This document shows, in pieces, positions 1 through 64,000 of a stretch of DNA of 64,000 nucleotides. Origin of the DNA: Takakia lepidozioides (lineage: Eukaryota; Plantae; Bryophyta); contig CM060731.1 in the NCBI GenBank assembly GCA_030704615.1, positions 434,001 to 498,000 of the forward strand. Direction: 5' to 3'. The stretch's first letter is position 1, and every line of letters begins with the position of its first letter. The translations under genes were made by a program, and so were the position numbers. Under the pieces are notes generated by a model, which was given only the letters and a program-made list of their open reading frames with translations, was not told the origin of the DNA and searched no databases.

Positions 1-84
1 CCACTTGCTACCTGTACCATCTCGGTAGGCAGAGAGACCGTCAAGGGAAGTGCACTCCGCACTATACGTTGCTCAGCCATAGCC

Positions 85-1085
85 AAGCTGATAATCCAGG
101 TCAAGCAATTGAGATCCATTGTTTGCCCCAACAGCTGACGACGTGATGCCTCAGAAAGAGAAGACACTGCCGTGGTCCCAGTGGAAAATCCCATAGCCCA
201 ATCTCGCTCGTCGGCATTAGGCTCCACTAACTGTTGCAACTGGCTATCCCACAAGAGGCCCGGTCCACCATCCCGAAAAGCATGGGATCCTGGGAAGCTG
301 AGCAGTGTAGGTAATGCTGCTCGTGGTTGATCCACCCTGTTGACCACTGCCAAAGGCGAACGGTCATCGTGTCTCACACGTTGAGACTGCCTCCCTGTGT
401 CCAAAATGCCATCCACGGTGAGGTGTACTAGCCGCTGCACCCCATCAAATGCACGCTTGAGCAGTGCGGGTGGCATCAAGTTAGTCCACCAAAGCCGTGG
501 ACGATGAGCCCGTGACCCCACTGCAGCTGCATCCAGCAACACTACTGACCCAAGCCACGACCGGACTTGATGCACACTGGCCATCACCCTGGCCCGAGAA
601 TCACCCATCAGTGGCACATTCTCCAAGATGTATGTTGGAGATACAGCTTGATGAAGCTATGTAGTCCACCATGGCGTCGACGCTCAGCCTATACCAGGTT
701 CTGTCTGCCTTTGCCTCCGACTTGCCCGCATCATCTCCCAAAACAGACCCGTCCTCGAGTCTCGCAATCCATTGCCATGCCCGGCTGATGAATGCCCTTG
801 GCAGGGCCAACCTGCCACTACCAGATCAATGGAGCCAACTTGCTCCAAATCTTGCACCCCCAACAACGAAATGTCTGCTGGCAAGGCTTGTTGGTATCCA
901 CGAACTGCAGACACTGGCAACAAAACAGGGTACTGCTGTACCAACTGAGCAACATGGCGCAGTGAGACGCGTCATGCAGTCTCATCCCTCTCCACATACA
1001 GGTAACGTCGAACTCGTACACCTGCCTGTAGCACTGCAGCCAATCCAGTGCTGATCCCGCCAAACAAGTCCAGAAGGCATATGCC
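85..1085 (-). pseudogene. DNMT3-like C5 cytosine DNA methyltransferase domain inside the retrotransposon polyprotein
   Basis: Motif I LLDLFGGISTG (~1077-1045), II YVERD, III DISLL, IV DLVVAGWPCQGHS (WPC 809-801), VI YILENV (ENV 623-615), VIII DAAAVGSRAHRPRLWWTNL, IX EPNADERDWAMGFSTGTT, X SEASRRQLLGQTMDLNCL. The part below 656 was translated by hand because it is missing from the ORF track. Confidence 0.92.
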
Positions 1086-1489
1086 TTCATCCGGGCACTG
1101 CCACACAAGAGGTGTGGTGTCCAATGGCAACAACTGGGGTGGTCCTGGTGCAATCACCGCACTCTCCTCCTCTCCTGACGGTACGAAAGCTTCTACCCAA
1201 GCTTGTTGCACCCGTCCATCAGCAGCCTGCTGCAAATCCTTGCTCGTACTCCACAATGGAGTGTGAGCAACCATGGCAGGCAACTCCGCCATACCATGCA
1301 TGTCATCCTGTTCTGCTGGAGGTGGCACATCCTCTGCATGGGCATTGCCCTCCAGCAACTCTCCAGGCCAACTAACTGCAGCTGTAAAGGCGGCTAGTGT
1401 TGGCATCTTGCCCCGTTGGGCAGCCGCAATACCCCCAATGAATGTCACAGGGAGCTGTGCACGACGACCATCCCCTGACTGCCATCTAG

Positions 1490-1790
1490 GTCTGTAGGAT
1501 GCTGACTCCTCCCAAAAGTCCAGGGTGAAGCCCATGGGATATAACACTGCCCCACCAACGAGGACATTGTAAGAGACCGCGTCTGTCACAATGGCCTTGG
1601 CTCGCATCACTGAGCCATCTACAGGATGATTTGCTTGTAGTCCAATGGCCAACTCATGCCGTATCATGCCCCGAGCCTTATCCGCCTCCATGAGGCCCAA
1701 ACTTGCAATATCAGCTCTGCCCAACATCAGTGGCTGAGCTCCCGAGTCCAACAAGACCCGCAGTGGCCGGTACTTCTTGCTTGCCGGTCC
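1490..1790 (-). pseudogene. Retropepsin-type aspartic protease domain of the polyprotein
   Basis: RVLLDSGAQPLMLG (DSG at 1749-1741) and downstream YNVLVGGAVLYPMGFTLDF, the ILG-equivalent motif. Confidence 0.8.
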
Positions 1791-2381
1791 ACTCAAAGAG
1801 AAAATGCCATCCTGGTTGTCTAACAAGACAACTCCAGGTGTCACCATGGCGTGCTCAAAGGCTGGCCTAGCTGGCAGTTCCGTCAACCTGGCAGCTGCAG
1901 CTTGCCATGGCGCAGCCGTGGCAGTCTTGACCCTCAAATCTGAGGATCCCTCTGCCACTACACCTTCCAGTAACTCCACAGAAGATGAAGTGACCTCCCC
2001 ACTCTCACAAAGTGTTGCTGCTAGTCTGAACACTGCAGCTGGCCTTACCCCCAGCGTCGCAATCATGGTTGCTGAGAACAGTGGGGCTTGACATACAGAG
2101 GTGGCTGCCCCCAATAACACACCGGCTGCAGTAGCCTTGGTAGCAGGTGTCAGTGCTGCACGTGTAACTCTCCCCAATGGCATAGTAACCTCCGCCTCGG
2201 TAACAGTCGGGCGAGAACTAGGTGCCATGGATGGCGTCGACACAGTCTCCGCCAATGTGAATGACTGAGGAAGCCTCGCCTGATGGCTTGCCTGCCTACG
2301 CTGTGGATCCAATTCCACCTCTGCACCTCGTGGCTCAGGAACTCGTGCTGCTCCTCGAGTCACGGCTGCAGCAGATTCCAC

Positions 2382-3980
2382 CTACACTAGTGGTCCGCAC
2401 ATGAATCCCATGCCTCCCATATCTCCTCCCTCAGGAGCAGGAGGTGGACCATCCCGCCTTGGAGCCGGTACCACCTGAGCTATAGCCATGGCAGCGAGCC
2501 TCTGCTCTAGCTGCTGAAGCTTGTTGGCCATGCCTTGGTCAACACCCTGACCTCCGCGTCCTTGGCCATGTTGCGCTTGCCCTTGGCCTGCGCCTCGTGC
2601 CCGGCCACCTCGTCCTCTCTGGGCTGGTCCACCTCGCCCCCGGCCACCATTGTTCCCTTGGAACTGGCCTGGGCGCAACTCAGGATGCAAGTCATAACAC
2701 TGGGCATCTCCATGCCCGTACTTGCCATAATGCCCACACTGCAACTGTGTAGGCTGTGCTTATGCCGACCTTTTGCCACTCTCTGGGCAATCTCTCTTGA
2801 CATGGGGTCCTCCACATGTCCAACATATCACCCCTGGTTGTTGTTGGCTTGCAAAAGATGCTACTGGCCTCTGCACCTGAGGTCCCCTGTAAGCTCCATG
2901 AAATTTGGGTTGGGAAACCTTGCCCCCTTGACCACGCTGTTGGGCAGTCCCTTGTGCCTGTGGGCTGGTAGCTGCACCTCGTGCAGGCATGTCCTTGCCA
3001 AATCCAATGGTAACAACTCACTCCTCCACCATGTTGAGCTCAATCCGCTCAGCCAGCAGAAACACATCTGCTAATGTGGGTTGGGCTGCTTGTAACAGGG
3101 TTGCATCTCGCACCCTTCTCTTGAGCTCCTTGTCCAGAATTCCATACCAAAACTGGATTTCCTGAGCTTCAGTAACCCCTTGGGTCACACTTATCAAGCG
3201 TCTCATACGAGTGTACGCCTCTCGCATGCTCTCATTGGGTTTGCGCTGAAAGTCTTGCAAACTTCGCAGCTTCTTTGTCCGTACACCTTGGTAGTTCATC
3301 CGCAACTCCTGGAAGAACTCCACCACCGGGTTGAATCTAGGCACATGTGTTGTAGTCGTGGCAAGAGGAGTAGTAGCATCTTTTGAACTGGTACCACCTG
3401 CAGAAGTACCGGCACTACTTGTTCCACTACTAGTGCTGGCAGTGGGAGATATTGGTACTGATGCAGCTACTGGTCGCGTCGTGCCTCGAGTAATGGAGAC
3501 GTAGTCAGGTGACCAATACATCCTCCACTCCTCAATCTCTACTTTATGTCCTTGCCTGAACTCGTGGTAATCGTCCATAGGCGGGCCTTCCAAATGCTGG
3601 AACAGTCCCTTCCACGCCATGAATGGGGTGAATAGCTGTGGATTGCGCATCTGCTGCAAATCCCACCAGCTGTCGAACTCCTGGATAAAGTCATCCAACT
3701 CGATTGTGCCCACAGCTCCAGAATACCTACGAGGCCCCTTGGTAGCTCCATACATCTCCTCCATGTCGTCCCACAACAATGGCGAATGAAACTGCACACC
3801 TGTTGATGAAGCCTCCGAGTCTGTGTCTGACTCTGCACTAGTTGAGGGTGGAGGTGAAGGTGGTCTGAAACGAACACCTCGTCTGGTGAACCCACTCTCA
3901 CTGCTACTGCCTGTAGCCGTACTCCCCTCAGAACCCCTGGGTAACTCCGTGATGACACTCACAATGTGCACCTCCCCCAC
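2382..3980 (-). pseudogene. gag: Retrotransposon gag with two CCHC zinc knuckles, interrupted by in-frame stops
   Basis: Retrotrans_gag-like QRKPNESMREAYTRMRRL; knuckles CWTCGGPHVKRDC and degenerate CGHYGKYGHGDAQC; RGG-rich tail; stops at 3018-3020, 2760-2762, 2382-2384. Confidence 0.8.
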
Positions 3981-4557
3981 GTGACACTATAAGGCTCTAA
4001 TACTAATTCTAATAGTGACACGGGTAGGCACCTGTTGCAGTTTAAGGGTCATATCCCAGTGGCTCAAGGCACCTGCACCTGCATCCACCGCAAGAACTCC
4101 TATGGTTGGCTGGTCATCAACCCAGTCTCACCATAGAAGAAACACTGGTGGTCTTGCTGGTCATCACTCCAGCCTCACCACCGACAACATACTCTAGGAT
4201 TAACCGGTGATCAAATCCGGCCTAATCCCTATGAAAGCAAGCGCCCACACAAAACCAACATGGCGCACAGTCAAGCATGCAGGTGTTGGGGGGGATCCAA
4301 ATACAAGAAATCAAAACATCAACACCCCCACACCAAAAATCCATCTGCAGTGCTGACCTGCAGAATATCCCAGCCCAAAACCCCGGACTAACTGGCCTCC
4401 ACCAAGAGAGGCTTTGGCAACTACGAGTACAAGGTAATGAAAATAGTACAGAGATGGAGGGGAAGAATAGAAGCCCGCCCAAGCAAGATCTAATCCTGAT
4501 CTATGCTATCAACTGCCAGACTTCTCTCAAAGTGCCTCGCTCTGCATGATGGTAAGG

Positions 4558-5224
4558 TGTAGGAGGTATATCTATGTCCAGAAACCTGCCACTAACCTTG
4601 TCCCACTACAGTAGCTCGCTCTAACCAACCCTCCTCCTCTTTCTGCCAGGTAGAGACAAAGCAATACTCCCCTATCTCCCGCTCATCCAGTGACCGTTAT
4701 AAAGGGAGAATACCCATGCACTTTCGTGTTACCGCTTTCAACACACAGAAGCCTAACTTGCCATTGCACCCTCGTGTTTCTCTCTCATCTTCACACAAAA
4801 CCCACAAGTGCTAAAAACTAATTAAGCTCACATCTTGCACTCACAGATGCAAACTCATCTCTCTCGAGTGATAGAACAAGCTAAGAGACACACTGTTCAC
4901 ACCAGAAACAACATGAAATCCATCGCTATCACTCGTTAAAACAGAAGTCGAGCCAGGGGCACCCCAAGCTATGGGGACTCCACCCCACAACAACCTATAC
5001 TCCCATCATAAGCACACTCAGTCCTAAACGATGCAGGAGCTCGGTCGCGCAGGCTCAACTTGAGAGAGATGAGCTGCGCGACTGCCGCTCTCGTGAAGAT
5101 AAGGCGGTTCAGGTGTCAAACTAAACTTGACACCTGATTTAACACTTGACCTAAATCCAAGTGTTAAATACAAATAACTAGCTTTATTCTAGTTGTTTTC
5201 ACACTGTGCTTATTTAACTTGACA
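4558..5224 (-). repeat. Putative 5' LTR of the methyltransferase-carrying element
   Basis: On the minus strand it starts TGTCAAG exactly where the flanking PPR frame (…HADIVKA) breaks off, and ends CCTCCTACA. It contains a TATA-like TTTATAA. The partner LTR is not in the window; an alternative outer end lies at 4992. Confidence 0.45.
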
Positions 5225-6185
5225 CAGCTTTGACGATGTCAGCATGGACCTCTTTCCCATTTTCCAGGGCTCCCAGGCTTGCACACGCATTGCAAACACC
5301 AACAAAGGTGATGTGGTTGGGCTTCACCGGCCCTTCGCGCAGCATTTGCTCATAGGTCTCCAAAGCATTCCTACCACACCCATGTTAAATCCTGCCAACA
5401 TTATATTCAACAATTGAGGCATTCCGTTGAACACTAGGTGTGCATTCATGATGCTCTTGCACTTAACATACATGTTCACAAGGGTGTTGAGGAGAAAAAC
5501 ACTTGGCGTGAATCCACTTTGGATAATGTGAGTGTGCACCTGCTTTCCAGCTTCCAGACCCTTCATTTTGACGCACTTACGCAAGAGATAGACATATATA
5601 TCTGAATCTGTTGAAATGCTCCTTGGTTTAAAGGTTGTAGAGCCTCTTTTCAGTATGCCTGCCTCACAAAGCATCTTCACATGCCCAGAAGAGCCAAAAG
5701 AGCCATTATGGACTCCCTCTCTTGATCCTCTTTTAGAAGCTGTGGTCATGGTTGAGGTGCCTGATTTAAATCAGGGCTGCCAGGCCTGCAATGCACACAA
5801 ACATGATGTGGCCGGGCTGAACCCCTTCCCCCTTCATTTGCTCATAGGTCTCCAAAGCCTCCATCCCATGTCCCTGCTGTGCATACCCTGCAAGCATCGC
5901 ACTCCACGACACCACATCTCGTTCAGCCATAGTGTTGAACACTCCCTTTGCATCCTCGATGCACCCACATTTTGCATACATGTCCACTAGGGTATTGTTC
6001 AAAATGACATTTGGTACAATTCCAGCTCTGAAGGTGTCACCATGGACCTCCTTCCTCGTTTCAAGAGCTGCCAGGGCAGTGTTTAGAATGACATTAGGTA
6101 CAATTCCAGCTTTGATGATATCCCCATGCACCTCTTTGCCCTTCTCAAGGGCTGCTAGGCTTGCACAAGCATTGCAATGCACACA
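5225..6185 (-). pseudogene. Scrambled PLS-class pentatricopeptide repeat (PPR) gene fragments
   Basis: P/L/S motifs such as VDMYAKCGCIEDAKGVFNTMAERDVVSWSAMLAGYAQQGHGMEALETYEQM and LEAGKQVHTHIIQSGFTPSVFLLNTLVNMYVKC. Frameshifts, an internal duplication, and an N-terminal-like piece lying downstream of internal repeats. Confidence 0.85.
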
Positions 6186-8500
6186 TGGGACAAAGTAGAA
6201 CAACAAGAAACCCACATCATAGAGGAGAGAGAGGTTCTCACCTTATCACGACCTTTGACAAACACAAGAATGGGTTGGTTGGTGTCAAGAGGGCGAGGTC
6301 GGATTCGGCTGCCACCAGAACAACAGGATTGGATGCAAGCATACGTTTTCTTGACAGAGGAACTTCCTCCTCTTCTTGGCCTACCACTTCGGGCATCAGC
6401 TCCTGCTCCTTCAAAGGATTCTCCTTATGTGTGATAAGTGCATGTGCCTCATCCCAAACTTGTCTCTCTGATAAGAATGCTTTGCTTGGACATTCAGCAA
6501 TTGATTCATACCTGCTCTCGGACTGGGGCCAGGCATACACACATCAGAAAGGAAGACAAAGGATATGCCACCAACTGTAACCCTTGGCCATAATACATTA
6601 AGGGTGTACTCCCTGCAGGATGCCTTTCTAGAGCTATTGTAAGGCTTTGAACCGCAATATATCAAACCAGGTCAAGAGTGCTGAATTGCTTACAACAATC
6701 CCAAAAAAAGGAACGCATGAGTAAGAGAGAGAGAGAGGGTAGACACTGGCTGAAACAGACAAGCCAGAAAGAGCAGAGAAGACTGCATACCTCTCTATGG
6801 GACAACTGCTGATCCATGCTTGGGTCAACTGGGAGAGATGAACTCTCTGCACACATGGAGGCCATCATTTGCTGGCGACTGAGGGTTTTCCCCTGTAACA
6901 ACATACCTTCTTGGAAGCTCAAAGTTTCAGCATGCATCTTATCTCCCACTGTCCTCTCAAGAGGAGACTCTACCACCGTCTCCAATATCTTCCCATTTAG
7001 GCTCTCTGTGTGCTCAATATATTTGTAAACTTATCTAGTTTCAAAGCCTCTGAGAGTGCTGCCCCATTTTTTGGTTGCAGTCCCCTTATTTGCTCTGGAT
7101 CTATGCTTGCACATGAGCCTCAACCTCCTTTCCCAGAGCTGATGAATGGTCAAAGTGTATTGCTGCAGCCATCGCCTCTTCTTTGTGGAGCATGGATACC
7201 ATATCATGTATATCTGATGAATTCTCCACTGATTTTTCTTCGTTTTCTGCAGATGCAACTTCCTCCATTCCTGTAGCTTTCACTTTTAGGAATGCCTCCT
7301 GCACTCTTACACACTAACCATTCACAACTTCTCCATGTTGGCCCCAGGTCTGCAATACATCCTCTTCGTTGTCTTGCTGCCAGGAAACCTTTGCTTTCTC
7401 AAAAATATCAATCATAGTCTCCATGACTGTAGGGTTGGAGTCTGCTACTGTTCCTTCTCTTGGACTGTTGAGTGAACTTTCCTTCATCAAAGGGGCAATT
7501 TGATATGTCAATGCTACCGGGGTGCTGGGTAAAAGCTCAGACTGTATTGTGTGTATCTCAAGCTGAGGTGCCTTTGTGTCCATTTCACTCGGTGATAGTG
7601 CAGGTGTAACTCCATCTATTCCTGCTGAGACAATCTCAGACTCTTTGAGGTTCAATAGCAAGCCCTCTCTCTCAGATGCATTTCCCTTCTGTGATTTGGA
7701 TTGTGAAGGATGTGGCTCTTCGGCAGTTGCAATATAAGCAATGTCGTCCTCCATCTTATCAAGCAGACATTGTGAATTCCCTGCCTGTTGGAATATTGCT
7801 CGCTCCAATATGGGGAAAAGATCCTGCTCTCCCTCAGCAGGTCTTCCACGAACATTGTGCACTCAACCCTCATAGCATCACCTTGATGCTCTTCAGTTTT
7901 GAAATAGAGGGATCTATCATCCATCCTCTCCACTATAGACTGTGTCTCCGAATCTAGGACCTCTGCACAAGCAGTCAGTTGGGGTCTGCCTCCTCTCTCT
8001 ACCACATTTTCCTCTGTCAAACATTTGTCCCCTTCAACCTCGAGCTTCTCTTGTTCAGATACTTCTTCCATACTTACCAGCTCAATAACTAATTCAGACG
8101 TCATTCCCTGCTCATTAACAGCAGCCTTCTCTACTTTGTGAATGCCGTCTTGTTCCTTGACAGTATCTCCCTCTGGCTCCCTCAAAACAGAGTACATTTG
8201 TCTAGCAAAGTGAGCATGCTTATTACCATCTAATATCTCTTTCTTGGAAATCCCTTCCAGCTCCATGGCTGCAGACTCCCCTTCCTCAGAAATTTTGGCC
8301 TTCTTAAGAACACCCACCTCAGTACTTTTGGTGTTCTCTGTAAGATCTATCTGGTCCACCTTAGAAACACATGGGTTGCTCTTCACAGTTGCCTCCTCCT
8401 CCATACACTTTAAGCCACCGTCTGCAATCCCTCCCACTTCACTTGTGAGAGGGCAAAACAGGCTGAAATAGGTCAAAGAAGAAGGTGCCCTCACCACATT
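6186..8500 (-). pseudogene. Degenerate acidic low-complexity ORF pieces, probably transposon-derived
   Basis: Consecutive E-rich ORFs (7652..8497, 7314..7862, 7101..7304, 6662..6985, 6238..6540) joined by frameshifts; no domain recognised. Confidence 0.3.
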
Positions 8501-8749
8501 GTCCTTGAGCTTGTGTCATGACTTGACCGACCATCAACCCAAAAGGACCTCTTGTGTGTGCTGCTTGTGTCTGTAGTTAGGTAATGTCGGATTGGTCTGT
8601 GAGATCGAACCACCACGGTGCAGCTGAGTAGGCAGAGATTGAAACACGGCCTGCTAAGACCAAGCTAACTCTCCCAAGAACGGCGAGCTCGCAAGAATGT
8701 TGCGAGCTTCTCCTCGTCTCATCTCCTCCTCTTCTCCTCCTTCCTGCAT

Positions 8750-9986
8750 CATTTGCTCAACGCCTCCATCCCACGCCCCTGCATATCCTGCGATCATCGC
8801 GTTCTATCCCTCGGCTACATGATGTGGCGCAGGAGACAAAAAAAACGCCAAGTCCCAGCCCTCCTTTGTGTTCACGATTACCCTAATGGGCAACCTTATT
8901 AGCAACTTTTTAACTTTTAAAATCCTAATGGGCAACTTATTAGCAACTTTTTGACTTTTTAACCTTTTGCACTTTGATTCATTCTAGGTCAAAGGCTAAA
9001 ATCCTGCTACCAGACTTGTCTAGAAAACCGAAACACCACGTAAACAAACATTTGATAGTGGTAGTAAAATATATTACCATTGGGCTGGTTTGAACACTTG
9101 CTAGTAAAAACTTTCACTTTGAGTTATTGAAATTGAAATATACATTATAAATTATATTTTCATAATTACAGCTGTCAATGTTTGACTTAGGGGTGGTAGA
9201 ATAAAGGACTCCGTAATGAAACTTTTGATAGTTGTAGTGAATTGTTCTATTAATATCAGCACATTTCACTACGTGGTGCTAGAAATAGTGAAAAGTGGCA
9301 AATAGTGAAATTCATAGTAAATTACCGACGGTGCTGAAAACCGTAGTGTGTTGTAGTGCCTCGTTGTGTCTATCATTGCCCCTTCCTGCATGCTCAAGAA
9401 TAGGTTTGCAAAGCCTCTATCCCACGTCACTGCATATCCTGCGATCGTTGCGTTCCATGCTCTAGGCTTGTGGATACTAAGAAAACATATGGTGTGGCGG
9501 GAGACAAAAAAAACCCAAAAGGAGGCCAAGTCCTAGCCCTCTGTTCACGGCTGGCACCCTAATGGGCAACCCTATAAGCAACTTTTTGAAAAAATTTAAC
9601 TTTTTGCACTTTGATCATTGATGAATGAACTTATCCAATGGATGAATACATTCGTGTATGTGCCTTCAAAATGACACGTGTAGTGATGCAGTCGTATAAT
9701 TAGAGCTCTGAAACCATATTCAGTCATGAAGTCATACGATTCTAGGAAAATTCATCCACGTGTAGTCCTCCATATGACGCGAGTCATATAAACCATTCAT
9801 GTCATCATGGTCAACAATGTTTGACCAATGCTCCCTACCTTTCCGGAGTCATGTAGTGATATCCATTACTACAGAGTGATAAAACTATGACTGCAACGCA
9901 TTTCAGCGTTCTGTAGTCGTGTACCTAATGCCGTTTTTATGACTCCGCAAAAGCCGTAGTCCTAAAAACGCTCATCTCTTGTAGTG
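8750..9986. mobile_element. Two tandem units, each a short PPR fragment plus a shared ~100-bp block plus a CACTA (En/Spm) terminus
   Basis: TGTAGTG (reverse complement of CACTACA) at 9352-9358 and 9980-9986, preceded by AT-rich subterminal sequence with GTAGT repeats. NA(M/T)IAGYA fragments lie at ~8785 and ~9435. The gagacaaaaaaaa…ccctaatgggcaacc block is duplicated. Confidence 0.55.
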
Positions 9987-9999
9987 ATTCATTTCAGTG

Positions 10000-12079
10000 C
10001 TGATTTCAAATAATCCTAAGAATGACTCAAAATCCTCCCCTAAGTTGTACTCAGGGTATTGTTGCCTATGCATTCACTCCCCATGATCAGTTTTCTGCGG
10101 AGTGGTATCCAGAACTTCAGTTTGTTTCAGCAACATCTTCATAAGCGGGGGACAATTTGAAATCACCCCCATGGCTTCACACAGCTCGTCCAAATCAAAT
10201 GTGGGTTGAGGCACAGTCGCCGGATCCTTGTGATCTCCGGACAACTTTCCCCTTTCCGTATTATTTCTTTCATTAGTTGCTGTCTCTTCCCTCTCCTCCA
10301 CTGCACGTTTTTCCAACTCACTTAGTCCCATTGTCTCTTCTGCTTCTCTCTCTAGCATAGATCTTGTAAATACAGGCATGAGAAGATGAGTACATGGCTA
10401 CCTGTCCGAAGGGGCACTGAGCTTCGAATCCCACCCAGACACACAGTGAGATGTGTTGAAGCGATGCTTGTGCAGCAGGGACACTCCTTCCCCCAAGAAA
10501 GCCCACAGTTCATCTTCATCCTTGAGCCAAAAAGTCACATGCACGATGTTGCGTACCACCTTTTCCTTCACCAACAGCGTATGGGCAAGATATGCCTTGG
10601 TTGCTTCGGCCTTGTAGAGACCTATTGTTTCACGCCGAAAACACACCTCCGGAAAGATCAACACATCACTGGGACAAAAAATGAATTCAGAGTCGGGAAT
10701 ACCAGTGATGAGCTCTTCCCAAGTGGGATCTCGGGTAGGGGCTGGCGGAACTCGAGGCCAAGTTAAATTAGCAAGCAGAATTGATGTACTTCATTTAACC
10801 AGTTCCCACAATAGTAGAGGGCTCGGCTTGTTAGGAGGCAAGAAGTTCTCAAGCTCTCCACCCAATTCTCGACTCACAGAGAATTGTGGTATGCCCAAGA
10901 CAGCCCAACTAAGTTTCTCACCACTCTCCAACTGCTCCTTGGCACTAGCAAGGGGAATCTGTCTGGAATGAAGCTTGAGGAGAAGGCGCGCAGCGTAGGC
11001 TCTTTGAAGAGACTCGTGAATGCGCCGGCTCTGCTCCCTCTGCTCCGCTTTAGTGTATATGGGCTTGCAAGCTTCTTTGCGTGCAGTTTCCTCAAAGGTC
11101 TTGGCCCAGAACTCTGAGGGCGTGTCCAGCGGAAGCTCAGGTCGTGGAATAGGTTCTCCCTCCGGATAATCGACAAACACCAGTTGCTCAGGCAACAGGT
11201 TGCATGCAAGCTTACAAATGTAGCGAGATTCCAACGCCTGGGTCTGTCTCAAGCGCGGGACCTCAAATTGATCAAGCTAAAACCAACCACACTCAGAACT
11301 GGAAGCCATAGTGCTCACTTGCGAAACTCTCAAAACACAGAAGCAGGCAAACTCTCTATCTTTCTCTCTGTGCATGACATACAAGCCGCCATTTTGCCAC
11401 TACCTCTCTCCTCAATCATGCAGGATCCCCCATACACAATCTACTGCTCTCAAGTATTTCGTACGAGCCAAATTCTCTGTTAACGATTTTTAGTTACCCC
11501 GCATCTCCACCATGATTCCGGCGCTGTGGGTTTGTTCCCCTTCCTCTACCGGACTTAATCCTATCTGGGGAATGTAGTCGATAGATGGGCCTGGCAGAGA
11601 AGACGGAATCTCACGAAGAGGACGCAACAGAGTCGGACTTCCAAAACGCATTCATCCTCACACTCAAGCACACCGTTACACCAAGCGTACACTCGCGTAA
11701 GACCCAAAAGCCACCACCCCCGCTGCCACAGCAGTCGAGCTTAAATAGTATTATGTCGTAATCTAGTCTTAGTGTCGCGTGGCACTTACATATAGGCCAG
11801 CCAGATGCCCTTCCAACATAGCCATAGAAAGAAGCCAGATCACCCAGATCCATCCTAATCTAATCCTAAACTAGCTGTTAGAATAAGACAACACCTAATA
11901 AAGTCATCAGCTGTTGCCACCTCATCCTCATGCGCAAGGTGTAAGTTTATCCAGACTTCATCCCGGTTCCGTCCATCCCTAAATCATCCGCCTCCTCCAT
12001 TCATCCAAGTCGAAAAGGAAGATGAGAAGGAATCCCAGCTCCACAACCCACATGCAAATCGTCTATCAAGAGTCCTACA
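10000..12079 (-). mobile_element. Truncated LTR retrotransposon: LTR, leader ORFs and a gag-like start
   Basis: Putative LTR 11573..12079 with TGTAG…CTACA terminal inverted repeat and an internal TATA. Downstream on the minus strand lie ORFs 10791..11252, 10398..10664 and 10074..10379 (MPVFTRSM…, typical of a gag N-terminus). Confidence 0.5.
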
Positions 12080-12234
12080 TCATAGTGCAGGATTGGAGAC
12101 GATTACGTACAACCAAAAGTTTGAGACTCTCTTGTACAACTTACTTGTGAGAGGGCATGCCAGTTATGGCACAGAGGCAAAATGAACTAATGAACGTACA
12201 TCCTATTTGATGTACGTTTGGAGAATTCTTCATA

Positions 12235-12765
12235 CCGTACTTACCTAGCTTATTAGGCTATAATTCAAAATCAGGTGCCTAACTAAATTTAGAACTTTTT
12301 TGGAAAATGTGCCTAAAACTTAGAAAAACCTCCCCAGAACTGCCCAATTGCTCAAAAATTGTGGAAAATACCAAACTGACCAAATACGTGGGAAAAATGC
12401 CTAAATTATATTATTTAAAGTCCAAAAAAATGGCAAAATTGCCTACAATTTAAATTTTCATGTCCAGGTTTAGGGTTTAGGTAGTACCAGGCGTGTAGGT
12501 GTGTACAGCCTTCACTGCAGCCATTCTTTTATCACATATCAAACATTATGTGTTTTTTAAATAAAATAACCTCAACAATAGTTTTTGAGGGAGGTAAAAA
12601 ACTATTGTTCATTATTATCCAGCCTGGTCGACTGAAATACATGCCTAATGTTTGAAAATTACCTAGTGGAGGTGCCTAAATAATAAAAACGAATATGCCT
12701 AATAATATTCTATTTTTTAATTAATTATTAGGCACGGAAGTGCCTAATAAACTAGGTAAGTACGG
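12235..12765. mobile_element. MITE, Tc1/mariner-type (TA target duplication)
   Basis: 24-bp TIRs CCGTACTTACCTAG(C/T)TTATTAGGC with one mismatch; TA on both sides (12233-34, 12766-67); AT-rich non-coding interior. Confidence 0.85.
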
Positions 12766-13892
12766 TATTCTTGGCATGAGGTGCAGATTGCCTGTTCCTG
12801 GCAAGTGGGACACTATAGTTCCTAGCTGTTGAATGTTCCATGTGGTGCAACTGGGACACTAATACACTATAGTCCTGTACCTTATTTTGGCAGCATTGAT
12901 GGGCAACTTTGGCAAGGTTATGATGCTTCACGGACCCAACTTTTTGCATCCCAAGAGCTCGCAAAAAACGTGCACAATACAAATCCCTGTCAGAATATGC
13001 TAATGCTCACTTGAGCTGTGCAGGAACACTAGTGTACACTGTATAATCCGCTCACTTCCAGGATCCTTCCTGCTAACGTCACACTCACGTTTGCATGTGA
13101 GGGTATGCCTGCAGCTTATACTAGTGATGGGCTGCGGAGGAATACCTTTTTTATAATTATGCCGACCAGAGCAGTTCCAGGATCCTTCATGAATGCTAGA
13201 AATATGTTTGCCTGTTGATCCAGAGCTCAAAATCCTTGTTCAGCTGCACTACAGTCACTACCGACACGGTGGGTTCCATGTCAACTCGAATATAATGATA
13301 AGCTGTGCAGGAACACTATTTTATAATACTCTCACTTCCGAGATCCTTCCTGCAAGCTTACAAGTTACGCATACGTTTGCCGGTTGATCTGGAGCTGAAA
13401 TCCTTGATAAATCCTATATTGTGCCTTGAAGTTCTCAAATAAAAATCAGCCGTCGGGAACCATTTCTAGCGTCATCATTGTCTTTGTATCACACAATTTG
13501 TCGGTAAAAGATATACTTTTTTGGTTCGAGGCCGTTACAGTGTTTGCGGTAGTGCGCTACAGAACGCGTAAACAGAATCACCGTGTGTCCTCGCAATGGA
13601 GGCCAACGCGTTCCTGTTTCTTCGTGATTGCATATATAAGAAAGCTTTCTCCCCTTCCTCCTTCAGCTTTGAACATCCAGGCTCATCCCAAATTCTTCCA
13701 CATCGCTGCATTTGTACCTGCACACACTTGTGCACTCGAAGTTGATCTACAAGGCATTCCAATTGTCATCAAGCGATCTCAGTTTCCTTCTCTAAAAGTT
13801 TCGAGATCCTTTTCCTTCCAATCGTGGGGGCCACTTAATCAAGACAATTCTTGTGCTTGTGAGTGTGGGGGAGTAATCTACGTACTGACGGT

Positions 13893-14492
13893 ATGGCTTT
13901 TCTGCGGAACATTGATGAGTTTTTCTACGGGCGCCGAAGCGAACCCGGCTGGATCGTCAATAGCTCCAGGGATGTACCCTACTACTACGAGATTCGTGAA
14001 GCCAACCCTCACACCCACCATGTCTTCCCCTACATTACCGATGCGCTGCATAACAGTCACTCTCGCCACATACTTCCGGTAGTGGAGTTGAAGGTGCCCA
14101 TGTGCTGCGCCAAATGTGAAGAGAAGGTGAAGGAGGAGCTCCTGGAGCTGGAGGGGGTGTATGGAGTTGTGTGTGACCAATACACGCAGAAGGTGATTGT
14201 CTCTGGACATGTGGATCCTCTGCGTGCACTCAAGAAGGCCAAGCGAGTGAAGAAGAAATCTCAGTTGTGGCCAAGCCCTGCTTACCGCCAGTACGACGGG
14301 GAGTACAGTTCATCTGAGAGTCGGGGATACCTGCACCATGACCAGACAGAGTACAGATCCTCGCACAGCCGATACACCCCTGCATTTGGCCAATCTTACG
14401 TGCATTCGTACGGCCCATCTTACAGACAAGCCCACAGTCAGTCCATCATCACCAACCCCCATTATCTGAAGCACATTGAATCGGAGTATTGA
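13893..14492 (+). CDS. Heavy-metal-associated (HMA) domain protein, HPP-like, copy 1 (199 aa, intronless)
   Basis: VELKVPMCCAKCEEKVKEELLELEGVYGVVCDQYTQKVIVSGHVDPLRALKK. ATG at 13893 matches the starts of copies 2 and 3. No CaaX end. Confidence 0.9.
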   Translation: MAFLRNIDEFFYGRRSEPGWIVNSSRDVPYYYEIREANPHTHHVFPYITDALHNSHSRHILPVVELKVPMCCAKCEEKVKEELLELEGVYGVVCDQYTQKVIVSGHVDPLRALKKAKRVKKKSQLWPSPAYRQYDGEYSSSESRGYLHHDQTEYRSSHSRYTPAFGQSYVHSYGPSYRQAHSQSIITNPHYLKHIESEY

Positions 14493-17126
14493 TTGTTGCG
14501 AAGCTCCACCATAGCTACACCAACTGTATAGAGCTCGGTAGATTGATAGCGCGTTCTTTGCGGGTAACTTGGATGCTTCACATTGGGGGCCGCCTTGAAA
14601 GTAATGAAGATTTTGATAGCAATAGGAGAAAGCGAAGGCAATGTGTTGGGGTGACCCGTCATGTTGGCTCGTAATGTGAATGAAGCGAGGATTGGCTCTT
14701 TCCCGTGTCAGAACACTCTGCAAATTTTCTGGGTTTCAAAGGTTCAAATCTCTCAGTTCAGGCTTTATGTACAAACATTCTGCTTTGTAGAATGTTTGGA
14801 CCATGAATACGGGGGTTGCATAAATGCCATTGAGCCTTGCTGGATCAACTCTGCTTCTCATTCGTCTCAACCCTTGTATTTTCAACAGGTACATCCAACA
14901 TGTAAGATCCTGTTCATCACGGAGCTGCCCAAGTCCTCTGGCTCTCTGACTTTACCGAAGATCGGGGGGCTAACCATTACGAACAAACATGCGAACAATA
15001 AACACGTTTCAAAAGTTCTCGAGATTACCGCTTCCAAGTTTGTTCAAATTCCATGAAATTTGGGCAGCGTGAAGAGCAACACTGGATCTTTTTCCACGTC
15101 GAGACATGTCTACATTATTGGACCAGAAATTTTCTAGATTCTGATCAAGAATCTGCATGCAAAATGCTTACATTGCATTGATGTACAAACTTGTCAGAGT
15201 CCAATTGGACTTAAGTGAAGTCCAATTGTAAAATTCGGGCCTGACACATTCCTGCCCACTAAAAATGGGATCGAGGAAACCTGACCGCATAAAATGTTGC
15301 CCACTCACACGCTCTATCAGTCGTACAAATTTCAATTAGTCCTAAACTTAAATACTACGGTATACTATTTTTACTTTCTTACTTTGCTGGCCTTGCCATC
15401 CCAAGGCAGCCTCCCCAAGGCAGGACTCCCCAAAGGGTTGGCAAGCGAATTACTTAAGACAAGTGTAGATGGAATACTTTCTCCATATGTATTTATCGAG
15501 ATGGAATATGTAAATAGGATGTAGTGACTAGTTCATAGGGGTCTAGTTGGTGCATGGTTGACAGGTGAGACTGTGCATAGAGACGTACTTGGGGGATCAA
15601 AGGTAAACAAGTTTAGGGTTTCAACCAGCTCCAGACTCCAGACTTTCTACACAAAGGTGCCACCAAGATTAAGTTAGTGCACAAACTTTCGGATTTTGTC
15701 ACAAGCTACTCGTACATTCATGCGTAATGTTTTTCAGGCGTTACATTACACACGACTCAAGTTCTGTGGGGCTTGCACGTACCTTTATTCCATGTGTTTG
15801 TTTGCAGCATTCTTTTGGGCCGACAAAGTACAACTAGTGCAGCACCTATCCTACTCACAAAATTTCTGGCTGCCCAATCATCTTGAGGTTGTGGGTCAAA
15901 AGCATGAAATGCATTTTATTTTTCTATTTTTCTTTTCCTTTTAGAGGGAAGAATTGTTTGGATGCAAAATCCCTAGGGTTCCATGTTTCCAAACACATTC
16001 CCATTCCTGCTAGACTCAGTTTTGCCCATTTTGAGGGCATTTCCGTGGTCAGATTGGGCCTGCCCTATTCTGTACATGCGAGCGTGCACCATTCTGACTC
16101 TTCTTTCCACACAAAACAAGACTGAAAAAGATGTTCGGTGTTGGCACTGCCGTCAGTGGAGAAGAAGCAGAGATGACCTGATGAAGCTGCGAGGGAAATT
16201 ATTTCACAAGCAAGTTGGATGAATCTCAGAAACACATCGCATGTAGGGATAGAATGTACTCGGAACACTTTGTTTGCCGTAGCCTCGTGTCCTTGGAAAC
16301 ATAGGGAGCAGGCACTACCTTTGTGAGGGCGCACTCCAGTAGACACACTTACCTTGATATAAACAATCCATTGGGGCTTTCTAGAAAGCCCTTCACACAA
16401 GCATCAATCTGCTGTGTGTGAGAAGCCAAAAGTTAGATCCCAACATATTTTCACTGGTCAGGTGTACGAGCCATGCTCTTGATGTTCCTCAAGAGAGTCA
16501 CTCCCTCTTGAGAATAACCTGCACATTATATGATCACATTCAAATGGACTTTGTTCAAGCCCGCACATCACCTGGGCATTTTTTTCCCTCTCAGCATCTG
16601 TTTATAGTTCAAAGGTAGGGATAAATGACAACGCTAAGACCTGTAAGATATGTGTAACTTCTTACATGTTCTCGTGCAAGTTCTTCTTTTATATACTCTA
16701 CATGCAATTTGTAGCGAGTGTGTAAATGAGTAGCAGAATTGATCTGAATGGCATTTAGAGAATCCGGGAATTCATGGTGCAAACATTCTGCAAAGGACAA
16801 ACATTTCGTACACTTAATTGCGAACCAGTCACTGAGAGCAATTGAAACGTTGAAACCCACAAAATTTGCAGTCCTGGGCGATGTATTGCACAATGTCCAG
16901 ACAGGGGAAAGTGCCCATCCTCGCTTCATTCACATTACGAGCCAATCTGATGGATCACCCCAACACATCGCCATCGCTTTCTCCTATTTCTATCAAAATC
17001 TTGCTTACTTTTCGCTTCTCTACAGGCGGCCCCCAATGTGGAGTATCCAAGTAAGCCGCAAAGAACGCGCTATCAATCTACCGAGCTCTATACAGTTGGT
17101 GTAGCTATGGTGGAGATTTGCAACAA

Positions 17127-17723
17127 TCAGTACTCCGATTCAATGTGCTTCAGATAATGCGGGTTGGTGATGATGGACTGACTGCTGGCTTGTCTGTAAG
17201 ATGGGCCGTACGAATGCACGTAAGATTGGCCAAATGCAGGTGTGTATCGGCTGTGCGAGGATGTGTAGTCTGTCTGCTCATGGTGCCGGTATCCCCGACT
17301 CTCACATGAACTGTACTCCCCGTCGTACTGGCGGTAACCAGGGCTCGGCCACAACTGAGATTTCTTCTTCACTCGCTTGGCCTTCTTGAGTGCGCGCAGA
17401 GGATCCACATGTCCAGAAACAATCACCTTCTGCGTGTATTGGTCACACAAAACTCCATACACCCCCTCCAGCTCCAGGAGCTCTTCCTTCACCTTCTCTT
17501 CACATTTGGCGCAGCACATGGGCACCATCAACTCCACTACCGGAAGCACGTGGCGAGAGTGACTGTTATGCAGCGCATGGGTAATGTAGGGGGAGACATG
17601 GTGGGTGTGAGGGAGGGCTTCACGAGTCTCGTAGTAGTAGGGTACATCCCTGGAGCTGTTCACAATCCAGCTGGGTTCGCTTCGGCGCCCGTAGAAAAAC
17701 CCATCATTCCGCAGAAAACCCAT
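17127..17723 (-). CDS. HMA domain protein, copy 2 (198 aa)
   Basis: Near-identical paralog of 13893..14492 with intact MCCAKC motif. Confidence 0.9.
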   Translation of the reverse strand: MGFLRNDGFFYGRRSEPSWIVNSSRDVPYYYETREALPHTHHVSPYITHALHNSHSRHVLPVVELMVPMCCAKCEEKVKEELLELEGVYGVLCDQYTQKVIVSGHVDPLRALKKAKRVKKKSQLWPSPGYRQYDGEYSSCESRGYRHHEQTDYTSSHSRYTPAFGQSYVHSYGPSYRQASSQSIITNPHYLKHIESEY

Positions 17724-19547
17724 ACCGTCAGTAGATCACTCCCTCACACTCACAAGCACAAGAATTGTCTTGATTAAGTGGCCCAACGATTGGAAGGAAA
17801 AGGATCTCAAACCTTTTAGAGAAGGGAACTGAGATCGCTTGATGACAATGGGATTGCCCTGTAGGTCAACTTCGAGTGCACAAGTGTGTGCAGGTACAAA
17901 TGCAGCGATGTGGAAGAATGTGGGATGAGCCTGGATGTTCAAAGCTGAAGGAGGAAGGGGAGTGAGCTTTCTTATATACAATCACGAAGAAACAGGAACG
18001 CGTTGCAGGGTGCACCGCCTCCATTGCGAGGACACACACACGGTGATTAGCAGTAAGGCATGGCAGTTGTGCTTTGCCTGTTTAGCGTTCTCTAGCGCAC
18101 CACAGCAACACTCTAACGGCCTCTCGACAGCCTTGAAACAAATCTATCTTTTAGTATTTACCGACAAAAAGTGTCGTTGCACACTAGTGCGATCTCTTGG
18201 CCGAGAAATTGGAAGGGTACAAAGACAATAATGACACTAGAATTGGTCTGGCAGAGAAACGTATATGTGTGTCAGACTGTAAGCAGGAAGGATCGCGGAA
18301 GTGAGGCTAACCTAGTGTTCCCGCACAGGTCATCATTATATTCTGACAGATATGTGTACGTATTTGTGCACGTTTTGTGTGAGCTCTTGGGCCGCAAAAA
18401 GTTGGGGCATACAGCCCTGTCAAACCCTGTCATCATCTTCCTGGTTCCCCACAATCCTTGCCAAGGACTCTCTTATTTGTGTACTCTGTGTTGTGGAAGT
18501 TTGAGTTACATACCTATCACTGCAAAGGCCCCGAACCAACCAAATAAATCTCATCACTTAAATTACAGTCGTTCTTGCACATAATTGTCTCTTGGGAGAA
18601 ATGGCAATGATACAAAGATCATTAGCAATGACACGAGCTTGACCGTCTATATACTTTCCCTTTCCTTCTCAATCATGTGACATTAGAAATAGTCTGGCTC
18701 GTTGTTTCGTCCTGATTTCAGCACCCCACCGCACTGTAGTGCTTTACGACGATTGAGCTCCGGATCAACAGGCAAACTTATTTCTAGCATGTTCAAAGTG
18801 AGCCTTGCATTATGAATTAGTGTTCCGCCACAGCCCATCGATATAAGCTGCATATTCTACAGGCAAACGTCTGTGTAACATTTACATAAGCAGCAAGAAG
18901 GATCTCTGAAGTTTAAGTTACAATAGGTAGTGTTCCTGTGCACAGCTCATCAATATATTCTGACACCCGGTGATTCGTAGATTTGTGCACGTTTTGTGCT
19001 TGATCTTGGGATGCAAAAAGCCACAGGTCACCCGTAAAGCATAGCCTGCCCAAAAACGAAAGGAAAAAGAAAAATATAGCCTGCCAAACCCTGTCACGCT
19101 CACGATCTTCTCCATCAATCCTGCCTGGTAGACTCATCATTTGGGTTCAGTGTGTTGTGGGAGTTTGAGCTCTGTAGTCGTCCCTAAGCCTTGCTATGCT
19201 TGTGGGTCAGACCTTAACGCTGACCTGGCGATCTTGGCTACGCTGATGAATGAGTTCCTCCAGTTTATCAAGAGGCGTTTTTCTAGGGTCTAATAGATCA
19301 CCCTACACAAAATCATCAGCTGTTCCTTCCTTTCCATCAATAGTGGCATGAACATTACAAGGTATGAATTCAACTTGAGCATGCCATGATTCATGAAAAA
19401 TGAAATGAATGCTGCCACTACATAGGTTTTGTCCAATCCCACTAGCCATGCACTTATGCTTTCATAAGAGCGGTTCTAAAAGGCCACTCATGTTTTTGGC
19501 GTAGGTATCACTGCGCCTATGGCCCACAAGACAATACCCTGAACACT

Positions 19548-20309
19548 GTGGAGGTAACAGAGGCTATGCGTGCGAAGAAATGGCGTGCAGGTCCACCAAA
19601 GAAAAGGGGGAGAAAGCCTACAGTGGGGCCAACATCCACAGGAAAAAAGCCTAAACAAAAAATGACTACAAACAACAAAACAGGAGAAGGCATCAAAAGA
19701 GGATGCATGTGCCGATTTGCTGTCAAGCAATGCTACTTGGACCCTGCTATGGCAGAGATAATTTATTATGAGAAACAACATGTAAATGGAAGAGGTCAGA
19801 TATGCCACGGACCTTCATGTCACTTGAACCGATGTGCAATGGCTCCCCATCTTAGCGATGACATGAAATCATGGATTTTGCACAATTTGCGTCTTGGGCT
19901 GAGCATAAACAAGATAATGGCCAAGCACACCATGCGAGTGAAGGAGTTGATGGAGCAAGGGCTGGATGTCAGCCGTGACACTTTTCTCCTCTCCCATGAC
20001 ATACGGAATATTGCGAAGCGATGTGATGAAGAGACATTCAAAAAACACCCAAATGATGCACAGAGTGTCCGCATGTGGGTGCATGAAAATATGGCTAGTG
20101 TTTTCTACTACCAAGAAGAAAAGAACCACAAAGCTTGGACATCTAGTGACATCAAACTTGATCTTCCATTCGTTCTTGGCATACAGACAGTGTGGCAGCG
20201 AGATCAAATGTTGAAATTTGGCCATCACCGAATTGTCGCATGTGACGCCACCTTCGGAACCAATGAGAAGAAGGTGGGATCTGTCTTTTTACTTCATTGC
20301 AATCGTTGA
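19548..20309 (+). mobile_element. Mutator-like (MULE) transposase fragment
   Basis: KRGCMCRFAVK…H…CHG WRKY/GCM1-like region, KHPNDAQSVRMWV, and PFVLGIQTVWQRDQMLKFGHHRIVACDATFGTN (first catalytic D). The rest of the DDE domain is not seen. Confidence 0.75.
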
Positions 20310-23300
20310 AGCCATGTTTAAGGTGTATTTGCCATACTGCATCCCCACAATGTATGCATCTGTATTGTCGTCTATTAGACGCACCAGGTTCATGGACCCT
20401 TGCCCTCGTGTAGGCCTCGCATATGAGGGACTCGAATTCATCAGTATCATATGTCTCGCGGTATTCCCTCTGGTTCTCTATCATTTTTCTCTCCTTCATC
20501 GTGAATGCGCAGTCTCCCAACAATTGCAGCGCTAGCGTGCAAACCTACACAGACAATGCCTAGCATAAATCCACAGCAATGACACTTTTTTGAACCCTGA
20601 AATTGCATGCATGAGCATTGAACCCCCTAAAACCTCTAACAATGGAGTGCATGAGCCTAAACCCTAAACCCTAAACACCAAAACAAAATGAAAGGTCTTC
20701 AGATAATATGAAATATCTCCGTATGGAGAGTGTTCATGGCCGCATATGTGCACGTCCCTGTAGCTCGCAACTAAACTATGGAAACAACACTTTATCCGGG
20801 TCTGCTCTTTCAACTACCAAGCAAATGAAACATGCAATAAGTTGCCCTCACCTACAATTTTTGTAACACACAAAAGTAACAATCATCTTACCCTAAACTC
20901 CATATGAAACAAAGTGTTCACCTCAGCTTCATGTCAATGCTTGCATGAAGTGCCCATAAGTACTAGACAGCCCTACTTTTGCAGTTTCCTAAGTACTATA
21001 GTGAGAAAACGATGCAGGAACGCGGGTAGTGTGCATTAAGGCTAGCACACACGTACTTATCTAGTTCACTCATTACCACGGCTATTGCCCTGATTGATCT
21101 GTTCCCTCCTTTTCAGTATTTGTACTTCTGGAATGTCCCACATTTCTGAACCTATGCATACAGTATATGTGAAAGTACCCACAAAGAAGGGAACCTACAA
21201 AGATGATTGGGTTTCGGATGCTCGATGCAGAACTCACTCACCCGCAAGGTAAATCCTGGAAGAAGAGCACAATGACAATCCGGATAACACAGAAGAGCAA
21301 GATTGAGGTTGTGGAGCGATAATAAGGACCTGCACGCAATTCAGATTTGGAGCGGAAGCGGTGCAACCATTGAAGACGGCCACAACATCCTGCTTCGTAT
21401 GCCGATTCTCCATTCCTATCCACAAACTCGACCTGCATGACGGGACGCGGTACGCCAACGCCATCAAGCGCAACGATAGCGACATTTTCGCGATGCCTGC
21501 CAACAACGCAACGTCCTGTCTCATCTGGTACGTCTATTCCACCTACCCTCATCATTTTACATGCAATGCCATACCATGTATGCAATGGACGCAAGCATGT
21601 GGCATGGGGAGGATGAAGGCATGCAGGGGGTTGCCATGCATGAGGTGAGGATGGGAGGCGGGATGGGGATGGGTGAGAGGACATGTGTCATGTCCTGGCA
21701 GAGGGTACATGAGGCGCGGAGGGGCTGCCGCGCGGTACGCGGGCGACGGATGGGGGGGTGGCGGGGGGTCCACGCTGGCTGGACCGGCTCCCTCGCATTC
21801 AACTCCAGGCCCCATCTATTACTTGGCGCTTATGAGTGAGTCCTACATTTTACTTTCTGGAGACGATCAACCTACTTACACCCAAAAGTTTGAGACTATT
21901 AAATTGTACATGTAATCTGCAACGTTGTTCACCAGGCTCAAAGTACAACGTTTAACACATAAGCTCTATGTACAAGTACATGTATATCTGCTCATTTCAG
22001 ATCAATGCAATTTGAACATTTTGCAGAAAGATTCCTCATGGGAATCGAGAAATCCTGTGGTCCAATCAGTGTTCTATTTAAATAATTTTTCAAAAATCGC
22101 TGGTGGGGCCACCTATTAAATCTACCCAGCGCCCGTGAGGCGAAAAAAATTGGGTGGCAGATTTGAAAAGGCTGCACGATAGAGGAGGCCTGGAGGGCCC
22201 CAACAGCAGCTTTCAACTTAGCCTACTTTGTGGCTTCGCTGGTGTAATGTGAGAATTTGAGTTCCATCAGCAAAGCGTGAATGCTCCACATGCCTGTAAT
22301 GCCGAAGGCCTGCGGAGAGATTTTTTTTCTAGGTTTGTGATACGCATGCCTACGGAGATTTTCTCGGGGACGTGTTTTTGAGAACGAGTGTACAATTCAA
22401 CTGAGTCAGGCAGAACAGTTGGATGTCATGCACATGCAGAACCGCCGGAGGTGGGGCCGCTAGTCGTGCACTGTTAGGCTATGGCAGCTAGGAAATAAGT
22501 GCACGTTCTTGCAGGACAGTACAGATCCATGCAGGTGTGTACGAACTAAGCGCCCAGAAAGGACATTGGGGAGATGATGGATACATATCCCCATGCAAGA
22601 CGTATGGTCTGATTTGTTTTGTTGCTGTCCCCGCACCTTGTACGTAAGCTTGAGGAAGAAGACAAGGTATTCATGATGTCTTTGTCGCAATGTCCAATGG
22701 GTCACATTCTCACAGAGTGCAAGGTCTACAAGTCCACAATCTTCCATCGACCATCTTCTCGAGGTACTATTGAGATTGATGAGTGGCATGGTAACTGTTG
22801 GCATTAGAAAGTTTTCAAGCCTTAAAAAGCGCGCCCAAACCCAATTCCAGACTCCACGGACCACCACCGCTTGACTTGTGGGGGGCCGTGGCCCACCGCG
22901 CTGAGAGGGTATATGCAAAGAGGGTGCTGAGGGCTATGCTCTGCAGGGCTTCTCCCACCTCAAACTTACTCTGGTGGGCTCTGCAAGCGGGCCATTTTCA
23001 AAACGTAAATCGGAATTCGAACCATCTTTAAATGGAGAAGATGACTATGATGGTCCGCTCAAGCACCCAACTTTTTGCGGCCCAAGAGCTCACACAGAAC
23101 GTGCAAAAATATGTACAAATATCTGTCAGAATGTAATGGTGAGCTGTGCAGGACTACTTTGTAATGCCCTCACTTCCGGGATCCTTCTTACAAGTCACAC
23201 ATACGTTTGCTGTTGATTCGAGCTCAAATCCTCGTTAACTGCTACATTGTGCCAAAGTTCTCAAATAAAAATCAGCCATACCATTTCTACGGTCATCGTT

Positions 23301-23935
23301 GTCTACCCACCCATTGCCCTTCGTCTCTGGCTGTAGCCTAGCTAACCTCGCCACACCTCTACAACAGCCTCCCTCCAATCTAGAACCTTGCCCACATGCA
23401 ATAGCCACCTTCTGAACATGCAATATCCATGTGGGGCCGCATGCAAATAGCCACTTGCATAGTTATTTTATGTCTTTGTATCGTTCCAATTTCTCCCAAG
23501 AGATCGCACTAGTGTGCCTTTTGTCGGTAAGACATTCACTGGTTGGCTCGAGGCCGGTACAGTGTTTGCTGTAGTGCGCTAGAGAACGCGTAAACAGGCA
23601 AAGCACAGCTGCCATGCCTTCCTGCTAATCACCGTGTGCGTGTGTCCTCGCAATGGAGGCGGTGCACCCTGCTACGCGTTCCTGTTTCTTTGTGATTGTA
23701 TATAAGAAAGCTTACTCCCCTTCCTCCTTCAGCTTTGAACATCCAGGCTCATCCCACATTCTTCCACATCGCTGCATTTGTACCTGCACACACTTGTGCA
23801 CTCGAAGTTGATCTACATGTAGGGCAGTCCCATTGTCATCAAGCTCTCAGTTCCCTTCTCTACAATCGTGGGGCCACTTCCTCACTTCAGACAATTCTTG
23901 TGTTTGTGAGTGTGAGGGAGTGATCTACTGACACT

Positions 23936-24532
23936 ATGGCTTTTCTGCGGAACGATGAGTTTTTCTACGGGCGCCGAAGCGAACCCGGCTGGATTGTGAA
24001 CAGCTCCAGGGATGTACCCTACTACTACGAGACTCGTGAAGCCCTCCCTCACACCCACCATGTCTCCCCCTACATTACCCATGCGCTGCATAACAGTCAC
24101 TCTCGCCACGTGCTTCCGGTAGTGGAGTTGATGGTGCCCATGTGCTGCGCCAAATGTGAAGAGAAGGTGAAGGAAGAGCTCCTGGAGCTGGAGGGGGTGT
24201 ATGGAGTTGTGTGTGACCAATACACGCAGAAGGTGATTGTCTCTGGACATGTGGATCCTCTGCGTGCACTCAAGAAGGCCAAGCGAGTGAAGAAGAAATC
24301 TCAGTTGTGGCCGAGCCCTGCTTACCGCCATTACGACGGGGAGTACAGTTCATGTGAGAGTCGGGGATACCGGCAGCATGAGCAGACCGACTACAGATCC
24401 TCGCACAGCCGATACACACCTGCATTTGGCCAATCCTACGTGCATTCGTACGGCCCATATTACAGACAAGCCCACAGTCAGTCCATCATCACCAACCCCC
24501 ATTATCTGAAGCACATGGAATCGGAGTACTGA
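23936..24532 (+). CDS. HMA domain protein, copy 3 (198 aa)
   Basis: Near-identical paralog, closest to copy 2 (shared YETREALPHTHHVSPYITH and VELMVP). Confidence 0.9.
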   Translation: MAFLRNDEFFYGRRSEPGWIVNSSRDVPYYYETREALPHTHHVSPYITHALHNSHSRHVLPVVELMVPMCCAKCEEKVKEELLELEGVYGVVCDQYTQKVIVSGHVDPLRALKKAKRVKKKSQLWPSPAYRHYDGEYSSCESRGYRQHEQTDYRSSHSRYTPAFGQSYVHSYGPYYRQAHSQSIITNPHYLKHMESEY

Positions 24533-25812
24533 TGACATTGCGAAGCTCCACCATAGCTACACCAACTGTATAGAGCAGCTCGGTAGATTGATAGCGCGTT
24601 CTTTGCGGCTTACTTGGATGCTCCACATTGGGGCCCGCCTGTAGAGAAGCGAAAAGTAAGCAAGATTTTGATAAAAATAGGAGAAAGCGATGGCGATGTG
24701 TTGGGGTGAATGTGAATGAAGGGAGGATTGGCTCCTTCCCGTGTCAGGACATTGTGTGATACATTCTGTACTGAGGACTGCAAGTTTGGACCATGAATGC
24801 CCGGATTGCATGAATGTCATTGAGTTGCTGGATCAATTCTGCTTCTCAGTCGGAGCTCTCTCCCCAGATTACATACAAATAGATTCATGAACTTGCACGA
24901 GAACATGTAAGAAGTTGCAAATGTATTATTTTAGCGTTGTAACTCATCCCTACCTTTGACCAATAAACAAATGCAGAGAGGAAATGGAGATTGTAAGGTT
25001 TGAACCTGAAAACAAAGTCCATTTGAATGTGATCATATAATGTGCAGGTTAGTCACCCCACTTGGGTCATTTAATAAAGCTATGCAGTTTTTCACTCTTG
25101 AGGAACATCAAGAACATGGCTCGTACACCTGACCAGTGAAAATATGTTGGGATCTAACTATTGGCTTCTCACACACAGCAGATTGATGCTTGTGTGAAGA
25201 GCTTTCCAGAAAACCCCACCTAATTTGACTTCCCTTTCTCTAACATGTGACCTTAAAATTGCAAGAAGAATTTGCTTGTTAGACTTCAGGAAAACTTTGT
25301 AATTGCCTATGCAACCAATTTTGCACCCTGGACACTCGCAACAAATCCGAACATCAAATCCCACACTCAGGGATACAATTTTGATATTTATACCATTTCA
25401 AACACCCGACAGCCAATTCAGAGTTTGACATCTCACCGCTCATAGTACAGAGCAACCCAGGGCCCTAATTATTTATTATTTATTTGTTTTCTGGCTCAAC
25501 CATTATCTAGTTAATACAACATCTGAAAAAGAATAAGAATAATAACCCAGACAAATAGAATATCACGCATGTCACAAAAGAGTAGTGTGTATTGAATAAA
25601 ATGTTCTCTTTAAGCCTGCCGGCCGCCACTGGTGACATAGACAATCACTAAATGGACACTTGCTGACTGCATAATATCTACCTTGCAGCAGAGCCCAAGA
25701 GAAATTCGCTTCCAGGGCCAACTTTCACCCTGATACTCAAGTCCCAATCCTGATTCTGTATCAAAACTCTGTATGTACACATCTCCACTCTGAAATGGCG
25801 TAGGATGGACAA

Positions 25813-28800
25813 CTACGAAAAGGTGCTTGTAATAAGCTTGTCAATGTCAGGCGTGAGGACCAAGCGCTGGCCCACATCTCCAAGAAAGCAGCATTGTTTT
25901 GACGTAGGATTCACAGCTGCTAGTTCTTGAGCAAATACACACTCTGTGCCTGGTAGTGCCTGCCATTTGTTACATAATGCATCAGTCACATCCAAATTTT
26001 ATGACCAACACTACATACATGAATGGTGTGTGACTAGACTTTCACCCTGTGGCATGCGCAGTTCTATATGATGTGACAACCTTGTCAGTGTCGCTATGGA
26101 CTGCAAGCTCATTCACATGTTTCTGAACTGCATTGAAATACTATGGTGTTTGTAAGCTTGAAAAGAATGGAGTCCATCCTGCTACAACAGACAGGGTGCA
26201 AGAATATCACAGAAATGCTCTGGTAAGTTCCGGGAAGTCTTCCTATCCAAGTACACATTGAGACTTATGTCAAATATATGATGACTTGTCCATTGAGGAC
26301 CTGCCTTTCATCAGGAGTCCCTCCTTTTAGATGTTAAATCAAACATTGCAAACACATTTGCCATACTACTTACTTTCAACATGATAATTCAGATACATTT
26401 TCTGTTAAAGCTACATAGAGCATGAAAATGATGATGCAACTGCGTTGGGATCTCTGCATGGCACTTACATCTAGAATGACATCCCCAAGCTGCAACTTGA
26501 TGGCTCCACTTTCATAGACCAAAAGCTTGCCCATGCAGCCTTCTGGCAGCTTCTCCAATTTGATGATACCATCACCAATTCTCCGGCCTTCCTTGCTGCC
26601 TGCATTGCTGCTGGTGGCCCGATCCACATCCACAACACCTTTCGAGAAGGAACTGAGTGGCAGTGAAGTAGGAATCTGGAAAAAGAGAAGCCTGTCACCT
26701 TCTCGCCTTTCCTGCATGAAAATCCATTTATCTCAGACAACACATCTAATCGCCAGTGCAGAGCACAGATTGCAAAACAGCACTCTCACGCCTTTCACAA
26801 GGAGAGTGGCACCAGGGGGAGACCTGGGTACCTTCGTGTTGCTCTAGATTATAGGCGAACTCACATATAGGTCAAGTTCTTCAGCAGGGGCGACTGCATC
26901 CTCATCATGAATCCTGCTTGCTGCCTCCTCTCCAAACTCCTCTTCATCCAACAACTCTGGACACCACCACATGTCATCCTCAGGATTCTCCACCTCCGGT
27001 TCAGTTCCAAGTGAACGGGATAATGCACAGTTCTATCATTTCACATGTGACTTACCAAACACGGGAGTCCTCCTCATGTTATCATAACTGACACCCTCTG
27101 CAGCACCAATGTTGCAACACAATAGTACATAGGCCTTACTGGCTACTGAGTCATTCTAGCTGCCATGGTTCCTCATTCTTCTGAAGATTTCATGAACCGC
27201 TTCGCTAAAATTAGGGATTTTGTGTAATTTTTGCGAGGCAGACCTGAAATTCCAGACATTGGTCTTCGAAGTGGAAGTGTCACAGGGTAATACTTGGAGT
27301 CATCCTGCAACCATATCATAAAGCACTCAGAAGGAAACTGTAAGCCAGATGAATCGTAACACTACAATGACGGAGGTATATTCCATGTCTTCACCAACTA
27401 TAACGTAAGAGAGAACAGCATATCTGAATTGCACCCATTGACTGGTGAGACAGAGATTCAACATACAGCGTACCAGGGGCTCCACTACGTTCTTTGACTT
27501 TCCCAAGTTTGCATCAAAAAACGGGTCACCTGCAATCACCAGCATATAGGCATTGTTCCACCTGAATCATCCAGAAAATAAACATGGTGTTGATATAGCC
27601 TAGCAATGACGACTGATCACAGAGAGACTGACAGTGAGAAAAACAGATAAAGAGGCAACCAAGAGAGCAAAGAAGGGTCTTTCTGAAACACCAGTCCTCT
27701 GGTTCCTGATGACTTCAACAAACTGTGCCAACGTACCATTCCTCACTACCAAGTTACCCTCATGACAGACCGCTCATCAGCCCAATTGGCAGTACTTGGT
27801 TAGGGTATAAACTGAAACATCAAATCAACTACAGTTTTATATACCGGAAAGACTCTATCATAGAAACTGAAAACACTATGTACCTTGCGCAAATGGCTTT
27901 TGGTTGGTTCCACTCCGCCCTCCCCCTCCAGTCCCACCTCCCCCTCCACTACTTTTGTGATTACCAGCACCGGCAAATGCTGCAGCTCGACCAGCAGTAG
28001 CTGACCCATATCCAAATGCAACCCGCGTTTGGCCTGTTTCCAAAATATAACCCTTAGTTTCTTAAGCACAGTGGGGCAAAGAGGGGCTCGTGCCGCCTGA
28101 ACAATCACTCATGAACAAAACTTTCAACCATGTTTCATATTCTGCTTGTGACAGTTGAAGTTAGCTGGTCCAGCTGTTATGAATAAGTGCATAAAAAAAA
28201 GTTGACCGCATGTTAGAGGCAAGACATGTCTTCAGTTTCCGCATAGCGACACAATTGGAAACACAAATAGCACACTTGAATTCACAAATGACTTGCTTTG
28301 ACACCTGTCTCTTTCATTTCACCTGGCCTGAGCCAAATGACCAACAGCAACGAAATTGGATAGGCCAGGCAAACAGGAAATGTACCCTTGCGGTCAGGCC
28401 CAAATCGCCGGCCTTGTGCCCCGGCATCCTCCTGAGATTGCTGTAGACACTTACAAAACTTCTAATGAGTGAAGTATTTTACGGTGGCAAAATAACTACA
28501 CTGAAGAAGGCTATCACAGTTCTGCAATATAGGATATGAAAATAGAAACTCAATGCAAAGCCACCTGTTACATGAAATAGCGAAACAGTCTTCGTTGCCC
28601 TTCTGCCCAACCTTCAATTACCAAAGTTTACTTAGTTTCTCTTTATCATAGATATCTGCAGTCTTTTCTTTCTATCTTGCAATCCATGAATGTCTCCTAG
28701 CTAAACAACTGTCAAGCCGTTTAAGCCTGGAATTCTATGCAAATCACTACAGGTGAGGCAGCTTCACTGGAGGGTAGACATGCTCAGATTGTGGAAAGGA

Positions 28801-29730
28801 AAGAAAGGGCTTAAGGGAAGCCTTCTTGCTGCCTCATACTTGGTGAGGAATGGTGTTGAGTGTAAACACACGTTTGTGCTGGACTCAAATTTTTTAAGTT
28901 TTCAGGGGGCTCTTTCAGTAAGACTTCTCTTAACAGGTCATGCAGATGAACCTTGAGCAGCCTTTGTAGTTCCGCTGGTAACTCCACATGATCACCCTCT
29001 TCTGGCTCCCTGCATGGACACCAACGAGCCTCTCTTAGACCTACCTCTCAATAAGGATATTAGGCCATAAACCCTAAACCCTAAAGTGATGGGTGTGGCA
29101 TAAACTTAGGAGGGCAGCAAATACTGACATATACCTCGCAGGCCTTCAAGACAAATTGACATGCTAAGTAACTGTAAGATACCTAGGCTGTATCTCGTAC
29201 CTCTATGTAAAGCTAACTTGACCAGGCGAAAAAACTTTGTTGGCTCTAAACATCTCAAGCGCACCAATTCATGGTGGTAAGGCCTACAACCTCTTCACTG
29301 CAGATAATTTCTTCACCCGACGAGCAGGAACTTTAGGTTCAAACTTGGTCTGCAAAACCGCAATCTTCAATGAGCATCACCAATGGACTTCACGAATGTT
29401 GGCTTACAAACTACAATCTGCTCCAGTAGAAATTTTCTCACAAGAAGGCAGCTGAATTAGGGAAATGACCCTATATCAAACAGCTTGCAACGAGGCAACT
29501 CTTGTATCCTGCATCCCATACAGATTCCTGGGCACAGAAATCCACAATAAGAGCCGACAATTCCACCATGACTTGTAAAAGCACTAAAAAAAAAGACACA
29601 CAATCGCCGAGAAGAACACCACCTTGCGAACGCCGCCACGAGTGAATTCTTCAGGAGGTGGACCGGTGTCCCCTCCATCGCCATTGCTACCATTCGCTTG
29701 CCCCCCACCTCCTCTCGATGCTTCTGCCAT
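25813..29730 (-). CDS. RPC4: RNA polymerase III subunit RPC4 (C53), multi-exon
   Basis: Exon 1 29730-29623 (MAEASRGG…GVRK) splices in phase to TKFEPKVPARR. Then YYPVTLPLRRP, ELLDEEEFGE, LLFFQIPTSLP, LPEGCMGKLLVYESGAIKLQLGDVILDV, and a last exon ending GTECVFAQELAAVN…LVLTPDIDKL. Confidence 0.9.
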
Positions 29731-30516
29731 AGTGCCTTCCCTACCCGAAAATCTGTGTCGCCTTACTCGGAAGGCCGCGATCTTATAAACTCAAGTGATA
29801 TACCTAAGCATATAAATCTTCGGCTTATATGTTTATCGTCGGCTTCTGGGCCACTGAAGGCTACCTAATTCGGCATAGAAGGCCCTTCAAACTTTAAGAA
29901 GAAAAAAGACGAGAAAAGGAGACGGATATGGTTAGGGAAGAGGTGCAGGAGTCGTGGTTCAAAGCTACAGTCGATGTTGCCCATTATAGTCAACCCAACT
30001 ATAAAACGTGGTTAATTGTTTCTTAGTCTCTAGGTGCCAGTACCTCAAGCCACGTCTGCAACAGTCGTTCCGTGCGGAATGGTAGACCAAGAGTGCTGAA
30101 GTAATTCCCGTATGATTGTGCTGACGACTGCACTGTAATGGAAGCTTGGAGGAGCAGGATCGGTGATGAGGTCTCTCACTGTTCTCATGTCAGGCTATTT
30201 GAGCACAAATCTTTTCAGTTCCAGTTTTTCATTTGCAAAATTTGTACAAAATGTTTAGATTCGGTTCAAGGTGATAGATCCAGCTTCCCGAATCCAAGGA
30301 AGCTGAGGTGTGTTGATGGAGGATGTTGCATCCTGCATTCGAAATGTATTCATTGCTAGAACTTTCTCTTGAGGGACTTACTGGTAGACTGAAGTACTTC
30401 TTAGTATGGCGCGCGCGAGAGAGGCACTAATGACGGGCTATGGATTATTCTAGCAGGAGAAACTACGGAGATTGTGTGAAGAGGTCTAGGCATTTGCTGC
30501 TTTGACATCAGATCCA

Positions 30517-33500
30517 ATGGCGTTGACCAGCTCAAGCACTCTTGACTTCATCAACACCATTTTCCCGACAGGTACGTACCTTGCTGGCTGAACAATCTCC
30601 TCTCCGAAGTCTATGAGGATAAAGAGAATCGTGCTCGTCCCCTTCCTCTCACTCTTTCTCTCTCTTCCCGTTTGTACTTCCTCCAAAACAAGGCGGGGGC
30701 GGACTTGAGAAAGTGTTGCAGTAGATTTCTCCGTCTCACTCTGGTATTCTTTTTTTGTCATTCCCACATAACGGAGGGACACCCTTCTTGTCACTCTCGC
30801 CTCCACCCCGACCCCAAACCTTTGTGTAAATTGAAATCTCGTAAACTTATCCTCCAAACATATATCCATGACTGTAAAAATTTCTTTCCATTTGCAGATA
30901 CTCGCTCTTCCAGATTGTATAATGGTTGCTTGGGTTGAAGAGTGAACTCTAATGATTTTCTTGTTAAAACTGAACTATATCACTGTTGCTGATTACGTGA
31001 AAGTGGTTGCTTACTTATCTAGGACAACGAGTCAGGTTCAGCATCATCAATGATATCAGAATAACATGGGGGTGGCCGGAACAGATTGCCACCTCTGTTG
31101 ATTACTGAATCCAAATCTCTTGACTTGGCTAAGATAAGTTGCCAACAAGTACTAGGTTGGAGTTCTAGTCAACTCTTCTCCCTTTTATCTGTAAAGATGC
31201 AAACATGTGAAGTGTTGAGGTAAATGTCCTGCAGAGGCATCTTTGGTTGCTGTGGACCCCCTCATTCTGAAGCTGCGAAACAAAATTCGACATGTTGATG
31301 CCGAGATATTGGCAGCCATCCGACTGCAGGTGTTACCAACAAATGTTCTCTTTTTCCTTCCTATGCTATGTCACAATCACTGTGCCCAGCATACACCAAA
31401 CCAGGGTAGAAATCAGGATGATCCATGGTTAGAGGCATGAGCAGGACAGGGGAAAGGTGGGAGGGAGAAATGGCAATTAGCCACTATGCAATTCAGAGGT
31501 GACAAAATCTGTTGTTGATGTGGTTCAAGAATTGATCTTTGATTCCTATGGAACCGTCTCAGAGCACGTCAGGGTCAAAAGCCAAGGAGGACCTTTCTGC
31601 CGCCATGAGTGCCATTCAGGTACTCAGGTTACTCTCAATTACGTATGATATTCAAGCAGTCTAGGGCCTTTTTAACTGCTGGGATGTGTAGGGGTGACAA
31701 GAAAGCTTTGAAGTGTAATCTCACTGGAACGCGGCACATTATTTGACGCTAGTTCTGAACTTTCAGAGGAGGAGGCCAGGAAGTGTTGAAGCCTAGGAAA
31801 AAAGTGGAGAGGGGTTGTCCAACATTGTACAAGTAGGTAGGGATGCAATCCTTAATGTCTAATCAACTACTGCACACTCTTTTCCGGCAATTCTGAAGAC
31901 AGGCTCGTAGAAATGCAATTCTTGGCATCGATGTGGGGTCTTTTGGCAGTTTATCTTTTGACTGAATGGAGAAATTTAGCTTAAGGGATACCGAAATCTT
32001 GTACAACTTAATGTAGAAAAGCCAAATCTGTTTACCATCAATGATGTAGATGAAATTTATCTGATGTCAGCGTCACCATGCTCAGGAGTAATTGGAAAAC
32101 CTTTGACAAATGGAGCTCTTGATGTCAGTTGTCACATATCATTGTTTAAACATTCAAGCAAGTTTGTACAATGTAAATGGATTGCATAAATATTTCATCA
32201 TGGATATGGTTAACTGTATTTAGAAAAGGGTATAGCGGAGTTATTGATAGATGGCTGATGGAGTGTGTGGGTTGGCAGGAGCTGACACAGAAGATAAGTG
32301 AGATGAAAGACAAGGCGGTGCAGAGCGAAGTGATGGTACAAGAAATTTGCCGTGACATTAAGAAGCTAGATCTGGCCAAAAAGCACATTACCACCACAAT
32401 CACAGCTCTCCATCGCCTTGCCATGCTAGGTCTATTTTTCCTCCCTACTCATTTGGAATCTCTGCTCTAGAAGCTGCATGTGCATCAAGGTCTGTCTCAT
32501 AATTACTTCATCTGTGCAGCAAAAGAAAAAAGGAAAGAATGAAGTCGGTAAGCCCAAGGATTCATGGGACCAAACAAAGTTTCACAGAGGACACAGAGCA
32601 GAAAGAACGGAACTTCATAACTGCCACAGCAAGCCATGCGATATGGGAATATTCTATATACAGGCACCATTCTTCTGGATATGTGGACATCTAAGTTTCA
32701 GTAACTACAATGAAGTTTCACCTAATGGTACCACTGGGTCTGGTTATGGATGGATATAGTGTCTGCTGTGGAACAGTTACAAACCATGGCTGCCAAGCGC
32801 CAGTACAAGGAGGCGGCTGGCCAGCTAGAGGTCGATTTCTGATTTCTTTCTATTTCCATGTGATTATCTTGCAAATGCATGGGTACATATTTTGATGCAT
32901 TTGTTACTATAATTCTCAGCACTCAGCTCCTGGAATCAAACCATGTCCATTTGCAACTTCTTTTGAGTTTTCAGTGCAGGTTGGCCAGGGTTTTCATGAG
33001 CTGAGTATTGAAACCCGGATCCCATTTGTAGGCGAAAATTTTTTACAGGCTTTGGGAAGTGGATTTGTCTCTTAATGAAACTATGTAGTATGAATGTGGT
33101 TTGGTGGCCACCATATGGCTTGTAAGAGTACAGATCTAGAGAGGCCATGAAGAAATGAAATGGTACTTTATCACGTCTGAGCTTATGTCACTAGAAAGAT
33201 AGGAGTGTACCCAGTTGGCGGAACAAAAGGGACCAAAAACTACCTTTGTGAGGGGCTCGCTCTGGTAGTGTGACTTACCTTACGGAAAAAGAAGAGTCTA
33301 GAGGCTATATAGCATCCACTGGAAGTCTCATGAGCTTTCTGCGAGTGAGGGTTTGAATGGTGGCACGGTAATATGTGCGCAGGCAGTAAGTCAACTGTGC
33401 AGCCATTTTGAGGCGTACACTGATATCTCCAGGATTACGGAGCTAAGAGAGAAGTTCAAGGGGATCAAGGAAATGTTGAAATCTCATGTCTTCTCTGATT

Positions 33501-36500
33501 TCTCTAGGTATGTTCTGCAAGCCTTCTCTATTACTGTTAACTGTGAAAAGTCCCTTGTTGCAACTGGTAATGTGGCTTTCAATCTGTTTCTATCTGTCTT
33601 CCCTGCTGAAGTGTTGAAGGCCATGTTGGCAAAGGAACAAAACAAAGTTAGGCAATAGAACTTCAACTTATTTCCAGTTTGTGACATGGGTGAGGACCTC
33701 AAGGATGATCTGAAGGGCCTACCTACTGTTGGCACCAGACTATTGAACTCAGGGCGGGGAGTCTACCTTTGAACAATAAACAGATGCAGAGAGGAAAGGG
33801 AGATTGTTAATGCCCAGTGTGCAGGTGGCCTGAAGACTATCCATTTTCTGATTCAGTGTCCGAGGTATTCTCATCAGAGAGTGACCCTCTTCAGGACCAT
33901 CAAGAACATAGGCCCTGCAGCTGTGTTCACCAACTTTCAAATTCTTGAGGCTGAGCCTAAAGCCCTGGCTGTTGGGGTCTAATTGCTGGGCAACTCATAC
34001 ACAGCAGATCGATGCTTGTGTGAAGGGATTCCTAGAGGAAATCTGGAAAGCCCAACCAATTGTATACCAAGGTAAGTCCCCTTACGGAGGGAGCCCCTCA
34101 CAAAGGTAGTGTCTGTTCCCTCTTGTTCTGCCCAAACTGGGCGTGGGGTCGATGGCCACAAGGCTATGACAAACAACGACTTATGAGTACATTCTATCTG
34201 TCTTCCCTTGCTCTAAACCATCCACTGATGAGCTAGGAGAGAGGGGTACTGGGGCAGCCTAGGAACGGCAGGGCTGAATGAAGACGGTCAACAGATGCAG
34301 CAGCTTGCGGATGCCTGCTTGGTCATTAACGGTCTTGACCCCTCAGTAAAAGAAGAGCTCATCCGCAATGTTTGCAGCAAGGAGCTCACTGCATATCAAC
34401 AGATTTTTCAGGGAACAGGTGATTCATTGGGTGTAATATTCATGACGTCTCTTTTGGTCATTTGTTCCACCTTCCGTTCATGCCTTTTTACCTTCTATCT
34501 TTTCTTTCCTTTCTTGTCAGATGCAAGGAGGGTTCTTGATTATCTGTTAGCAGGTTTACCTCCGGTGCATCATCTTGTTTTGTGTTGGCAGATGGACTGA
34601 CAATGTATATCTCCAAAGAAATCCTTCTTATTGGTGTTACTTGGACACATACTTGGGGTCTGAAAGATGTGGTTACTAGGCCCATGGGACCAAATGAGAA
34701 TTCTAAGATTGCAATGTCGTCTGTTGTTTGTAATGACACAGAGGTGGCAAAATTGGACAAGACAGAACGAAGGTATGCGTGGATAAAGCGACAATTACGA
34801 GCCAATGAAGAAGTTTGGTCCATTTTCCCACAAAGTTGGCTTGTGGCTCACACACTCTGTATACAATTTTGCAAAGTGACAAGGTAGGCCAAATACCTTG
34901 TGGAGTCTTATGTCATTTTGTGGGTCTTTTTCCTGAACTGTAGGGAGACACGGTCAGAGAACAGGAAACGACTGATAGTTTGACTGCTTGCTTTGCTTAT
35001 TGTCGCAGCATATCGAAGCAGCCTATTTTTCTGCAATAGTGACATTGTGTAAATAGTCTATAGAGGTCTCTGCTTGAAATATGAGGGTGAACTTGGGTTG
35101 GTATTGCAGGGCACAGTTGATGGAAATTTTGGATACAGCACAACCAAAGCCTGATGTAGCAACTCTGCTCCAGGTGAATTCAGAATTCGAGTAGATTTGA
35201 ATCCCTGTGGTTCCCAGATATACCATAGTTCAAAGCCTGCAATGATATTTATGGATGTGGTTCAGTGTGAACTTAAGTACAATCGTAGAGCAAATATGAC
35301 TGCCTCCAGTTCAGGTACCAGATTTACTAGATAGTACTTCGTAAGTATTGTGACAAGGGGATTCTGCCACCTTGGATGACGGTCATATCTCACTCTTTCC
35401 ACAGTGTGGCTGTTACATTATCTGATTCAGCTCACATTCAAAGTTCTGACTAGGATCTAGTTCCTTTTGAGAGTGACTCTGTGCCTAAACAGAGTGTGTA
35501 AATTTACCGGAACGAAAGCTGGTTCACATTGGGTTCATGAGTATGGTGATAATTTGAGGATAGTGGATGCAGGCAAACTAATGGGTGTGTTACTCAGGAA
35601 ATCATGGAATGAATCCTTCCCTACTTGCAGGCGCTGCAACGTACTCTCGAGTTCGAGGATGAGCTAGCTGAGAGGTTTGGTGGGGGTGAGAGTGCCAAGA
35701 AGATGGAAGAAGAAAGCGATGATGAAGGCTTTGATGCAACAGATGGAGAGCTTACAGCCGCAGCAATTCGCAAAAAATATCAGAAGCAATTTAAATTGGT
35801 ATGCACTTCTTACTTCCTATTTCCTTCTGTTGTCTTCAGTCCTCTTCAATCATAGAGAGTGGTTCTTGAGTAAATTTCTATTTTTCTGCACAATGCTGCC
35901 CGAGTCTGTGCTGTGATGCCTCGGTTGACAAGTTTTGTGATCTGGTATGCCTACAGCAAAGTGAAGGAGAGAAGGCCAAACAGGACACTGTCAATGCCAG
36001 GGTGAATTCCAACGCTGTTTGGGATCTGTGTTATGATTGCAGTGTGTTCTGGTTCTCTTTGGCAGGCTAATGTCTGTCTATAGTCAAAGACGTGTCTCAT
36101 CCAATATTCTTTAACACTTTGAAACTCTTTTGGGGTCTTTCGGGCAACTGTCTGTAAATAGTTGCATAGTTTTCAACCATCTATTGCTCAGGATTGTTCA
36201 GTCCAGAAAAATCCACCAATTTGCACATGAGAAAGTTACAGCAGAAATTTTATATGAAATGTTGAACTGACGCACTTATTGGGAGTTCTCTTTTTCATGT
36301 GACATCTTTTTTTTGCAGTAAATCTCTTGGTGTGTCTCTGCTTGTCCCTGTTTCCTTCTATTTTACATATTTAGTGAGTGACCTTTATATGTGATATAGT
36401 CATTATGTGTTTTCTTGTTGAGAGAAATTAAACATGGTGACATGCCAGTTTACGTTAAAAAATTGCTCAGCTGTTTTGTTCATCTCTGCAGGTGCAATAT

Positions 36501-39500
36501 ACTTGTTGTAGTTTCATCCAATCTACCTGCAGACTTATCGACAAATGAAACCTTTCTGTCCAAAAACATTAAAGTGGAGATAAGCTGAAAATGGTCGTTC
36601 TGAAGGTCTGAAGTTGATCATAACAGTGTTGAACCTATCCAAGCTGTGAAGAAATGAATTCATACTGTGTTGCTCTGAAGGAATTTACATCCTTATCTTG
36701 CAGGCAACAATGAATTTCAACTTCCAGGGTACTATATCATCCTGCTTCGAGCCCCACTTGTTGATCTATGTCGAGCTTGAAGAAAAGACACTGATGGAGG
36801 CCCTGGACAAGCTCATTATGGTATGCTCCGCCCTCTGCCTCCTGTCCTTTGTTTTTTAATTAGACCGTTATTAAATAGACGATCTCTTTCTTTTACCTAG
36901 GGGATGAAAGAAGCAATGGAGTTTTTCCCTAGGCTTCGCAGCAGCACCTTAAGATGCCATGAGATGGTAGGGAATCTCTGAATTTACCTGAAAGGGGTGG
37001 CCAATTACAGATAGATGCCTTACGCCTCGCCGCAGTATACCACCTTGCATTTTGCTGGTTTGGAACCCCAGTAGTTGGCAGAGTAAAGGTCTTGGTAGTC
37101 GGTCCATGGTGAAGTATACTTAGGCTTAATGTAATGTGTTCCGTTATTAAGAGTTGGAAGTTTATGACTATGTCGTTGGATTTTGAACAGGAGGAGACGT
37201 GGGATTGTGAAGAAGGCAGCCAGACAAATGTCCTCTCAAGCAGCACTCAGGTGTGTGTGTGTGTCTCTCTCTCTCTCAGTCCTGGGTCCCTTTTGTTCTG
37301 CCCAAACTGGGCATGGGGTCTATGGCCACAAAGCTACGGCAAACAATGTCTTATGAGTACATTCTCTCAACCCTGGTAGGCGCAAACCCCACAAAAGGCT
37401 CCAGCATTCTCTCTTCCCCGGTGGTTGGTTAGATTCCCGCAGGGTCGATGGCCTTAAGGTTTTGGCAAGCCAAAGTCCACAGGGAACGGCATGAGTAGAT
37501 TGTGCGCCGGGTCCATGGCCACAAGGCTATGGCAGAGAACATCTTATGAGTACATTTTCTCTTAATATTTGCTTACCTACATCAAAAGAGAGGGAAATGT
37601 AGTGAACTTACTATTTGCAGATCTTTTGGCTTGACACGTGAGTCTTAATAAGTTGCAGTGTTAAATCCAAGCAGGTTTTCTTGATTATAAAGAGGAGCTT
37701 AAAGCGTTGCAGTGCCCTGACTCGCAATCAGACCCTCTTCAACTTATATAAGGTATTATCCCAGCTGCTTTTCATTCTTTATGAGACATGATAATTATTG
37801 ATCACTTGTCCAACCTAAATTCACCTATGTAAGGTTTTGAAATGTCATCTTTATCAGTGAACTGCAGCAGACCAATCTTTGGCTGTACTTACAATCTCCA
37901 TGTGGTGAGGCAGGTTTTCCAGAGAGTACTTAGAGCATATGCAGGAAGGCTTGTCACTCGGCTGCCCAGAGGACAGCCTGGCCTTGTGACTGGCATGGAG
38001 GGGCAACTCAAGGTTTGGACATTTAATTATGCTCTCTTTCTCTATCATAGGCCCTTCAGGCCTTTTTCTTGAACTTATTTTTCTTTCGGCATTGTTATTA
38101 TGGCTCTGGTTTTGTTTCCTCTCTCATGTTTTTTGTTTTCCATTTTGGCCCATAAGCTCTTTGAGCTTTCCGCGGACGTCATAAAGTACCATTCATTTCA
38201 TTTCCTTTCTCTCCCCTCTGTGGGCATAAACTGTCAGTGAGTACAAAATATCATCTATAATGCTACTCGTATGCTTGTCCCCAAGGGACAGGTGTCTCTA
38301 GTCTACTTCTAAGACATGAATACCTTTTGTTTGTTTGGGCGGGGATGACCTGCAGGTTTCAGACAAAGATGAGAGGGTGATCTGCTACATTGTAAATACA
38401 GCTGAATACTGCCATGAGACGGTGATTCCTTACTATATTCTACCTGATCTCCAAAAAGTTTCACAGGCCTATGAGATGTAGTCTGAAGAATATGAAGCTT
38501 TCTACATAATTGTAATATAATGTACTCGTATTCTGTAGCCTTTTGTGGCCATAGACCCCATAATTGCAATATAAATAACGATGAGAGCGGGGAGGAGTTC
38601 TGCCCAAGTAAAACTACAAGAGAGAGGGAGAGGTATCTGACCGTTCTGCCAATAGACTCCGTACCTGGTTTGGACAAAGCACAGAGAGAGAGAAAAAAAT
38701 GTACTCATAAAACGTTGATTGCCCCCAGAATGTACTCATAAGACGTTGTTTGCCGTAGCCTTGTGGCCATTGACCCCGCGCCCAGTTTGAGCGGAAACCA
38801 AAGGGACAGAACCTACCTCTGTCAGGGGCTGACATTGGTAGTAAGACTTACCTTTATAAATAGAATTAATTCGGGTTTTCCAGATATCCTCTAGAAATCC
38901 CTTCACACAAGCATCAATCTGCTGTGTGTGATTTGCCCAAAAACTAGGCCTCAGAAGGGCCTGGGCTTTTGGCTCAGCCTCGAGACTTTCAAAGTTGGTA
39001 AGCAGAGGTACAGGCACAATTCTCTTGATAGATTGGAGGAGAGCTTCTCTCTGGTGAGAGTACCCCGGACAGTGAATCAGAAAATGAATATTGTCTTCGG
39101 GTTGCCCACACAACGGGCAATTGCACTCTCCCTTTCCTCTCTGCTTCTGTTTACTGTTCAAATGTAGGCTTCCTGCCCTGAGTTTAAATTTCAGTCTGGT
39201 GCCGAGAGTGGGTAGACCCTTGAGGTCATCCATGATATCCTCCCCCAAGTCACAGACTGGAAACAGGTTCAGGGAAGTTTTCTGCCTAACTTCATTTGCA
39301 TCAGACAATTTGCTGGTAACAGACATGGCTTTGGACACTACAGTCTCTAAGTCAGATTTATCCAGCAAGGTCAAGACTTGCGGGTCCAGATTCAGATCCT
39401 TGAGAATCTCTTCTACTCTCTTCTGCCAGGACTTAGCCTGTTTGACAGGGCGGTCCTGTTTCCAAGATATAGAGTCGATTAACTTAGGGTATCTGGTGTT

Positions 39501-42500
39501 GGACATGTGTTGCAACTGACCCCACCATCTGACCTTGAATTCATCTCGTTGGGAGCTTAAGGAAGGGATGCCAAACTCACCCCGAACAGCCACATTGGCT
39601 GTTTTGGAGCTGCTGACATGCACTCCTTAAGCACCCCCACTTGAATGGATTCTAGAGACTTAGCCTGGTTGTGGAGTTATCAACCCATATAGCAGATCCG
39701 TACTCCAAGGCAGGTCTAATAACGCGGCAAAGCAAGGTTTTCCTGACCTCAGAGTTAATCCCTCTGCAGTGAAAAAATTTAGTGAGATACAACGCTTTGC
39801 CCTTGCCAGTTTGAACAACTTTCTGGATGTGTGCATCCCAGTTACAGTTGGAGGAAAACTCAACGCCCAGGTATGTGATTGCCCCCAGAGAGGGAGAGAG
39901 AGAGAGAGAATGTCAGAAAGAAGTTCATGACAGTCATAGGGTGCCCAGAGGGCCCATCAGACCTGTTCCAGCTCGGCTAGGTGTGTCCTTTGTCCTCTTC
40001 CCAAGCCAGGGTTGGGTTTGTGTATTATGGTTTTAGTTTATGACAGAGTTTGGACTTGGGTGTTTTCCCGGTCAGAAAAAGGAGGTGCAGACTGCAGACA
40101 TATGAGATGTGCCAGTCCAATTTGTAGTATCACTCCTCAGTGCTTGTCTCCGTTTGCAGGCAGCCAATTTGGGAGAAAACATTTCAAAGTTTATTGATGT
40201 CCAATTTTCAGAAACTATTGACATGTCTGAAGAACAGGTACTGGTTCCCCTAGCACTGTCACTTTCAGCAATTTCTGCTCAGTGCAGTAGAGACCACTGT
40301 AGTCAGACTAGTTTAGCTACTTCCTATGTTTCACTTTCTCTTTAGCTTTGCAAAATTGGCTAGGTGTGCTTGCAATTGCAGGAACTGATCTTGACACCTC
40401 TTTCTTGTCATATTGCTGCAGGACGAGTTTTCAGGGGTGATCACTAAGGCATTGTCGACATTAGTGCTTGGCTTGGAGACACGGCTCGAGGTGGAGCTTG
40501 CAAACATGGCTCGCCTTCCGTGGGGCACTCTTGAAGGTGTTGGAGACCAATCTGAGTACTCCCTGACTTCCTTTTCTTTGCAAAACATTGTGGTCAGTGA
40601 TCAAATTGGACCCGATTCTTTAGGCAACTGCTTTTGGAGTGGTAACCTCCGTTGTACACTGGTCTGCTGGATCACTGGATGTCACATAGAAGCTGGTGAT
40701 CCCAATGTGTTCATCAATCCAAGTCAGTCTGTGCCATATAGGTTTTGTAGCTGATCACTGTGGAGAGTGGAACATACAAATACCACTTGGAGTAACCTAA
40801 GTGGCAGTTTCTGTGTGGAAGTAGCACTTCCTCCAGAATGTGTCCATAGTGTTACCTATAAATTATTTCATTGGGGATGTAGTGTACTTGGGGGTAGAAT
40901 CAGAACTTACACAGATCACTGTATCAATTTGATGGTCAACTTCCATTACCCTTCAAGGAATGTGGATATCTAAGTAATGAGTACAAAAAAAAAGTATGAG
41001 GTGGTTAGACAGTGTGTGCAGAGGTGATGAAGCAGATGCCAGAACAGGCTCCTGTTGCTAACATGTCTAGAGTGTCTTGAATTTTTCATACTCTGCATCT
41101 GTCCAACATGACAGAGATGCCTTGGTACATTTTGCAAAACAGTCTTATGGGAACTGAATTGTCAGCAGGGAGTATGTTTACAATGTCTGAGAGGCACAGA
41201 ACACAATTTACTTATCTGGGGAGTATGAGTCGCGTCTAGCCTTGATATAGCCATTTTTACTCCAAATCTGAAGACCAAACTGGATATCTGTGGTGGGTAC
41301 AGCTATGTCAATGGCATCAGCACTATTCTGTCTACCAGTGTACCTGTCATCGCCAGCCTTCTCTCACCTCTTTACTTTCAATTCTTCATGGACAAGGTAC
41401 AGTTTACTTATTAATTTCATTGATCTTGGGCTTCTGTCAAGCAGTTTGGACATGATATTGGAGAGTCTTTTACATGTGAACCTCACTTGTTTTTGTATGG
41501 TGGGTGCAGCTGGCAGCATCATTTGCTCCGCGATTCCACTCCAACATCTTCAGATGCAAGCGTATTTCAGAGACTGGCGCACAGCAGGTCCTGCCTCTCA
41601 TTTCTAAGAATTGTCTAAGTCATGGTCTCCACCTTGACTCCTGTTATTTTGGTGTTTGTTTGAGCACCTTCCTTGAAAATTGTCACCCTTTTACTCACCT
41701 GACCTGTATTCAAGGAGCTGCGTTCTGTGAAAAGGTGATGGATTGAAAATGCACATGTAATTGAGTGTTTTTGTTCGCTTGATATTACACAGATGTTGTT
41801 GGATACACACGCTGTCAAAACCCTGTTGCTGGAGGTTCCCTCATTGGGAGGACAGGTATGACGGTTGCTTGACCCAGTTTTTGATGTTGAGAAGAAAATG
41901 ATACATTCCAAGAGAGAAGCTCAAATAGCCTGTGGATCAAGCCTCTGTATGCTGTAGAATTTCTGAGAAGCAAATCATCGTGTACCTCTCCCACCAAAGT
42001 CTACCGTCAGTCATACAGTCCTGACAATAGGAGTCCTTCATCCAAGTGTGGTGGAAAATTCCTCGATGTCAACCTCAGCACTTATTGGCAGTGATGCTAT
42101 CTAATGAGCCTTGGAGAACCTAATAAGTAGAGTTCAGGGGATAAAGCCTTGATGTAAAAACACCTATCTAAAGGTGGTAGTCCTCGTAAGTTTCCCCCTT
42201 GACTGCTGGCCGTTGAATCAACTGACTCTGCTTCAATCCAGCAGCAAAATCGTGGAAACTGCTTGCCTCCCTGATGTGGTGCTATGTCAGCAGAGTTTTG
42301 CATACAATAAACAAACAGTTTATCACCTCCAATTCTCCCTAAAGTATTAGACGTTGTAAAGATGTGTACCAATCAAAGAATCTCAAAGTGTTATAGTCTA
42401 GTTTGATACTGTGGATTCTTCTTATGGTGGGTTTTTGGCGGTATTTGTTACATCTGCAGTCTACAACACCGGCAAGCTATACCAAATACGTGGCCCGTGA

Positions 42501-44721
42501 AATGACGAAGGCGGAGCATCTTTTGAAGGTGGACATGCTGCCTCTCTCTGGTTGTCTTTCTGTGTCCTATGGAACCTCTGGCCTCTCTCCTCATTCAAAT
42601 GCTCCTTTCTTTCGCAGACGTTATGCATTTGAATGTGGCCATATCATTTCATTTCTTTGTCAATTTTGCTTTAAGAGGACTAGGGTGAGACGCACAAGGC
42701 AGTAAAAGTGGTTGAAGACCCTCAAAAGGACCCCAGCCGGAGCTCCCAGAAAGAATGAGGCCCAAGCTTCAGAATTCACTTGAAGCACAAGCCACATCCA
42801 CCAAGGCATAGATTGGTGGATCTGACTCCTCCATGAGCAGAGTGCTGACCCAGCCAGGCCACCGAAAAAAAATGTGAACATGTTGCTGAAGCAAGCGTAA
42901 CTTATGGTGTCACTTGACCCTGAAGGGCTACGGCCTTCCGGTGCGAAGGTGTCCACTTGGACACCTTTATGACATCCAACATGTGGTTTGAACCCACAAG
43001 CACCAGTGAGGCAGCTTGTGCCCTTACCACTGGGGCTATATGTTGGTTTTCCAGGCCACTGAATATAGCTTTGAACTCAACAGAGTACCTGCGATAGAAT
43101 CCTTTACCTTCACTGGCATCAGGAGCCTCTCTGATCTCTAACTTTTACTTTGGGTTTCAGCAGTTTCCAGGCTACAAGCCCTCCTGGAGACTTTGTGCCG
43201 GGTCTCTGCCTCTCTCTCTTTCTCTCTCTTTACCTTGTGGGATCAATGTTTCTTCGTCTACATGTGCATTGCTGCAATGTTATATTTATTCTAACGCTCC
43301 AAAGTTCTCTTTAGTTTCTCAGCATGTTCTAGAAACTATTATTAATTTATAATACCGAAGACCACTTGTACAACTTTGACATATAGGATTGTCGTTGAGC
43401 ACTGCCTCCACTTTGCAGCCTAGTGTGAGGAACAAACACCTAATAAGAAGGAAGTATCAGTGTCCAAAGTAAAAACAGGTTCATTTAGGTGGAACTGGAA
43501 CGACAACTTCAGGATAAGATCGAACGGTTCACCTCAAGTATTTTCTGTTTGTCTGCTTTCTGCCTTATTGTAGTTAGTTGCAGAAGCCAAGCAATGGTCG
43601 TTGACCACATGTCTCAGGGGGGTACTGAGGATTGTGTGAAAGGCTCGTCATATATTTCCTGATTTGGGCAGGTCATCCTGTCACCCATGGAAGCTATAGC
43701 CGACACATATCGAGCCCTGCTACCTGAGGGATCTACTACTGATTTTCAACGTATTCTTGACCTCAAGGTTAGCTCATGCTCAACTCCTAGATTTCTATAT
43801 ACCAGAGTGATGATCTACTTGGCATAGAGATACTTCAAATGAAAAGGGGCCGCGTGGGAAGGGACCTCTAAAAGTCCACCTCCAAACACTTGAAATGTAG
43901 CTTGGGGATGAAGTTAGCAAGAAGCATAGTCACTATCATAGGATTCTCATGCTTAGCCGTACCTGAGTGAGATTATGAGATCAGAAAGAATGGGTCTTCA
44001 AATCTCACCTGGCATTGTGCTATAAGAGGTATCTTGTGTTATCAGTTTTTCAGTTGCTAAGCCTTATGCCTCGCATCACAATTTACTGAGGCATGAACAC
44101 ATTTTGTGAGGCTTTCAATTTGCCTTGACCCCAGTTAATGAGCATATGTTAGTGCCCCTCTTGCCCCTACATAAATATAAATGTCCCAACACCAATTCTA
44201 TGAAAAGGCCAGTTCGAAATTCTAGTATTCTGTATTCATTGCCAGAACTCACCTTGAAAATATGGTGCTCACCAGATCCCACCATTTCTCATTGTAAACT
44301 GAGTGGCTTCTTAATGCAGGGTTTTAAACGCACCGAACAGCAGCCTTTGCTGGATCGTCTCAGCAATCGTAGTTCTGGGGGGCTCCCGACAACACCATCA
44401 GCAAGCCATGGACCACTCACAACAGCATCTCCATCTATGCAGCTATCAACCTCCTTTACCCAGCCAAGCAGAGAGGCTATGATGGCCCGGGCAGCTGCGC
44501 TTGGAAGGGGTGCGATGGCCCAATCAGCAGCTGCAGCTGCTGCTGCATCCAGCACAGGCCTGAAACGTCTTTTTGCGTTGGCTGAACAAGCCAAAGAAGG
44601 AGCTGCCAAGAAGGAGGGTACTTTCCGGAAGCTTTCAACTCATGGTTCTTCCTTGTATGGAGATGGGTGTAAGTTGGTCTTTGCAGACAAAATGGGGTTG
44701 CATAGTCCAGGTTCCTGGTAA
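30517..44721 (+). CDS. VPS53: Vacuolar protein sorting 53 (GARP/EARP subunit), many exons
   Basis: [116 protein letters not shown]. The exact C-terminus is uncertain. Confidence 0.93.
33625..34195 (+). mobile_element. Old 5'-truncated LINE fragment in a VPS53 intron
   Basis: Diverged copy of the 3' part of the 55959..60446 element, ending ATGGCCACAAGGCTA…TTATGAGTACA. Confidence 0.75.
38730..39875 (-). mobile_element. 5'-truncated LINE with a 14-bp target-site duplication, in a VPS53 intron
   Basis: TSD TGATTGCCCCCAGA at 38716-38729 and 39876-39889. ORF 38736..39623 contains CPLCGQPEDNIHFLIHC. Near-identical to 55959-57090. Confidence 0.9.
42867..43050 (-). mobile_element. tRNA-derived SINE with a T-rich tail, in a VPS53 intron
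   Basis: Head CCAACA…TAGCCCCAGTGGTAAGGGC (A box/D arm)…GTGGGTTCAAACC (B box)…TGTTGG. TSD CCAGGCCAC(C/T)GAA at 42854-42866 and 43051-43063. Confidence 0.7.
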
Positions 44722-45592
44722 CTAACGTTGATGTGGTTGAGAAACTGTCTGTGGGAAGTTCTTCTTGCAGCATTTTTCCCTGAATCCTGAGAGGAGATTT
44801 GACTTTATGTACGCATCCTAACGTACCAGTTTCACTGTCAAAGTTAAACCAGGGGTATAATGTGAAAAGTAATTCAGTTTTTTCTCTAAAAAAGTGACCA
44901 GTGGTTGGACTAAATCGGGCGGATGTACATGCAGGTGGACACATACATCCTTGGTTCTCAAATTTCAAGCACAGATAATTCAATATTGGTGCTGCACCTT
45001 CACAGTGAAAGGAGTACCAGATCTTCTTCCGCGTTATCATCAAGTGCATACCTTGGATGAAGTCCATTGATATGTAGTCACCATTTTGCACATGAGAGAT
45101 TCCACTCCTACTGCATTTCTAGCTGGACGTCAAAATAGTCAATCATGCAATCTAAATAGGATCCTTGAAAGTGCCTTGCGGTTTGTGCAAAAACATTCAC
45201 CCCACTGGCTATTTCAGGCTTTTGTCTGGTTGCAACTGGCTGGTGCAGTACACATCAATAGCTGCAATAAGGCAGTACACAATGCGTTATTAGCTGAACA
45301 AATTGTTATTTATTCCATCCTTCCTGGAATTCATATTGACGCTAGTCAGTGGAAACTTGCGGATTTATTCAGAGATATCTTTGGTGGTATGTGTGGTGTA
45401 CACTACTTTTTTGTTTCCTCCTGTTATGGAGGGTGTAGTGCAGTCTCAGACTATCCGAGGGAATGTACCACCGGTTAGACAAGTCACAGCCCAGCTCATC
45501 GAAAAGAATGGTGTGGTTGATTTTGCGTGATGGCCACGGATTACCACTCATGAGGATTGCAAAAGCCAATGGTAAAAACAATAGGGGTGAAG

Positions 45593-45700
45593 TGGTGTAG
45601 CATCAGGGCTTCCCAGGAGCCAGTACTGTTCTGTGCCAACCAGACTTCATTTCAGAGATCTGAAGGGATCTGATGTGGCAGCCTTGGTATGATCACAACA
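45593..45700 (-). pseudogene. Degenerate 5S rRNA copy
   Basis: The minus strand reads GATCATACCAAGGCTGCCACATCAGATCCCTTCAGATCTCTGAAATGAAG…AGTACTGG[~10 nt missing]CTCCTGGGAAGCCCTGATGCTACACCA, colinear with bryophyte-type 5S rRNA. The C-box region is deleted. Confidence 0.75.
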
Positions 45701-45799
45701 CACCCACCATGTCACTAGCCATCTTATTATTCTCATTTTCTTTGCATATGGGACCTCGATAGCTTTGATGCGCACAATCCATGGAACACACTATGTTCT

Positions 45800-45980
45800 C
45801 TACAATCTGATCCATCCCGGAGCACAGATTGATGCAGACATTGGTGGATAATGTCTTCAACTCTTGTGACAGGGAATGCTTCAATAGTTTCTGCTGTCCA
45901 CCTACCAGAGATGGCTTTCTTTGCAGAGTTTGTCCCTGCCATATGCAGCACAAAGGGGAACATGAAGAAAACCCCCTTCC
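45800..45980. repeat. Dispersed repeat fragment (second copy ~50040-50260, weaker relative ~22615-22680)
   Basis: Shared TCTTGTGACAGGGAATGCTTCA…TACCAGAGATGGCTTTCTTTGCAGAGTTTGTCCCTGCCAT…GAACATGAAGAAAACCCC. Confidence 0.7.
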
Positions 45981-48162
45981 ATGAGTGTCATGCTACCTAC
46001 TAGGGTAGCCTGTGGCGTTGGCCCAAGTGTACAGTGTCATCTAAGTCCAAGTGCAATCCCCCCATGTATCCAAGTGCGTCTCCTATGTCGAGGCCCATGT
46101 TTGAAGATTTTCTTTTTCTTTCTTTTTTTGAAAGAAAGAGGGACAGTGGCCTCCATTAATTTTATATCAATTGGACATAAATGTTCCGAGGAATACATAT
46201 AAAAGGGTCGGTGGAAAAAAATACCACCATACAGGCCGTGAAGGCTTACTGCGGGGAAGTTGGATGTTTGTTTAGTTACAAAGAATGTGTGATACATGAA
46301 TTTAAAGAATATTGTAAACATGAACAAAATGAGCAACAATGTAATGTGATTCAGCTTGGAATTTGGTGAAAGAGTTAGAAGTTTATATTAATACTTTGTA
46401 TATACAATCATATATTTTAAAAAATCAATATATTTTTTCCCATGAATTTATTGACTAGTAATATATCCAATCATTGTTCCAGGGAAGCTCAGTTTCACGG
46501 ATTTGCAAGGACCAAAAGTACTTGAAATTCCATATCTCCCACACCGCATGTCCAAAAATCATGAGACCAAGCCGGTGTACGTCCTCATCGACTCGGCTTT
46601 TTTTTTTAGCTTGCACGGCGTGGGGGCAAACTTTTGCTCATCTGTCAAGTCTATTCCAAATGTATAACCGAGCAGGGTGGTAGTCTCCCCTTTACCCTCA
46701 TTTGCAGAGTTGAGCCTGGGAATTTTGAAGTAAGGCTGCAAAGGAGAGATAGGACTAGAAAAAATTGGAGGAGTGGGTACCCTTGGTGGAGCAGTATTGG
46801 AGAAGTCCCTGGAATGTGCCTGGTGGGCTTGAAAAAACCCCGTCCCTGTGAAAGGCTGGGTCCTCCTCTGCTGCGCACCACCATTTGGGTGTCTGTGTTC
46901 CAGAGATTCTTTGTGGTGGGACTTGAAGAAACTAAGAGCCATTTTAGGTGTGAAGGTTAACAAAGAAGAGAACTAATACTGAACTGACACCACTATCCGT
47001 GACTTACTCAAAACAGGTCTAAACTAAGAAAGAGAACTGATACCCCAACTCTTAACTTACCCAGAACTAGTTTTAACGAAAGGAGGTGAGGGGCGAAGTG
47101 GCAGGTAGCGAGCAACTAATCAGCACGATAAACCCTATTATTAGTGACTAAGCAGAAGAAAGAAGCGGTGGAAGGACACAGAGTCGAAAACGCGAGACAG
47201 AAAGCGAAGGTGCAAGAAGAATCGGGAGGCTGACTATATTTCCTGGGGAATTTGCATGGAGACTGTTTGGTTATACTCATGAACTCAGATCAATATGTCA
47301 AGTACATTTCTAGGAAGCAGCTGAGCCAGAGACTGATATGCATGACACCAAATATTTTCATGACAGTAAGGGCTCTTACAGGCTTCCCTGAGACACTGAA
47401 TGTAGGAGTGGTTTCTTTGTGTATTTAGATACCAGCCAACAAGACATCCCAAATTCACATATATCATTTCAAGAGCTTTTAATAATGTAATAAAATGAAT
47501 GTACACGGAGCTTACCCTTTATAAACCCTGAATTTGACCCTGAATAAATGAAGGTATGTTTAACAGAACTATAACCTGGTTTTATCCTTACCCTCAGGGT
47601 AAATTATGGCATTGTCGTGTATTTATATATAACCAGAAAACAAATCATGACCGGACCCGAGGGTATGTTGAAATACAAAAATATCTATTAACTGGGATTG
47701 AATTTCAAGATGCCAAATTACCCGGACCGGAGGATAAGTTAAAATCAATATACCCGCCCAACACTGGTATTAACTGGGGAAGGTACATCAGGAGAAAACA
47801 ATCCATGCATATGGTCTTTCCTTAAAGGAGGAGCCAAAACCAACAAACTACTTGCTTGAGGAAATTGTTGTACTCTTCAGATATAGGAGCAATGTATAGG
47901 AGCAATGTTTGTTAGGGGTGTAGCAGGGTGTGATAGGGTCCGGACAGGGACAGTTAAGGTTTGGGATAGGGACAGGTTTGCGGTCAAAAAGTATTCCATA
48001 ATCCTCATATAAACCTCCATACTCCATACCCACTTGTTCCAGTGTATCAAAGTTCCCTACACACTCTGTGACCTAAAACTAAAAAAAAAGGAAATAATCT
48101 AAAACCTAGAAATAATGACTGGGAAAATAACACCGGTCATATATAAGCCCAAGGTGAGCATA

Positions 48163-48177
48163 GTTTAGGGTTAGGGC
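48163..48177. promoter_or_regulatory. Telo-box-like element upstream of SYF2
   Basis: GTTTAGGGTTAGGGC about 90 bp before the ATG; telo-boxes are common in plant housekeeping promoters. Confidence 0.35.
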
Positions 48178-48266
48178 TGTAAGCAAGCTTGAGGCACAAC
48201 AAGAGGCGAAGACGAGGAGAGGGGTGCAGAGTAGGAGAAAGAGAGAGAGAGAGAGGGGGGGGCACG

Positions 48267-49659
48267 ATGGAGGGGGAGGGGAGGGTGCATCCGGCTTGTA
48301 TTAATGCGAGCAACCCGTTCCACGAGTGCTCGGAGTATTGTTTTCGCAGGATCGCTGATAGCCAGCGCCTCTCTTCTGCTGATGACGCCGGAATAGTTGA
48401 TGTTGCAGGTGTAGTAAGAGAGGAAGAGGGGGACGCAGGGCTGTCAAGTGGAGTTGGGGAACATGAAATTGCTGAGGAGTCGTCGCCTGCAGCAGAAGAC
48501 AAGAGTAGGGCAGCAGATGAGATCACAGGAGCGGAGGAAATGATGGACAGTGAAGCCTACGCCGGCCTCAGTGCCAGGCAAAAAAAAATGTTTGACTTGC
48601 GATTGAAACTGGTGAGGCTCTTCTTCTTCTTAGAAACCAGACCATGATAGCATTTGCTTGCCTGGGTGAATTGTGGTCTACAGCCTCTACTTAGTGCTAG
48701 CTGTCATTGCATGGGCGTCGCGGTACGTGCAGAATGCGGCACGGAAAGCGAATCAAAGCGCCATAGTGGCTGAGAAGAAGCGTGAGGAGACCCCACAAGA
48801 GACTCGTGGTATATCGAAACACAAATGGTTTGAGGAGAAGCAAAAGAAGCTTGGAAAGCAGCTTGAGTCCAATGGCTTGGATATGGCCAAGGCATACATG
48901 CTAGACACCCAAGATGACGCCGAAGCCAAGTACAAAAAGTGGGAAAACAAGCCGACCCCGTTTGGTTGGGACGGTATGTCCGTCTTTTCCTGTCTCCTTC
49001 GTTAACTGTACTCTTAACCGAAAGTATCCCTTGGGATATACATTGGGAGCGAATATAGATTGGTCACTATCCAAAGTCAATCGGTTACGGACCAGCTGTA
49101 TACATCCCGTCAGATTCTAAAGAGATGGACTTGTTGAAAGAGGGTCTGATAGAGTTGTGTTTGTTGCAGTATTCAACCAGCGCTCCTTGTACAATGCCTA
49201 CAAGAAACGAACCAAGAACGTTCCGGTGACCATGGAGGAATATATGAAGGCCAAGGAAGCTGATCCCGATTTTTACCGTGATGGCACCAGTCTTCAATAT
49301 GGCAAGGTACACCCTCGTGGAGTTACTGTGTGGTTCTCAAGAAAGCAGTGAGAGATGCTTTTTATGTAGAGCGAGCTTGTGAATGATGATAGATGGGATT
49401 TTTTACTGTTTCGTTTGTTTGTGTTTGTCAGGCCCCTGACCTTCCGGAAGAGAACATAGATAGGATGGTGAAAGAGCTGGAGGAGCGAGGTCAGAAGCGC
49501 AAGGACTTCAGCCGGCGCCGCAAGTTCCATGATGAAAAGGATATTGATTCCATAAACGATCGGAATGAGCACTTCAATCGCAAGATCGAGCGAGCTTTTG
49601 GGAAGTACACAGTCGAAATTAAAAACAATCTGGAGCGCGGCACAGCCTTACCTGACTGA
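48267..49659 (+). CDS. SYF2: Pre-mRNA splicing factor SYF2; exons 48267-48611, 48733-48973, 49170-49306, 49432-49659
   Basis: N-terminal VHPACINASNPFHECSEYC; FGWDVFNQRSLYNAYKKR; C-terminal IDSINDRNEHFNRKIERAFGKYTVEIKNNLERGTALPD; GT-AG junctions in phase. Confidence 0.95.
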
Positions 49660-50865
49660 TGAAAGAGGCGGCCACAACTGCACGAGTATTTTGTGGCTTC
49701 AATGGTAAAGGTGTAATGCAAGTTATGCAAAGGCATGAATGCTACATATGATTTGCTTGCTTGTCATGCCAAGAGTGAGCATAGAAACGACAGGTTTCTG
49801 ATTTGCACTTTCTCTGGAACCTGTATGTTTTGAGCACTAGTGTATAATTAAGTTGAGGTGGATGTCATCTAGATGTGTAATTGTATTGGCAGCTGGGAAA
49901 TAAGTACACAAATTTGAGTAGGTCTTGACCAGTGCAGATGCAGATTTGTATGAACAGAGGAAGTGCTGTGTAACTCGAGATAGTAGACCTGGGAGATAGC
50001 CAGTACAGACTATAGACCTACGTGAGATGTATCTCTGGTTTACTGTGTTGCTGTCTCCACACCTTGTACATAAGTTGGGAGATCAGCTATTCATGACGGT
50101 GAGCACAGATGGATGCAGAAATTGGTGGATAGTGTCTTCATCTCTTGTGACAGGGAATGCTTCAGTAATTTTTGGTGTCCACTTACCAGAGATGGCTTTC
50201 TTTGCAGAGTTTGTCCCTGCCATTTGCAGCACAAAGGGAACATGAAGAAAACCCCCTGCATATCATCCCTAAGTTCTGGTGGAAATTGTTGTACACTTCA
50301 GAAATCTTTCATTCTTCAAGACTCCATGGGCAACAACCTTTACTTGTGGAAGTGGATTAATCAATATTGCACACAATCAGATTCCCAAGTCTGAATGATG
50401 CATATGATTGAGACCTCTTCAGCCCATTTCAAGATATTCTTGTCCAATCCGTCTCACGGGGGTTGAGTACTGTAGAGTGGATGTCATCTGCATGCTAGGA
50501 GCATTTGGTGCTTCGTGTTGTTCTTGGCACTAACAGTGGATCAGACTATTTTCAGAGTAGAGAAATTATGTCCTCATGATGGAGCAAGGATGGATGTGGT
50601 GTGCCATACCGCGCCTGATATTTCTCAGCTACCTCTAGAGAAATTTGCTGGCTTTCCTTAGCAAGGGGTCAATGTGTAAATCCTCGTTGAGGCACTGGGC
50701 CCCATCTGCGGTAAAACCAGTACTAACCCAATCAAGAGACTTACAGACTTTCCCAAAATTGCAGGCAAAGTACTGATTGTGATAAGATGGCTCCAGATAG
50801 CATCAACTTCATGCTATTGTCTCTGCGAGGGTGCAGAAGACTTCTGTGACTAATGAAATTCTTCA

Positions 50866-52049
50866 TCAATCTAAAACTAGTGGTTTGAAATACTTCCGGT
50901 CGATAAGATATGCCCCAACTGCAAACCGCACTGCCCACACATCCTTAGGTCTTCTGTCAATAACCCTGCGCAAAACAACACTCTGTATCATGATACAGGA
51001 TTGGTAGATACCACATCCACCCATGCCCCTACCAAGAAGATGCCTATATAGTCTCTCATATGAACTTGGTTTTCTTGAGCCTGTCCAACTCATGAAGCAT
51101 GAACTACTGGCCTGCCTTCCCTCGCATGACATTTTAGTCTCAAGATGCAAAACCCACAGAAGACCATTGGACAACCAACTGCAGGAGCAGTGACACCTCT
51201 TTGAAAGCATACTTGCAGATGCACCCTGCCCTGCCTCTGTATAGATTGTCAGAGAGGAGGCAAGGGGGGGATGAAAGGCCTATGCTATCACCATTAAGGA
51301 GAAGCAGAATTTGCGGAGTAGACGAGACCCTGTGCATCCCACATAATGCTATCAACTGGCCCCCTATCACTGCACCAAAACCTGTCTCTATACCTCAATG
51401 TTAGCTGGACCAAAGGAAGGGGTGTTCCACAATTTGTCAGTAGGGCAATCAAACAAGAACCAGTACTCAATGAGCAACTTGACATGGAGCATGCAAAGGA
51501 AAACAACAGACTTGAGCAGGAACAGTACCGGCCAGCATCCCCAGGCTTGATGAGGCCAGTATTTGGCCGCATCATCGGCATTGGCTCAGCCGTCTTAAGC
51601 AGAGGTGGCGCTTCTACTATGACTATGGGGCTACCTACTCTCAAATCATCTCTAAGTTTAGGCCGACCCATGTTCAAAGCACCTGAAACCCTTCCCTCAT
51701 TTGTTGCAGACGCCTCCAATGAATGCTCAGATCTCGTGGCAGGCTCATCAGTCTTGCTAGTTTCCACATCTACTTCATCGAAAGAGCCTGACCCTGCTCT
51801 CAACCCTCTAGGCTTTCGAGCTGCACAAGTTTGTGGTTTTGCATCCAAAAGTCTAAATCTCATTGCTTTCTTAAGCACCGATCCCTCTCTCTGTGCTGGG
51901 CACAAGTCACTGTGAGACGCTGCGAAATTGCCAATGCTACCGACTTGAAATCTTTTTGAATGCAGTGAAATGGAAGAAACTGGATTGGGTGAGCTACAGC
52001 CAGCAATTCCAGGGCACGGTACTTTGCCCAGCAGAATGGGCGACTCCAT
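50866..52049 (-). CDS. CRR42: Chloroplast NDH assembly factor CRR42 (DUF3148); exons 52049-51529 and 50965-50866
   Basis: Transit-peptide-like N-terminus, then VGSPIVIVEAPPLLKTAEPMPMMRPNTGLIKPGDAGR|VIDRRPKDVWAVRFAVGAYLIDRKYFKPL; in-phase GT-AG intron. Confidence 0.85.
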
Positions 52050-52490
52050 GACTGAGGACGTAGGAACAGCGTCAGATATACACACAAAACATCAACCCTA
52101 CTACTATCTCCAAAAGGTATCGGCAGGAATCCCAAGACCCAGCTCAAAGAGGTGAAACCCTCTAGCAAATTTGTCTCATCACAATCATCCGGAGTTCTAT
52201 CTGACCCTAACAACATCGAGTAACATCATCATCTTCTTCATGGTGCTTAATCATCATCTTCTTCTTCATGGCGTTTGAACTTTGAACCGTGACGTGTTTG
52301 TTGATTCATTGTTAAATTGAATCAACTGTTGTTAAATTTTAGCCTGAAGGTGGATGAACGTGGGTATTCATCTCTAGTACAAGCTTCGAAAAGGTATGGG
52401 TATTGCGGACGTTGAGCGCAGGTACTTCGGGACGCCGAGCAGTGCAGTGATCGAGCAGAGCATGCCTGTTGCTGCCACCCAGCCTGGATC

Positions 52491-55400
52491 ATGAGAAATG
52501 AATCTCTTGTCCTGCTACTGATCTTGGGTGCCCGCCGTTTTCATGCTTTCCCGCATCCCTTAAAGCCCTGGGTCGATCTGCTCACTTCTGAAACTTTCCC
52601 CTCATCTTCTCATCGATCGCTCTCAGGGGTTGTTAACAAATTCTACGAAGAATTGTCTCTCGGCACCCAAAGATTCCATTCCTTTCGGTTTTCGATTTCT
52701 CCTTTTTCAACATCAACCAACTCATCATCGCGTCCTCCTCCTTCGTCCTCAGATGCTGACCCCTCGGACGCATCATGCAATCTGACTCCTTCGCACCCCG
52801 TTTCGTGGAAACTGGGCTCATCGTCCAACCCAATTGCTGTCGCTGCCAGAAACGCGGCTATGGCGGAGGGGTCATCAGCATCAGCAACAGAAGACAAACC
52901 CTTAAGCCTCTGGCCGGGCATGTATCATTCTCCGGTGACCGCTGCCTTGTGGCAGGCAAGATCCACTATTGTGGAGAGGACTTGGGAGAATTCGCAGGAT
53001 CGCCCTGCGCAGGCCAAGTTGCTCAATCGAACGCCCGAGCAGAGTAGAACAAGAGTTCTGTACAGTTTCTCGTCCGATCCCATATTGAGGGAGCAGTACC
53101 GCAATCCATGGAATGGATGCCGCATTGGAAAACTGCTGGAGGATTTGGATGCTTTGGCTGGTACGATTGCGATGAAGGTACTGTTTGAATACCACTGAAA
53201 ATGGGGTTAGAATTGGGATGACCGACATATGGCGGCATGGATTCTTACCTTCACTGTAGTTCAATTCATGAATGAGGTCACATCGATCACAAGATTGGCA
53301 TCTAATTTGTACCCCTTAAGAAGTTGGGGAAAATCCACAAAGTTGTGTCTTCCCTTACATTCTGACTCTCTAGTGTGGGCAATGTACTCGTCAACACTGA
53401 CGTTGGTTTTCCATGTTTCTGAGGATACCACTTCTTGCTGAGCATCTTAAGGTGGAAATCTCTGGCTGTACCAAATGTTCGATTCCCAATGCATTTTGCA
53501 GAGCCCTGACATGAATGTAAAGTAACCATTTTCAGATGTGTAGGGCTAACTGTTGTCAGATCATCATACTGAATGAAGCTTATTTTTTACTACTGAATGA
53601 TAAATTTTGGCCCAATGCAGCATTGTGCAGATGACGACAGTACCACCAGGCCGCTGCTGTTGGTGACTGCATCAGTGGACAAAATCAGCATAAAGAAGCC
53701 ACTACATCTGGATCTCGATCTGAAGATTGCAGGGGCAGTTGCATGGGTCGGCCGATCCTCCATGGAGATTCGCATGGAGGTCGTCCAACCTGTTCGAGGT
53801 AGTCCCTGATTTTTACTACCCTATTTAGACTTCCATCAAACTTATGGCTTGAAGGAGGAGTGTCTGTTCTCGCCATGATCTCCAACTCGCCATTTCAAAG
53901 TTGCAGTAAATGGCAAGTATGTCAAGCAGTAGAGGTTGGATTTAGTTGGCCAAAAAGGAAGTGGTTAACCTGCACATACGAATTTCTTCATTTCGTGAGT
54001 TTGCACCAATTTCTTATTGCTTCCAAGTGGTGCCTGTTCCAGGAGTTGATTTGAATCATTTGATTTCCATAGAATAGAAAAGTGATCTTGCCTCAGGTAG
54101 CTGATAGTTGCAATTGTGGATGGCACAGAGGTGATGGACAAGGCTGATGTTGCACTGATTGCAAACTTCACATTTGTGGCGCGTGACTCCCAGACCAAAA
54201 AAGCTGCCCCAGTGAACCAGCTCGTACCTGCAACTGAGGAAGAGAAACTTTTGTATGAGGAGGGCGAGGCCCGTGATGCGCAGAGGAAGAGGCATCGAAA
54301 AAAGCAACAGCAAGAGCTAATAGATGGTGCCAAAGCACACCAAAATAGTGAGAGGATGAAGAAAATACTTGCTGAGGTAGGAGTGTATGTGTAAGACTTC
54401 TAATGGTGAGTTCAGTGTATTGATTGTGCAAGCTCCTGGCCATAATTATACCAGTACAAGCCTACTAGGTCCCTCACAAGGTCCTTCTGAAACACGTACT
54501 ACAACTGTTACTGTCTAACACACACACAATTTCCTTTCTTTCTTTCCAGGGACGGGTGCTATGTGAGATGCCAGCGCTTGCTGATCGAAATAGTATTCTG
54601 ATCAAAGATACACGATTGGAGAATGCAATTATTTGTCAACCACAGCAGCGAAATATGCATGGCCGGATCTTTGGGGGTTTTCTTATGCGACGGGCATATG
54701 AGCTTGCGTATTCTACATGCTATGTCTTTGGGGGTGTCCGGCCCTTATTTCTGGAAGTTGACCATGTTGACTTTAGACGTCCGGTGTGAATTTTATTCCA
54801 TTCAAACATTTTGTCTTGGCTCCTAAAGCCATGAGATTATTTGCCAAGCTTGTCAGGTGCTGTCTATTGGTTTTGCTCACATGCTGTGCACTTCATGAGA
54901 GTCATTATTCCATGTGCCATATGTCTGGAAACCATTCTGTTCTCACCCTCCCATAGCAGTACAGAATGGGATGGGTGGTAGCATACAACTTCATCTTGTC
55001 TGAGGATATTCATTCCATTGTCTGTTAGCCTCCATGATGTTGAGAGGGTTGAGGCATGGTGGCCCCATTTTGATTTGCATGGAAAGTAACTTGTTACCAA
55101 GTGTGTAGATGCCATAGTATGTCAGGTTTCATGATGTTGGGAGGGTTGAGGTTTTGCAAGTAAAATTGTCCTCTCTGTGCTACCTATTTGGTCTAGATTA
55201 TACTCCTGTTGGAAGGCAACATTCTGTGTATAAACTTGGAAAGGTCAGATCATCCTAAGTACATCTTATTATAAACTTGGAAAGTCAGATCATTCTAAGT
55301 ACGTCTTATTTCTTGAAAACCGACTAGAGGCAGGCTGATTATGACAGGCATGTGTTGGTGGTTCTGCCGCATGTAAATCTTAAGCCTCCAAGATGTCCCA

Positions 55401-58400
55401 TGTCCCTTCCATGAATCATGGGTGTGCTACCAAGATTATACTTTCTGGTCAAGACTCATTCACGTTGTTTGAAGTCGAGTTGACAAATACAAGTGGGTGG
55501 ATTCGCAGGTTGATGTAGGGGACTTGCTTCGATTCAAATCATGTGTGCTCTACACAGAAACAGAGAGGACGGAGCAGCCTCTCATCCATGTTGAAGTTGT
55601 GGCACATGTCACCCAGCCCGAACTACGGTCCAGTGAGGTAAATATCTGTTGGCTAGCTATGAGATGATTATGCAAGTCTGCTGTGTCTTTGAATTGTTTT
55701 CATTCGAATGTCAGATGACGTAATTTATGTCAACAGGGTGCCAATTATGATCCCATTGAGGTTTGGGCTAGTGAGCCTACAAATCAGAGCTGGGCAACCT
55801 TAGAGGACACAGGTTTTCTACTTTAAAAATTTTGTCTTCAAATTTGATCACAGACTCAACAGATTAAGTACACATTTTCTTCAGAATTCTGAGCTTTCAG
55901 GAATCCTAGTCTGTGAGACCCATGGACGTGCTGGCATAATGTTTGTGTGTGAGAGAGATTGTACTCATAAGACGTTGTTTGCCGTAGCCTTGTGGCCATT
56001 GACCCCGCGCCCAGTTTGAGCGGGAACAAAAGGGACAGAACCTACCTCTGTCAGGGGCTGACGTTGGTAGTAAGACTTACCTTCATATAAAGAATTAATC
56101 CGGGTTTTCCAGATATCCTCTAGAAATCCCTTCACACAAGCATCAATCTGCTGTGTGTGATTTGCCCAAAAACTAGGCCTCAGGAGGGCCTGGGCTTTTG
56201 GCTCAGCCTCGAGACTTTCAAAGTTGGTAAACAGGGGTACAGGCACAATTCCCTTGATAGAGTTGAAGAGAGCGTCTCTTTGGTGAGAGAACCCCGGACA
56301 GTGTATCAGAAAATGAATACTGTCTTCAGATTGCCCATACAACGGGCAATTGCACTCTCCCTTTCCTCTCTGCTTCTGTTTGCTGTTCAAAGGTAGGCTG
56401 CCCTGAGTTTAAATTTCAGTCTAGTGCCGAGAGTGGGTAGACCCTTGAGGTCATCCAAGATGTCCTCCCCCATGTCACTGACTGGAAGCAAGTTCAGGGA
56501 AGTTTTCTGCTTAACTTCATTTTCATCAGACAATCTCATGGCAACAGACATGGCTTCGGACACTACAGCCTCTAAGTCAGATTTATCCAGCAGGGTCAAG
56601 ACTTGCGGATCCAGGTCCAGGTCCTTGAGAATCTCTTCTACTCTCTTCTGCCAGGACTTAGCCTGTTTGACAGGGCGGTCCTGTTTCCAAGATATAGAGA
56701 CGATTAACTTAGGATATCTGGTGTTGGGCATATGTTGCAGCTGACCCCACCATCTGACCTTGAATTCATCTCGTCGGGAGCTTAAGGACGGAATGCCAAA
56801 CTCACCCCGAACAGCCACATTGGCTGTTTTGGAGCATGCTGACATACACTCCTTAAGCACCCCCACTTGAATGGATTCTAGAGACTTAGCCTGGTTGGAG
56901 TTATCAACCCATATAGCAGATCCGTACTCCAAGGCAGGTCTAAAAGCGCGGCAAAGCATGGTTCAGAGTTGACCCCTCTGCAGTGGAAAAATTTAGTGAG
57001 CCCCAGAGCTTTGCCCTTGCCAGTTTGAAGAACTTTCCGGATATGTGCATCCCAATTACAATTGGAGGAAAACTCAACGCCCAGGTAAGTGTAGGAAGGG
57101 AGGACCGGGATCTCTTCCTCCCTCTCCTCTGTCGTTGAATGCTACCACTGCACATTTGCTGACATTAGCCTCTAGTCCCCAAAGATCAAAGTGTCTCTTC
57201 GCGCAATCAATCAACTCCTGGAGATTGGTTGGAGTTTCCCCTATGCCTGCGAAGTCATCCGCAAACATAAGGGCTGGTATGGTGGTATCACCCACCCTTA
57301 ACCCAAATCCCTCACTTTCCACATCCTCGAGGAGTTGATTGATGAAAACATTGAAGAGCAGAGGGGAGAGAGTACATCCTTGAGCTACACCTTGGTCTAT
57401 GTCAAAGAAGTTGGACTTCTGTCCGTTAACAGTGACACAGCTTTTGGTGTGAGCATACAAGTTGTGGACACCTCTCCACATCTTTCCCTTGATCCCACAA
57501 GACCAGAGGCGGAACCATAGGCCATCTCTCCACACTGTGTCATAAGCCTTTTTGACATCCAGGAAAAAAACATAAGTGGGTTTCCCTTCCTTTAACTTCC
57601 CTGGATAATCTGGCTTAGAGTGAAGATATGATCCACACAGCCCCTGTTTCGCCGGCCTTCGTGGAAACAACCTCTAGACTCCAGATCAACTCGAGACGAG
57701 TACTTATAACTCTGCAGAATGTCTTGCCAACAGCATTGAGGAGCGTGATGCAACGGTAGTTCCCCGGTTCTTCTCTGTCACCCTTCTTGTATAGATTGAC
57801 AATGACCCCCTGTCGCCAGCGAAATGGGATCATTTCAGTCTTCCAGATAAGGTTAAAGAGGAGAACTAGGGCCTCTATCATGGGATCACCACCGTGCTTG
57901 ATAAGCTCGTTGACAATACCATCAGGTCCACCAGCTTTATATCCATTTAAATGTTCAATTGCTCCCACAATCTCAGAAGAACTAATGGGAGCGTTATAAG
58001 CCATTGAAATATACTCCAGTTCATCAGGGCTGTTTTGAATCATAGGAACAGTTTTTCCAACTGTGTCCCTCCATTCAGCAGAAGACCCCTCACTGTTAGA
58101 CCTAGAAGTTCTGCCAAGGATACTGTAGTGATTTTCAAAGGTTTTGACAATGTCAACCGATGAAGTCACCACTGCACCTTTAGTAGTCTTCAGCGCTTGT
58201 ACTTGCTGACCGTTTTTAGGCTTGTACAAACGTTGAAGAGCCGACCAGAATTTCTTGTCATTACCACCATGGTGGTTTGAGTTTATTTCACTGTATAACT
58301 TGTCCCAGTATAATTTCTTCTGAGACCTAACAAGCTGATTGATATCCTTACGGAGCTGGTAGTACCTCGCCCACAATTCTCTGTTGGTTTTCAAATTGCA

Positions 58401-61095
58401 GCACTCTTTATAAAGGGCTCGTCTCTCAGCTATCTTGAGTTTGATCTCATTGGTCCACCAATTAACAGCTCTACCGCAGACAATTAGTTTCCTCCCAATG
58501 ATCTTGTCAGCCACGGAGGAGCAATTGGACAAAATACATCAGTTCTGTCGATCAACACATTGGCACACTGGGGAAACAAATTTTTGTCCATTATGATATA
58601 GTCCACAATGGAACGTTCCCCAGTTTGGGGTTTCTCACGAGTCCACTGCACTTGGTCACCTCTTGTCCTGTTATTCAAGGTCAAAAGCTGAAGCTCTTCT
58701 AGACAGTTAATTAACTGTCTGCCATTAGAATTCAGCTCGTCCTCACCAAAAGGCCCAATGATATCGTCCTGATGGAGCCCTTAGCCCACCCGGGCATTGA
58801 AGTCACCCAATAGCACTACCTGACCTTTGGCAAGGAACGAAGCACAGTCCAGCTTTACATCTTCGAAGGCTTTGTCTGCGTCAGCACTAAGGGTCCCCTC
58901 TGTGGGCATGTAAACACAACCCACAAAGAGGTCCTTCGTACTCATGCCGCCCTTCAGATTCAGTTTTAGCCAGATACTATGCTCGTACCTCGAACCCTAT
59001 TTGATAATTTCACAATTATCAAACAAGAAATCACGGACAAAGAATCCAACCCCTTTTTGACCGCGTTTGGCAGAGGCTGCCTTGAGAGTACACATCCTAC
59101 CTGCCCATTTATAACCATTGACATCTCCAACCAGTTTATCCGACATTTCCCATGTTTCTTGCCCAGCACAGATATGAATATCATTAGTCTGAAGGACTTG
59201 TCCCACTTCGAGTTGTTTCCTTTGGTTAGTAAGCCCTGAGAAGTTGAAAGTGGCCAGCCGCAAGCCAGCCCTTTGCATGTGAATTGTTTGTCGTCTAGGT
59301 AGCTTGTGATTGCTCCTGGACGGCCAACCGTTCTGCAAAGGGGGGACAGTTACCCCATGTGTAGATTTTGCTCGTCTTGTGTAAACTTTGAGAATTGGTA
59401 AACCATTCAGGGTACCAAATCCTTCAGTTACACGACGCACAGGCTCAGCACACTTAGGGGCATATTGTCCGTCAGACTGCTTGGGGACATTTACCCCGTG
59501 TATAGATTTTGCTTGTCTGGTGTAGACTTTGAGGATTGGTAAACCATTTAGAGTACCAAATCCTTCAGTTACACGACGTTCAGGCTCTGCACACTTAGGG
59601 ACAGATTGTCCATCTGACGGCTTGCGGACAATTACCCTGTGTATAGAATTTGTTCGTCTTGTGTAAACCTTGAGGATTGGTAAACCATTCAGAGTACCAA
59701 ATCCTTCAAATTCAGGACGTTCGGGTTCTGTACACTTAGGGGCATCTTGTCCTTCTGGCTGTTTGGATTCAACCTCATCCAGAGCATCAAACCGATTAGA
59801 AACTCTCAAGTTGAAGTCCTTGCCCTTGGTTGTCTTCCGAGAGCGCCCCATTGAATCACCAATGTCTAAGACCACTCTCCAGCCAGTCAAGGGACGAACT
59901 TCTTTGAGATTGAATTGATGTGGGACTCTATTAGAAGCACTTTTGGTCATTGCAACCTTCAACGTACCCCTGTTATCAAGTCTCGAGATGGAACCATTAG
60001 CCATGAAATCCAAGCCTAAGCTAGAGCATGTAGTTTTAAAGGACACATCGTCCATCCTGGGATTCACCCCAAAAACTACACATGAAGCCCTAGATTTGGC
60101 ATAAGTAACCAATTCCCAGGAATCACCCTGCGGAGTGTTGATGTCATACGACTGCCCAATTTGGGCGGAGGGGCTGCCCCCAAGCGGTAGGGGTCCGCTT
60201 GTTACCATTCAGAGATCACACTCCAGGGAGTTGCAGGGAATGGCCCGTGTAGGCATATTCTAAAGAGGGAAAGGCCCCAAGCTTTACAACTAAATCCAAT
60301 GCACTACCTTACCTGGAGCAAAGCACTTCAGGTCGAAACAAACAAGGACACGAGGTCACAAGGCCGGCATTTAGTCACAGAGACATTAATGTACTCCCGT
60401 ATCAAGTCCACCCAATGGCAATAGGCTTCCTAGAGGACAGGGAGAATGTGTGTGAGAGAGAGAAAGAGAGAGAGACGAGACCATCACTAGAGTTAGCTTG
60501 CTATGGCCTTGGACTTTACGCAGCTCAGAGTAGAGATGATGATGTCTCATTGTTCGTTCCCTGGGAAGGAGATGCATTTGAGGGCATTGTCCACATGGGA
60601 TACTTAACCATCTGTAAGTTGTGTGGAGTTCTATGGGCCAAAACTTGCCATAGCTTGGACATAGTGGGAGATTTGTTCTCTAGATTTTGCTTGCTGTCTC
60701 CTGGTGAGCATAGACCATGCACCCAGTTGGGTGGGAGGAGGGAAGGGTAGGAGATGGGTTTGACAGAGGACAGCAGAATGGGGTCCACTGCTATCGCTGC
60801 CGGTGCACTGCACCAGTAAGACCTACCTGAGATTGAGTTGGCACTGGCCGACACAAAACTTATGGCTCTAGTATCAACCGGAGAAGAGAAATGAGGGAGT
60901 TTCGACTGATCGGATGTGTTTGTTGGCCAGGTGTCGAACACATTCTACTTCACATTCTCACTCGACCCTGCATTTGTGAAGGTTGGTACATTAAATGTGC
61001 GCAGAGTGCTGCCTGCCACTGAAGAAGAGGGGCATGGCTATCTTGCTCGCTACGATGCCGACCACCTGGTTAACTCTTGCTTACTTACCCATTAA
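52491..61095 (+). CDS. Acyl-CoA thioesterase 9-like double hotdog-fold protein, multi-exon; last intron expanded by a LINE
   Basis: LREQYRNPWNGCRIGKLLEDLDALAGTIA, LLLVTASVDKI, WVGRSSMEI, ANFTFVARD, QPQQRNMHGRIFGGFLMRRAYEL, FRRPVDVGDLL; last exon 60931-61095 (VSNTFYFTF…VLPATEEE). Confidence 0.92.
55959..60446 (-). mobile_element. Near full-length (~4.5 kb) non-LTR retrotransposon: AP endonuclease, RT and C-terminal zinc motif, frameshifted
   Basis: APE motifs LATFNFSGL, ICAGQETW, GVGFFV, VLLGDFNARVG, SIVDYII. RT motifs YRCITLLN, FLDVKKAYDTV, QGVAQGCTLSPLLFN, LMFADD. 15-bp TSD TGTGTGTGAGAGAGA at 55944-55958 and 60447-60461. Confidence 0.93.
59345..59765 (-). repeat. Three tandem 141-bp (47-aa) coding repeats upstream of the LINE endonuclease
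   Basis: AACCATT anchors at 59401, 59542 and 59683; peptide PKC(T/A)EP…EGFGTLNGLPILKVYTR three times. Confidence 0.9.
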
Positions 61096-62489
61096 GTTTG
61101 CCAATGTATCTGTCTGCTGGAGCCTCTAGACGGCACTCTCAATCATGAACATTCAACAAGGTGGGAGGGAGCAAAGTGACTCCTAAGATCCCCACTGTTT
61201 TGGAGCGTTTCTGAAAGGACCCTGGACTGTGAGAATTCCAAAAGGCCCTGGGACATTTTAGTTGGTTCACTGTGGGCCCATGCTCAATAGCTATATATCT
61301 CATAAAAGCTCAATTGGTCATAGGGTTCTCCATACCTGCTGCTAGTGGTTTGACGTGAGGTCCACAAAATGACAATGATGATGAAAGTTGTGCTCCAAGA
61401 AAATAGTTATACACAATTTGGATGCTCACATCCCTGGCTAGATGATGCAAATCGGCTGGCACCTGCAAAATTGTGCTCATGCCAGCCATTTTCAGGTGGC
61501 AAAAATTTATGGTTTTGTGTGATGGAATGTCCTTAAAAATACTCAGAAAATAGGTGATGTTTTATCAATCGTAGCTCATCCCATCACACAACTTTCACTT
61601 TTCCTGCTATGGAAACTAAAGTTCCATACAAATTTGTTTATGCAGTCTATAGAGGACTGAAGGCCTCCAAGGAATCTGAGATCCTGCCTGTTACAGCAGT
61701 TGCCATCTTGTCGGTAACTTTTCAGCATGCTACCATGGTCTTCTGTTTTCAGGAGTTGGACAGGCCCATTCAAAGACCTTGGCTGCCACACAGAGAAAGA
61801 GGTGACTCCAGTTGAAGTCAACAATATGAAGAGCCTCCTTCCTCAATAGAAATACTGCCCTATACTTTGGGTCACCAAAGGCTAAGTTACATTATGCAAA
61901 AAGGACCCAAGTGTGGTCTCCTTCTTGGGTCTCCCTCCGTGGTCTCCTTAGAAAACTCATAACTCTTGCAGTTCAATTCATTCTTTATGGATAATGAGGG
62001 ATGGACTATTGCACCGGGGCATCAAGAACTCCCTGGTGTCAAAAGGCCAGCAGCAGGTCTCTGGGGAGTTCATGTACATCTACTCTAGACCCTGATAAGC
62101 ACAGATTTTAGTTTGTGTTGTCATTGAAAGCAAATACTGGAAGATAAGCAAATGAATTGAAGTGTGGCTAACTTCACATCTCAAAAGTTGTTGTCACAGT
62201 GAGTAATGATGTACAGGAGTTACAAGAGACTTATCAATGTGCCTAGGTATATGCCAAATGCAACTGAAGGGGACCAGCTTTGCTTCCTCGGACCTTAGTG
62301 ACAAGTATCAAGGTTTCTAGTTTCTACAAACTAAGCAGTTTATCAACACTTGTTGCACTTACATTTAAACCCCGGGCTACCACAGTTTATGGATGTTGCA
62401 TATGAGAAACTCAATTAGAGTTTGCGAGCGAGGCCTTCAATGTCTCACACCCATGTGTGGGAGCCTTAAAGACTCACCCATTTTCAGAT

Positions 62490-62800
62490 TGGGGGTGTTG
62501 TCACCATCCACCCTCTTCAGGACCAGCACAAACATAGCCCCTGCGCCTCTGTTCAGCAACTTTCAAATTCTGGAAGCTGAGACTAAAGCCCACGGTCTAA
62601 TAGTTGGGCAGCTCACACGCAGCAGATAGATGCTTGAGGGAAGGTCTCAGTTCTAGAGGAAATCTGGAGAGCCCGAAGTAATAGTTTATATGAAGGTAAG
62701 TCCAGTATCCCTCACAAAGGAGTGTCTGTTCACTATCGTTTTGCCCAAAGTGGGTGCAGGGTCTATGGCAACAACGTCTTATGAGTACATTTCTCTCTCT
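62490..62800 (+). mobile_element. Old LINE 3' fragment of the same family
   Basis: Diverged match to the LINE 3' region ending CAACAACGTCTTATGAGTACA, followed by (TC)n. Confidence 0.7.
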
Positions 62801-64000
62801 CCAAAGTAACCTCCCCCTCACGGAATCTGCTTTCCACGATTCTAGCAGCTCCCGGCTCCTCTGCCTTCCGCCTCCCCACTGTTTCCAACCTTTCTGCTTC
62901 ATCCAAACTGTACGCGGGGTTCTGTGGCCACAAGGCTACAGCAAGCAACAAATAATGACCACCTCATGCTCTCCAGCGTTTGTCACAGAGTGTACCGTTC
63001 ACAGGCACCTAAGAGAGATCATGATTGAGACCCACGGACACGCTGTGACATTGCTTCTTGTTACATGTAAGAGCCTCTGTCGCAGTTTTAGGGGTGAATT
63101 CTGCGTACAATTTATCAATGTCGCCAGGTAGCTATGAAGGCACCACGCCGGGCTGCAGGGTGTCTGCTGAGGTCTGGGGTCCAGGACTTTACCTCTTACT
63201 TGGAGAAGACTGGCTCATATTCACTGTCGGAGTACCATTCCCCCTATACATCTGGGTCCAGTGGGAGGCACATTAGTGACCCACTACCTATGAGTCCAAA
63301 AGTGTCAGCTCATCCATCATTACAGCATCATGAATACAATCCTCCAACATGCCAAAATTGTCTCCTTGTCCATTCTCTGCGTGCTTTCACCTTGAAGCTT
63401 TCACCTCTTGAAGCATGACACCTTAGTACAAGGCCCTCATAAGGTCTCCATGAAATTGATGGTTACATACACATTGTCAGTTAGTGGTACCCCTACTGGT
63501 ATATCAAACCTGACAGCAGGCCTGCAAGTAGGGTCATGAATCCAATGATCAAGTAATTGAGGCCCTCCCTCATATCAATTTTGTCAGGGTCATAGAGTAT
63601 TTGGGGTCTTTGGCTTTGGTGACCAGCTTGGTCTTGATCTGAGTGCTTTGTCTCTCCACTTCAAAGTGTGTAGCTTTATGGTTTTATTTTCATATGTTTA
63701 TAATTGACTGATGTTTTATGCGTCCCTGTCCCCCTTCTGGATTGCAGGGTGTGCTGCCTTTCCAAACCATAAGCCAAATACAAGCAGAAGGCACAGAATG
63801 ACTTGATAACTCAAGTTGTGTTCACATGGTATGTGTCAGAAATGTGTAGACACAATGTGAAGGCGTTTTGATGTGGGATCTACAAACATGCTCAAGTCCT
63901 GTCCCCTTCCCAGCCATATACCAGAAGAATTACACTTCTGCACTCTCCTCATATTTGGCTCTTCTTAGGCGAAGGTGTATCCCTTCTAGAGTCAAGGTTA

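Follow-up and report, generated by a model that had tools for sequence, protein, structure and literature searches.

A DNMT3-like methyltransferase ahead of a conserved stop codon in a Ty3/Gypsy retrotransposon family with a decayed copy in Takakia lepidozioides

The window analyzed here, a stretch of 64,000 nucleotides from Takakia lepidozioides, contains a decayed member of a multicopy Ty3/Gypsy retrotransposon family that encodes a DNMT3-like C5 DNA methyltransferase (MTase) between its protease and the expected position of reverse transcriptase (RT) (Table 1). From this copy together with its relatives, which are the source for the stop codon, the RT and the 3' end, we read the family as gag-PR-MTase-stop-RT-RH-IN-PHD and regard it as probable that it makes the enzyme at capsid levels and uses it on its own new DNA.

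Table 1 Features of the element copy in the window.
Feature	Position	Strand	Basis
5' terminal repeat A, TGTCA start, TCA end	4869..5224	-	sequence; same start and end as repeat A of related loci
Putative self-primer, 16 nt in repeat A	5058..5073	-	complementary at 15/16, 12 unbroken, to the primer-binding position
Putative primer-binding site, without tRNA-type TGG start	4854..4869	-	same register as L013 and L030
gag (capsid region)	2991..3890	-	homology to relatives
Two zinc knuckles (2825-2787; 2738-2697, damaged), then RGG-rich stretch	2697..2825	-	sequence
Aspartic protease LLDSG, in-frame deletion	1437..1826	-	PF13650, comparison with relatives
DNMT3-like C5 MTase, motifs I-X unpermuted, three stops and replaced stretch 658-726	57..1082	-	PF00145, best PDB matches DNMT3A/B, comparison with relatives
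Start of post-MTase linker	1..56	-	conserved stop and RT of relatives expected past the window edge (inferred)

In the window, gag, zinc knuckles, protease and a complete unpermuted MTase share one minus-strand register (3986-3). The preliminary description had seen here a single continuous frame from gag to MTase, open to the window edge; the single register with all domains in order was confirmed, but it is neither continuous nor open, being interrupted by six in-frame stops (3020, 2762, 2384, 974, 686 and 659), a shortened protease and a replaced stretch at about 658-726 within the MTase, which other contigs of the same family skip. Homology of gag to the relatives begins near 3890 and its first Met is at 3764; the match to PF03732 is weak (E 0.07), and the region is 63% identical to the gag region of Marchantia P0007. 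The two zinc knuckles and the DSG protease were found as described earlier, the second knuckle with a Tyr replacing its second Cys and the protease with LLDSG at 1754-1731, a weak PF13650 match (E 0.06) and 130 codons spanning 147 reference residues. The tail after the MTase has 18 residues in the window versus 73 in Marchantia. The element does not start at 3980 but farther up at 5224, where repeat A is directly preceded by a broken PPR gene (PPR Pfam matches upstream), the four bases next to 5224 being GCTG; repeat A is present as a single copy and its 3' boundary was placed by analogy. The window holds no RT, no second copy of the element family and no tRNA gene. A nearby gene with an HMA domain could be assigned to Streptophyta but no lower. 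That this copy is dead and that intact relatives might exist was correctly foreseen; open-frame relatives were found.

The MTase matches PF00145 with an E value of 6.7e-8 and is 68% identical to that of Marchantia P0007, and its motifs follow the canonical order that had been claimed for it (I at 1073-1044, IV GWPCQG at 812-795, VI ENVP at 623-612, VIII at 512-477, IX at 209-186 and X at 143-123). Its assignment as DNMT3-like also held: the best PDB sequence matches are DNMT3A/B, profile comparison ranks DNMT3A (E 1e-21) before DRM (6e-10) and M.HhaI (2e-7), and the predicted structure of a natural relative, P0125 (pLDDT 87), matches the fold of DNMT3B best (Z 27.9), followed by M.MpeI (24.4), M.HhaI (21.9), DNMT1 (18.2) and ZMET2 (17.7). 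An identity as DRM, CMT or MET1 is ruled out by the motif order and by the profile and fold ranks. Among 100 full domains the catalytic Cys is kept in 96, Glu-Asn in all 100, and the motif VIII Arg in 96 and 99. Between open-frame copies the MTase dN/dS is 0.14 for L030/L050 (dS 0.25) and 0.12 for L030/L035, deeper pairs being near saturation; with the out-of-frame protease comparisons that involved the window copy left out, the protease gives a similar 0.10. It is clear from these ratios, the check proposed in the preliminary description, that the MTase is under purifying selection between lineages.

The relatives of the window element comprise 48 of near-length, 5 longer and 611 shorter ones. 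Close relatives occur in Marchantia polymorpha, Marchantia paleacea, Riccia, Calypogeia and three Sphagnum species, while more remote ones come from Klebsormidium, Closterium and Scenedesmus; the window MTase clusters with the liverwort and Sphagnum relatives with a support of 99 in a quick, unrooted tree made, like all our MTase trees, without cellular DNMT3. The related loci show the domain order gag-PR-MTase-RT-RH-IN-PHD, and of the 48 loci having at least 700 nt downstream of the MTase, 44 contain RT, RH or IN there, in line with what had been expected past the window edge. Their integrase carries rve and H2C2 domains and is accompanied by a PHD finger instead of a Chromo domain, for which the related loci gave no Pfam match. 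In chlorophyte-type elements the MTase domain lies between RH and integrase. Marchantia polymorpha has five or more nearly identical gene models that cover the first frame in full length, and the MTase domain of Marchantia Mp4g09160 is naturally intact. In three DNA read sets the read depth over the MTase equals that over gag and far exceeds the flank; a further run, guessed to be RNA, covers the element thinly and patchily and says nothing on expression either way.

The earlier reading as a land-plant LTR retrotransposon with its own MTase is borne out, the element being of the Ty3/Gypsy type and the domain family-wide, and the three outcomes named beforehand as contrary to it (no RT or integrase, a family without the MTase, dN/dS near 1) did not occur. 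That the host's DNMT3 was captured recently does not agree with relatives that extend to charophytes and chlorophytes, nor with the absence of DUF3444. It is highly improbable that the MTase is a drifting passenger, a one-off host DNMT3 retrocopy or a bacterial gene in an ordinary Gypsy element. In sequence comparison phage MTases do score just as high (E 1e-15, 28-31% over about 60%), close decayed copies have dN/dS values of 0.4-1.0, and one locus, L080, has protease and RT without the MTase. The high ratios among dead copies are, however, those that decay after insertion would produce, and the absence in L080 is likely to be a deletion because the start of RT is missing as well; a passenger is also at odds with the same MTase position in liverwort, moss and Klebsormidium relatives, with dN/dS of about 0.1 between lineages, and with the lack of any Pfam match to DUF3444, a domain of cellular plant DNMT3 (PMC6453930), in P0001, P0007, P0020 or L030. 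The passenger reading, a host retrocopy included, is contradicted by the family-wide occurrence, the RT, RH or IN that follows the MTase, the selection and the conserved catalytic residues.

The MTase had been placed inside an uninterrupted gag-pol frame. In the relatives, 39 of 41 loci carry an in-frame stop at the homologous position, past the MTase and ahead of RT; because this conserved stop separates the two domains, the MTase, judged from the reading frames, belongs to the Gag(-protease) frame. The codon following the stop is CAA or CAG in 39/39 loci. A stop followed by CAR YYA is, in the part of PMC2754532 used here, the type I readthrough signal of TMV (UAG-CAR-YYA), and exactly TAG-CAR-YYA is present in L030, L050, L035 and L009, that is in three subfamilies with three spellings, against 5-8 CAR-YYA codon pairs per about 1800-2400 in-frame positions. 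The rest of the 39 loci have TAA CAA CCA (one locus), CAA CCT (one) and CAA CCC (33), the last being the largest subfamily, whose context lacks the final base of the TMV consensus and where many loci repeat the same insertions. In L030 two long frames are separated by a single TAG. Readthrough is also known between pol and env in SIRE1; in the relatives of the window element the TMV-type signal sits between MTase and RT. We consider the conserved stop likely to be leaky, and most ribosomes would then probably terminate after the MTase, a minority passing the signal to make RT and integrase.

Alternatively, the stop might be a true terminator and the second frame (RT-RH-IN-PHD) be translated by reinitiation or from an RNA of its own, either spliced or separate, which we find unlikely. 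Marchantia gene models P0009, P0012, P0015 and P0019 link MTase to RT by predicted splices across the stop, Ogre elements, which remove a stop-bearing region by splicing, would be a precedent, and the Sphagnum-like CAA CCC subfamily has an ATG three codons past the stop. The predicted splices, however, lie at differing places and one deletes the RT start, and in all indel-free loci both frames share one register. The first Met of frame 2 is residue 117 in L030, 14 in L035 and 48 in L009, and there is therefore no shared internal start. Also against a terminator are the invariable CAR after the stop and the TMV hexamer, found in exact form in three subfamilies that are divergent from one another.

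The ends of the element are unusual. Two matching LTRs had been predicted, but the related copies, flanked by 4-bp target duplications, end in split repeats: A-body-B-A-B in L013, L021 and L046 (L025 is cut by the contig end) and A-body-B in the others, with a palindromic B|A joint. A DIRS element is ruled out by the integrase and the target duplications. A self-primer was taken to be a stretch of 10 nt or more within the 5' repeat that can pair with sequence beginning 0-5 nt past the repeat, which gave complements of 12 nt in the window, 17 in L013, 16 in L030, 11 in L021 and 10 in L025; L046 has none, and the arms are weak in the decayed L021, L025 and L046. None of 20 shuffles reached the perfect 12-nt arm of the window, the fold of 4840-5080 has a z of -4.8, and the primer-binding register is common to the window, L013 and L030 although the sequences differ. 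In the manner of Tf1, the element RNA would likely act as the primer for its reverse transcription. The split ends and the palindromic joint appear best explained by integration from circles, an explanation we favor by a narrow margin over its being wrong: the cDNA, B-A-body-B-A, would close to a circle, and cleavage by the integrase at the palindromic B|A joint inside it would yield A-body-B-A-B; a circle with one repeat would yield A-body-B instead. The A-body-B form could also arise by recombination between both B copies. No report of circle junctions was found in the literature.

For the enzyme itself we propose that the protease releases it inside the particle and, with about even chances, that cDNA methylation precedes integration, in which case each new copy would arrive marked; the PHD finger would steer integration. 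The preliminary description had likewise considered methylation of new cDNA or of the insertion site. It is possible, though we doubt it, that the MTase instead acts after integration or in trans, silencing its own or rival insertions, or serves as a structural nucleic-acid binder in the particle. Synthesis at Gag level would far exceed the need of one cDNA, and composition carries no trace of self-methylation (CpG observed/expected of 0.47 in the element and 0.45-0.48 in the host background); the Klebsormidium domain, moreover, gave no methylation in yeast, a result termed inconclusive by its authors in the part of PMC5890265 used here. A purely structural role is nevertheless opposed by the retention of all catalytic residues, and the alternative as a whole by the chlorophyte-type position between RH and integrase, which ties the MTase to the cDNA machinery. 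More tentatively still as a whole, an ancient green-plant Gypsy lineage, reaching from chlorophytes to liverworts and mosses, may have kept one captured DNMT3, moved it above a leaky stop in its land-plant branch, and have MTase-loaded particles that methylate their own cDNA and integrate from a circle cut at the internal palindrome, with young copies in Marchantia. If true, one element would combine self-methylation with integrase-mediated insertion through a circular intermediate.

DNMT3-carrying Gypsy elements are already known as a kind from KnitGypsy-Dnmt3 (Gypsy-DNMT3) of Klebsormidium nitens (de Mendoza et al. 2018, PMC5890265). As far as that report was available to us, it shares with our family an intronless, unpermuted DNMT3-like domain with catalytic residues kept and under purifying selection, the RT-RH-integrase Gypsy domains and the DIRS-like A-coding-B-A-B repeats seen in related loci. 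It differs in its algal host, whereas the window family lives in land plants, and in having DNMT in one frame with RT and RNase H, where the bryophyte family has a conserved stop with readthrough context; self-priming, 4-bp duplications, a palindromic joint and a PHD finger are unmentioned for it in the same portion of the report. Klebsormidium KFL_009030040 (P0045) is presumably one of those copies: it has the order PR-MTase-RT-RH-IN, no stop, 42% MTase identity to the window and an unstable position in quick unrooted trees. SymbioDIRS-Dnmt3, which according to the same part of PMC5890265 methylates CG in yeast, is likewise a retroelement-borne DNMT3 with A-coding-B-A-B repeats, but has a tyrosine recombinase in contrast to the rve integrase and target duplications here. 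Tcn1 and Tf1-sushi chromoviruses (Neumann et al. 2019, PMC6317226) share the Ty3/Gypsy order, predicted self-priming and occurrence in mosses; they carry a chromodomain, in place of which the window family has a PHD finger, and their ordinary paired LTRs were not found in the window family. The main text of that survey, as far as available, mentions neither methyltransferase nor PHD. Cellular bryophyte DNMT3 (PpDNMT3a/b, PMC6453930) has the same unpermuted DNMT3-type catalytic domain but a C-terminal DUF3444, none of which was seen in the element proteins.

No earlier report of a land-plant retrotransposon with its own DNMT3-like MTase was found in the literature. What is new is the stop-CAR between MTase and RT, the self-priming complement, including that of the window, and the split ends with a palindromic B|A joint. 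Why retrotransposons carry their own silencing enzyme has been a question since 2018, and on the plant side the sole example so far came from an alga that lacks genetics; Marchantia polymorpha has methylation mutants as well as near-identical copies, which makes substrate, context and purpose testable. The placement of the stop implies an enzyme wanted at Gag levels, which is a clue to function, and the ends suggest an integrase acting on a circle and not by the textbook route. Such copies also inflate the "DNMT3" gene counts in bryophyte annotations, and they escape finders that require two matching LTRs.

The methyltransferase-bearing element is real, family-wide and under selection; it is known in kind, its host range is new, and its expression and integration strategy is likely new. 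The window copy keeps a single minus-strand register of 1328 codons from 3986 to the edge, with the domain order of the preliminary description, but the frame there called continuous is closed by six stops, which were replaced by X in the translation before the domains were read. The cytosine methyltransferase (MTase) has the unpermuted motifs already noticed and matches PF00145 in Pfam (E 6.7e-8); Pfam matches of gag and protease (PR) are weak. The protease is shortened and, inside the MTase, about 67 bases stand where other family contigs have a shorter stretch; with its stops, short protease and replaced stretch this copy is dead, as first judged. Its 5' end, beginning TGTCA, was found at 5224 and not at 3980 as proposed, and no RT, RNase H (RH) or integrase (IN) of the family was found within the window. 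A broken PPR gene abuts this 5' end; PPR sequences have very high read depth in DNA runs and in a run guessed to be RNA, which suggests a large PPR expansion in the host. The neighbouring genes (PPR, HMA protein, VPS53 and RPC4) mark the host as a land plant, and the MTase tree makes a bryophyte likely.

Features located in the window
Feature	Position	Strand	Remark
gag, two zinc knuckles, LLDSG protease, C5 MTase	3986 to edge	-	one register
MTase motifs I to X	1073-123	-	canonical order
Broken PPR gene	5225-6242	-
HMA-domain gene, copy	13863-14492	+
HMA-domain gene, copy	17127-17735	-
HMA-domain gene, copy	23924-24532	+
287-codon frame	19446-20309	+	no Pfam match
RPC4 exon	26376-26732	-	host gene
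VPS53 exon	34540-34887	+	host gene
Second LINE-like copy	38727-39877	-	truncated
LINE-like element	55950-60210	-	with RT
Three 141-bp tandem repeats	59342-59764		first frame of LINE-like element

The order gag-PR-MTase-RT-RH-IN-PHD was found in 80 loci of 220 confirmed, and the RT, RH or IN expected downstream follows the MTase in 44 of the 48 loci with enough flank. Members lacking the MTase had been named as a point against the claim: one locus, L080, has a protease and a truncated RT without it. Intact relatives do exist, since locus L030 is unbroken, with a 1369-codon frame, one TAG and then 1047 in-register codons carrying RT, RH, integrase and PHD. The MTase does share the frame of gag and protease, but its placement in a gag-pol polyprotein meets a stop at a homologous position between MTase and RT in 39 of 41 loci (the exceptions are L043, where the codon is sense, and L062, which has a deletion). 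The next codon is CAA or CAG in all 39; the contexts are TAG CAG TTA (two loci), TAG CAA TCA, TAG CAA CCA, TAA CAA CCA and TAG CAA CCT (one each) and CAA CCC (33 loci, many of them the same insertions repeated, the independent units being four subfamilies). Three of the four subfamilies have the exact UAG-CAR-YYA signal, shown to drive readthrough in plants (PMC2754532), against a CAR-YYA background of 5-8 in about 1800-2400 in-frame positions.

We predict that the second frame is made by stop readthrough, the main rival being splicing across the stop. Five full-length Marchantia models stop 73 residues beyond the MTase domain, all 13 unnamed near-length proteins (P0020-P0030, P0032, P0033) end 79-138 residues past it, and the first Met of the second frame has no position common to the loci. 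In a quick tree the stop-bearing elements and Marchantia form one RT clade (support 99), with Klebsormidium and other no-stop elements outside. Matching paired LTRs, also expected, were not found: with A (339 bp) and B (113 bp) as terminal repeat segments, loci L013, L021 and L046 read A - body - purine tract - B - A - B (L025 is cut short), and other loci end A - body - tract - B. The termini are TGTC...GACA, with exact 4-base target duplications at L013, L021, L024, L041, L056 and L061 and three of four bases at L037; L046 lacks the 5' tip. L013, L025 and L035 carry the palindrome GACAGCTGTC at the inner B|A joint, and L030 has it with a single change. The purine tract marks the start of B and the primer site the end of A, which would make B-A the repeat produced by reverse transcription; the cDNA would close into a circle, which integrase would cut at the inner joint with loss of the two middle bases. 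We infer that the integrated forms follow from this circle and cut, although A-body-B could also arise by recombination between B copies.

For priming, 16 bases of the window 5' repeat (5073-5058) pair with 4869-4854 at 15 of 16 positions (RNA fold of the region, z -4.8), which fits the definition of self-priming given by Neumann et al. (PMC6317226). L013 and L030 have arms of 17 and 16 bases that keep this register but differ in sequence, about 30 bases past a TATA-like box, of which no clear example precedes the arm in the window; in decayed L021, L025 and L046 the arms are weak or missing.

The MTase is DNMT3-like, as shown by profile and modelled fold in agreement with the preliminary description. 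The family profile matches DNMT3A/B (E 1e-21 to 1e-17) far better than DRM (6e-10) or M.HhaI (2e-7), and the predicted structure of a natural relative, P0125 (pLDDT 87), has DNMT3A/B as best match, both by Foldseek and in a structure comparison scored by Z (27.9; M.MpeI 24.4, DNMT1 18.2, ZMET2 17.7). The catalytic Cys is conserved in 96 of 100 full-length domains, the motif VI Glu-Asn in all 100 and the two motif VIII Arg in 96 and 99. The suggested dN/dS check gave 0.14 for L030/L050 (dS 0.25) and 0.12 for L030/L035, not near 1 and comparable to the protease; values of 0.4-1.0 among close decayed copies are as expected after element death. Cellular plant DNMT3 carries DUF3444 (PMC6453930), which Pfam did not find in the family proteins examined. 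Phage MTases are likewise similar (sequence comparison; ESM Atlas), and for descent from a host DNMT3 the basis is the Klebsormidium tree of de Mendoza et al. (PMC5890265).

The MTase would be made together with Gag and released by the protease, and the particle, in which cDNA is synthesized, would contain plenty of it. Methylation of the cDNA is its likeliest putative role, at about an even chance, and we consider a role after integration, or in binding, less probable; composition lends cDNA methylation no support, CpG observed/expected being 0.47 in the element against 0.45-0.48 in the LINE and in the remaining window sequence.

The element is not a one-off: MTase searches gave 5 longer, 48 near-length and 611 shorter relatives, and the matches with E below 1e-30 fall into 201 clusters at 50% identity. 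In contigs from three public DNA data sets MTase depth equals gag depth and is hundreds of times that of the flank (6294-6500), which is not a copy number; one of the runs may itself come from the source of the window. The Marchantia polymorpha relative is 53% identical over the whole frame and 68% over the MTase; M. paleacea, Riccia sorocarpa, Calypogeia fissa, Sphagnum fallax, S. troendelagicum and S. tenellum also have relatives, as do, further out, Klebsormidium nitens, Closterium, Monoraphidium and Scenedesmus. No named vascular plant was among the matches listed (120 of the 611 shorter relatives, and 30 clusters looked up), which are not a survey of host range. Quick unrooted trees group the window with Marchantia, Calypogeia and Sphagnum (support 99). 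Pieces of a more distant MTase-bearing element (L046:4622-5038, minus strand, and 17942-19067) lie beside the main L046 copy, placing two subfamilies within one genome. One family protein, P0151, is assigned at NCBI to a bacterial metagenome-assembled genome; its end corresponds to the first frame of locus L050, so it probably entered that bin as plant contamination.

KnitGypsy-Dnmt3, as described by de Mendoza et al. 2018, has its DNMT inside the Pol frame and DIRS-like repeats; they regarded it as acquired in the Klebsormidium lineage and detected no activity in yeast (PMC5890265). The bryophyte family has a stop before RT and, as its MTase and RT do not share one open frame, is set apart as a variant of Gypsy-DNMT3. 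The accessible text of bioRxiv 10.1101/363937, PMC11982613, PMC9940879, PMC6673714 and PMC10508981 does not describe it; PHD fingers are already known in Chlamydomonas Gypsy elements (PMC9940879). PMC12344493 and bioRxiv 10.64898/2026.05.21.726589 speak of 'streptophytes', and their trees may include land-plant copies. Outside theses, Repbase and subscription journals we found no report of such elements in bryophytes or chlorophytes; the kind is known from Klebsormidium.

Some proteins (P0003-P0006, P0260 and others) have the order RT-RH-MTase-IN-PHD within a single frame; this second architecture forms its own clade, including a Scenedesmus pol, in MTase and RT trees and is complete in 24 of 138 new representative proteins; the same literature held no report of it in chlorophytes. 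The algal-type polyproteins P0004, P0005 and P0006 share a further C-terminal domain with the motifs DP-[WF]-x-G and VMSPF/IVTSPW/IITSPW and no Pfam match, which may be a second methyltransferase-like fold. Elsewhere in the window, the 287-codon frame resembles a MULE-type transposase fragment, and the HMA-domain gene copies are 94-97% identical with shared flanks, one being inverted.
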